Source of the DNA: Eledone cirrhosa
Taxonomy: Eukaryota
DNA length: 64,000 bases
Direction: 5' to 3'
Assembly: GCA_964016885.1 (NCBI GenBank)
Contig: OZ024742.1
Span: forward strand, 262,136,001-262,200,000
This document shows, in pieces, positions 1-64,000 of the stretch. The position numbers and the translations under genes are program-made. Within the stretch, counting starts at the first letter, position 1. Each line of letters begins with the position of its first letter. The notes beneath the pieces were generated by a model. That model did not search any database and had not been told where the DNA came from. It saw only the letters and a list, made by a program, of their open reading frames with translations.

Positions 1-249
1 CCAGAAAAATTTGTAGCACTGGCTTTTTCCTACAAGGACTCTAGCAGACCCTCCTCTCCATCTAGTCTCTTGCACACAGCATACATCAACTTCCTTTCGC
101 TCTAGCATTTCTACGATTTCTCCTGCTCTTCCTTTCATTGAGCCTACATTGATGGTACCAACTCGGAGTTTTGGGCATTTGTCGACACTCGTAGGGGAGG
201 GTCTCTGGGTTGGCGCTTCACGTGGGTGCTTGGTAGCTCGCAGATTCAT
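1..249 (-). CDS. N-terminus (APE endonuclease start) of RTE LINE family A ORF; continues beyond window start
   Basis: 1-267 is identical by eye to 26333-26599; the ATG at 249 corresponds to the ATG at 26581 of the 1039-aa ORF (MNLRATKH...GTINVGS...QETRW). Confidence 0.9.
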   Translation of the reverse strand, partial: MNLRATKHPREAPTQRPSPTSVDKCPKLRVGTINVGSMKGRAGEIVEMLERKEVDVCCVQETRWRGGSARVLVGKSQCYKFFW

Positions 250-493
250 ATTTCATCTATTGATTCAGAGTTGCTCGTGTATTCCCAGCTCATCCATCCA
301 TAACGGTGGGAAAATTGAGGGCTAGAAGGACAGTGGTGGTGGGGTAATGGCAGGGTGTGTTGGGATGCGCCAGAGGAGGAGAGAGTTAGTTAGGCAGGTA
401 GTAGCAGCAGCAGCAGTGGAAATGGCATGCTAGGTTTGATTGGTCGAATAGACTATGGTGGTGTGTGGGGGGTGGGGGGGAGGGAAATTGTGA
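250..493 (-). promoter_or_regulatory. Putative 5' UTR of RTE family A (C-rich on the sense strand)
   Basis: Unique sequence directly upstream of the ATG; the second copy is cut 18 nt upstream of the ATG by a (TA)n tract. Confidence 0.55.
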
Positions 494-3400
494 GGTAGGA
501 ACTGAGGGTCGCATGGTAAATATCCAAGTTAATACTACATCAGTAAAATTAACAATAATAACGTCATGAAAAAAGCTACTAAGAGAAACCCTCGAAAATT
601 TATCGTTAATACAGCAGGGAAAATTTAACGCTAATACAGCAGGGAACATCATAATATTAACGACATGAAAAAGCTACTAAGAGAATCCCTCGAAAATTTA
701 TCGCTAATACAGCAGGGAAAATTTAACGCTAATACAGCAGGGAACATCATAATATTAACGACATGAAAAAGCTACTAAGAGAAACCCTCGAAAATTTATC
801 GCTAATACAGCAGGGAAAATTTAACGCTAATACAGCAGGGAACATCATAATATTAACGACAATATGTAGGCTAAAATACCTTCGTAGATTAGGTGGATGG
901 CTGGCTGGGAAAATTTGAATCAGCTCTACTGGTACATTTTAGCAGAGAAGAATGGCAAAGTGTCTTATCTCTTCAATATTTTCAGATTGAATGAATTAGG
1001 TTAAAGACAGGGTAGTAAGCCTTAAAGAAGTGCATAGAGGGGGGGGGGGTAGGAACTGAGGGTCGCATGGTAAATAACTGAAAGAGATACAATAGGATTA
1101 GAATACCGCATGGTAAATATCCAAGTTAATAAGTTAATACTACATCAGTAAAATTAACAATAATAACGTCATGAAAAAAGCTACTAAGAGAAACCCTCGA
1201 AAATTTATCGCTAATACAGCAGGGAAAATTTAACGCTAATACAGCAGGGAACATCATAATATTAACGACATGAAAAAGCTACTAAGAGAAACCCTCGAAA
1301 ATTTATCGCTAATACAGCAGGGAAAATTTAACGCTAATACAGCAGGGAACATCATAATATTAACGACATGAAAAAGCTACTAAGAGAAACCCTCGAAAAT
1401 TTATCGCTAATACAGCAGGGAAAATTTAACGCTAATACAGCAGGGAACATCATAATATTAACGACAATATGTAGGCTAAAATACCTTCGTAGATTAGGTG
1501 GATGGCTGGCTGGGAAAATTTGAATCAGCTCTACTGGTACATTTTAGCAGAGAAGAATGGCAAAGTGTCTTATCTCTTCAATATTTTCAGATTGAATGAA
1601 TTAGGTTAAAGACAGGGTAGTAAGCCTTAAAGAAGTGCATAGAGGGGGGGGGGGGGGTAGGAACTGAGGGTCGCATGGTAAATAACTGAAAGAGATACAA
1701 TAGGATTAGAATACCGCATGGTAAATATCCAAGTTAATAAGTTAATACTACATCAGTAAAATTAACAATAATAACGTCATGAAAAAAGCTACTAAGAGAA
1801 ACCCTCGAAAATTTATCGCTAATACAGCAGGGAAAATTTAACGCTAATACAGCAGGGAACATCATAATATTAACGACATGAAAAAGCTACTAAGAGAAAC
1901 CCTCGAAAATTTATCGCTAATACAGCAGGGAAAATTTAACGCTAATACAGCAGGGAACATCATAATATTAACGACATGAAAAAGCTACTAAGAGAAACCC
2001 TCGAAAATTTATCGCTAATACAGCAGGGAAAATTTAACGCTAATACAGCAGGGAACATCATAATATTAACGACATGAAAAAGCTACTAAGAGAATCCCTC
2101 GAAAATTTATCGCTAATACAGCAGGGAAAATTTAACGCTAATACAGCAGGGAACATCATAATATTAACGACATGAAAAAGCTACTAAGAGAAACCCTCGA
2201 AAATTTATCGCTAATACAGCAGGGAAAATTTAACGCTAATACAGCAGGGAACATCATAATATTAACGACAATATGTAGGCTAAAATACCTTCGTAGATTA
2301 GGTGGATGGCTGGCTGGGAAAATTTGAATCAGCTCTACTGGTACATTTTAGCAGAGAAGAATGGCAAAGTGTCTTATCTCTTCAATATTTTCAGATTGAA
2401 TGAATTAGGTTAAAGACAGGGTAGTAAGCCTTAAAGAAGTGCATAGAGGGGGGGGGGGGTAGGAACTGAGGGTCGCATGGTAAATAACTGAAAGAGATAC
2501 AATAGGATTAGAATACCGCATGGTAAATATCCAAGTTAATAAGTTAATACTACATCAGTAAAATTAACAATAATAACGTCATGAAAAAAGCTACTAAGAG
2601 AAACCCTCGAAAATTTATCGCTAATACAGCAGGGAAAATTTAACGCTAATACAGCAGGGAACATCATAATATTAACGACATGAAAAAGCTACTAAGAGAA
2701 ACCCTCGAAAATTTATCGCTAATACAGCAGGGAAAATTTAACGCTAATACAGCAGGGAACATCATAATATTAACGACATGAAAAAGCTACTAAGAGAAAC
2801 CCTCGAAAATTTATCGCTAATACAGCAGGGAAAATTTAACGCTAATACAGCAGGGAACATCATAATATTAACGACAATATGTAGGCTAAAATACCTTCGT
2901 AGATTAGGTGGATGGCTGGCTGGGAAAATTTGAATCAGCTCTACTGGTACATTTTAGCAGAGAAGAATGGCAAAGTGTCTTATCTCTTCAATATTTTCAG
3001 ATTGAATGAATTAGGTTAAAGACAGGGTAGTAAGCCTTAAAGAAGTGCATAGAGGGGGGGGGGGGGGGTAGGAACTGAGGGTCGCATGGTAAATAACTGA
3101 AAGAGATACAATAGGATTAGAATACCGCATGGTAAATATCCAAGTTAATAAGTTAATACTACATCAGTAAAATTAACAATAATAACGTCATGAAAAAAAG
3201 CTACTAAGAGAAACCCTCGAAAATTTATCGCTAATACAGCAGGGAAAATTTAACGCTAATACAGCAGGGAACATCATAATATTAACGACATGAAAAAGCT
3301 ACTAAGAGAAACCCTCGAAAATTTATCGCTAATACAGCAGGGAAAATTTAACGCTAATACAGCAGGGAACATCATAATATTAACGACATGAAAAAGCTAC

Positions 3401-4460
3401 TAAGAGAAACCCTCGAAATTTATCGCTAATACAGCAGGGAAAATTTAACGCTAATACAGCAGGGAACATCATAATATTAACGACAATATGTAGGCTAAAA
3501 TACCTTCGTAGATTAGGTGGATGGCTGGCTGGGAAAATTTGAATCAGCTCTACTGGTACATTTTAGCAGAGAAGAATGGCAAAGTGTCTTATCTCTTCAA
3601 TATTTTCAGATTGAATGAATTAGGTTAAAGACAGGGTAGTAAGCCTTAAAGAAGTGCATAGAGGGGGGGGGGGGGTAGGAACTGAGGGTCGCATGGTAAA
3701 TAACTGAAAGAGATACAATAGGATTAGAATACCGCATGGTAAATATCCAAGTTAATAAGTTAATACTACATCAGTAAAATTAACAATAATAACGTCATGA
3801 AAAAAGCTACTAAGAGAAACCCTCGAAAATTTATCGCTAATACAGCAGGGAAAATTTAACGCTAATACAGCAGGGAACATCATAATATTAACGACATGAA
3901 AAAGCTACTAAGAGAAACCCTCGAAAATTTATCGCTAATACAGCAGGAAAATTTAACGCTAATACAGCAGGGAACATCATAATATTAACGACATGAAAAG
4001 TTACTAAGAGAAACCCTCGAAAATTTATCGCTAATACAGCAGGAAAAATTTAACGCTAATACAGCAGGGAACATCATAATATTAACGACAATATGTAGGC
4101 TAAAATACCTTCGTAGATTAGGTGGATGGCTGGCTGGGAAAATTTGAATCAGCTCTACTGGTACATTTTAGCAGAGAAGAATGGCAAAGTGTCTTATCTC
4201 TTCAATATTTTCAGATTGAATGAATTAGGTTAAAGACAGGGTAGTAAGCCTTAAAGAAGTGCATAGAGGGGGGGGGGGGGTAGGAACTGAGGGTCGCATG
4301 GTAAATAACTGAAAGAGATACAATAGGATTAGAATACCGCATGGTAAATATCCAAGTTAATAAGTTAATACTACATCAGTAAAATTAACAATAATAACGT
4401 CATGAAAAAAGCTACTAAGAGAAACCCTCGAAAATTTATCGCTAATACAGCAGGGAAAAT
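494..4460. repeat. Higher-order tandem array: ~607-bp monomers (about 6.3 copies), each with three 98-bp subunits (five in one monomer)
   Basis: Poly-G + TAGGAACTGAGG landmarks near 1050, 1659, 2461, 3070, 3677, 4282; 98-bp period (ATGAAAAAGCTAC at 1270 and 1368); CGCTAATACAGCAGGGA occurs twice per subunit; monomers nearly identical. Confidence 0.95.
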
Positions 4461-4717
4461 ATATGTATATATATATATGTATATATGTATATATATATAT
4501 GTATATATATATATGTATATATATATGTATATATATATGTATATATATATATGTATATATATATGTATATATATATGTATATATATATATGTATATATAT
4601 ATATGTATATATATATATGTATATATATATATGTATATATATATATGTATATATTTATATATATATATGTATATATATATATGTATATATGTATATATAT
4701 ATATGTATATATATATA

Positions 4718-4751
<34 letters not shown>
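4460..4751. repeat. (TA)n/(TATATG)n microsatellite
   Basis: Direct inspection. Confidence 0.95.
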
Positions 4752-4754
<3 letters not shown>

Positions 4755-7519
4755 ACAAGCCAGGTAGATTATATCCTTACCAGAAGACGTGACAGAGTGT
4801 CTGTTGTAAACACTAAATCTCTCCCCCATGAAGAATGCACCTCCCAACATAGACTGATAATTAGCGACCTCATAGTCAGGACGAGACGTACTCGACAGCA
4901 GAAGAGGACTATCCTCAGGAGGAAAATATGGAAACTAAAGGACCCCACAGCCAGAAATAAATTTCAAAGCATATTACTTGATGCTTTCGACAGTAAGGAA
5001 GAGCATCTAGAATCGGACAATATAGAGGGACAGTGGGAATTTCTGAAAGCAAACCTGCTGTTGGCGACAGACGAAGTCTGTGGCTGGAGCAGGCCTGTAG
5101 GCAGAGGAGAGTAACATGGTGGTGGAACAGTAGGGTGGAGGGGTCAATTAAGGCCAAAAAGCAGGCTTGGAAAGTATGGCGGGATGGGGGAAGTAGAGTA
5201 GACTATCAAGTGGCCAGGAGGGAAGCTAGGAGAGAAGTGTACTTAGCAAGAAGGGAAGCTGAGGAAAGAAAGTTCAAGCATGTTCTACAACGCGATGTGT
5301 TCAGGATTGCCAGGCAATGCGTCAAGAAAACCGTGATATTGTCGGGGAGAAGTGTGTACTTAACGATGATGGCATACTTGCCATCACCGACACTGATAAG
5401 AAGGTAGCTTGGAAGTGTCACTATGAAAGGCTACTAAATGAGGAGAATAAATGGGAGAAAGACAGTCTCCCCCATATCGACCCGATAGAGGGACCAGCAG
5501 TGTTAGTCGAGGGGAGTATAATAAGTAAGGTAATCAAGGATATGAAGACGGGTAAGGCGGCTGGGCCTTCGGAAATAGTTGCTGAGATGCTGAAGGCATC
5601 TGGCACGGTGGGACACACCATGGTCACCCGCATAGTTAACCAAGTCGTACAGAATGGGGTTGTTCCGAAGGACTGGCATAGCAGCATCATCGTTAACTGT
5701 TATAAGGGTAAAGGAGACGCCCTAGATAGGAGTAACTATAGAGGCATTAAATTAATCGACCAGGTCATGAAGGTCACGGAAAAAGTAATAGCGCAACTAA
5801 TCAGGGAGAGAATTGACCTAGATGAAATGCAGTTCGGGTTTGTGTCAGGCAAAAGCACCACAGACGCTCTTTTCATAGTACGACAACTACAGGAGAAGTA
5901 CCTAGCTAAAGGTAAACTCCTCTACTTAGCTTTTGTCGACCTGGAGAAAGCCTTCGACAGAATCCCCCGCTCCATTATCTGGTGGGCTCTTAGAAAACTA
6001 GGCGTTGGCGAATGGCTTGTGAGGGCTATACAAGCCATGTATAAAGAAACAGTCAGCAAGGTTAGAATTAACAACGAATATAGTGAAGAGTTTAGCGTAA
6101 AAGTTGGCGTCCATCAGGGCTCTGTTCTCAGCCCCCTACTATTTATTATTGCCCTTCAGGCTATAACAGAGGAGTTCAAGACAGGCTGCCCATGGGAACT
6201 CCTATACGCAGACGACCTGACACTCATAGCGGAATCAATGGCCGAGCTAGAGAAGAAATTCCAAACATGGAAGCACGGCCTAGAGTCAAAAGGACTTAAA
6301 ATTAACCTGGCTAAGACCAAAGTTCTAGTTTGTAGGAAAGAAAACAAGGCGGCAGTCCCTTCTAGGAAATGGTCGTGCTCGGTATGTAGGAAAGGCGTAG
6401 GTAGAAACTCCATCTTATGTCCTAAATGCAAAGTATGGGTGCATAAAAGATGTAGCGGGATCACAGGTAAGCTAACTAAGAACATAGACTTTACATGTGG
6501 CCGGTGTTCTGGTGCAATAAGTAGCAGCAAGTGCCCACAAAATACTAGCTCTTTCAATTGCGCAGAGGGTTCTATAGAAATAGTGGACAGCTTCCGTTAC
6601 CTGGGCGATAAAATCAGCAGTGGGGGAGGGTGCTCTGAAAGTACTGTAGCTAGAGTCAGAACTGGTTGGAAAAAGTTCAGAGAGCTTATACCACTATTAG
6701 CTGCTAAAGGGTTCTCCCTAAAAATGAAAGGCAGGTTGTACGATGCCTGCATACGAACAGCAATGTTGCATGGTAGTGAGACCTGGGCATTGTGTGCAGA
6801 GGATATACGCAGACTAGAGAGGAACGAAGCTTGCATGCTCCGCTGGATGTGTAACAGTAATATACGTGAACGGCAAAGCATAAACGAACTAAGGAAAAAA
6901 TTAGAGATAAGAGGGATCAGATGTTGTTTACTCGAGAGAAGGCTGCGTTGGTATGGACACGTGATGCGCATGAAAGTCGATAGCTGTATTACAAAGTGCA
7001 GGGCAATAAAGATAGACGGTAGCCACGGAATAGGCAGGCCTAGAAAAACATGAGATGAGCTGATAAACTCCGACCTCACACACTTACACCTCTCCAAGAC
7101 AATGTCACTGGACCAAGACCTTTGGCGGTACTCAGTAACAGAGAAGACCCGCCTTGCCAGTAGGCATCTCTAACAAAATACACCCCGTCCCGCCACCACC
7201 CCCACCCCATCCACACCACCCCGTTCTATGTAAAGTTATGTTGGTGCCGCGCCATCCAGGCCGAAACAAATGAGATCGTGTAGGTGTCACGACAAAAAAA
7301 CACACAGTCCACGCTGTAATGTGGCCGTGTAGGCAACACGGTAAAAACCTCCCAGACCCACACTGTAAATGTGGTTGGTGTTAGGAAGGGCATCCAACTG
7401 TAGAAAACCTGCCAGACAGTCCTATGCGAGCAAGACAATCACTCTTGCCTCAAGTGGGACTACCCCCGTCCAAACCCATGCAAGCGTGGAACACGGACGT
7501 TAAACGTTGATGATGATGA

Positions 7520-7523
<4 letters not shown>
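4752..7523 (+). mobile_element. RTE LINE family B, 5'-truncated and frameshifted; RT ORF 5317-7053
   Basis: SQVDYIL/QHRLI endonuclease tail, NYRGIKL, FVDLEKAFD, GVHQGSVLSP, YADD, internal Cys/His finger, 3' UTR ending in (GAT)n then (TA)n. Confidence 0.93.
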
Positions 7524-7564
<41 letters not shown>

Positions 7565-7659
7565 AAGAAATTAAAAGATTCTCCAGTCCAATAAACTGTT
7601 GTGTGCTACGTTTCCGATATATGCATAGTTTTATTGTCCTACAATAAAACTCACCTCCT

Positions 7660-9849
<2,190 letters not shown>

Positions 9850-9851
<2 letters not shown>

Positions 9852-10398
9852 TATTACAAAGTGCAGGGCAATAAAGATAGACGGTAGCCACGGAATAGGC
9901 AGACCTAGAAAAACATGGGATGAGCTGATAAACTCCGACCTCACACACTTACACCTCTCCAAGACAATGTCACTGGACCGTGACCTTTGGCGGTACTCAG
10001 TAACAGAGAAGACCCGCCTTGCCAGTAGGCATCTCTAACAAAATACACCCCGTCCCGCCACCACCCCCACCCCATCCACACCACCCCGTTCTATGTAAAG
10101 TTATGTTGGTGCCGCGCCATCCAGGCCGAAACAAATGAGATCGTGTAGGTGTCACGACAAAAAAAACACACAGTCCACGCTGTAATGTGGCCGTGTAGGC
10201 AACACGGTAAAAACCTCCCAGACCCACACTGTAAATGTGGTTGGTGTTAGGAAGGGCATCCAACTGTAGAAAACCTGCCAGACAGTCCTATGCGAGCAAG
10301 ACAATCACTCTTGCCTCAAGTGGGACTACCCCCGTCCAAACCCATGGAAGCGTGGAACACGGACGTTAAACGTTGATGATGATGATGATGATGATGAT
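9850..10398 (+). mobile_element. RTE family B 3' fragment
   Basis: Near-identical to ~6985-7523, with (GAT)n tail. Confidence 0.92.
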
Positions 10399-10588
10399 AT
10401 TATATATATATATTATATATATATATTATATATATATATTATATATATATATATTATATATATATATTATATATATATATATATTATATATATTATATAT
10501 ATATATTATATATATATATATATTATATATATATATTATATATATATATATATTATATATATATATTATATATATTATATATATATAT

Positions 10589-10621
<33 letters not shown>

Positions 10622-10684
10622 ATATATATATATTATATATATAAATATATATTATATATATATATTATATATATATATATATAT

Positions 10685-10739
<55 letters not shown>

Positions 10740-10977
10740 ATATATATTATATATATATATTATATATATAAATATATATTATATATATATATTATATATA
10801 TATATTATATATATATATATATATTATATATATATATATATATTATATATATATATATATTATATATATATATATATATTATATATATATATATATATTA
10901 TATATATATATATATATTTTATATATATATTATATATATAAATATATATTATATACATATATTATATATATATATAT

Positions 10978-11011
<34 letters not shown>

Positions 11012-11083
11012 ATTATATATATATATTATATATATAAATATATATTATATATATATATATATATTATATATATATATATATAT

Positions 11084-11115
<32 letters not shown>

Positions 11116-11166
11116 ATTATATATATAAATATATATTATATATATATTATATATATATATATATAT

Positions 11167-11198
<32 letters not shown>

Positions 11199-11317
11199 AT
11201 ATATATTATATATATATATTATATATATAAATATATATTATATACATATATTATATATATATATATTATATATATATATTATATATATAAATATATATTA
11301 TATATATATATATATAT

Positions 11318-11348
<31 letters not shown>

Positions 11349-11376
11349 AATATATATTATATATATATATATATAT

Positions 11377-11408
<32 letters not shown>

Positions 11409-11476
11409 ATATTATATATATATATTATATATATAAATATATATTATATACATATATTATATATATATATATATAT

Positions 11477-11508
<32 letters not shown>

Positions 11509-12607
11509 ATATATATTATATATATATATTATATATATAAATATATATTATATACATATATTATATATATATATATTATATATATATATTATATATATAA
11601 ATATATATTATATATATATATATATATTATATATATAAATATATATTATATACATATATTATATATATATATATTATATATATATATTATATATATTATA
11701 TATATATATTATATATATAAATATATATTATATATATATATTATATATATATATTATATATATAAATATATATTATATACATATATTATATATATATATA
11801 TTATATATATATATTATATATATAAATATATATTATATATATATATTATATATATAAATATATATTATATACATATATTATATATATATATATTATATAT
11901 ATATATTATATATATAAATATATATTATATACATATATTATATATATATATATTATATATATATATTATATATATAAATATATATTATATAAATATATTA
12001 TATATATAAATATATATTATATACATATATTATATATATATATTATATATATATATTATATATATAAATATATATTATATACATATATTATATATATATA
12101 TTATATATATAAATATATATTATATACATATATTATATATATATATTATATATATAAATATATATTATATACATATATTATATATATATATTATATATAT
12201 AAATATATATTATATACATATATTATATATATATATTATATATATATACATATATTATATATATATATTATATATATATACATATATTATATATATATAT
12301 TATATATATATACATACATTATATATATATATTATATATATATACATATATTATATATATATATTATATATATATATTATATATACATATTATATTATAT
12401 ATACATATTATATTATATATACATATTATATATATATACATATATTATATATATATATATATATTATATATATATATATTATATATATATATTATATTAT
12501 ATATACATATTATATTATATATACATATTATATTATATATACATATATTATATATATATATATATATTATGTATATATATATTATATATATATTATATAT
12601 ATATATA
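10399..12607. repeat. Interrupted (TA)n array with TAAATA/TACATA variant units
   Basis: Direct inspection. Confidence 0.95.
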
Positions 12608-12810
12608 GGAACGAGTAGGACCCCGACGGCTGAGCTCAAGCCGTTTCGACGGCTAATTCTGGACTAATTTAGTCCAGAATTAACCGTCAAAACGGCTTGA
12701 GCTCAGCCATCGGGGTCCTACTCGTTCCTATTACTCACTCTACTACCCTAAGTATTGAGTACTTTAGTGCGTTATGGTCCACCTGGTTCCTTACCAAATT
12801 TCCTTCGTTA
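12608..12810 (+). mobile_element. Fold-back element: ~120-bp palindrome plus ~80-bp tail; contains the 3' half of a hammerhead
   Basis: Arms 12608-12667 and 12669-12728 are near-perfect reverse complements; homologous to 22891-23082 and 8160-8258. Confidence 0.85.
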
Positions 12811-12811
12811 T

Positions 12812-13198
12812 ATCATCATCATCATCATCATCATCAACGTTTAATGTCCGTGTTCCACGCTTGCATGGGTTTGGACGGGGGTAGTCCCACTTGAGGCAAG
12901 AGTGATTGTCTTGCTCGCATAAGACTGTCTGGCAGGTTTTCTACAGTTGGATGCCCTTCCTAACACCAACCACATTTACAGTGTGGGTCTGGGAGGTTTT
13001 TACCGTGTTGCCTACACGGCCACATTACAGCGTGGACTGTGTGTTTTTTTGTCGTGACACCTACACGATCTCATTTGTTTCGGCCTGGATGGTGTGGCAC
13101 CAACATAACTTTACATAGAACGGGGTGGTGTGGATGGGGTGGGGGTGGTGGTGGTGGGACGGGGGGGGGGGTATTTTGTTAGAGATGCCTACTGGCTG
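12812..13198 (-). mobile_element. RTE family B 3' UTR fragment
   Basis: Reverse complement of ~7156-7523 with (CAT)n tail. Confidence 0.9.
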
Positions 13199-13253
13199 AT
13201 ATATATATATTATATATATATATATATATTATATATATATATATATTATATAT

Positions 13254-13285
<32 letters not shown>

Positions 13286-13293
13286 ATATATAT

Positions 13294-13324
<31 letters not shown>

Positions 13325-13348
13325 ATACATATTATATATATATTATAT

Positions 13349-14139
13349 ATCTATCTATCTAAGGCGGGTAAAATTCCCGAGATCCATGGACGAGTTCTCT
13401 CCAGCGGTCTCTGTCCCTCATTATCGCTGCCATGTCCTGTGTCTCCAACAGACCAGTGTCTGTCCTTAGGGCATCAACATACATTAACCTTGGTCTTCCT
13501 CTTCTAGTGTGTCCATGTAGGGGCTCCCAAAGGAGCACTGAGTGCAATGTCAACTCTGGATGTCGGTGAGCATGTTCAGCCAACCTCAGTCTCCTCTGTA
13601 TCACTTTTGAGCTGACTTTTTGGGAGGCTCCCATACAGCTCTGAGTTTTTCATCCTCAGTGTATACTGATTAATGTTCAGAGCCATCCTCAGCATTCTTG
13701 TGTAGCACCCATCCACCATCTGAGTGAGTTTCTTGGTCAGTGTCCAAGTCTCAGCCCATACAGCAGCACAGATTCCACTACAGCAATGAAGATATCGGAT
13801 GCTGAATTTGCCGACGACATAGTTTTGGTGACAAATACAGTGAATGATGCAGAGGATTTGATGCGAGAGGTTGAGACTGTGTCTATGAGTGTGGGGCTGA
13901 GAATGAATGAGACAAAAACAAAATATCTGGTAGAGAATATTGAGAAGCCAGAGGGGATCACTAATGTAGGCGGGAAGCCGCTAGAATTGGTTGAGGGCTT
14001 CCTGTATTTGGGAGCAAAGATTGGGAATACGGAAGATGATGTGGTTGAGAGGAAGAGCAAGGCCTGGGCGGTGTGCCACAGCTTGAGATCGGTGTGGAAG
14101 TCGGACCTTCGTAGAGAACTGAAAATCCGCCTCTTCATA
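13349..14139 (-). mobile_element. RTE family E 3' copy with 5' inversion
   Basis: 13349-13792 matches 26800-27243; 13793-14139 is the reverse complement of ~27238-27582 (FADD...FLYLG). Confidence 0.9.
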
Positions 14140-14808
14140 TTATATATATTATATATATATATTATATATATATATTATATATATTATATATATATATTAT
14201 ATATATATATTATATATATATATATTATATATATATATTATATATATTATATATATATATTATATATATATAGTATATATATATATTATATATATATATA
14301 TATTATATATATTATATATATATATATATATTATATATATTATATATATATATATTATATATATATTATATATATATATTATATATATATATATTATATA
14401 TATATTATATATATATATTATATATATATATTATATATATATATTATATATTATATATTATATATATATATTATATATATATATTATATATATATATTAT
14501 ATATTATATATTATATATATATATTATATATTATATATTATATATATATATTATATATTATATATTATATATATATATTATATATTATATATTATATATA
14601 TATATTATATATATATATTATATATATATATTATATATTATATATTATATATATATATTATATATATATACATATATTATATAATATATATATATATATT
14701 ATATATATATATATTATATATATATATATTATATAATATATATATATATTATATATATATATATTATATATATATATTATATATATATATACATATAGTA
14801 TATATTAT

Positions 14809-14959
14809 ATCATCATCATCATCGTTTAATGTCCCTGTTCCACGCTTGCATGGGTTTGGACGGGGGTTTTCCCACTTGAGGCAAGAGTGGTTGTCTTGCT
14901 CGCATAGGACTGTCTGGCGGGTTTTCTACAGCTGGATGCCCTTCCTAACACCAACCACA
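14809..14959 (-). mobile_element. RTE family B extreme 3' fragment
   Basis: (CAT)n + CGTTTAATGTCC...CTGGATGCCCTTCCTAACACCAACCAC. Confidence 0.85.
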
Positions 14960-15042
14960 TATATATATATATATATTATATATATACATATATTATATAT
15001 ATTTATATATATATATATTATATATATATTTATATATATATA

Positions 15043-16146
15043 TTTCGTTTCTGAATTTGTTTAGCAAGATTCTTTATCTGAAATCGTGTGTTGAAACCGA
15101 TATTGTTATACTTTGGGAGGGTCATATTGCCAATAAGAAACACACGCACCAGTTGCTTTAACTTCAATTTATTATATATTTATAAATTTATAAATTTACA
15201 TATTTACAAACTTATAAATTTCTGGTTGGTTGGTTGGTTCCACAACCAGATAGTTGTTTATATATAGTCATAGTCCTTTCGTCACACACTCTGTGACCTC
15301 TTCAGTGACTGGGGATTCCTTTCCTTTGTTTCTGTGCCTTTCCTTTCTTCTATCCTACGCCATTTTGTTTCTGTGTGTGTGTTGTGTGCTCAGTTTGCGC
15401 ATGCGCCACATCCGGGTGTCTGTGTGTGTTTGTGTTCATTTATCTATTTGTTTATTTATTTATTTATTTATTTATTGTTGGTTGGTTGTTTGTTCTATGT
15501 GTGTGTGTGTTTTCATTTTGTCCTGTGTGTGTTTTCATTTTGTCCTTAATTGTAAGTTGTTTGTTCTATGTGTGTGTGTGTTTTCATTTTGTCCTGTGTG
15601 TGTTTTCATTTTGTCCTTAATTGTAAGTTGTGATGTTGCTGTTCCACTCATATTTTCTAGTTAATTTTGGTTTTAATTCTTTTATGCTTACTGCCTCTGT
15701 AATTTGCCTAAACATTGCGTCTTTTCTGTGTGTGGATTCTATTTTAATTTCTATGTTCTCTAGTCTACCCCTGTGTTCTATCTTAGCATGTTGGTAGAGC
15801 ACAGATGATTCTTTATTATCTTGGAGGTCTCGCCAGTGTTCATTTATTCGTTCCCCTATACTATGAGCTGTCTCACCTATGTACACTATATTTTTGTTTC
15901 TACATTGTCCTTCTGTACATCTTATGCTATACACTACATTTCTAGTTTTACAGTTAATATGGGGGCTTACTTTACAGGTTATACATTTCTATGACTATAT
16001 ATAAACAACTATCTGGTTGTGGAACCAACCAACCAACCAGAAATTTCTAAGTTTGTAAATTTAAAAATATATAATAAATAGAAGTGAAAGCAACTTGTGC
16101 GTGTGTTTCTTATTGGCAACATGACCCTCCCAAAGTATAACAATAT
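15043..16146 (-). mobile_element. Penelope-like element 3' part: GIY-YIG ORF end (15617-~15985), 3' pLTR with HHR, inverted pLTR segment 15989-16146
   Basis: VYSIRC...YIGET...RINEH...EAVSI GIY-YIG motif; 15989-16146 is the reverse complement of ~15098-15273. Confidence 0.88.
15266..15310 (-). ncRNA. Minimal type I hammerhead ribozyme
   Basis: Minus strand reads AGTCA-CTGAAGA-G GTCACA gagtg TGTGAC-GAAA-GGAC-TA^TGACT: perfect 5-bp stem I, 6-bp stem II, intact core. Confidence 0.85.
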
Positions 16147-16152
16147 ATATAT

Positions 16153-16338
<186 letters not shown>

Positions 16339-16343
16339 CCTAT

Positions 16344-16653
16344 GAAGGCACATGGCTTAGTGGTTAGAGCATTGGCCTTGCAATCGAGAGGTTGTGAGTT
16401 CAATTCTCAGACCGGGTGATGTGTTGTGTCCTTGAGCAAGACACATTATTTCACATTGTTCCAGTTTACTCAGCTGTAGAAATGAGATGATGGGGACTGG
16501 GGTCCCTATCATTCCACTGCAAAGTGGTCGTGGAGGCAAAAAAGCACCCAGCACTCACTGTAAATGAGGTTGGTGTTAGGAAGGGCATCCAGCTGTAGAA
16601 ATCAAGCCAGAATCAGGGAAAAGTGGACGTAAAATGATGATGATGATGATGAT
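16344..16653 (+). mobile_element. tRNA-derived SINE with RTE-derived 3' end
   Basis: A box TGGCTTAGTGG, B box GAGTTCAATTC, TGTCCTTGAGCAAGACAC core, (ATG)n tail; homologous to copies at 40624 and 57718. Confidence 0.88.
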
Positions 16654-16672
16654 ATATATTATATATATATAG

Positions 16673-18359
16673 AGCTATTGAGATTGACGAATATAGGGTC
16701 CAAGAGGTGATTAAGGAAATGAAAAATGGTAAGGCTGCCGGAATAGTTGCTGAGATGCTGAAGGCACTAAACTGGTTGCACGCATCATCAATCAGGCTAT
16801 ATATGGTGGTGTCATACCCAAAGACTGGTGCAGCAGTATTCTCATAAATTGCTACAAAGGTAAAGGGGATGCTCTGGAGAGGAGCAATTATAGGGGTATA
16901 AAACTGATAGATAAGGTTATGAAAGTGGCAGAAAGGATTTTAGCACAACTAATTAGAGAAAGGGTCAAATTAGATGAGATGCAGTTTGGTTTTGTGCCTG
17001 GGAAGAGTACAACAGATGCCCTCTTCTTGGTGAGACAATTGCAAGAGAGGTTCTTAGAGAAGAATAAGCCACTATACTTAACCTTTGTTGACCTACAGAA
17101 GGCCTTTGATAGGGTACCCCGATCTGTCATCTGGTGGTCCCTAAGGAAGCTAGGTGTTGAGGAATGGCTTGTGAGGACAGTGCAAACTTTGTACAGAGGT
17201 ACTCTCAGTAAAGTCAGGGTAGGAATGGAGTTTAGTGAGGAATTCCAGATACAAGTAGGAGTACATCAGGGTTTGGTCCTCAGCCCGCTCTTGTTCATTA
17301 TAGTCCTCCAAGCCATAACAGAGGAGTTTAAGACTGGCTGTCCATGGGAACTTCTCTATGCTGACGATCTGGTTCTTATAGCAGAATCAGTAGAGGAGCT
17401 AGAGATTAAATTTTGGCTATGAAACACAGCAGTTGGAAGCAAGAGGACTGAGAGTGAATCTAGCTAAGACAAAAGTGTTGATTAGTAGAAAAGAGGACAA
17501 AACCCTGATTCCGTCAGGGAAATGGCCATGTTCGATATGCAGAAAAGGAACTGGCATAAATTCTATAAAATGCACACAATGCAGATCCTGGGTACACAAG
17601 AGATGTAGCGGGATACCAGGCAAACTAACAGGTAGGGAGAAATATGTATGCAGTAGATTTACAGGGAAATTAGACAGTAGAAGTCGCATTGATAGACACA
17701 TTTTTCAGATGCAGGAGGACGCTATAGAAGTGGTGGATAGCTTCCGGTACCTAGGAGATCAGATTAGCATGGGAGGAGGGTGTTCCGAGGCCATAGTATC
17801 TAGAATAAGGACGGGTTGGAAGAAGTTTAGGGAGCTGCTTCTTCTGTTGACGAAGAAGGGTTTCTCCCTGCGTACAAAAGGCCGGTTGTATGATGCCTGT
17901 GTGAGGAGCGCGATGCTGCATGGTAATGAGACATGGGCAGCAACTGCAGAGGATATGCGACGACTGGAGAGAAATGAGGCAAGCATGCTCCGTTGGATGT
18001 GCAGTGTAAATGTGCGTGAACGACCCAGCATAAATGTGTTGAGAGAGAAACTGTGTCTGAGAGGGATAGAATGTAGTATATGGCAGAGGAGACTGAGGTG
18101 GTATGGACATGTGATGCACATGGAGGATGACCGATGGGTGAAGAAGTGCCAGGAAATGCCAGTTGAAGGAAGACGTGGTAGAGGTAGACCACGAAAAACA
18201 TGGGCGGAGGTGGTGAGAACAGACCTCAGATCATTGAAACTCACGGTGGAGATGACGAAGGACCGTGATGAGTGGAGAGATGCTGTGCTGAATAAGACCC
18301 GTCCCACCCTTGCAAGCAGGGAAAAGCGGACGTAAATTGATGATGATGATGATGATGAT
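16673..18359 (+). mobile_element. RTE LINE family C, 5'-truncated and disrupted (ORFs 16919-17422, 17433-18335)
   Basis: RT motifs FVDLQKAFD, GVHQG, YADD, Cys finger, RLRWYGHV; very short 3' UTR, (GAT)n tail. Confidence 0.92.
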
Positions 18360-18478
18360 ATATATATATATATATATATATGATATATATATATATATAT
18401 ATATATGATATATATATATATATATATATATGATATATATATATATATATATATATGATATATATATATATATATATA

Positions 18479-18515
<37 letters not shown>

Positions 18516-18574
18516 ATATATATATATATGATATATATATATATATATATATGATATATATATATATATATATG

Positions 18575-18605
<31 letters not shown>

Positions 18606-18632
18606 ATATATATATATATTATATATATATAT

Positions 18633-18727
<95 letters not shown>

Positions 18728-18736
18728 ATTATATAT

Positions 18737-18789
<53 letters not shown>

Positions 18790-19524
18790 ATATTATATAT
18801 TATATATATATATATATCTATTATATTATATATAGATGGTGAGGTCATTAACAATAATTCTCTTAATAAACATCAGGATGCATCCTATAAAAGCAATAAA
18901 CAACATCGAAACCGTAATAGACGAGTTACTTGGTATAATGCTCCATTTAATTTACAAATTAAGGATAATATACCTAAAAAATTCTTTAATATCCTAGAGA
19001 AAAACTTCCCGCCAAACCACAAATACCATCAAATCTTAAATAGATCAACGGTTAAATTCTCCTACTCAACAACCAAAAACATAAAACAAAATATAAGTGC
19101 CTATAATGCATATAAATGTAAAAAAACCATGAGTATACCACCAGTATATCAAACTAACCATAATATCTCCTCAGATACAGGATTCACGAAAAGTTGTAAC
19201 TGTAGAAACAAGGCAAACTGTCTATTAAAAGGAAATTGCCTTGTTAATAACATAGTATATAATTGTAAAGTTAACACTAAGGACTCAATTTATTCATATA
19301 TAGGAGCTACCTCTAACAAATTTAAGGTAAGATTTAATACCCACAAACATAGTTTTTAAAAATGCCGCACTAGCTAATACAACATCTCTAGCTGAAATAA
19401 TTAATAGTTATAGAAAGAGGAATATAGATTATGACCTGACCTGGAGTGTGCTCAAAAGGGCCACCCCTTATCAAAATAGTAGATATGAATGTAGATTGTG
19501 TTCCCAAGAACTTTTTGAAATAAT

Positions 19525-19658
19525 TGTTTCTACTTTAGGCACAAGGCCAGCAATTACCCAGTGCATTACTGGTACTTTATTTTATCGACCCCGTAAGGAT
19601 GAAAGGCAAAGTCAACCTCGCCGGGATTTGAACTCAGATCGTAAAGGGACGTAACTAT
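19525..19658 (-). mobile_element. 5'-truncated SINE with Nin-like domain inserted in the PLE ORF
   Basis: Reverse complement of GCCTTTCATCCTTACGGGGTCGATAAAATAAAGTACCAG; flanked by ATAAT duplication; homologous to copies at 39005 and 41069. Confidence 0.8.
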
Positions 19659-19747
19659 ATAATGAAATCTAAGGATATCCTATTAAATAAGCGACAGGAA
19701 TTAATAATATCGTGTAATCATAAACTGAGGAAAACCTTTAAATATTA

Positions 19748-19964
19748 TAAACCTAATTAACATACACTTTAGAAATTAATATATAAACTGTTTTTAATTT
19801 AGTTAACCTATAATTAATATTCTATTACTGATGAACTACATAATTCTGCTTTAAATATTATATACCTAATTAATATACACTTTAGAAATTAATATATAAA
19901 CTATTTTTAATTTAGTTAACCTATAATTAATATTCTACTACTGATGAACTACATAATTTTGCTT
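19748..19964. repeat. Tandem duplication of ~110 bp
   Basis: ACCTAATTAA..ACACTTTAGAAATT...ACTGATGAACTACATAATT occurs twice. Confidence 0.85.
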
Positions 19965-20174
19965 TCCTTCTTACAACTATCATTTCCTAAAACTGATACC
20001 ATTAAGTAAACATATATAATGCTTTAACTTCAGGTTATGACTCTATGTTCCTTGAAAACTATATATATTTATTATTTCTCACTAATAAATTTAATCCCCC
20101 CCCCCCAATAATTATATGTATATGTAAGTGTGTATGTGTGTATATATATGTATGTATGTATGTATATATGCATG

Positions 20175-20237
<63 letters not shown>

Positions 20238-20950
20238 ATATATATGTGTATATATATGTGTGTGTGTATGTATATATATATGTGTATATATATGTATATA
20301 TAAGTATATATATATATTATTTTTATATTCTTTTAATTTCCCCTCATCTTTAACAGCACTTTTCAACTGCATCTAACTCTTATTTATCATATCTATATGT
20401 ATTAGTATAATTTTATCAATATAAATATACCCATCAATTAAATTAATTTATATTCTTTTCATAGATGTATTTTCTTCACTAACATTCTTATCGTAAAACT
20501 TTAGTCACCTTAGATATTTGTATTGGCATTACTATTTTATAACAGCAACTGCTTGTATACCTTTTACTGACCACCTGACCTATTTTCACCCCTAAAATAA
20601 GCTTCAATTACTACTATTTTACCATTTGGCCAATTATTAACTTTCTATTGGTTAATTCTAAACCTCTTACCAAACAGACAGAATATATTAGATCTTTGTT
20701 GGTTTTATTCAATGAACAAATAAAATTATTTCTGAGGTCAGCATAAGACCTATTTCTTCCCTAAAATAATCCTTCATTCATAATATTCTTTTCCATCCAA
20801 AACTGAAATCTACCTTCCTCTACCCATAATTTAAGGTTCTTCTACTACTATATTACTACCTTGACCCTCACTATCTCTCTATTGGTCAATTCAAAACCTG
20901 TTCCCAAACAGACCTATTGTATTGAATCTTTGTTTTTTCAATAAACAAAT

Positions 20951-21093
20951 ATCATTATTTCTGAAGACAGCATATATATGTGTCGGTATGTATATTCCCT
21001 CTGATAGTTTGTATAAATATTGTACATAGATCTATAGAATATGCATACCAACTCTAACACATATATATCCTAGAAACGATCGTAAAATGATGA
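20951..21093 (+). ncRNA. Type I hammerhead with ~105-nt extended stem II
   Basis: TCATTATTT-CTGAAGA-[ATATATATGTGT/ACACATATATAT and GGTATGTATATTC/GAATATGCATACC helices]-GAAA-CGATCG-TA^AAATGATGA. Confidence 0.75.
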
Positions 21094-21217
21094 ATTTTTT
21101 TTAATATAAGGAACTGTTTCTTTGTTTATTCATTATTTTATTAATTTATCTATATTATATATATATATTATATATATATATATATATTATATATATATAT
21201 ATTATATATATATATAT

Positions 21218-21310
<93 letters not shown>

Positions 21311-21312
21311 AT

Positions 21313-21346
<34 letters not shown>

Positions 21347-21364
21347 ATATATATATATATATAT

Positions 21365-21492
<128 letters not shown>

Positions 21493-21497
21493 GTATA

Positions 21498-22800
21498 TCC
21501 ATTGTTTTTGGAAGTCATCCGGATAGTGATTTGTTTATATTACTTTAATAAGTCATAGTGTTAAGGACAATTAGAAAAAGACGGAGAGAAAGAAAAAACG
21601 TGGAGAGGTATCGGAGAGAGAGAGATGCATGGAGAAGACAAGAAAGAGATAAGTAAAGACAGGAGGAAAGGAAGAAAGAAGAAAAAAGGAAGAAATAAGA
21701 AAAACAGAGGAAAGCAACAGAGATATTAAGTCAACAGACAGATAGAAAAACTCAAGAGAGAGAAATTTTATTAGAGAAATTATATGAGAGAAATGTTATA
21801 TAGAGAGAGAGGGAGATTATGAAAACTTTTATGAACTTTTATTAAATTTTTATAACACAATGAGTGTATAGCAGTGATTAAGAGAAATCATTTACGTTTT
21901 GTATGGCTATATTGTTGGCTTGAGTAAACATAATTTCTATTTTCAGGACATGCGTATCTATATGTATGTATATATACATATGTATTTGTATGTCTTTGCA
22001 TAAAATACTAATCTCTATACCAAGGGTACATTTTGAACTCAGATTTTGGTATATTGATCTCAAGTTTCTAAACTAAACATATGGTCATTATTGAACAATG
22101 TTTAATTTCTCATATTATATATCTATGTCCCATTCATGAATATTGATACTTATATTTATATTTTTATTATTCATTTCATATAAATTGTTAACTTAACTTA
22201 ATATGACATGACGTAAAGTTGTTACTGTCCCCCTCTCTCTATATACTATTTCTCTCTCTTGAGTTTCTCTTTCTGTATGATGACTTGATATCTCTCTGTT
22301 GCTTTCCTTTGTTTTTCTTATTCCTTCCTTTTCTTTCTTTTTTATTTCCTCCTATCTTTATCTATCTCTTTCTTTTCTCCATACTTTTCTCTCTCTCTCC
22401 GATATTTCTCCAAGTTTTCTTTCTCTTTTCTTTCTCTCTCTCTGTCTTTGTTCTTTTCTCTTTCTTTCTCTCCATCTTTTTCTAATTGTGCTTAACACTA
22501 TGACTTATTATATGAACAAATCACTATCCAGACAGCCTCCAAAAGTAATGGTTGTATTTTAAAGGGTACGTCAAACCTATTTGTAAAACTGTTATATATT
22601 GTATTTTGTCTGATGAAGGCATACCATAATTTAATGTGGTATCCCTGAAAAATGTATAATGAAATAAATATGGTTTTATAAATATAGTTTCCATTTATTA
22701 ATATCGTATATCTACTCCAAAAATTTGTCGAGTGCTTTATATCAGTTATAAAAATATTTACTTGTTGTATCCCAACAATTTTAAATAGAACTTTTGCATA
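21498..22800 (+). mobile_element. Non-coding PLE-type element with diverged ~320-bp inverted arms (21498-~21815 / ~22228-22550) and an HHR
   Basis: GGATAGTGATTTGTT..AATAAGTCATAGTGTTAAG versus CTTAACACTATGACTTATT..AACAAATCACTATCC; purine-rich and pyrimidine-rich mirrored arms. Confidence 0.65.
22602..22666 (+). ncRNA. Type I hammerhead-like motif
   Basis: TATTTTGT-CTGATGA-AGGcATACCA..TGGTATcCCT-GAAA-AATGTA-TA^ATGAAATA; stem I pairs with two G-U wobbles. Confidence 0.7.
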
Positions 22801-22812
22801 TATTATATATAT

Positions 22813-22890
<78 letters not shown>

Positions 22891-22892
<2 letters not shown>

Positions 22893-23082
22893 AATGAGTA
22901 CGACCCCGACGGCTGAGCTCAAGCCATTTCGACGGCTAATTCTGGACAGAATTAGCCGTCGAAACGGCTTGAGCTCAGCTGTAGGGGTCATACTCGTTCC
23001 TATTACCCACTCTACTACCCTAAGTATTCAGTACTTTGGTGCGTTATGGTCCACCTGGTTCCTTACCACATTTCCTTCGTTA
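22891..23082 (+). mobile_element. Second copy of the fold-back half-hammerhead element
   Basis: 110-bp palindrome 22891-23000 plus the same tail as 12729-12810. Confidence 0.85.
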
Positions 23083-23101
23083 TATATATATATATATATA
23101 T

Positions 23102-23144
<43 letters not shown>

Positions 23145-23158
23145 TATATATATATATG

Positions 23159-26100
23159 TCATCATCATCATCATCATCACCGTTTTACGTCCGTTCTTCC
23201 ACGCTAGCATGGGTTAGACGGGTTGTCCTGTTGTGGGCAGTGTCTGGTCGGCTGACCATGCCTTGCTCATACAGGAACTGATCTGGCTTGATTTCTACAG
23301 CTGGATGCCCTTCCTAACACCAACCTCATTTACAGTGAGTGCTGGGTGCTTTTTCGTGGCGCCTACACGTCCACTTTACAGTGTGGGCTGGGTGCTTTTT
23401 TGCCGTGGCACCTCCACGACCACCTTGCGGTGGGGGGGGGGGGGCATATTGTTTATATGCTTCAGCATGTACCCATGGGAGGTCGGGTACCCTGTATTAC
23501 TGCGTGACGCCAGAAGTCACGGTCGTGTGTCATTGACTTTGAGAGGTGTAGTTGGGTAAGGTCGGCTTTTATCACCTCATCCCAAGTCATCTTGGGTCTC
23601 CCCACTCCGCGGTTTCCATCAACTTCTAGTGCTCTGCACCTTTTTATGCAGCTGTCATCCTTCATACGCATCACATGTCCATACCAGCGTAACCGCCTCT
23701 CCTGCACGCAGCATTTGATTCCTCTTATGCTCAGTCTCTCTCTCAATTCATTTATGCTTTGTCGTTCACGTATATTACTGTTACACATCCATCGGAGCAT
23801 GCAGGCTTCGTTTCTCTCTAATCTACGTAAGTCTTCCACCTTCAGCGCCCAGGTCTCACTACCATGCAACATCGCTGTTCGGATACACGCATCATACAGT
23901 CTGCCTTTCATTCTGAGGGAGAAGCCTTTTGCAGCTAGCAGTGGTAGTACTTCCCTAAACTTCTTCCATCCCGTTCTTACCCTAGTTATTGTACTTTCTG
24001 AGCACCCACCTCCGTTGCTAATTCGGTCACCTAGGTAGCAGAAGCTGTCTACTGTTTCTACAGGGCCCTCCCAGAGATTGGTGGTACTTGTTTCCTGTGG
24101 CTGTTTGCTTGCTGTTTCAGCACAGCTGCTGCATGTGAATCCTACATTCTTAATTAAGCTTCCTGAGATCCCGCTACATCTCTTGTGTACCCATTGTTTG
24201 CATTTGGGGCAAAGAATGGAGTTCCTACCTACACCTTTCCTACATACTGAGCAAGGCCATTTCCCTGAGGGGATCTGGGTTCTGTTTTCTCGTCTACTTA
24301 TAAGGACCTTAGTCTTTGTCATGTTGACTTTGAGGCCCTTTCTCTCTAGTCCCTGCTTCCAGGTTTGGAATTTATTCTCTAGTTCTACCATAGATTCAGC
24401 TATGAGTGCGAGGTCATCAGCATACAGGAGTTCCCATGGGCATCCGGTCTTAAACTCCTCCGTTATTGCCTGCAGGACTATGATGAACAGGAGAGGGCTA
24501 AGAACAGAGCCCTGGTGGACCCCAACCTGTACGCTAAATTCCTCGCTATACTCATTGCCAATCCTAACTTTGCTGATTGCTCCCCTATACATGGCTTGTA
24601 CCGCTTTCACAAGCCATTCATCTACTCCTAGTTTTCTAAGAGCCCACCAGATTACTGCACGTGGAACTCTGTCAAAGGCTTTCTCAAGGTCGACAAATGC
24701 CAAGTAGAGTGGCTTACTTTTAGCTAGGTACTTTTCCTGTAATTGCCTCACAAGGAAGAGCGCATCAGTGGTGCCTTTCCCTGGTACAAACCCAAATTGC
24801 ATCTCGTCTATATTCACCCGGTCCCTAATCAGCTGTGCTATAACTCTTTCTGTTACTTTCATGACCTGGTCCATCAACTTTATACCTCTATAGTTTCCTC
24901 TATCTAGTGCATCGCCTTTACCTTTGTAGCAGTTGACAATGATGCTACTGCACCAATCTTTTGGTATGGCCCCCTCTAGTATTACCTGGTTAACGATACG
25001 TGTGGTTATAGTGTGACCTACAGACCCAGATGCCTTCAGCATCTCGGCAGCTATACCCGATGGACCGGTTGCCTTCCCTATCTTCATATCTCTGATTGCC
25101 TTACTTACTACGCTGCCGCTGACTTGTACTGCTGGTCCCTCTATAGGGTCTACGTGGGGTAGGGTCTCTTCTTCCCATGCATTCTCCTCATTTAGTAATC
25201 TATCATAATGACTCTTCCATGCATCTTTCTTCTCAGCACTTGTGAGGGCAAGCTCACCTTTATCATTCCGGATACACTTCTCTCCAATGACATCACAACT
25301 ATCTCTGACACACTGCCTCGCAATCTTGAATACCTCCTGTTTCTGGTCCTCACGTTGTAAAACATGCTTGAATTTTCTATCCTCTGCTTCCCTCCTAGCT
25401 AAGTATACTTGTCGCCTAGCTTCCCTCTTGGTCTCTATGTAATGTACCCTGCTCCCCCCGTTCTTCCATTCTTTCCATGCCTGTCTCTTGGCCTTGACTG
25501 CTTCATCTACCTTATTGTTCCACCACCAAGTCACTCTCCTCCTGCTTGAGGTCTTACTCCAGCCACAAACCTCATCCGTCGCCTCTAGTAAGTTATTTTT
25601 TAGGAACTCCCAGTTCTCTTCTACGTTAAATGTCTCTATCTGTTCTTCTTTACTGTCGTAGGCGTTGAGTAAAATATCTTTAAATCTGTTACTGGTTGAG
25701 GGGACTTTCAGCTTCCAGATCTTTCTTCTCCAGGTTGGCCTCTGTTTCAGGGCTCGTCTAGTTCTGACCGTGAGGTCGCTGACAACTAAGCTATGTTGGG
25801 ATGTACATTCCTCACTAGGGAAGGCTTTTGTGTTTACGACCGTCCATCTGTCACGTCCTCTGATGAGGATAAAATCTAACTGACTAGAGTGCTCCCCTGA
25901 TCTATAGGTGATCAGGTGGTTGTCGGGTTTTTTAAAGTTTGTGTTACATATCGACATGTCATTGGCGTCGCAGAATTCTAGAAGTCTGAATCCTTCCTCA
26001 TTCCTTGTGCCAACTCCATGGCCTCCATGTACTCTATTGAAGCCGTCGCAGTGTTTACCTACGTGTCCGTTAAAATCTCCTGCAATGATTAGGAAGTCCT

Positions 26101-26599
26101 TGTCGTCTGTTAGAGCAGTAGTGTGTATTAGGGACTCGTAAAACCTATCCTTAAGTTCGTCTGGCAGCCCCGATTGGGGTGCGTAAGCTGATATTATTGT
26201 GGTAATTGTCTTATTCAGGACTAGTCTGAGTTTAATGATTCTTGCATTTACCCTGTACACTGAGATTACTTTATCTACCCACTTGTCAGCTAATAGTATA
26301 CCTACACCACCCATCCCATCGTCATTTCCCACCCAGAAAAATTTGTAGCACTGGCTTTTTCCTACAAGGACTCTAGCAGACCCTCCTCTCCATCTAGTCT
26401 CTTGCACACAGCATACATCAACTTCCTTTCGCTCTAGCATTTCTACGATTTCTCCTGCTCTTCCTTTCATTGAGCCTACATTGATGGTACCAACTCGGAG
26501 TTTTGGGCATTTGTCGACACTCGTAGGGGAGGGTCTCTGGGTTGGCGCTTCACGTGGGTGCTTGGTAGCTCGCAGATTCATATTTCATCTATTGATTCA
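23159..26599 (-). mobile_element. RTE LINE family A, complete ORF, 5' UTR truncated
   Basis: Uninterrupted ORF, ~300-nt 3' UTR, (GAT)n tail, both ends in (TA)n. Confidence 0.95.
23462..26581 (-). CDS. RTE ORF, 1039 aa: APE endonuclease + reverse transcriptase with internal PHD-like Cys/His finger
   Basis: GTINVGS, QETRW, SAYAPQ, GDFNGH, SQLDFIL, SQH; NYRGIKL, FVDLEKAFD, QGSVLSP, YADD, FCYLG; CxxC..CxxC..HxxC..CxxC. Confidence 0.95.
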   Translation of the reverse strand: MNLRATKHPREAPTQRPSPTSVDKCPKLRVGTINVGSMKGRAGEIVEMLERKEVDVCCVQETRWRGGSARVLVGKSQCYKFFWVGNDDGMGGVGILLADKWVDKVISVYRVNARIIKLRLVLNKTITTIISAYAPQSGLPDELKDRFYESLIHTTALTDDKDFLIIAGDFNGHVGKHCDGFNRVHGGHGVGTRNEEGFRLLEFCDANDMSICNTNFKKPDNHLITYRSGEHSSQLDFILIRGRDRWTVVNTKAFPSEECTSQHSLVVSDLTVRTRRALKQRPTWRRKIWKLKVPSTSNRFKDILLNAYDSKEEQIETFNVEENWEFLKNNLLEATDEVCGWSKTSSRRRVTWWWNNKVDEAVKAKRQAWKEWKNGGSRVHYIETKREARRQVYLARREAEDRKFKHVLQREDQKQEVFKIARQCVRDSCDVIGEKCIRNDKGELALTSAEKKDAWKSHYDRLLNEENAWEEETLPHVDPIEGPAVQVSGSVVSKAIRDMKIGKATGPSGIAAEMLKASGSVGHTITTRIVNQVILEGAIPKDWCSSIIVNCYKGKGDALDRGNYRGIKLMDQVMKVTERVIAQLIRDRVNIDEMQFGFVPGKGTTDALFLVRQLQEKYLAKSKPLYLAFVDLEKAFDRVPRAVIWWALRKLGVDEWLVKAVQAMYRGAISKVRIGNEYSEEFSVQVGVHQGSVLSPLLFIIVLQAITEEFKTGCPWELLYADDLALIAESMVELENKFQTWKQGLERKGLKVNMTKTKVLISRRENRTQIPSGKWPCSVCRKGVGRNSILCPKCKQWVHKRCSGISGSLIKNVGFTCSSCAETASKQPQETSTTNLWEGPVETVDSFCYLGDRISNGGGCSESTITRVRTGWKKFREVLPLLAAKGFSLRMKGRLYDACIRTAMLHGSETWALKVEDLRRLERNEACMLRWMCNSNIRERQSINELRERLSIRGIKCCVQERRLRWYGHVMRMKDDSCIKRCRALEVDGNRGVGRPKMTWDEVIKADLTQLHLSKSMTHDRDFWRHAVIQGTRPPMGTC

Positions 26600-26651
26600 T
26601 GTATATATATATATGTATATATACATATTGTATATATATATATATATATTG

Positions 26652-26682
<31 letters not shown>

Positions 26683-26799
26683 TGTATATATATATATATA
26701 TATTGTATATATGTATATATATATATATATATTGTATATATGTATATATATATGTATATATATATATATATTATATATATATATATTATAGATATATAT

Positions 26800-29700
26800 A
26801 TCTATCTATCTAAGGCGGGTAAAATTCCCGAGATCCATGGACGAGTTCTCTCCAGCGGTCTCTGTCCCTCATTATCGCTGCCATATCCTGCATCTCCAAC
26901 AGACCAGTGTCTGTCCTTAGGGCATCAACATATGTTAACCTTGGTCTTCCTCTTCTAGTGTGTCCATGTAGGGGCTCCCAAAGGAGCACTGAGTGCAATG
27001 TCAACTCTGGATGTCAGTGAGCATGTCCAGCCAACCTCAGTCTCCTCTGTGTCACTTTTGAGCTGACTTTTGGGATGCTCCCATACAGTTCTGAGTTTTT
27101 CATCCTCAGTGTATACTGATTAATGTTCAGAGCCATCCTCAGCATTCTCGTGTAGCACCCATCCACCATCTGAGTGAGTCTCTTGGTCAGTGTCCAAGTC
27201 TCAGACCCACACAGCAGCACAGACTCCACTACAGCAATGAAGAGGCGGATTTTCAGGTCTCTACGAAGGTCAGACTTCCACACCGATCTCAAGCTGTGAC
27301 ACGCCGCCCAGGCCTTGCTCTTCCTCTCAACCACATCATCCTCAGTATTCCCAATCTTTGCTCCCAAATACAGGAAGTCCTCAACCAATTCCAGCGGCTT
27401 CCCGCCTACATTAGTGATCCCCTCTGGCTTCTCAACATTCTCTACCAGATATTTTGTTTTAGTCTCATTCATTCTCAGCCCCACACTCATCGACACAGTC
27501 TCAACCTCCCGCATCAAATCCTCTGCCTCCTTCACTGTATTTGTCACCAAAACTATGTCGTCGGCAAATTCAGCATCCGATACCTTTTTCGCCCCAACTC
27601 TCCTGCTCTGAGCCGGTGCTACAGTAGAGCCAGAGTCCTGGTGTTTCTCCAGTGCAAGGCGCATACAATAGTCCACTACGATGACAAAAAGGTAGGGAGC
27701 CAATGTATCTCCCTGGAGCACTCCAGCCAGTATCTCAAAGAACTCTGTCATCCCATCAGGTGTAATGACTTGGGCTTTGGTGTTGGTGTAGAGCAGTGAT
27801 ATCAGGTCCACTATCCTCTTGGGGATTCCATAAGCCTGTAAGATCTTCATCAGGCAGTAACGGTCCACAGAATCAAAGGCCTTCCTAAAGTCAATGAAAA
27901 CCATGACCGCAGGAAGGCACTTTGCTCTAGCTCCCTCTAATATCCTCCTCAGCATCAGGATGTGACTGGTGGTTGATCTACCCTCTCTGAAGCCGTTCTG
28001 GTTGTCCCTGAGCTTCTTCTCCATCTCAGGCTGGATCCTGTTAAGAATCATCCTGTTGAGGGTCTTTGCCACAAGTGACGTCAGTGAGATCCCCCGGTAG
28101 TTGTTGGTGTTAGAGAGATCTCCCTTCTTTGGCACTGGGACGATGTTACTGATCCTCCACTGATTCGGGGCAACTCCTTTCTCCAGTGCCCCGTTACAGA
28201 ACCCCAGGATGATATCATCAAAATCACACCTCTTCATCACCTCTGATGCCACTCCATCTTCTCCATGAACCTTGCCCTCCTTGATCTTCTTCTTGGCTCT
28301 CTGAAGCTCCTCTCTGGTGAAGGGCTCTGTCTCAACATTCAGTTCCTCAAACAGCCGCCTGATCTCCCCAGTGCTCTGGGCTGTGGAGGGTGGCTCTCCT
28401 AGTAGGGTCCTAAAATGGTCTAGCCATTTCCTCTTCCTATCCTCGGGCCCCGTTCCCTGGATCTGACTCGAACACCTTTTCTTCCTCCCTGTGATCTCGT
28501 TGATGATCATCCAGCTCTCCTTACATCCAGATCTGTCAACCGCTCTCTCCACACTTCTGATCTTCTCTATCAGTGCCTCCTCTCTGACCTCAGTGTAAGC
28601 GGTACAGAGCTCTTCCCTCATCACCTCCACAGTCTCCATCCTCTCCTCCGTAGGATCAGCATAGAATTGGTCCCTGGCAGCTTTCAGGTGTTCTCTGGCT
28701 GCACACACTTTTGGGTTTGCAGAGCTGAGGTGCTTCCCTTTGTTCTTTTTCCTCGGCACCAGGGTTTCACTTGCTTTCGCCACTGCATTGGTGAAGTGCC
28801 CGTACCTCCTTGTCACACTCTCCTCAGTCCATCCAATCTCTCTCTCCTCTGACTCTCCACACAGAGCACTAAACCTGTTTCTCACTTCCACTGTGAACCT
28901 CTCCTGTAGCTTATCATCTTCCTTGAAAGCTCCCCAGTCATAGATTGTTCTCTGGGGCTGAGCCTTGCTCTTTCTTAAGCTCACGCGGACCTCACTCATA
29001 ACAAGCCGGTGGTCACTACCCAGTGTACTGAAATAGCTGTATGGTTTCGTGTTCAGAACACTATTCCGCCACTTTTTCCTCACCAGAATGAAATCAATCT
29101 GGGACTTGGACAGGTGCATATCTGAGATGTAGGTCCACATCTCCCCCAGATTCTTCCTAAACCTTAGGTTGGTCGCCATCAAGTTCGCCTCCAGCAGGGT
29201 GTCTCTCAGTAGTCTTCCATTTCGGTTGGTGTTGTTATGGAAGTACCAGCAAGGATCTTCACTGCCCTCCTTACTCAGATGTGCATTGAAGTCCCCCAAA
29301 ACAAGCAGGATATTGTGTGCCTGAGTGGTGTTGACAGCTCTACACACCTCCTCATGGAACTCCTCGGCATTCACATCACTGTCCCCCTCGGTTGGACTAT
29401 AGGCTGAGATGACTGTCAGTCTTGGGTTTCCATTGAAGGTCACCCTCAACACTCGCGGGGAGATAGGCATTATTTCCCTCACCAACAGATTGGTTTTTGC
29501 ACTGAACATAAAACCCACTCCTCCCACTGCAGCATTTGTTGTGTTCTTCACTGCCGATGTAGTGATGAGCTGGCTCTTCCTCCCGATCATCACACTCCTC
29601 ACGGGCTCATCGTGTAGAATCCTGTGTTCTTGGATTGCAAGTATCTGTATACCACTCTCCTCGAACAGATGTCCCAACTCCTCTCTCTTCTCCAGCGTTC

Positions 29701-30120
29701 GAATAGTCCTCACATTCAAAGTGCCCATTTTGATGGCTCTCCTGCAGGACAAAACTGTATTCTTTATATTTGTCTCAGAGACAGCTGATCCATCATCCAC
29801 TGGCCCTCTCTGTGGCTCTAAGCCAGCAGAGTCATAACGACCAGACTGCTCCTTGACAGTGTAATTAGGGGCTCTAACCCTAGTGCTGTTAGATCGACTC
29901 TCCATATTTCTTTTCAATAGCTGACAATACCTTACCGGCGCCACTCGAATAAGGTAGTTATTTAACCCATAAATGGAGCCCTAACAGGTACTACCACCCC
30001 GGGCCAGGGCAGACCTGGGAGTCATGACAACTAAGGGGTAACTCCACATTCCCCACATCTCCTGAACTCCCGAACTGGAGCCTTGCCACTGGATGTAGTT
30101 TAATGTCATACCCAGGACAT
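26800..30120 (-). mobile_element. Full-length RTE LINE family E with (TAGA)n tail and Ceph-domain-like 5' UTR
   Basis: APE+RT ORF; 5' end ATGTCCTGGGTATGACATTAAACTACATCC..GGCTCCAG..; both flanks (TA)n. Confidence 0.92.
26810..29905 (-). pseudogene. RTE family E ORF (APE + RT) with one premature stop at 27014-27016
   Basis: GTLNVRT, QEHR, GDFNAH, SDH, NYRGISL, FIDFRKAFD, QGDTLAP, FADD. The TGA corresponds to CGA in the sister copy (~13563), and the frame continues to 26810. Confidence 0.9.
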
Positions 30121-30415
30121 CTTATATTATAGATATATATATATATTATAGATATATATATATATTATAGATATATATATATATTATAGATATATATATA
30201 TATTATAGATATTATATATATATATTATAGATATTATAGATATATATATATATATATTATAGATATATATATATATATTATAGATATATATATATATTAT
30301 AGATATTATATATATTATAGATATTATATATATTATATATTATATATATTATATATATTATATATATATATATTATATATATATATATTATATATATATA
30401 TATATTATATATATA

Positions 30416-32257
30416 TCATCATCATCATCATCATCATCATCAACGTTTAACGTCCGTGTTCCACGCTTGCATGGGTTTGGACGGGGGTTTTCCCACTTGA
30501 GGCAAGAGTGATTGTCTTGCTCGCATAGGACTGTCTGGCAGGTTTTCTACAGTTGGATGCCCTTCCTAACACCAACCACATTTACAGTGTGGGTCTGGGA
30601 GGTTTTTACCGTGTTGCCTACACGGCCACATTACAGCGTGGACTGTGTGTTTTTTTGTCGTGACACCTACACGATCTCATTTGTTTCGGCCTGGATGGTG
30701 TGGCACCAACATAACTTTACATAGAAGGGGGCGGTGTGGATGGGGTGGGGGTGGTGGGACGGGGGTGTATTTTGTTAGAGATGCCTACTGACTGTAGTAG
30801 GTTTTACTATGTATTTAGGTAAGGCGGGTCTTCTCTATTACTGAGTACCGCCAAAGGTCTCGGTCCAGTGACATTGTCTTGGAGAGGTGTAAGTGTGTGA
30901 GGTCGGAGTTTATCAGCTCGTCCCAGGTTTTTCTAGGTCTGCCTATTCCGTGGCTACCGTCTATTTTTATTGCCCTGCACTTTGTTATACAGCTATCGAC
31001 TTTCATGCGCATCACGTGTCCATACCAACGTAGCCTTCTCTCGAGTAAACAACATCTGATCCCTCTTATTTCTAATTTTTTCTTTAGTTCGTTTAAGCTT
31101 TGCTGTTCACGTATATTACTATTACACATCCAGCGAAGCATGCAAGCTTCGTTCATCTCTAGTCTGCGTATATCCTCTGCACACAATGCCCAGGTCTCAC
31201 TGCCATGCAACATTGCAGTTCGTATGCAGGCATCATACAACCTGCCTTTCGTTTTTAGGGAGAACCCTTTAGCGGCTAATAGTGGTATAAGCTCTCTGAA
31301 CTTTTTCCATCCAGTTCTGACTCTAGCTACTGTACTTTCAGAGCACCCTCCCCCACTGCTGATTTTGTCACCCAGGTAACGGAAGCTGTCCACTATTTCT
31401 ATAGAACCCTCTGCGCAGTTGAAGGAGCTAGTATTTTGTGGGCACTTGCTGCTACTTATTGCACCAGAGCACCGGCCACATGTGAAATCTATGTTCTTAG
31501 TTAGCTTACCTGTGATCCCACTACATCTTTTATGCACCCATACTTTGCATTTCTGACACAAAATGGAGTTTCTACCTACGCCTTTCCTACACACTGAGCA
31601 TGGCCACTTCCCGGAAGGGACCGCCACCTTATTTTCTTTCCTACAAACTAGAACTTTGGTCTTAGCCAGATTAATTTTAAGGCCTTTTGATTCTAGGCCG
31701 TGCTTCCATATTTGGAATTTCTTCTCTAGCTCGGCCATTGATTCAGCTATGAGTGTTAGGTCGTCTGTGTATAGGAGTTCCTATGGGCAGCCGGTCTTGA
31801 ACTCCTCTGTTATAGCCTGAAGGGCAATAATAAATAGTAGGGGGCTGAGAACAGAGCCCTGATGGACGCCAACTTTTGCGCTAAACTCTTCACTATATTC
31901 GTTGTTAATTCTAACCTTGCTGACTGTTTCTTTATACATGGCTTGTATAGCTCTCACAAGCCATTCGTCGACACCTAGTTTTCTAAGGGCCCACCAGATA
32001 ATGGAACGGGGGACTCTGTCGAAGGCTTTCTCCAAGTCGACAAAAGCTAAGTAGAGGGGTTTACTTTTAGCTAGGTACTTCTCCTGTAGTTGTCGTACAA
32101 TGAAAAGAGCGTCTGTGGTACTTTTGCCTGACACAAACCCGAACTGCATTTCATCTAGGTCAATTCTCTCTCTGATTAGTTGCGCTATTACTTTTTCCGT
32201 GACCTTCATGACCTGGTCGATTAATTTAATGCCTCTATAGTTACTCCTATCTAGGGC
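30416..32257 (-). mobile_element. RTE family B, 5'-truncated (ORFs 31781-32209 and 30815-31738; stop and YTDD)
   Basis: Highly similar to ~5718-7523; (CAT)n tail. Confidence 0.93.
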
Positions 32258-32299
32258 AAAGCGAAGTAGTTTCAGATGTTCAAGTCCTTTAATAATAAT

Positions 32300-32373
32300 G
32301 CTGTGATATATATTTCAATGACGACACTGGCCACACTGTTCTGTGTACGAGTGTCGTGTCATCATCAGACAGC
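32300..32373 (-). ncRNA. Type I hammerhead ribozyme
   Basis: Minus strand: GCTGT-CTGATGA-TGAC..GACACT...AGTGTCGTCA tt-GAAA-TATATA-TC^ACAGC; perfect stem I, palindromic loop III. Confidence 0.8.
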
Positions 32374-32852
32374 TTGTTACATAATAAGGTTATGTTTCCG
32401 AGGCAATCCAAATTGAATCGACATGGGAACGGATGAAGTTCGTGCTTTTGGGTTTTTCATCCGTTCCCTTGTGAGTACCAATTCACCCCCACCAGTCTGC
32501 GCAAGCGCATGTCTGAAGGACATTAGCCACCGCAGATTTCAACGAAATTCGCTGTCAGTTCACCCTCTCAGCCAAAACAATGGCCCACCTATGCCCTACC
32601 AAAGTTTACTGCTACCCATCACGACTGTGGCAGTCAGCCGAAAGCCAGAGGGGATGGGAGGGTGTTAGTTTTTATAGGTCATAATACTACCTTTCACTAA
32701 GCGTTGACAGCAAGACTGACCATCAACTCATAAGGGAAAATAAACTTAATTCTAGGTACCATGTTTTTACATTGGAAGTTATGAGTGAGAGTTGTAAATA
32801 AAAATTAAAAATTAAAATCCTAAATCCCTCATATCAAGAATTTGAAGACAAT

Positions 32853-32940
32853 TCATTTTCACCTGATGAGATCAGTGATAATTGATCATAGTTTCACAAT
32901 CGATCTATCTCTTATTGAAACATGTGTTGTGATTAAATGA
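32853..32940 (+). ncRNA. Hammerhead-like motif (decayed stem II)
   Basis: TCATTTTCAC-CTGATGA-47 nt-GAAA-CATGTG-TT^GTGAttAAATGA. Confidence 0.6.
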
Positions 32941-33208
32941 TTGGAATTTTACCTTGCCTTCGGATTTTCATTTTGATATATATATATATATACAAAGGAA
33001 GTACAGCATAATCGAAGCTCTGGCTGCAGCTAAGCTAACGAATGCAATCGGGAGATGCAGCTAAGCACTCAATAAGGTATTTTATCTTAGAGTTATAACA
33101 TTACGGTTAGACAGCTTTGCAAATTGAAGACAGCGACCAATAAGCCAGCCGCAGTGACCAAAGCAACGAAAAAAACTGACTTACGAAAATATGACAATAT
33201 ATATAGAG

Positions 33209-33273
33209 ATTCTGACGAACGATTTCAGACGTCTGTGTCAAGCTTGTCTGTCTTCGTGAAACCTTTGGTAAAT
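33209..33273 (+). ncRNA. Hammerhead-like motif (weak stem I)
   Basis: ATT-CTGACGA-ACGA..CAGAC..GTCTG..TCGT-GAAA-CCtttGG-TA^AAT. Confidence 0.55.
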
Positions 33274-33361
33274 GGAATAATTGTCTTATGTTGTTTATTA
33301 CATATCTAAATAGCTCTGTAGACTACATAGAGCACTCTCCTTTACCTTTCCTACAGAAACA

Positions 33362-33395
<34 letters not shown>

Positions 33396-33424
33396 TAAAA
33401 AGCACCAAAGGGTCAATATGCTTT

Positions 33425-33582
33425 TAAACTAACACATTTCAGCCGATAGAGTTTCATGTCGAGAATGTGAAGTAAAAAATATCAGAAATTAAAATAATTC
33501 TCTAAAAAAAATAAAAAAAAAGATTATTATCTAAATTTCCTTATGGTTTTATACTGCTAAAAATCGGTATCATCAGAGTTTA
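33425..33582 (-). ncRNA. Hammerhead-like motif with long stem II insertion
   Basis: Minus strand: TAAACT-CTGATGA-taCCGAT...ATCGGct-GAAA-TGTG-TT^AGTTTA; TGTG is consistent with CpG decay of CGCG. Confidence 0.6.
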
Positions 33583-33679
33583 TTTGCACATATTATCTAT
33601 CAACTTACATGTATATCGATTGTAGAGATAGCAGCAATAACAATATATATACAGAAAGAATTTCAAATATATATACATA

Positions 33680-34140
33680 TATTATCGTTTAACGTCCATT
33701 TTTCACACTAGCATGGGTTAGACAGGTTGTCCCATTAGAGGCCAGTTGGGTCAGGTAACCGTGTCTTGCATATATAACTGTTTCTGGCTAGATTTCTATG
33801 GCTGGATGCCCTTCCCAATGTCAACCATATTTACAGTGTGTGCTGGGTGCTTTTTGTTGTGACTCCTAAATGACTTCTTTGTAGTGTGGGCTGGATGTTT
33901 TTGTGATAACATAACTTTAAAGTGTAAGGGTGGTGTATATATATCATCATCACCGGTTAACATCTATTTTCCATGCTTGCATGGTTTAGACAGGTTGTCC
34001 ATGTTGAGGGACAAGTCTGGCAAGATTTGACCATGCCGTACCTTGCTCCGACAGGACTGTAAATTTGGCTGGAGATTTTAAAGCTGCTTACCCTTTCTAA
34101 CACCAACCACATCATTTACAGTGTAGAACTGGATGGCACT
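33680..34140 (-). mobile_element. Two decayed RTE/SINE 3'-end fragments
   Basis: CGTTTAACGTCC..GCATGGGTTAGAC..GGCTGGATGCCCTTCC motifs at ~33685 and ~33945. Confidence 0.7.
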
Positions 34141-35034
34141 GTTATAAGGAGGAACAGGCCAGATGTCCACACCAAACCCATCTCACAGTGGGGAGGGACG
34201 GAGAGGCTGTAAGTGTCATTCTGCCCAGACTTACTCTTAGTACAATTCAGCCTGAGACAGAGAGGCTACTTTCACTTCACCAAATTCATCCTTCTCATTG
34301 AACCCCCTACCTAAAAACCTATCTGGATGAGCTGTTTTAGTGGTATAATATTGACTTCTCCAATATACATTGTAAATTTGTGCATTATTTTATTGAGTAA
34401 GAATATATTTGCATATATAGAAAGGTTTCTTTTTGGCGGAGGATAGGGAAACGCTATGAATTTATTATTCATAATATTATTATAGTGTTGTATACATATG
34501 ATATAATAGTATATTAAATATCAAATGATACATATTATATATAAATATGGTAAAATAAAACATTAAAAAATATATATTTATTTATACATAGTATATATTA
34601 TACTATTTATCATATATAAATTAACCACTTTATTTATTATATATTATTTACAATTTGCACGTAGGCAGGTCTCTCTGGAAATAGGGGTGGGAGTGCTGAG
34701 GGTATTACATGGCTGTGAGGGGGGCAGTGGCCCCAAATGTTCGAGAACTCTGATCTAGGGCTTCTAGCACATAGCTTACAGAGCCCACTTCTACCCCATG
34801 CAGTATTATTTATTTGGAGTGACTGCTCTCCATAGACAGGCTGTTTCCTCACCACCAGTTTACAGAGCCCTTATCTACCCTGTGCAGTCATTTGAATTTA
34901 AGAGAGAGGGAAAGAGAAAGATAGATAACTTTCTTTTTATTTGTCACCAGGGCATCAAAAGTGGGACAAGTACAAAGGGGGGAGTTTACATGCAAAGGCG
35001 TCCTCAATATGGAGGAGGCAATAACAAGATATAA

Positions 35035-37480
35035 AAGTATAAAAATAAAATAAAATATAACAAAATAAATTTTGTAACAAAATCCTCAATAGGGAGGAGG
35101 CGCCTTGGGGGGTCGCACACACCCCCGAAAAAAAGTGTGCAATCCTTCTCCTCAGGAGCACAGAGAGGGGGTGCTCCCTTGGTCTTTCATCTTCCTCACC
35201 TATAGTCTGATGTAGAGTGAAGGCCCATTCACACGGGCCATTCTCGCCACTTTCACCCATCTTTCATAAAAACGGCTGGGGTACAGCACCTCTCTCTCCA
35301 TCCTGATCCTTCTTCCGAAATGATATCGGAAGAAACGGACCAGTTGTTGGCCAGAGAGAAAGGTGTTTGACCTCAGTCCTTTCAGACGCGTCCACCATAC
35401 AACCTCTTTCGCCATGGCTATTACGCACAGAAACACCGCCTCTCCTTCGTTTTTGAAGAGGGGAGGCGGCTTGATCGTTACAATAGACTCGGTGGTCAAC
35501 CGGATCGGTCCCACCCTTGACAGCAGTTGTTCGACATAGCTCCACAGATCGGCAATGCCCGAGCAGTGTACCAAAGCGTGTGCAACGGTTTCCTCGTCGC
35601 ACACGCATCTGGGACAGATCTATTTCGAGGGGTCCCTACCCGGGCGCCCGTGTCTGTAGAGCCTTTCTCGAACGGGCAGAGCCCCTTGGTAGCACTGCCA
35701 GGCCAGGGAACTCTGGAAGTTATCCATGGGTCCCGGGCTGAATGTCCTCCCAAACTGGACAACCTGTTCGTTTTCCTCCATGCTTAGGGCTTCTCCGAGG
35801 GCGTCGTCGCACCTGCTAACCACCAGAATGACGAGGTGGATTCTCCACTGACAGCCGGGTCCGCCTGCCAGAGAGCCGTGAGCGCCTGGGCACACTCGGT
35901 GTGCCAGGCGCCCAGTTTTCTCGGTCTTTGCTTGACCCAGGATTGCAGCTCGGTGAGTGAGACGAGTCTGGGAAAGGCTCGCCTCACAAACGGGGCCCAC
36001 ACCGGTTGACCGGTGAGGAATGCCTGGTGGTGCCGTAGCCTTAATGCGTGTTTACGTATCATTAGCCACGGCATCCCCAGCCCTCCTTTCGAAGGGTGTT
36101 GACAGCAGATGGATCTCCTCACCATAGGAGCCCGCTTCTTCCAAAGGAATTGGAAGAGTGCGCGCTCCATTTTGCCGAGCGTTTCCCTTGGGCAAGGCAC
36201 AACGGTCAGGCGGTAGTAGATGATGGACGCTATATAAGTGTTCGCCACCTCCACCTGACCTTTCAGGGACAGTTTGCACTCGGCCCACTTCTGGGTCAGT
36301 GCAAACACCCTGTTCGTTACCTCACCCCAGTTCTTCTCCACCTGGGGGTCTGGTCCGAACCAGACCCCGAGCAACTTCACCGGGCCCTCCGTCCAGCGAC
36401 CGACGATGCCATTGGAGGGCATCGATCTGCCCCTCCACGTGCCGAGTGGCAGACCGATCGACTTGTCCCGGTTCAGCTTAGCCCCTGTAAACCTTTTGTA
36501 TTCCTCCAGTAAGGTGCCGATCGCCCCGATTTCCGAGGCTGTCGACACCATTACTGTTACGTCGTTGGCGTAGGCCGACACCGCTTTCCGCAATCCCGGT
36601 TCCAACAGGATGCCCTGCAACAACTCCAACTTCCGCAGCAGTGGCTCTAGAGTCATTACATACAGAAGGGAGGAGAGAGGGCACCCTTGTCGGATGGACC
36701 GCGCGATTTCGAACGGCTCCGAGAGGTAGCCGTTCACCTTGACCCTAGAGCAGATACGGCTGCTGTGCATGGCATTGATCCAGCCCCTGAAAACGGGTCC
36801 GAAGCCTGCTGCCGCTAGCACCGCATCCAGGTAACCATGGTCGACCCTATCGAACGCCTTAGATTGATCCAAGTTGATCAGGGCCTCACCAAAGCCAGGT
36901 TCGTTCCCAACCCTCTCTATGATGTATCGCATGAGGTGGAGGTTGTCGTGGATGGACCTGGACGGGATAGCACATGTCTGCGCATCTCCCATCAGGTTGC
37001 CCACGACAAGCGCCAACCTCTTTGCTAGCACCTTGGCCAAAATCTGTAACTCTGTATTTAGCAGAGTTATGGGCCTGAAATTATTTATATCGTCCCCCTT
37101 GTTCTCGTCCTTCTTCACTAGCGTGACTACGCCCTTGGTCACAGCACAGGGAATTCTCCCGTTCTGTTGCCAGTTGCAGTAGACCGCCTCGAGGAGATCC
37201 CACCACCTGCTGTTGACGATGGCGCCCGTCAACCGCTCCTTAACTAAAGTGCTAATCCAGTCCCTGTAAGCCTTACTTGCTGGTAAGGACAAGTTGAGCT
37301 TCCAGTAACCGGGTCCCTGTCTATGCGTTCTGTCAAGGTTGACCATGCAGCTCACTAACTTGTGGTCTGAATAGCCAACCATGCTCATTTTTGGACAACT
37401 TAAAAAGTTCTTATCCTTATTTCTAACTAAGAACCTATCTAGGTATGACCTAGATGATCCGCTGCGATTTGCCCAAGAGA
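35035..37480 (-). mobile_element. L1/Tx1-clade LINE ORF2 fragment (end of EN, internal deletion, RT, C-terminal CCHC), frameshifted
   Basis: SYLDRFLV, SDHKLV, GPGYWKLN, NFRPITLLN, LDQSKAFDRVDH, RQGCPLS, YANDV, GGLG, C..C..ETVAHALVHC; GC-rich. Confidence 0.88.
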
Positions 37481-39004
37481 AAGATAGATAGCCAGATAGG
37501 AAGATGGTAGTTTGACAGACAAGAAGGTGGTAGATAGCCGGACAGGAAGGTGGTGGAAAGGAGGAAGTTGGGTGAGATATGGTGACAGTCAAGCAGGTAA
37601 CTGAGCCAGAAGGTTCATTTCTGTTATAAAAATTGATATTTAGCTGAACAATATAAATAAAAATATAGTATTTTTGTTCTTTACTTAGTGGTGCATACAT
37701 GGAGATAAATGTTGTTCTTCTATGACTTTTCTATGCAGGATAGTTCTGTTATTTACTCTAATTACCTCAATTCCTTTATCTATCCACTTCTCAGCCAATA
37801 AAATGCTTACTCCACCCATTCTATTATCATTTCCTACTCAGAAGAACTTATAACTATACTGTTAACCTGTGAGGTATCATCCATTGCATCTCTTGCATAC
37901 AGCATATATTTACTCATCTCCTCACAAGTATCTCTATAATTTCACTTGGTCTACATTTCTATTTGCCAACATTAGGTGTGGCAGCTCTGAATTGTGTTAT
38001 ATTAGAGAAGAGGAAGGTACCTTGGTGGTTGGGTTGTATTTTACTAATAATGCTCTGTACCTGAAAGGGTATGTGCAATCACTTGATGACTATTGAGGGG
38101 GTTCTCACACTCAGCTAGGTTAGCCACTCTGCTACTGCGTTCAGTACTATGATGGTTAGTGTTAGCCTTGTATATACAGTTATTTTCAATACTGTATGTT
38201 GTGCTAATCATGGCTTTTTTGACAGAGGTTTTATGGCTGTTTGCCCTTCCTATCAGCAACCACGTTACAGTGTATAGTGGGTGCATTTTATCATGTCACC
38301 AGCACTTTAGAGGTTGTTTGTCAGGATTTAAGAGTCCTCTCTACTCTGTTTCAGTTTTAATTCAGAGTAACTACTCTCCTAGATGGGTTTCCTTCTCTAT
38401 GTCTTATGGAGTCCTCCTCTGCCCTATGCAGTTGTATTTATTTTGTGTGACTGATCTACTAGATAGGTTGCCTTCTCTGTGGCATACAGAGTTTGCATCC
38501 ACCCTGTACAGTTTTATTTCTGTAGAGTTACTGCAATCTTAGATGGTCTGCCTTTCCTGTGGTTTATGGTGTCAATGTCTTCAAATTTTATAGTATCATT
38601 ACTAGTGGAGAGATCATTGTGAAACGTTTTAGTGAATTAAAGCAAAGACTTTAATTTTGATGTGCTATAGTTATAGTGCTATGCTGTACATTTCAAGAAT
38701 GTCTTGCTAATAATGTGTTTTTTTGTACAGGACTTTAAAAGTTTAGTATTTTAATGTCATTTATTGTATACACATTGAGACTGTCTTACTCAATTAATCA
38801 ATGACCAATATTAAGTTTCTTTACTTTTTATTTCATGTCAACATGTAACATTTGGTGGCCTTTTAAAAAGAAATTTTATTTGTAAAGTTTTGTTTAATTT
38901 CATCTTATCAATATCTTAAGATATCTGTGTCAAGTGAAGCCTATAGTCAGTACCAGAATTGAATCAATGGCTGTTGTAGAAACAAGTTATTATTTCTTTC
39001 CAGC

Positions 39005-39140
39005 ATAGTTACGTCCCTTTACGATCTGAGTTCAAATCCCGCCGAGGTTCACTTTGCCTTTCATCCTTACGGGGTCGGTAAAATAAAGTACCAGTAATGC
39101 ACTGGATAATTGCTGGCCTTGTGCCTAAAGTAGAAACAAT
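39005..39140 (+). mobile_element. 5'-truncated Nin-domain SINE
   Basis: B box GAGTTCAAATCC plus Nin-like core; ATTATTTCT on both flanks. Confidence 0.8.
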
Positions 39141-39514
39141 TATTTCTGTCTACGTGGATATTGCTTATGATTGGATTCTTCTTTGTTTATTGAGGTATAC
39201 ATATGGTAGTGAATATATCTGCATAGTGTAGTTATATACCAAATACAACACACAGCCTAAATCTGCTGTTGATATTTCTTTATGGTTCTGTACAAAACCT
39301 TTATTCTACATTTCACTATTTCACCTAGCTGTCAGAAATAAGTACCAGATCATTTGGGAATGTTGCATTTGATAGACCAAAAACCTATCCAGGGTAAGAT
39401 GAATCACTAATCTGCTTCATATAAAATCAGAGCTAAGCACTGTAGACCAACATCTCATTAATGCAGCTTAATTTGACTGTTAAAATGTTTAAAATGTTAC
39501 AAATTTCATTTCAG

Positions 39515-39696
39515 CTGACACTCTCTCAGAAGATGAAGATGACTACATTGTCAGGGAAGCTGGAGAAGGAGTTAGTGTATGTGCTGTTCCGAGCTACAAC
39601 CATAATTCAGATTTTACTCCAACTCCAGGTGGACCATTTTCAGCCCTTACACCATCAATGTGGCCACAAGATATTTTGTCCAAATTAAACAACCCT
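39515..39696 (+). CDS. SGSM3: Coding exon of small G protein signaling modulator 3 homologue (N-terminal region)
   Basis: tttcag/...CCT/gtaagt; translates DTLSEDEDD...[25 protein letters not shown], matching the SGSM3 N-terminal motif [16 protein letters not shown] as recalled from memory. Confidence 0.85.
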
Positions 39697-40623
39697 GTAA
39701 GTATTTATGTATCTTTTTCTTTTCATCTTGCAACTTATAATATAGATAAAAGAACATTGCTACTAAAGTGAGGTAGGTAGTGGGGAAGGTGGAAGTGATT
39801 AGAGGCTTTACTACATCTATTTAACCCATTCATGACAATATTTCTATTGAAATACACTGTGAAAATAATCAAGAATTTGGAGGAATTTAATAAAATCCAT
39901 AAGTTCTCCCTTATTAAGCTGGTGTTTGTAACAACTTAAAAAATGGTTCTTTGTCCGTTATCAACTAAAAAAATGATAATGAACAAAGGAGAAAAAAACC
40001 AAATCCCTGAAGTTTATAAAAACTGTGTAGTTACTAAGGTTCAAGTCAGTTACTGTTGAACTGTGTAAATGACCAGATTGTAGATAGTGCAATGAAAATT
40101 GTGTGTATATATATGTGTAGTGATCAGAGGACAATGAAATTATTACAGATGCATTGAAGTTATTTTTTTCCAAAATTTCATTTATTCACTTTTTTTACAT
40201 GTGTCTTATTGCTTCTATTGCATAACTATCTGTACATCAAACTGGAACAGTAGGATAAAATTGTTTAATTTCGATTAAAATCTGTATATATGACATAACG
40301 TGTCAGAAAAGATAATGAAAGTGGCCATTACGTCACTGTATATTTTATTTGTTTGGGCTTGGGTAAACTGTGGGCAGGTCAGGTGGTAGAGAGATCTAGA
40401 TAAATGGAATGGACCAATCAATGTGCTAGATTTGGTTTAGTTTAGTTTAAGGCATTTGACATCTGCTTGCAGTTTGTTACTTTTGTAATGAGTAAAGGTG
40501 GAATGGGTATTCCCTAATTATTATAAGCTTATTGTTATTTATTTATATCCTAGAAACATTTGGATTCTATCTTATCTATTCTCCCTCCATATATTTCGTC
40601 TGTTTGGATTTTTATTACTTATT

Positions 40624-40956
40624 GGCACATGGAGGCTTAGTGGTTAGAGCATTGGCCTTGCAATTGAAAGGTTGTGAGTTCAATTCTCAGACCGGGTGAT
40701 GTGTTGTTTCCTTGAGCAAGACACTTTATTTCACATTGCTCCAGTTTACTCAGCTGTAGAAATGAGATGATAGGGACTGGGGTCCATAAGATTCCACTGC
40801 AAAGTGGTCGTGGAGGTGCCACGGCAAAAAAGCACCCAGCACTCACTGTAAATGAGGTTGGTGTTAGGAAGGGCATTCATCTGTAGAAAGGAAGCCAGAA
40901 TCAGTTCCCATCCCACCCTTGCAAGCAGGGAAAAGCAGATGTAAAATGATGATGAT
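40624..40956 (+). mobile_element. tRNA-derived SINE with RTE family C-type tail
   Basis: Same head/body as the 16344 copy; ends CCCACCCTTGCAAGCAGGGAAAAGC..(ATG)n like 18303-18359. Confidence 0.88.
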
Positions 40957-41068
40957 TGGCATCAGGTTTTCTTTTTTTATATTCAAAGGATAGATTACAC
41001 CGTGTAACATATTTTTGTTCCCCGGTTCTAAGTGTAATTTCATAGTTTGTTATATCCCATTATTATAA

Positions 41069-41168
41069 CCGCCGAGGTTAACTTTGCCTTTCATCCTTAC
41101 GGGGTCGATAAAATAAAGTACCAGTAATGTACTGGGTAATTGCTGGCCTTGTGCCTAACGTAGAAACA
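41069..41168 (+). mobile_element. Nin-domain SINE 3' fragment inside the DNA transposon
   Basis: Flanked by a 10-bp duplication ATTATTATAA (41059-41068 / 41169-41178). Confidence 0.82.
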
Positions 41169-41385
41169 ATTATTATAAAATAACACTATTATTTAATCAG
41201 AAGTTTGGGTTTGTGGTCAGGAGTTTGATATTTCGAAATTTTCATATTTTTCAAGAAAAAACATTTTTTTAAAATTTATCAGTGCATATAATTAAATCAA
41301 CAGAGTATATATTTATTTTATTACACAAGCTTATCAAAAGCAAACAAGTAAAAACAAATAACACTTATAAAGCAACTTATACACG

Positions 41386-42575
41386 TCAGAAATGACTGGA
41401 TTTCCTGGATTTGCAGTTGTATTCCAGGTCGCATTCCCGCACTAGCCCCCAGATATAGTCCCCCATCATTTTTTCATTGTAGTGGCCCTGGTACCTCCGC
41501 TCTATCTCTTTCACATCTTGGTGGATTCGTTCGCCTTGTTCTTCTGAGTAGGCACCCATATTGTCCTTGAATTTTTCGAGGTGAGCGTCCAGCATATGGA
41601 GTTTAAGCAACATCCTGCATCCCATGGCGCCAAAAGCCTTTATCAGATCCTGCACCAGTTGCTGGTAGCTTTCAGCGCTGTAGTTGCCCAGGAAGCCCTT
41701 AACAACTGCCTTGAAATAGATCCATGCTGTTCTCTCAATCCTATTGAGCTTATTGGAGAACTCGGTAGACTCAAACACCTTCTTTTTCTGAGGTCCAACA
41801 AACATTCCACCTTTGATTTTGGCCTCAGATAACTTGGAGAAGAACTCAAGAAGGTACTTAAAAGCGGCTGATTCTTGGTTTAGAGCCTTCACAAACTGCT
41901 TCATCAACCCCAACTTAATGTGCAGTGGCGGCATGAGCACAATCCTGGGATCGCTCCCAGTTCTTTCTTTTGCAGTGGTCAGAGGTGGCTCTGCTGTCCC
42001 AAAGGCAGAGGAAGCATTGGAATTTGATAAAGCCTCCTTGGAGTCCAAGCAGGAAAGCCACCATCTTGAAGTCTCCAATGATTTCCCAATTGTACAGGTT
42101 GTATTGCAGAGCTTCCAAGAGGACTTTCACACTGTAGTAATCTTCCTTCAGGCAGACTGAATGAGCTAGGGGCAGTGTCGGGAACTTGTTTTCATTGTGG
42201 AGGAGGACAGCCTTCAAACTTGTGGTGGAGCTGTCTATAAATAGCCGCGACTCCTTGGGCACAAACGGCACCCCAATAATGTCAAACAGTCCAGGCACAT
42301 CATGGCAGAAGCAGAGGCCATTCCTAAGAGTGTAAAAGCCTGAGAAAGGTTCGTGTCGACTTCTCTGACTTGTCACCTGCACTTCCTCCTTGACAAAGTT
42401 CCACTGCTTCATCCTGGAGACGAATAGCTCTGCATTGGACTTGGTCAGACCCATATCCCTGATCAAGTCATTGACTTTTTTTGGGTTTGGGAAGTGAGGA
42501 ACTTTTTCTGGTACCTCAGGCAAGTAATCCAAGTCCTCAGCATCCATCTCCTCCTCTTCATCAGAATACTTGTCT
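41386..42575 (-). pseudogene. Chapaev3-like transposase, frameshifted near 41950-41990
   Basis: Overlapping ORFs 41915-42598 and 41386-42078 give consecutive transposase motifs; possible intron upstream (acceptor ~42575, donor ~42692). Confidence 0.8.
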
Positions 42576-43147
42576 TGGAAAATAAATTTGATATGCAATA
42601 CAAAATAAATATTGGAAAGGGAAATACATATTTAAATAATATAAAAGAACACTAATCATACTAATGAAAATTTGTGCTTAAAACACAACTTACCCTTTAT
42701 TCAGGGTGTGAAAATCCAGTATCAATAAATCTCTTTAATCCACTTTTTAACAATTTTATACTTTATTGCATTTTTATAATTTTCTTTAGGTATTACTCTT
42801 TATTTTATAATTTTAATTTAACCTGAAACATATATAAAAAAATAATTTACCATAAGCAAATTAAATTTACATACAACGTAAAATCCAGCATACAAATAAT
42901 TCTAGTGAATAACTTAGAATTTTTACAAACCCAAACTTTTAACTGTTTAATAGCACTTTTTTAAAAATTTATTTGGGACCTAAGCAACACAAAAAAGTGA
43001 TTACAAGCCAGGAACAGAGAAAAATTTTTTTTTTGTTACGCAGTGTTATTAAGTGTTTATTTGGAATTTATAATTAGGTGAGTTTGACTCCAGTTGAATG
43101 TTATTGTTTACAGGTAATCAATTTAAGTACAGTATGTTAAAGATAGT

Positions 43148-43300
43148 GAAGGCAAATGGCTTAGTTCTTAAGGTGTTGGAATTACTATCATAATGCCATG
43201 CGTCTGATTCCTGAAGTGGATGGCACATTGTGTTCTTGAGCAAAATACTTCATTTTGCATTGCCCCAGTACACTCAGCTGAAAATAAGTACCAACAGTAA
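43148..43300 (+). mobile_element. Decayed tRNA-SINE head
   Basis: GAAGGCAAATGGCTTAG..TGTGTTCTTGAGCAAAATAC..CACTCAGCTG. Confidence 0.6.
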
Positions 43301-43689
43301 CTGGTATCCTCTACAGTCTTGTACTCTAGGTCACTTAATGCTGAGCAAACTGGTTAAGCATCAGTCTAATGGGCCTCCAGGCTGGAAAAAAATATAGATA
43401 ATTTATTGAATGATTCTTCAGAAGGTATGCAGGTTAAGATTAGACACATATTTTAGAGTTATTATTTATGTGTACATTTTTGTGTCCCTGGTTTTTATCT
43501 GGTCTTGGGTTACCTCTTTGTAAAAGCCAGTGAGTTCAATTGATGCTGATGATGATTCCAGATTTGTTTGTTAATATATGTTCTGTTTATTTCACTAAGT
43601 TATTTTATTTTAATTATTTTGTTGGGGTTTAGTTATTCCTTTTTTCTTACTTATGTTGCTGATTTTTTGTATCTAGAGAGGATTTAAAG

Positions 43690-44455
43690 TATTTTGTAGA
43701 AGCAGTTAAAGATCCAGTCTTGCCTAGAGTTTAGTATGTTCCTATGGGTCATGATCTTCTGCACTTCAATCAAGCATAGGTCACATTCCCTCTGTTCACC
43801 CTAGAAGTGTTTAGCAGATCGTATTATCAACCATGATATTTGATATTTCATGATTTTCTTCTCAAGTCTCATATTTTTCTCACCAGAGCAGTTGTTTTAT
43901 AAAAGTTTGCATTTTTGATTGAACACGTGTGGATGTGGAGCTGTTTTTTTAATTGGTTCACTTTTGCACCAATATAATTATATGTACCCATGATGGATGT
44001 TATCTTACATTCATATTCAATATTGTTGTACAAGCACTTGCCCCTTAGGGGACAGTTTTCCGGTTATCAGCAGTTGCAGTCCCTTATATCATGTTTGCTG
44101 CTAGATGGTGTTCCAGTATTAGGTGGGATCAGTATTAGTGGTTTTGTGATAGTTATTGTTGCTTGTGTTCCCCTACATCCTATAATTTCCCTGTTGAGGG
44201 GCATATTGGCATTCTGGCTCTGTTCTATCGAGTGATTGCTATTTTATCTGGTTGTTGTATTGTTGGGGAAACTATGTTTGTTATGCTTATTTAGTCCCCT
44301 GTGGTTTATATTTGCAGTACAGTTTTCTAGGTTTAGAGTTGTAGAGTCTGATAGTTTACTTGTATGATTATTAAGAATTTTATAGAATCTATGAGACAGT
44401 AGGACATTATTTTCAATTATTTTAAAGAAACCACTAATTTGCATACCAAGTGATT
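43690..44455 (-). mobile_element. Decayed PLE RT-tail/GIY-YIG fragment
   Basis: HRFYKILNNHTSKLS, CNC..NCPLRGKCL..IEYECKI..YNYIG on the minus strand; related to the 18835 element. Confidence 0.65.
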
Positions 44456-44580
44456 TTACAGTCGGCTTTGCCAAAAATTAAAAATCACTTGGTATGCAAG
44501 TTAGGCTAATCAGCCGATGTATACATTTGAGAATACTATGTATTCCCAGCAGTTCCAGTGGGTAGCAGCGGTGAGAATAC

Positions 44581-44625
44581 ACAGTCTCGATAAGGAGCAA
44601 CAACTTTGAAACAATTGTCGACTGT
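44581..44625 (+). ncRNA. Degenerate hammerhead (5' core mutated)
   Basis: ACAGTC-tcgataa-GGAG..CTTT-GAAA-CAATTG-TC^GACTGT; perfect stem I, core box 1 degraded. Confidence 0.5.
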
Positions 44626-44738
44626 TTTCTCTCAGGTACTGCTGGAACAAAAAGATGATGTGGTCATCTACAAAACACACATGGTGTTAATGAGACTGTT
44701 TGCTTGTAAACAAACTGAATATTAATAATATTACTATT

Positions 44739-44770
<32 letters not shown>

Positions 44771-44860
44771 CACTCACGAATACATTTAAAATATCCACCA
44801 TGCTAGAGCGAAAACAAATTTTGTTTTTAGATATGTATATATATATGTATATATATATAT

Positions 44861-46298
44861 AAGTAGTAACACAACAGTTAGTTCACCATACCGAGAAACC
44901 CAAGCTATACAAAACCATGGGCAAAAGGTGTAAGGGAGATAACTGCGAATATCTGAAAACCAATGTTCGAGGAGTTGATTAGAAAATTAGAATGTTGTTG
45001 TTATTCAATCCGGAGCTTTGTAGTTATGCAAGAGGTGTTTCCAGATATGTGGACAACGTGAGAAGATTTCATTTCTTGAATTTAGGCAATCGCTATTGCA
45101 TAATCTCCTTAGAATATTTATCCTTTCTTCAATACACAGTCCACAAGACAGATTGCCCCTTGCATATGGTTTGGACTTAGTGATAGCTTTCCATTGAATG
45201 GAGTAGTCTATACCTGAGTCTTTGAGGGTCCATATGTGGTTCGCGAGCTTCATGGATGATCGTATGTCCGGGTACCTAAAGGTCGACTGATGGTTCAGGA
45301 AGTGTTCCTTAAATTGGCCCTCTGCCATACCCACATAGGATTTGACCTCCTGTGGTTGATTTGGTCGGTTGGAAGTGACCACAGTTTTGTAAACTACAGC
45401 GGGTGTGTTGCATTACTGTTGAAGGGGACAAGCTTCAGGCTTTCGGCAAGAGCATCCAACATTTTTAGCCCTCTTAGATAGACACTTTCCCATAGGTCAC
45501 AAATACTGCTCCATCTTTAACAGACACAGAGTAAAACTAGGGTACTCCTGCGCTAAGAATATGAAGGCCCACATCACCAACAGTCCTAAGAGGGGCACCC
45601 CACCAGGACGCTCTTGCCGAAAGCCTGAAGCTTGTCCCTTTCAACAGCGATGCAACACACCGGTTGTAGTTTATGAAGCTGTGGTCACTACCAACTGACC
45701 AAATCAAGCACAGTAGGTCAAATCATACGTGGGTATGGTGGAGGACCGATTTAAGGAATGCTTCCTGAACCATCAGTCGACCTTTAGGTGAGTGGACAAA
45801 CGATCATCCACGAAGCTCATGAGCCATGTATGGTCCCTCAAAGACTCAGGTATAGACTACTCCATTCAATGGAAAGCTATCACTAAGTCCAAACCATATG
45901 CAAGGGGCAATCTGTCTTGTGGACTGTGTATTGAAGAAAGGATAAATATCCTAAGGAGATTGTGCAATAGCGATCGCCTAAATTCAAGAAATGACATCTT
46001 CTCACGTTGTCCACATGTCTGGAAACACCTCTTGCATAACTACAAAGCTCCGGATTGAATAACAACATTCTAATTTTCTAATCAACTCGAACATTGGTTT
46101 CCGGATATTCGCAGTTATCTCCCTTACAACTTTTGCCCATGGTTTTGTATCGCTTGGGTGAAGTGACCGTTTCTGCACATGCGTGTTCATACGATTGTTC
46201 TTCCTGTTCTGTATAACCAATACCAGTCCGAGCTGAAGATCCACATAAGGTGAAACAATTGTTCTCGGTATGGTGAAATAACTGTTGTGTTACTACTT
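44861..46298. mobile_element. PLE 3' end present as a ~600-bp inverted duplication (44861-45478 / 45586-46298)
   Basis: GIY-YIG ORFs 45005-45382 (-) and 45792-46058 (+) are near-identical (YVGM..FKE.F.NH, CGLCIEE, LNSRNEI..CPH). Confidence 0.9.
46228..46268 (+). ncRNA. Minimal type I hammerhead in the PLE pLTR
   Basis: CCGAG-CTGAAGA-tCC acataa GGt-GAAA-CAATTG-TT^CTCGG. Confidence 0.78.
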
Positions 46299-46359
46299 CT
46301 ACCAAACTCGTCCCATGAATTGAGTGCTCTACCACTACGGATATTACCTTCCAGTGTTC

Positions 46360-46397
<38 letters not shown>

Positions 46398-46402
46398 TCT
46401 CG

Positions 46403-46457
<55 letters not shown>

Positions 46458-46675
46458 CTTCGTTTTTTAATTTGTTTTGCAAGATTTCTTATCTGAAAAC
46501 GTGTGTTAAAACAGATATTGTTATACTTTGGGTGGGTCATGCTGTCAATAAAAACACACACACCTGTTGGTTTTTACTAAAATATATTATAAATTTCCAG
46601 TTGGTTGGTTGGTTCAATAACCAGATGGTTGTTTATATAGTCAAAGCTCTTTGATCACACATTCTATGACCTCAG
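46458..46675 (-). mobile_element. Solo decayed pLTR related to 15043-15310
   Basis: GATATTGTTATACTTTGGG..GGTTGGTTGGTT..ACCAGAT..ATAGTCA shared; HHR core eroded. Confidence 0.75.
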
Positions 46676-47388
46676 TTTTTATTTTGTGTATCTCCTTTGT
46701 TTTCTCCTACACCATCTAGTTTTTATCTGTTGTGTTGCAGCACACAACACACAAAAACAAGAAAATAATTTGTTTTATTTTATGTTGTGAGAACTAAGCA
46801 TCCTAATGCGCAGCATCAAGTCATTTTAGTGTATAGTTTAAGGGTTTTAGGTCAAGGTATACAGGAGAGAGTGGAGCAAGGCTTATTACGTAATGGGGTC
46901 GTAGTCGCTGTAGATAATAGTAGATATTGTTTAATGTCTATTCTTATACAGAAACTGCATAATTTGACAGCTGCAGCTTGAAAAAGTCCATCTCCCTCAT
47001 ACTTATATTTAGAGCGGGTTAGGTGTTGGAAAATATGGATGGTGTCTGAGGTATGGAGGATGTCTTAGTTCTAATATAGACATTTAATTCATGATTGGCT
47101 TCGTTTTGTTTATTGTTGGCTTTGTTTTCTGATTGTATTATTTCCATATTGGACATTCAATAATTACTTTGTTTTATCTATATCTATTCGGATTTATGTA
47201 TTTGACAGTCCTGCTTGCTTATTTGCATATACATAGATATATATTGACGCTTTTATAGTATTAGCTCTATTCCCGTTTGCTCACAGTTATTCACTCAAAG
47301 AGATATGGTATGAACTTTTATCAAGCAAAACCTATCTCAGGGTGCTAACAAAGTGTATATTCGTAATGTGGTGTTTGCACTTGTACAG

Positions 47389-47480
47389 CTGGATCCGGGT
47401 TTCTGCCAGTGCAGAAAATTATGATAAGTGCAATTTGAAACTTGCTGAAAACTGTGATACTGCGTTGGCTTCATCGGCAG
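47389..47480 (-). ncRNA. Hammerhead-like motif (CCGATGA core)
   Basis: Minus strand: CTG-CCGATGA-aGCCA...TGGCa-GAAA-CCCGGA-TC^CAG. Confidence 0.55.
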
Positions 47481-47779
47481 ACAATGAATTATGGGGAGAG
47501 AGAGCAGAACGTTCATTCTACCTTTGTGAATGTGAGAGACAAATTACAGCTATGACATCATTGTCTGCAGCAGGCAGTCACATCACGTGAGGGAGAACGG
47601 TCTCTCGTTCGCCATAGGATAGTGCTAAATGGCGGCAAAATTTGAAAATATATATATAATGTATATATATATAATATATGTGTATGTATATATAGAATAG
47701 TTGTTGGAGGGGAGTAGACTGGTTGGAACAATAACAGTCTTATTTACGCATATATATAGGACTCAAAGGTGCTGCAGGT

Positions 47780-48260
47780 ATAACACCTCTAACACCTGCT
47801 TCAAGAAAATACCATACTTCAGTGAAAAAATAATCACAGCTATCCACAGAGCTATCTGCAAGGAAAGACTGGACATACAATTAGCTTACTCCGGTCCTTC
47901 ATTGCGAGGACACCTATCTAAAAGGCGATCTAGAGACAACAACAACCAATGTATGCTGACTAACTGCTCTATCCGCTACACAGGTATATGTGCCAGTGGA
48001 CACATGTAGTATACTGGTTTTAATGCAACAAATGTAGAAGTTCTACATTTGTAGTATGACTCAACCACTTCACACCCGCATTAAAGAATACCTCACACAC
48101 ATGCATCCTCATTCAAAAAGCACATTGACAAATTCAAAAATATAACAGTCAATATTGAAGCCAGAGAGAGAAATGTGAGCAATTAAAGAATAAAGGAAGC
48201 CTTGCTTATATGTAGATTCAACCCACAAATCAATAACAGAATGGAACTCAGCACACAATA
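47780..48260 (+). mobile_element. Decayed PLE fragment (RT-endonuclease linker and GIY-YIG)
   Basis: KIPYFSE..AIHRAICKE.LDIQLA.SGPSLR..C...NC; same family as 60950-62060. Confidence 0.7.
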
Positions 48261-49056
48261 CTTGACATAAAACACGCTCATAAAACACATCCACATGCTC
48301 ATACACGCAACCTAAACACAACAATTTACACAAGAAATTTACTTAGACGAGATAATGCATTCAGCAATTGAGATCTTCCCCCTGCTTAATTCAGACGAGA
48401 AATTTCTGCAGGATCTTGATACCAGGAACTGTAAGCTTAAGTTGCTGCCTGCAAGTGGCAACATGAAATGGGAGATGCTGGATGGGAAAATAGTGCAGAA
48501 GTTGAATGTGCTCATAGGGAAGATCACTTGAGACCACAAATTAGCCATATTCAGAGACATAGTTTACTCAGTCTGCAAAGATACCCATGGAGTAATACAA
48601 TCCAAAACAAAAATACCACTTTGGAAATCCAGACGTCAGCTAGAGACCACTGAAGGGGCATCGTGTTTGTATTTTAACGCATGCCAAGGAAAATAACTCT
48701 GAGTGAGTCATAGGTGGCTTGTTGGCACTGGCAATACTGTTGATGTCTCACTGCTACCATGACTACCAACATTATTTTTCCAAACTCAAGAAAGCATTTA
48801 AATATAAGTTTGAAAGCAGAGGCAACAGAGAGAAGTTCCAGCTACATCCTATCAACAAAATTTCCATTCAGTTTAAATGTAGAACCCTCCGATATTCCAG
48901 TGACTAAATGTCAGCAGAAGGGAATCATGATCTGTATGCGGCCCAGCCCCCTTAGAGTGTAAGAAGCTAAGGGTTGAAACACTTGAAAGTGGTTTCTTCT
49001 CTGAAGTTCTTTTGATGTCCAGCTCTCCTGATAGTTTCCTATCACAATATATATAT

Positions 49057-49810
49057 ATACTATATATAGAGTTATAAACTCAAACAGTCTTTTACAATTA
49101 AATAGTTCAAAGAAAGATATTTCTGAGCCATGTAATACAAATGTATATATGATAAACACTAATACAAGTATATAAGTGTTTGTATTGCAAATGACCAAGT
49201 TAGCTAGATTGAAAAATACTAATTAAATTATACTAATTAATTAGTATTTTTCAATCTAGCTAACTTGGTCATTTGCAATACAAACACTTATATACTTGTA
49301 TTAGTGTTTATCATATATTCATTTGTATTACACGGCTCAGAAATATCTTTCTTTGAGCTATTTAATTGTAAAAGACTGTTTGAGTTTATAACTTTATATA
49401 TAGTATTCTCGGCTCCATATGTTGAGCTAAATTTTTTAGTCCCATAAAACCGGCTGCTATTTCTGGCGGCACGAGTATAGGACTGGCTAGACGCTGGGAA
49501 ACATGTGCGTTCAACAACACATTTTTCTCAGTCTTCCTAAGTATTTTGAAGTGAAACATACCAATTTCTGGATACCTGCAGATGAGCACAGAAATGGAAA
49601 TTTTCACTTATTGCGAAACAGATTTGAGTTTTGAAATTTATATTTGTCCAGGTATCACGGCTATTGCCAATATGGGTTTGCTTTTATTGATTTATTATTT
49701 TAAATCGAGACAGGCAAACTGTATTAATTAGTATTTTTCAATCTAGCTAACTTGGTCATTTGCAATACAAACACTTATATACTTGTATTAGTGTTTATCA
49801 TATATTCATT

Positions 49811-49815
<5 letters not shown>
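49057..49815 (+). mobile_element. Retrozyme-like non-coding element: 170-bp inverted arm + 487-bp monomer with HHR + 93-bp terminal direct repeat
   Basis: 49057-49226 is the reverse complement of 49237-49406; 49236-49328 is repeated at 49723-49815. Confidence 0.8.
49571..49656 (+). ncRNA. Type I hammerhead with CAGATGA core variant
   Basis: GATACCTG-CAGATGA-GCA..TGC-GAAA-CAGAT..ATTTG-TC^CAGGTATC; perfect 8-bp stem I. Confidence 0.78.
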
Positions 49816-49881
<66 letters not shown>

Positions 49882-49885
49882 ATAT

Positions 49886-50907
49886 ATAAAGAATTAGTAT
49901 ATCTACCAACATATATATATAGGTTTTGTCTTAGTAACTTTGTGGTTCAATGCAAGGGGATGCAGAACAATTATATGAAAGACGTAAAATAAGAAAATTA
50001 TAAAAATTAACTTACTTACTAAAATTTCACTCCAACTAATTAGTTTCTGAAAGGGAATAAACATGGTTTCCGAATGGAACCCATGGAGACAGCCTTTTGT
50101 CATCAGGAAGTCTATTCTCAGCTAATTTCCCAGGCGATGCGTGGACACAGGGAACTTATACAAAAATAATTCAGTGGATGGAAAAAGGCAAGCGTGGACT
50201 AAATTCCAAGAGATTGAAAAAATCACTGCCTACTTGGTCGGTGGCAAATTCAAAAGAATCAATCACGTGACATCGAGGTTAATCAGTGAGGAGTGGGGTG
50301 TTAAGAAGACAGTAGCCGAACTATTACTGTGAACTATAGTAGCAATTTTGGCAAATTTTTGCTCAACAAAATAATTTGGAGATAATTATAAAGAATTAGT
50401 ATATCTACCAACATATATATATACAGATGCATACCTATGCTAGCAAATATATAGGTTTTGTCTTAGTAACTTTGATATACTAATTCTTTATAATTATCTC
50501 CAAATTATTTTGTTGAGCAAAAATTTGCCAAAACTGCTACTATAGTTCATAGTAATAGTTCAGCTACTGTCTTCTTAACACCCTACTCCTCACTGATTAA
50601 CCTCGATGTCACGTGATTGATTCTTTTGAATTTGCCACCGACCAAGTAGGCAGTGATTTTTTTCAATGTCTTGGAATTTAGTCCACGCTTGCTTTTTTCC
50701 ATCCACTGAATTATTTTTGTATAAGTTGCCTGTGTCCACGCATCGCCTGGGAAATTAGCTGAGAATAGACTTCCTGATGACGAAAGGCTTTCTCCATGGG
50801 TTCCATTCGGAAACCATGTTTATTCCCTTTCAGAAACTAATTAGTTGGAATGAAATTTTAGTAAGTAAGTTAATTTTTATAATTTTCTTATTTTACGTCT
50901 TTCATAT
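49886..50907 (-). mobile_element. Second retrozyme-like element: ~530-bp monomer, terminal direct repeat, ~430-bp inverted arm; HHR cores at ~50054-50118 (-) and 50763-50825 (+)
   Basis: 49972-50406 is the reverse complement of 50474-50907; 49886-49942 repeats 50388-50474 with a ~30-nt gap; CTGATGA-CGAA..TTCG-GAAA-CCATG core. Confidence 0.78.
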
Positions 50908-50909
50908 AT

Positions 50910-51005
<96 letters not shown>

Positions 51006-51118
51006 ATGTATAAATATGTGTGTGTGTGTGTGTGCATTTGTTGCAGAAAGTTTCACAATTGGCCCTCTTCACTGTGATTAACTATATTTTTTAAACATCA
51101 ATCATTTTTTTGCTTCAG

Positions 51119-51185
51119 CCTGTAGATGCCAAAGGTCAGTTGGATTACCATTATGATGAATTTGGTTTCAAAGTGGAAGAAGAAG
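51119..51185 (+). CDS. SGSM3: Next SGSM3 coding exon (GC donor)
   Basis: ttttgcttcag/CCT...GAAG/gcaagt; PVDAKGQLDYHYDEFGFKVEEE is in frame with the previous exon and matches the SGSM3 YDEFGF motif. Confidence 0.82.
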
Positions 51186-53067
51186 GCAAGTACAATTTTT
51201 AACCCTTTCATTACTATATTTCTAAAAGACTCTACTAAAAGTGTACTGGCAATTCATGCGTTATGTTCAAAATTTCAGTACACTATTGGGTATCTGTTCT
51301 TCTCTAAGTTTAAATATTTCTCTTTTTTGGTTGTTATTTTTGCTGTGTAACAATCTGGGAAGAAAATAATTTTGAAAATAAGCAAGAATTTGGAGGTATT
51401 TAGTAATATAACTAACTTTCTCATCAGTAAGCTAGTGTTTGGATCATAGCTTAATAAAGGTTCTTGCATAAAATGATGATGGCAGGTTTTTAGATAAATA
51501 TAAACACTTTGACCCTTTCATTACTATATTTCTAATGAAAGACACTGCCTATGATTTTGAATGTAATCAAGAATTTGATGGATTTAATCATATTAATAAC
51601 ATTCTCATTGTTAACCTAGTGATTGGAACATAGCTTAATGAAGGTTCTTACATATACCATATATACTCATGTAAAAACAAATTTTTTAGACCATCTTTTA
51701 AGATTAAATTCATGGGGTCGACTGTTACATGGATACTGCTTTTGAGGGGCTTGCAATTCAAGCTAGAATCCAAAGTGCTGAATTAGTAGCAGAAACCCGA
51801 CTGATCTCCAAACAAATAAAAACAAAATATTACCGATTCTATGTATCCTAACACATGTCCTAGTAAATAACAAAAATCCATAAACAAGTGCTATATGGTA
51901 ACCGAGGTCAGTTGCACATTCAGTCTAATCCTGCATTAAAGCAGAAAGAATACAGGTACAAATTATGTTATGCCATGGGATAAGAGCAGAGCTGTAATAA
52001 AAAATAGATTAGTAGTATTTTATTAACAAAATTTTGTCAATGTGGAACTTGCGGTAATAATTTAACATTAATGCATTTTGGTTTAGCTGCTAGTATATTC
52101 AAGTTCAAGATCAGTTGCCATTTAGTGGAGTGCATTCACCACACTATTCCTATAAGGTAAACAGCATATCGTGTTCTGTATAGTTATTGTGCCCCACAGA
52201 AATGAAAAAAAAAGTTGCAGGATGACATTGCAATTACCAAAAAATGTCCATAATACGGTGTAGAGTTGTTAACCCAGAGATTAACTGAATGTTTCTAGGT
52301 TTACCGAAATCAAGCCATTGTACAAATTCAGACAGTGGTGTTCGCTAGTGTTCCCCAACAGTGCTGTCTGTGAAACATGTTTTTCCCTATGTAAAGGTGA
52401 TGAGACGAGCTCTGATACATGTGTTTATTGTGTTCAGCAATGAGTAAAATATAAAGGTTCCAGGCTTGTAGCACAACTTGTGCATAGATTTTAGAAATGG
52501 TGCTGTAACAGCCATCAACAGTTGTGTAGTACTTGGTATTATATGGTATTTTACTATAAGTACTGATTATTCCGCTATAAGCATTCCAGCTATAGAGCAG
52601 GCTACGGTAAGGTAGACACATGTCTTGGTAAATTTTTAGTTTCAGACATGTATTTGCAATAATATAAATGTGCCTAAAATTCATGATGGTTTTGTAACAG
52701 GATTATTTCTACGTACAGGATGATACCTTGACCCACAAGCATTGACTAGCTATCTGTGAAATACTAGGGTCGACTTTTATATGAAGGAGGCCTGAAAATT
52801 TTACTATGAGGGACTGATGAATGTAGAGAATGTATGGGAGGAAGAGAAATTTTCATCAGCTTACCCAAAGGAAGGACCAGCTATTGAAGTTGACAGTTTT
52901 AGGGAGAAAGAAGCAATCAAAGAGATGAAAAATGGTAAAGCTGTGAGACCATCAGAGATAGTTGCTGAGATGCTATAAACATCGGGAGAGGTAGGAGTTG
53001 AACTAGTGACTCGCATAGTCAATCAGGTAATACAAGACAGAGTCATACCCAATGACTGATTAGCGCA

Positions 53068-53900
53068 ACATCATCACCATCATCATCGTTTTACGTCCTT
53101 TTTTCCACACTTGCATGAGTTGAACGACACCTCTCCACTTGTCGTGTTCCTTCATCATCTCCTCTGAGAGTCTCAGTGATTTGAGGTCGCCTCAAATAAC
53201 CTCTGCCTAGGTCTTTCTTGGTCTATCTCTACTGCAGCAACCTTCCATTGGCATTTCCTGGCACTTCTCCACCCAACGATCATTGTCCATGCGCATCACA
53301 TATCCATACCAATACAGTCCTCCCTCTTGCACATCACCATGGATTCCTCTTAAGCCCAGCTTCTCCCTCAGCTCTTCCAAGCTCTGCCTTTCTCTCACAC
53401 TTATATTACACATGCTACAGTGCATTGTTGCTTCATTTTTCTCCAGTCTACACATGTCCTCTACACTCACAGTTCATGTTTCACTGCCACAAAGCATCAC
53501 ACTTCTCACACAGGCATCATACAGTCCTTTTTTATCTGGGGAGAAACCATTTGTGGTCAACAGTGGGAGTAGCTCTCTAAACGTTTTCCATCCTATCCTT
53601 ATTCTAGCTATTATGCTCTCAGAGTACCCTCCTCTGTTGCTAATTATGTTGCCCAGATAGCAGAAGCTATCAACCACTTCTATAATTCCTTCCTGTGACT
53701 GGAATAGGTTTACATTACTGGCTCTCTTCCCTCGGTTACCGTTGTGCATCTTCTACATACAAAGTATTCCCTTCTTGTCAGTCTACTCATTATCCAACTA
53801 CATCTCTTGTGTACCCAAGATTTACATTGTGTACATCATATGGAGTTTATGCCTACTCCCTTTCTACATATTATTTAGGGCCACTTCCCTGAAGGAATCA
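53068..53900 (-). mobile_element. 3' fragment of a related RTE inserted antisense into the previous copy
   Basis: ORFs 53207-53470 and 53474-53749; (CAT)n tail at ~53070; host frame resumes at ~53900. Confidence 0.8.
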
Positions 53901-55099
53901 GCAGTACAATCAAATCATAAATTGCTACAAGGGCAAAGGTGATGCCCTAGAGATGAGCAACTATAGAGGAATAAAACTAATGGACCAAGTTATGAAAGTG
54001 ATGGAAAGAGTTATAGTGCAGCTAATTAAGGAAATAATCAAATTAGATGAGATGCAGTTTCATGCAGTTTCATGCCTGGGAAAAGTACTACATATCCCTC
54101 TTCTTAGTGAGACACCTACAAGAGAAGTTGCTAGCCAAAAATAAGCCACTGTATTTAACTTTTTATTGATCTAGAAAAGGCCTTCGGAAGAGTACCTCGA
54201 TCTATTATATGGTGGTTCTTAAGGAAATTAAGCATAGCAGAATGGTTTGTGAGAGCAATGCAAGCCCTATACAGAGGAACTCAGTAAAGTGAGAGTAGGA
54301 AGTGAGTTTAGTGAGGAATTCAAGGTACAGAAGTCTTAGCTCACAGCTGTTCATCATAGTTGCCCAGGCCATAGCAGGAGTTTAAAACTGGCTATCCATA
54401 GGAACTTCTCTATGCAGATGATTAGGCCCTTATAGCTGAAACCATAAAATAACTAGAAAATGAGTTTGGAGTATGGAAACAGAATTTGAAATCAAAAGGT
54501 TTGAGAGTAACCTTAGCCAAAACTAAAGTGCTAGTAAGTAGGAAAGAAGATAGGAGCCTGATTCCTTCAGAAAAGTGTAGAAAAGGAGTAGGCATAAACT
54601 CCATACAATATACACAATGTTAATCTTGGGTACACAAGAGATGTAGTGGGATAACGAGTAGAATAGCAGGAAGGGAAGACTTTGTTTGTAGTAGATGCAC
54701 AGAGGTAACCGAGAGGAAAGGCATCAGTGATATAAACCATTTCAAGTCACAGGAAGGGTCCATAGAAGTGGTTAATAGCTTCTGTTATCTAGGTGACTTA
54801 ATCAGCAGCAGAAGAGGGTGTTCTGAGAGCTTAGTAGCTAGACTAAGGATAGGATAGAAAAAGTTTAGAGAGCTACTCCCACTGTTGACTACAAATGTTT
54901 TCTCCCTATGTACAAAAAGATGACTATATGACACTTGAGTGCGAAGTGCAATGTTGCATGGTAGTGAAACATGGGCTGTGACTGCAGAAAAAATGCGTAG
55001 ACTGGAGAGAAATAAAGCAGTCATGTTTCATTGGAATGTGCAATGTAAATGTGAGAGAAAGGCAGAGCTTGGGCGAGTTGAAGGAAAAACTGGGTTTAA

Positions 55100-55302
55100 C
55101 CCTTTGGCATCTACATTACTATTACATTTTCATGGTAAAGGCTTTATCTCACATAATGTGGCATCTACGAGATTTTGATGAAGTTATTATTTATTTTGAG
55201 AACAATACTTTAATGTCAGTATGAGTGGCCAGTTATGGTTAGTTTGAACAGAAAGAAGGGAGAGAATTCTGGTCGGATATGGCCAGTTTAAATGCTAAAA
55301 CG
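55100..55302. mobile_element. TTAA-flanked MITE inside the RTE
   Basis: TTAA CCCTTTGGCAT ... ATGCTAAAACG TTAA interrupts RTE ..CTGGGTTTAA|GAGGAATC (LGLRGI). Confidence 0.75.
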
Positions 55303-55879
55303 TTAAGAGGAATCTGAGGTGGTGTGCAGGAGAGAAGACTGGATTGGTATGGACATGTGATGCACATGGATAATGATTGCTGGGTGAAGACGAGCCAGGA
55401 AATCTCTGTGGAAGGCAGCTGTAGTAGAGGTAAACCAAGAAAGACCTGAGCAAAGATTGTGAGAGCTGACCTCAATTTGATGAGACTCATGAAAGAGATG
55501 AAAAAGGAACACTGCAAATGGAGGGATGCTGCTGAGAAGGACCTGTCCAACTCGTAAAAGCAGGGAAAAGTGGACGTAAAAATGATGATATGGAAAATTC
55601 CAGATTTTTTTGCCAAATATTGTGGCTTGACTTTTACATGAGATCAACTATTACTCAAGTATATACGGTAGTTATAATGGAACATGACTAGATAAACATA
55701 TACACTTTGAAATAAGTAGTTTTATAGTTTAGAGCCAGGGGTGGTTCCAGATTGTTTTGTAACAAATGGGTTAATTTTTAACTTTCTCATGTATATTAGT
55801 GAAATCTGTGAAAATGATTCAAATTCACCAGAATTCCTCTGTGACATGGTTTTGATTTTGTAATTGTAACTGATATAAC

Positions 55880-56221
55880 TTATTTAGAAGCCGCTTTTGG
55901 TCATGACTGACTATGGGGTCACATCTAGAAAGTTACTCTCCCAGGTACAAGTCTGAGAAAGGTGTTTCTGTTGAAGATCAGCAGTTGCCCATGCATGCCA
56001 GCCTCCCCTCTCTATGACACCAATGTTGCCCAAGAGAAAGGCAAAGGCTGATACAGCTTGGCACCCGTGCCATTGCAACTATTTTTTTCCAGCTGATTGG
56101 ACTGAAGCAATGTGAAATAAAGTGTCTGGCTTAAGGACACAACTCATCACCCAGTCTGGGAACCGGACTCACCACTTACAATTGTAAGCGCAACATCCTA
56201 ACCACCAGGTCATGCACCTTT
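55880..56221 (-). mobile_element. Decayed tRNA-derived SINE (different 3' part)
   Basis: Reverse complement of AAGGTGCATGACCTGGTGGTTAGG..TGTGTCCTTAAGCCAGACACTTTATTTCACATTGC. Confidence 0.7.
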
Positions 56222-56439
56222 ACTTCCTATTGCTATGAAAAAACACCTGAGTATCATATCTTTTGATTCTCCGCTCTCCTTCTCATAAAATTTATCACAA
56301 AAACAAGTGTGTATATGAACAAGATTTGGTTGACTTACGATGCATAAGGAGATTTTTAATTTGAAAATATAGTTACCACAATGCAGATAACTATAATAAT
56401 ACTTGATAACTATAAATGATAGTTGAATAAATTAGGTAA

Positions 56440-57520
56440 AGTACTCCTGGAGATGGAAAAATATGCCCAAAGACTGTATTTATGACAAATTACCACTGTG
56501 CTAGAACTATCATTCAAGCAAAATAATATTGTCATTCTTAATAGACTGAAACCTCAGGCAGAAACCATCATAGCTGAGGAACAAGCAGGTTTCCATAAAA
56601 GTAGAAGCATTACTGAGGAAATCTTTGCACCATTTGTGAGAAATTTTTTAAACATCAGAAAGACATTGTTTTCATAGACTTCAAGAAGGCATTTGATGCT
56701 CTATGAGCCATGAGGAAATTTAACATGAGGCAAAAATTGATTCCCACCATACAACAATTTTATGTCAAGACAACCAGCATTGTGTCTTATACATGGGAAC
56801 ATTGGAGAATGATTCCATAACACAGTAAGCATCCATCAATGCTGCCTCTTTTTTCTTACGCTGTTCAACATCTTCTTGGAGCAAATCATGAGTAATACCT
56901 TGTAAATCATACAGGCACAGTCAACAGGAAAAGAGGATGAATTGGTCAACTTAGTTAATCAGCTTGATAAAGCCTTCACCAAGATTGGAATGGAAATCAG
57001 TGCCAAATGCCAATAGCATCATCACTACAAACATCTTTGTACAAGGACAGAATCTATAAATGGTGCAGCTTTATCATTAATGATAAAGAATCAAAACCAG
57101 AAATATTTACATGAACCATACAGTCAACGACTGCACAAACCAGACTAAAAGCTCTATAGAAAAACAAGAACTTCTCCATGAAGAACAAAATCAGACTCCA
57201 GCATGCACGGTGCTTGCCATCTTCCTGTATGCATTTGAAACATGAACCCTCTCCGAGGAAACAGAGAAAGATACAGGCACTGGAAATAAGCTGTTACCAT
57301 GACATCTCAGGCATCTCATACAACCAAGACTGTATCACAAATTAGCAGCTCTACAAAACAATCAAAGGTCACATGAAGAATATGTAACATGATCTAATGA
57401 CCATGCAAAGAACATCTTACAAGAAACTGTGGAAGAGAAAAAAGAGAGAGATGGTCAAAGAAAGAGATGGACAGACAACATCAAATAGTGGACAGGCATA
57501 TAATTAGTGGAGACATGAGA
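56440..57520 (+). mobile_element. Heavily decayed RTE/BovB-like RT fragment
   Basis: EEQAGF..RS, VFIDFKKAFD, LFNIFLE, ILQETVE..R..QRKRWTDNI remnants. Confidence 0.65.
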
Positions 57521-57717
57521 TCTGGCATTTGACTGCTACACCCTCATGATTCCATCACAAGTTGAGGGTCTATGATACAATATGATGTGTGAGGGTGTAA
57601 GTGGAGTGTGTCTATGATACAATATGATATATGTGTGTATGTATTGTATCATAGACACACATATATACATCATATTGTATCATAGACCTTCAACAAAATG
57701 TATGTATATATATATAT

Positions 57718-58108
57718 GAAGGCGCATGGCTTAGTGTTTAGAGCATTGGGCTTGCAATCAAAAGGTTGTGAGTTCAATTCTCGGACGGGGTGATGTGTTG
57801 TTTCCTTGAGCAAGACACTTTATTTCACATTGCTCCAGTTTACTCAGCTGTAGAAATGAGCTGATAGAACTGGAGTCCATATCATTCCACTGCAAACTGG
57901 TCGTGGAGGTACCACGGGAAAAAAGCACCCAGCACTCACTGTAAATGAGGTTGGTGTTAGGAAGAGCATCCAGCTGTAGAAATCAAGCCAGAATCAGTTC
58001 CCATGTGAGCAAGACAAGGTCAACCGACCGGACACTGCCCACAACAGGACAACCCGTCTAACCCATGCTAGCGTGGAAGAACGGACATAAAACGGTGATG
58101 ATGATGAT
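57718..58108 (+). mobile_element. tRNA-derived SINE with RTE family A-type tail
   Basis: Same head as the 16344/40624 copies; the 3' ~190 nt match the reverse complement of 23159-23355. Confidence 0.9.
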
Positions 58109-58335
58109 ATGTATGTATGTGTATGTATATATCTGTGTGCATGAATGTATGTACACACATATATGTGTGTGTATGTACATTATATATGATATATTTAGGG
58201 CAGTGTATTAGCAGAATTGTTAGAGCTTTGTGGTTTTTGTTCTGACTTTTTTTAGTTCAAATTCTTCTGAGGTGAACTTGGCCTTCCATCTTTCTGGGGT
58301 TGATAAAATGATGTACCAATGGAGTATTGGGACAC

Positions 58336-58384
<49 letters not shown>

Positions 58385-59190
58385 GTTACTGAGATTTCTC
58401 TCTGTTGCTATTCTGAGTTTTGCAGATTGCTGCTAATCTTGGAAATGGAAATGATTTTTACATGAACAGTTATTATTGGACTCTGCTGTTGGTCTCAAAA
58501 GACCATGGATTTGCACCTTGGGCTGGTGGCTTTCTTGAGGCCCTCATACATTCCTCGAATGTTACCTGTGTCAAATGACATCTGGATGCCTTCTCATAGA
58601 TGTAACCACTAGTCATTTGCACAGTTTCTCACAATCTTTTGTGTGTTGTTCCTAGTTGATCTTAGTGCTCGCAGCGTTGCTCTGGTGGGGTGGTGTTTGC
58701 ACTTCAACAGGGCAGCATGCTTCTCCTCCATGGTCACATTGAGCTCATTTGCACTTGCCTCAAACCAATCCTGTGTCATTGTTCACTTCTTCCCAAAGGT
58801 CTTCAATACAGTGCCATGGATAGCATCCCTAAGAGAGTCTCATTTTTGCTGAACATCACCTTCCGGTGGGTCTGTAAAGAGGGTGTCCTCCATTAACTAG
58901 AAAAAGGCAACTACTTTGGCTAACTGCTAGGTCACAGTAGCATTGATATGCTGCTTGCATGGAGGCTTAGCATAGTGCACCATTTTTGGTTGGAGTTTGA
59001 GATTGTAGTAAACCAGGGAGTTATCTGTATCACAGTCAGTGCTCTGAAAAGGACCGAATAAGAAGCACATTTCTCAGGTGGGTGTGTCTTGTGAGGATCA
59101 GCTCTAGCTTGTACCAGTGCCCTGGGTGAGGATGATGCCAGGAAGCTTTGTGCACGCTTTGGTCTGGAAATAGGTGTTGATGACATATTG

Positions 59191-59353
59191 CATGGAGCAT
59201 ACAGAGCTCAAGCAGTCATTGCTCATTGCCATTCATTGTCATTCTTGTGATTTCAATGCCAGAGTGGGAGCCGACTACAACTCCTGGATGGTACAGGGTC
59301 GGTAACAGGAATGACAGTTGGCAATGACTGCTTGAGCGCTATATGCTTCATGG
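59191..59353. mobile_element. Palindromic MITE-like element
   Basis: CATGGAGCATAcAGaGCTCAAGCAGTCATTGC..TGTCATTCtTGT / ACAGGAATGACA..GCAATGACTGCTTGAGCgCTATATGCTtCATG. Confidence 0.6.
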
Positions 59354-60949
59354 ACATGGACAGTATATATGGCAAATATAATGTGTGTAACTATTATAAT
59401 AAAAATTAAATGAGGCTGACAGTTTTTTCTAAAAAATTAATTTTCAGCAAATGGATGTTAAGATATAAAAAAGATTTGTTAGTATATTCATACTGACACC
59501 TACTTACTCACACACACTAAAAACTACACATCCACATGCCTAAACATACATTGGTATATGCATATATAACCCACATGTATATGCATACATATAGTTACAT
59601 ACAAACACATCTTTACATGCTTAACTATGAATACATTGCCACACACACTTTCTCACATGTATAAAGAATATGTATCAATGAAATATACATATACACACCA
59701 CCACAATTCTTATCGTATTTTATTCTGTTGTATTTTTAGGTAAAATGGCGAATGTGTAGGATGTATCATGTACACTCACAGACACACATTCATACTCCAC
59801 TTACACCCTCACACATCAATATTATGATGAAATCAAAATATAATACCAATATAAGACAAACTCAATAGGAAATTTTGAAAATAGAGATGAAGTTAAAGGT
59901 GAAAATATTCTATTAAAAATACATTGGTTACACAAATTCATTAGTAATAGTTACATATTTATACATGTCTGTACAACTTAGTTTAAGATATATCTTAGAA
60001 TTTATAAAATTATAAATATATAATGAAGGTTATTAAAATATATATTCTGAATGTGTTATACTCACACAGGCATATATCCATACATACGTGTATGTACAGA
60101 CATATATACACATGTAAGCATATATACACATACATGCCTATACAAAAATAAAATGATGTATAAGTAAAAATATAGTGTGAATATGTATTATTTGCACACA
60201 CACATGCACACTCTCACACACATACTTATACACACTCTCATGCACACATTCACACACATGCTTATGCCCACACAAAGATAGTGAGTTTAGGAGGGAGGGG
60301 AGAGAGAGGTAGGTTTATAGATACAAGTGTGAATAAGGCCACATGTCACTGCCAGTTAGATTTGTGAATATTTTCAGATAATATTACTATTATTAAAGTT
60401 AATATTTGACTGTGCACACACAACACCCATGATACACCTGGACTCTTCACCTCAGCCCCCGCTTCTGATTGCCAGAATACCTGCCCCCCACATCCCCCGC
60501 GTTCTTAAAAACTTTTTGTTCCAAACTCTGATGTTCCAATCTTTTCTCTCTGTCTTCAAACTCTCCATTTCCTGAAGAAGGACTTATGTCTGAAAAGTCA
60601 AAACGCTTTTCTACTTCTCCCTAAGTGTGAAACTAATAAGACTTTGTGTTTTTGCATCTCTGTGCTGGTCTTGTCTATTCTTGAAATGTGTGTGTGTCCA
60701 ATAAGTTTTTTAAAAGCCAGTACAATGTGGTAGAGAATACGAAGGGCAAATGATGATAAATGAAACAAAACAAAACAAAGTAATGTTTTACCCAGTGTAT
60801 TTTGGCATGATATTTTAGGGCTATCATCCTCTTTTCAGATGCAAAGTTGAAATAGTCCAAGACTAAACAAATGAACAATTAGTTTTCAGAGTTTTCTTCC
60901 CTAACTCGTCTATGTGTTGGGAAAATGTATGTGCATGTGCTGGATTGCT

Positions 60950-62060
60950 ATAGTAACCATTCCGCCTTGTGCCTTCCTGACCTATTATTTATCTCTTGTT
61001 TTAATCGGCTGATGAAAATGGCTTCCCTAATTCTTAAATTTCCCATATTCCTTTCACTTGCCTCTGTGGTGACCTTAATGTCTTAGTTGCAGCATCGTTC
61101 ATGATATTTTTTTATGGAAAAGGCTCTCATTGTCACATGTTCCTTGATCCATGTCTGTAGTCTTCTTATGTATGAGGAGTTTCATTTTTTGCATGTAATC
61201 TTATAGACCACATACGCTGTCATGCACACTTCTGTGTTCTTGATGGGACAATTAGGAAGTATGCATATATCGCTGTATGTAGGTTGGTGTCTGTGGAGCA
61301 GTCTCCTCAATGATGGTCCCAAGTGTGCCAGTTGTATATTCAGTACCTCCTTATGGATGGCTTGTCTGATGGCAGCTGTCATCTTATTAAAATATGGCAG
61401 CTTTAGGTAACATATGTTATCCTTAGGGGTACATGTCCTTGTTCTTTTATGTGTTGCTGTCTTGGCATTTCAGTGTTTGGTGAGAGAAGTAGGGTAGCCA
61501 TTTTTGGTGGGAACTCTTTGAAATTCCACCGTGCTGGTATGTCTGTTGCTACCCTCGCTGCATCTATTGTCTATCCAGATCTCATTGTGTATATAGGCCA
61601 TTGTGGCTCTGTAAGGGAGGGTGGAGTTATGATGTACAAAAATGTCTCTGCAAGCATCCTTCTTATAAAATTTGATGTATATCGATCTCTCCTCTGTAAC
61701 TCTTAGTGTAAAGTCGATTCGAGAGAGGGATCTAGTGGTGTCTGGATGTTAACCTCAAATTTTATGTGTGCATCAATGTTTTTGAAGATGTAGATTTTAA
61801 CGGCTTCTTCACGTGATAAAGTGAGCATAAAGATGTCACCCATGTACCTGGAGAAGTAGGAGCAAGAGTGGCAGGTAGTGGCTGCTGTGGGCTGCAACTA
61901 GTTCCATGTACTGATAGCCAGCAGGCCTAGTGAGACTTGATCCCATTCGGAAGTCCTGAGATTTGTTTGTAGCCCTCAAACGTAGCCCTCAAACGTAGCC
62001 CTCAAACTGGAAAAAGGTGTTGCACCTAACGATAGAGAGCAGTTTGCAGATGTCAGCAGT
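60950..62060 (-). mobile_element. Decayed PLE (RT + GIY-YIG)
   Basis: FSRYMGDIF..IKFEV, KLPYF..AIRQAIHKE, C.LPNCPI..C...VVYKITCKK. Confidence 0.75.
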
Positions 62061-62314
62061 AGAATTCTTTCCCTTGTATATATATATATTGTATATAAGA
62101 GAATATTAGTCTAGGACTTCTTTTATACCATAAACGTGGTTTTGTCTTTGCGTGTAATTGTTTTTCACCGCTCCTATTAATGACGTATTATATTCGTTTT
62201 TTCCCGTTCTTTGCCAGGGAACGTTTCCACGAACCAAAGTATCGTCTTCCTGTCTTCCTCCGGTTGCAACGTTTTTTGAAATATTCACTTCTGCGTTCAC
62301 AAATTGACTTTGTT

Positions 62315-62365
62315 AGTTTCAGAAGATCCCGTTAAGGGTGAAAGCAGCGATTCTTTGCTTAAACT
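62315..62365 (+). ncRNA. Type I hammerhead with CAGAAGA core variant
   Basis: AGTTT-CAGAAGA-tCCC gttaa GGGt-GAAA-GCA..TGC-TT^AAACT. Confidence 0.65.
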
Positions 62366-62472
62366 TTAATCTGTTATTTTAATAAATATTTGCTCTACGG
62401 TTCTTATATATTTGATATATATTTATCCTTATCGAGCCCTCTTTGGATTTTAGTCTTCAAATTTATTATTAT

Positions 62473-62532
<60 letters not shown>

Positions 62533-63076
62533 TCAGTTCAAGAGTAACTAATCTTAAAGAGAGAGATGGAAATAGGAGAGGAGAAGAGAGATTGGTGAAT
62601 TAGTTAGAAGCCAAAGCGTAAAGGCATGTGCTCAATGTGCAATATGCAGTGGAAGGCAGCTAGGTGGCTGGGTTCATGCAGAGGTTAGGTGCACAGAGCT
62701 AGCTGGAAATATTCATTAGTTAAGCAAAACAAGACTACAAATTTCACAAGGAAGACATTATTAAAAGATTGTCAACATATTTTAGTTTGATGTAAGTAAT
62801 GTAGAGAATAATAATAATAATATTATTAATAATAATAATAATAATGTTCGTTTACAATTGTTTCGCTACTCCATATAATATTTCTGGATCAAATGATTAT
62901 AGATCATTATTGATCTGGTTCAGTTGAAAATAATTAACTTAAGTATAATTAGAGCAGCTCATCGGAACTTCAAAAGGAATATAAATTAAAATAAGGAAAG
63001 AATGTTACATGAATGTAATGTTCCATATATTGGTATTTCACTATGGTGTCCAGGACACATATTTATATATATATTT

Positions 63077-64000
63077 ATCATCATCATCAACGTTTAACAT
63101 CTATCTTCCACGCTAGCATGGGTTAGATGGGAGTTGTCCCACTTGAGGCAAGATTGACCAGGTAACCGTGTCTCACTCGTATAGGACTATCTGGCAGATT
63201 TTCTACAGCTGGATGCCCTTCCTAACACCAACCACATTTACAGTGTGGACTGGGAGCTTTTTACCGTGTTACCTACATTGCCACATTACGGTGTGGACTG
63301 TGTGTTTTTTGTCGTGACACCTACACAACCTCTTTAGTTTGGACTGGATGTTCTGTTGTACCAACATAAGTTTACAGAGAAAGGGTGGTGTTGGCAGGAG
63401 TGGGAGGATGGAGTAGGGGTGTATATTTGATTAAGAGGTGCCTACTGACTGTAGGTTAACTTTGCATGTAGGAAGGGTGGGTCTTCTGTATTACTGTGTG
63501 GCGACAAAGATCTTGGTCCAGTGATATTGTCTTAGAGAGGTGCAAGTGTGCAAGGTCGGAATTTACCATGCCATCCTAGGTTTTTCTGGGTCTCTCTACT
63601 CCGTAACTTCCATCAATTTAGATTGCCCTGCACTTTTTTATACAGCTGTCGTCTTTCATGCGCATCACGTGACCATACCAACATAGTCTTCTCTCAAGTA
63701 AACAGCATCTGATCCCTCTTATTCCTAATTTCTCACTTAGTTCAATTATGTTTAGCCGTTCGTGTATATTACTATTACACATCCAACAGAGCATGCATAC
63801 TTCGTTCCTTTCCAGTCTGCGCAGGTCCTCTGCACACAATGCCCATGTCTCACTGCCATGTAACATTGCTGTTTGTATACAAGCATCATACAATGTGCCT
63901 TTCATTTTTAGAGAGAAACTTTTTGTGGCTAACAGCAGTATAAGTTCTCTGAACTTTTTCCATCCCGTTCTAACTCTGGCTACTGTACTTTCAGAACACC
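63077..64000 (-). mobile_element. Older RTE family B-like 3' end (continues past the window)
   Basis: LYDACIQTAMLHGSETW..WYGHVMRM; 3' UTR homologous to 30416-30830; (CAT)n tail. Confidence 0.9.

Follow-up and report, generated by a model that had tools for sequence, protein, structure and literature searches.

PLE insertions have a characteristic form. In the typical structure of Penelope, an inverted copy adjoins two direct repeats and the inverted junction is palindromic (Arkhipova et al., 2013, PMC3846280; Craig et al., 2021, PMC8557442); the standard PLE insertion is thus made up of a unit, an overlap and an inverted copy of the 5' end (PMC8557442; PMC3846280; PMC8969392). The palindromic inverted junctions have been attributed to self-priming (PMC3846280), and the term 'twin priming' is absent from the PLE-focused papers found on inverted pseudo-LTRs. 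In vitro, an anole PLE initiates internally, downstream of the ribozyme, on uncleaved tandem RNA, and both DNA strands are nicked and extended (PMC11167929). For PLEs, a 2014 study that also describes opposite-strand ribozyme pairs 100-700 bp apart put forward reverse transcription of more than a unit of a ligated circle (PMC4209133). In the Hydra clade of PLEs, (TA)n is the target and the ribozyme is situated close to the 3' end (PMC8557442).

Retrozymes are the second system of interest. A PLE origin of these repeats has been proposed (PMC5680766), more-than-unit copying of a circle was suggested for them in 2020 (Cervera and de la Pena, 2020, PMC7229834), and the animal retrozymes have been argued to be non-autonomous PLE derivatives (Li, Clavereau and Pollet, 2026, bioRxiv 10.64898/2026.07.22.740005). 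This 2026 survey, the sample of which consists of vertebrates, three insects and one coral, gives family lengths of 51-972 bp, reports that dispersed monomers are frequent and requires at least two consecutive ribozyme units in an active element. In cephalopods, 235 type I hammerhead loci are known from the giant squid (PMC6962438).

Two non-coding, ribozyme-bearing elements lie tail to tail in a 64,000-nt stretch of Eledone cirrhosa DNA (the window), which is AT-rich and dense in (TA)n tracts, RTE-type LINE ORFs and GIY-YIG fragments. The 3' ends of element 1 (+ strand) and element 2 (- strand) are opposed across a shared (TA)n tract (Table 1), all four ends meet TA tracts via microhomologies of 3-4 nt, and a target-site duplication is unreadable within the (TA)n tract. 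The best explanation, which we consider likely as a whole, is that these are unrelated, non-autonomous, PLE-mobilised hammerhead elements (mini-PLEs of the non-LTR-retrozyme type), their units being 487 and 532 nt long, and that some 1.2 units of each were copied into one (TA)n microsatellite in independent insertions. A preliminary description of this DNA had reported two unrelated elements of like architecture, tail to tail in (TA)n, and the placing of the repeats, arms and ribozymes bears this out, the best blastn E between the two units being 0.16.

Table 1. Positions in the window of elements 1 and 2, of the (TA)n tracts at their ends and of the neighbouring PLE fragments.
Feature	Position	Strand	Remarks
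Left (TA)n target remnant	49047..49059		Shares ATA with outer end of element 1 arm
Element 1 inverted arm	49057..49226	-	Copy of 49237-49406; 4 differences in 170 columns
Element 1 inversion junction	49227..49235		Inverted copy extended by 6 nt, and 3 further nt; palindromic ATTAAT end
Element 1 upstream direct repeat (5'-truncated second copy, pseudo-LTR)	49236..49328	+	
Element 1 unit, 487 nt	49329..49815	+	Non-coding; GC content 33%; strong self-pairing
Element 1 type I hammerhead	49571..49656	+	C3 at 49579; predicted cleavage after GUC at 49648
Element 1 3' repeat	49723..49815	+	Enters TA tract with TAT microhomology; 167 nt past cleavage site
(TA)n tract common to both 3' ends	49813..49888		One TT interruption
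Element 2 3' repeat	49885..49942	-	58 nt; 30-nt deletion flanked by ATATA runs
Element 2 unit, 532 nt	49943..50474	-	Non-coding; GC content 35%; strong self-pairing
Element 2 type I hammerhead	50029..50111	-	C3 at 50106; predicted cleavage after GUU at 50034
Element 2 upstream direct repeat, 88 nt	50387..50474	-	Holds 16-bp hairpin stem
Element 2 inverted arm, 435 nt	50474..50908	+	Copy of 50405-49972; 11 differences in 435 columns
Second hammerhead copy in element 2 arm	50769..50851	+	C3 at 50774; predicted cleavage after 50846
Right (TA)n tract	50904..50993		Meets element 2 arm through ATAT microhomology
Fragment A, 5'-truncated PLE	15045-16160	-	Endonuclease remnant, hammerhead (C3 at 15305), inverted arm
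Fragment B, 5'-truncated PLE	44858-46361	+	Endonuclease remnant, hammerhead (C3 at 46233), inverted arm
Fragment C, Hydra-type PLE remnant	18874-20100	+	Interrupted by 142-bp repeat; 113-bp tandem with CTGATGA cores in 3' UTR
Fragment D, ORF-less, ribozyme-bearing PLE-like end at TA tract	21495-22797	+	Old inverted arm, 73% identity
Fragment E, ORF-less, ribozyme-bearing PLE-like end at TA tract	62080-62476	+	
Fragment F, Hydra-type PLE remnant	43654-44504	-	Short inversion hairpin at 44434-44504

The elements are flanked by exon candidates on the + strand that are in phase with each other (39629-39696 and 51119-51185) and, with these predictions on both sides, appear to be intronic in an animal host gene; we take the exon-candidate peptides to resemble the N-terminus of SGSM3. 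In host-sense transcripts the arms are predicted to form hairpins of 170 and 435 bp (-252 and -750 kcal/mol), so that the host would have acquired two long intronic hairpins, which may be a source of double-stranded RNA. The window also contains two long open endonuclease-RT frames of non-LTR retrotransposons (23462-26584 and 27014-29980, both on the - strand; 1040 and 988 aa), many decayed relatives of which are spread across it, and a frameshifted transposase-like ORF remnant without a significant Pfam match (41386-42631, - strand). Its other repeats include two related MITE-like palindromic elements of ~120 bp in TA tracts (12605-12731 and 22888-23003, 84% alike), a complex satellite of 98-bp units with a 25-bp sub-period and blocks every ~605 bp (554-4090), and a degenerate (AT)n tract of 5 kb within which LINE fragments are nested (7662-12607).

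Element 1 amounts to 1.19 units and has a single sense-strand ribozyme. Its two direct repeats, with a period of 487, are identical at 93 of 93 positions (blastn E 1.6e-43), and its arm consists of the direct repeat and 78 nt of the body, so the anatomy given in the preliminary description (an arm, a 487-bp monomer with a hammerhead and a 93-bp repeat) stands as it was. Helices of 8 bp (p 0.93) and 7 bp (p 0.88) are predicted between body and repeat. Element 2 amounts to 1.17 units, likewise with a single sense-strand ribozyme, and its repeats, with a period of 532, differ by one 30-nt deletion and by no substitution in the remaining 58 nt. The hammerhead-bearing unit and the repeat had been recognised previously in this element, but its arm had been understated: it is 435 bp long, spans most of the unit, holds a second ribozyme and is separated from the copied segment by a loop of 68 nt. 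Partial tandem copies, adjacent inverted copies of 170 and 435 bp, and (TA)n targets are the marks of PLE insertion, in agreement with the mobilisation by PLEs that had been suggested.

A type I hammerhead is predicted in both units. A scan with a type I descriptor gave five motifs in the window, compared with a mean of 0.1 (maximum 1) in 30 Markov-resampled windows. The element 1 motif is one of the five, while both element 2 motifs exceed the stem II length limit of the descriptor and were placed by hand. Rfam gave no match to these ribozymes at gathering score, and the 21 matches obtained by E-value include no hammerhead family and are to hairpin-only, miRNA-type models below their gathering scores. 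The hammerhead of element 1 has stems I, II and III of 8, 3 and 6 bp, with a long stem III, and its core is CAGAUGA rather than CUGAUGA (U4>A); forcing the active fold is predicted to cost 2.1 kcal/mol. Among core variants, viroids with U4C are still infectious although its activity in vitro is reduced (Perreault, 2011, PMC3088659), our literature search for a U4A variant gave none, and self-cleavage of the element 1 ribozyme may or may not persist. The core in neighbouring fragment E is CAGAAGA, with U4>A as in element 1, which is to be read with the fact that the scan tolerated changes at that position only. The element 2 hammerhead has an intact core, a long stem-loop II, a palindromic stem III and an unpaired base on each side of stem II. 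Within the unit, both of its halves are predicted to pair with complementary segments elsewhere (p 0.94-0.99), and forcing the ribozyme fold would cost 13 kcal/mol.

Neither unit appears to encode a protein, as the preliminary description had it. The longest stop-free frame in the units is 79 aa, and a 49-codon frame starting from the AUG of the element 1 ribozyme core has no support as coding sequence. With the endonuclease fragment at 45008-45412 as query, three proteins were obtained among 17 candidates and one of these led to at least 150 relatives; a PLE profile was then made from 43 of 153 proteins, those of at least 600 aa, all of Hydra type. It matches A (15725-15976), C (18874-19754), F (43654-44432) and B (45014-46049) and, weakly, 61365-61715, reaches as far as the more distant GIY-YIG fragment A (iE 4e-6) and has no match over 49030-50930, so that no RT or GIY-YIG ORF was detected in either element. 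The best E of a tblastn search with the 153 proteins against 48900-51050 was 0.077. The preliminary description had allowed for the outcome that the monomers are ordinary pseudo-LTRs attached to PLE ORFs; no PLE coding remnant was found at the locus. The elements lack the RT plus GIY-YIG ORF of the autonomous PLEs (Hydra, Neptune, Poseidon) and share the lack of protein coding with retrozymes. The distance from repeat junction to ribozyme, 250-280 nt, is within the ordinary range of PLE 3' UTRs (~175 nt in B and ~310 nt in A), and the missing coding sequence therefore does not prove non-autonomy.

No second copy of either unit is present within the window, where each is known from one copy, and neither has nucleotide similarity to any PLE in it. 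An exact 27-nt pattern had no match in prokaryotic genome contigs, which is uninformative for an animal element, and four short element motifs are absent from the supplement of Craig et al. (2021), where line breaks may hide matches. A tRNA or SINE origin of the units was also considered and rejected (no tRNA genes found). As for the undescribed families of ~500 nt that had been suggested, neither unit was found described in the literature on cephalopod retrozymes, octopus hammerheads and Penelope inverted pseudo-LTRs (Repbase and Dfam were outside the scope of the search); their size is a known one, and each is represented here by a single copy.

The unit RNAs are highly self-paired, as are those of retrozymes. 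Circular folding gave z scores of -4.8 (element 1) and -4.0 (element 2) with 25 shuffles each, compared with -0.2 to -2.0 for four neighbouring ribozyme-bearing 3' ends and -0.5, -2.6 and -0.7 for three intron controls, and only one of 38 eligible control tiles, that holding the inversion hairpin of fragment F, was at -4 or below. The antisense units gave -4.0 (element 1) and -2.0 (element 2); the former value and the intron control at -2.6 count against the best explanation, as does the position of the ribozyme outside the direct repeats, unlike typical pseudo-LTRs. The isolated ribozyme regions fold no better than shuffles (z -1.4 to -1.9).

Six neighbouring PLE-like fragments (A-F, Table 1) serve as internal controls. 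Pfam did not recognise B, C or proteins P0001-P0003 (PF26215 appears as precomputed), so their identity as PLEs rests on the profile and on motifs. P0003 has RWR, DKT and CxCx5C, which are marks of the Hydra clade, the endonuclease end of B resembles Hydra-1_Obim by eye, and A is a more distant GIY-YIG sequence (Pfam E 2e-4, just under the cut-off; Atlas lead 0.96). In A, B, D and E, type I motifs are placed ~100-225 nt away from a 3' end that adjoins a TA tract or lies close to one (98 nt in B, ~116 in E and ~225 in A). Inverted arms (A, B, D) or a short hairpin (F) are present in four of the six, C has only its internal tandem, and E has none of these. In none of the six is the 3' end repeated upstream, and hence the overlap is taken as the sign that a unit was completed. 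Arms, the location of the ribozyme and the target site are shared with PLEs in general in this region, and only the unit plus overlap distinguishes elements 1 and 2.

The arms of the neighbours also bear on how arms are made. That of A breaks 3 nt 5' of the predicted cleavage site and the first arm piece of B 2 nt 5' of it; these are two among four breakpoints in three informative arms, for which a rough post hoc chance is ~1 in 2000. The 2-3 extra matching bases would be due either to stalling in the folded ribozyme or to run-off at a cleaved end plus chance matches. The element 2 arm, unlike those of A and B, reads through the cleavage site. The breakpoints hint at RNA-templated arms primed from the second target end, against which stands the published attribution of the palindromic junctions to self-priming (PMC3846280).

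The following series of events would account for the two insertions. A source locus elsewhere would have given rise to an RNA in which the end of the unit continues into its start with the ribozyme site intact. A TA-targeting autonomous PLE, most likely of the Hydra clade, would then nick (TA)n, as is established in PLE biology, and reverse transcription would begin at an internal position, which lies downstream of the cleavage site by 167 nt in element 1 and by 149-179 nt in element 2. The copy crossed the ribozyme site, finished one unit and continued for 93 or 88 nt, as the sequence shows, and the main copies end 74 nt (element 1) and 91 nt (element 2) before a second cleavage site. The other target end would prime a second cDNA at an internal TA-like site, and joining of the two cDNA ends would yield the inverted arm; the 6-nt extension from the self-complementary ATTAAT end at the element 1 junction would fit annealing of two such ends. 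The arms carry 14 substitutions in 604 and the direct repeats none in 151, a difference that is not significant (P 0.085, or 0.13 without CpG changes), and no covariation is seen between arm and body copies. With ~2.4% arm divergence, these are young insertions.

The template of this copying was an uncleaved tandem transcript or a ligated circle, which leave an equal footprint, and the linear transcript is favoured only slightly. Since there is one copy per family, the sequence does not separate the two. Permuted 3' ends would not be a necessary outcome of copying a circle, given that reverse transcription by PLEs begins at set positions inside the template. Reverse transcription of slightly more than one round of a circular RNA had been proposed in the preliminary description; the overlap and the self-pairing fit it, but the tandem transcript shares its footprint. 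As a sub-case of the best explanation it is possible, though less likely than not, that a covalently closed RNA circle of 487 or 532 nt, generated by double ribozyme cleavage and ligation, served as template and that the reverse transcriptase went round it once before stalling ~90 nt into displacing its own cDNA. That both unrelated units end at one unit plus 93 or 88 nt is in line with this, but the stops 74 and 91 nt before the second cleavage site are equally demanded by a linear RNA with a cleaved 5' end, and a multi-round product is absent at the locus. Both main copies and the element 2 arm cross an intact cleavage site, yet neighbours A and B, with their ORF remnants, likewise read through intact ribozymes. 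The strong self-pairing is a trait of retrozyme circles, and the element 2 ribozyme, with its halves paired away at a predicted cost of 13 kcal/mol, would resemble the locked ribozymes of plant retrozymes and viroids (PMC7229834); these are predictions from sequence and folding, however, and linear folding is as good as circular (-124.8 versus -119.4 and -119.9 versus -114.3 kcal/mol for the two units). Furthermore, the element 1 core carries U4>A, and the main substrate of the PLE protein in vitro is unprocessed RNA, with cleavage being dispensable (PMC11167929, 2024). Having one sense-strand ribozyme each, elements 1 and 2 cannot release a unit and are dead ends, and they are at most products of circles, not their sources.

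A more far-reaching version, which we regard as rather doubtful, is that these are two undescribed families of long (487 and 532 nt), viroid-like, structured circular RNAs riding a TA-targeting PLE of Hydra type. Each insertion would then represent one rolling-circle round and a stereotyped ~90-nt strand-displacement overrun, the arm would be a second cDNA, primed by the opposite end of the target and templated by another RNA molecule, and the element 2 ribozyme would be locked shut in the circle.

The elements might also be the ordinary 5'-truncated ends of two longer autonomous PLEs, in which synthesis stopped in the 3' UTR and restarted for ~90 nt at the usual initiation site before the arm was made, with the periods of 487 and 532 being accidents of one event each. 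The upstream non-coding lengths match normal 3' UTRs, so missing coding sequence would be expected, the ribozyme-to-3'-end distances are like those of neighbours B, E and A, and the majority of genomic PLE ribozymes are in solo truncated copies (PMC4209133). This is nonetheless unlikely: such a restart is seen in none of the six neighbours, tandem second copies are reported after full-length insertions (PMC8969392), the units are more structured than neighbouring 3' UTRs, and two adjacent accidents with near-equal overlap would be improbable. Non-coding captures between solo pseudo-LTRs are known (PMC3846280), but that the bodies are unrelated host DNA captured between short pseudo-LTRs, as in the rotifer Adineta, is very unlikely given that the ribozyme is in the body and not in the repeat and that the predicted helices of element 1 join the two. 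Finally, palindromes can arise as fold-back artefacts of assembly or library construction. Long inverted duplications next to microsatellites are prone to such artefacts, but this origin is scarcely credible here, where arms and bodies differ at 15 of 605 columns (three CpG-type, with changes on both sides), the arms end at biologically patterned TA microhomologies, and similar, more diverged arms (87, 91 and 73% identity) are present in the neighbours.

Taking the elements as PLE-mobilised passengers, the best explanation, their affinities can be compared with the known systems. Like the animal non-LTR retrozymes (PMC7229834; Li et al., 2026), they are non-coding, have less than 50% GC and show one predicted type I hammerhead per unit, high self-pairing and co-occurrence with PLEs, with unit lengths inside the range of the 2026 survey. 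They are longer than the 170-400 nt invertebrate retrozyme circles of 2020 (PMC7229834), differ from retrozyme tandem arrays in having 1.2 units and an inverted arm, and, unlike animal retrozymes, have a long loop II (both elements) and a long stem III (element 1). With 1.19 and 1.17 units in place of two consecutive ribozyme-bearing ones, only the monomer-derivative class fits. With the endonuclease-containing PLEs (PMC8557442; PMC3846280) they share direct repeats, an inverted copy, a palindromic junction, unequal arm and body ends and an AT-rich target; they differ in having no ORF, a length of ~0.5 kb rather than 2-4 kb, and a ribozyme outside the direct repeat, with cleavage sites 74 and 91 nt upstream of the 3' repeats rather than inside a pseudo-LTR.

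The mobiliser is probably a PLE of Hydra type, the candidate partner being assigned by motif style only. The elements have the (TA)n targeting and the canonical type I ribozyme near the 3' end of this clade (PMC8557442), and element 2 matches its ribozyme table, by eye, in the AC-led palindromic stem III, the allowed U17 and the flanking unpaired bases. Hydra-type protein fragments are 3-6 kb away, and elements 1 and 2, unlike Hydra-clade PLEs, have neither RT nor endonuclease and are without nucleotide similarity to the PLEs in the window. Chlamys PLEs such as MRC1 of Chlamydomonas are likewise non-autonomous, with pseudo-LTRs and head-to-tail insertions; the non-autonomous Chlamys differ in being green-algal and in having a 3' end that resembles their autonomous partners, and most Chlamys are without canonical ribozymes (PMC8557442).

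Elements 1 and 2 thus work like retrozyme-type passengers of PLEs, with the unit number of an active retrozyme lacking at this locus, and are ordinary members of a described class; both the class and the circle hypothesis are already published. Their interest lies in the integration route of retrozymes and the in vivo role of PLE ribozymes, which are the questions they address. In what the 2020 and 2026 papers say of mobilisation by PLEs, it is proposed without integration footprints (PMC7229834; Li et al., 2026). Here, non-coding units with a ribozyme bear the marks of PLE integration and so lend such mobilisation direct structural support. An overlap exceeding the stretch between the cleavage site and the 3' end (167 and 179 nt) would call for a circle or an uncleaved multimer, and RNA templating would be required for inverted arms to pile up at the cleavage site; the arm breaks of A and B are a possible in vivo footprint of such ribozyme-linked, RNA-templated arm synthesis. 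If the two units were circular RNA families, their genomic copies would be a fossil record of the PLE machinery using circular, ribozyme-processed RNA in vivo.
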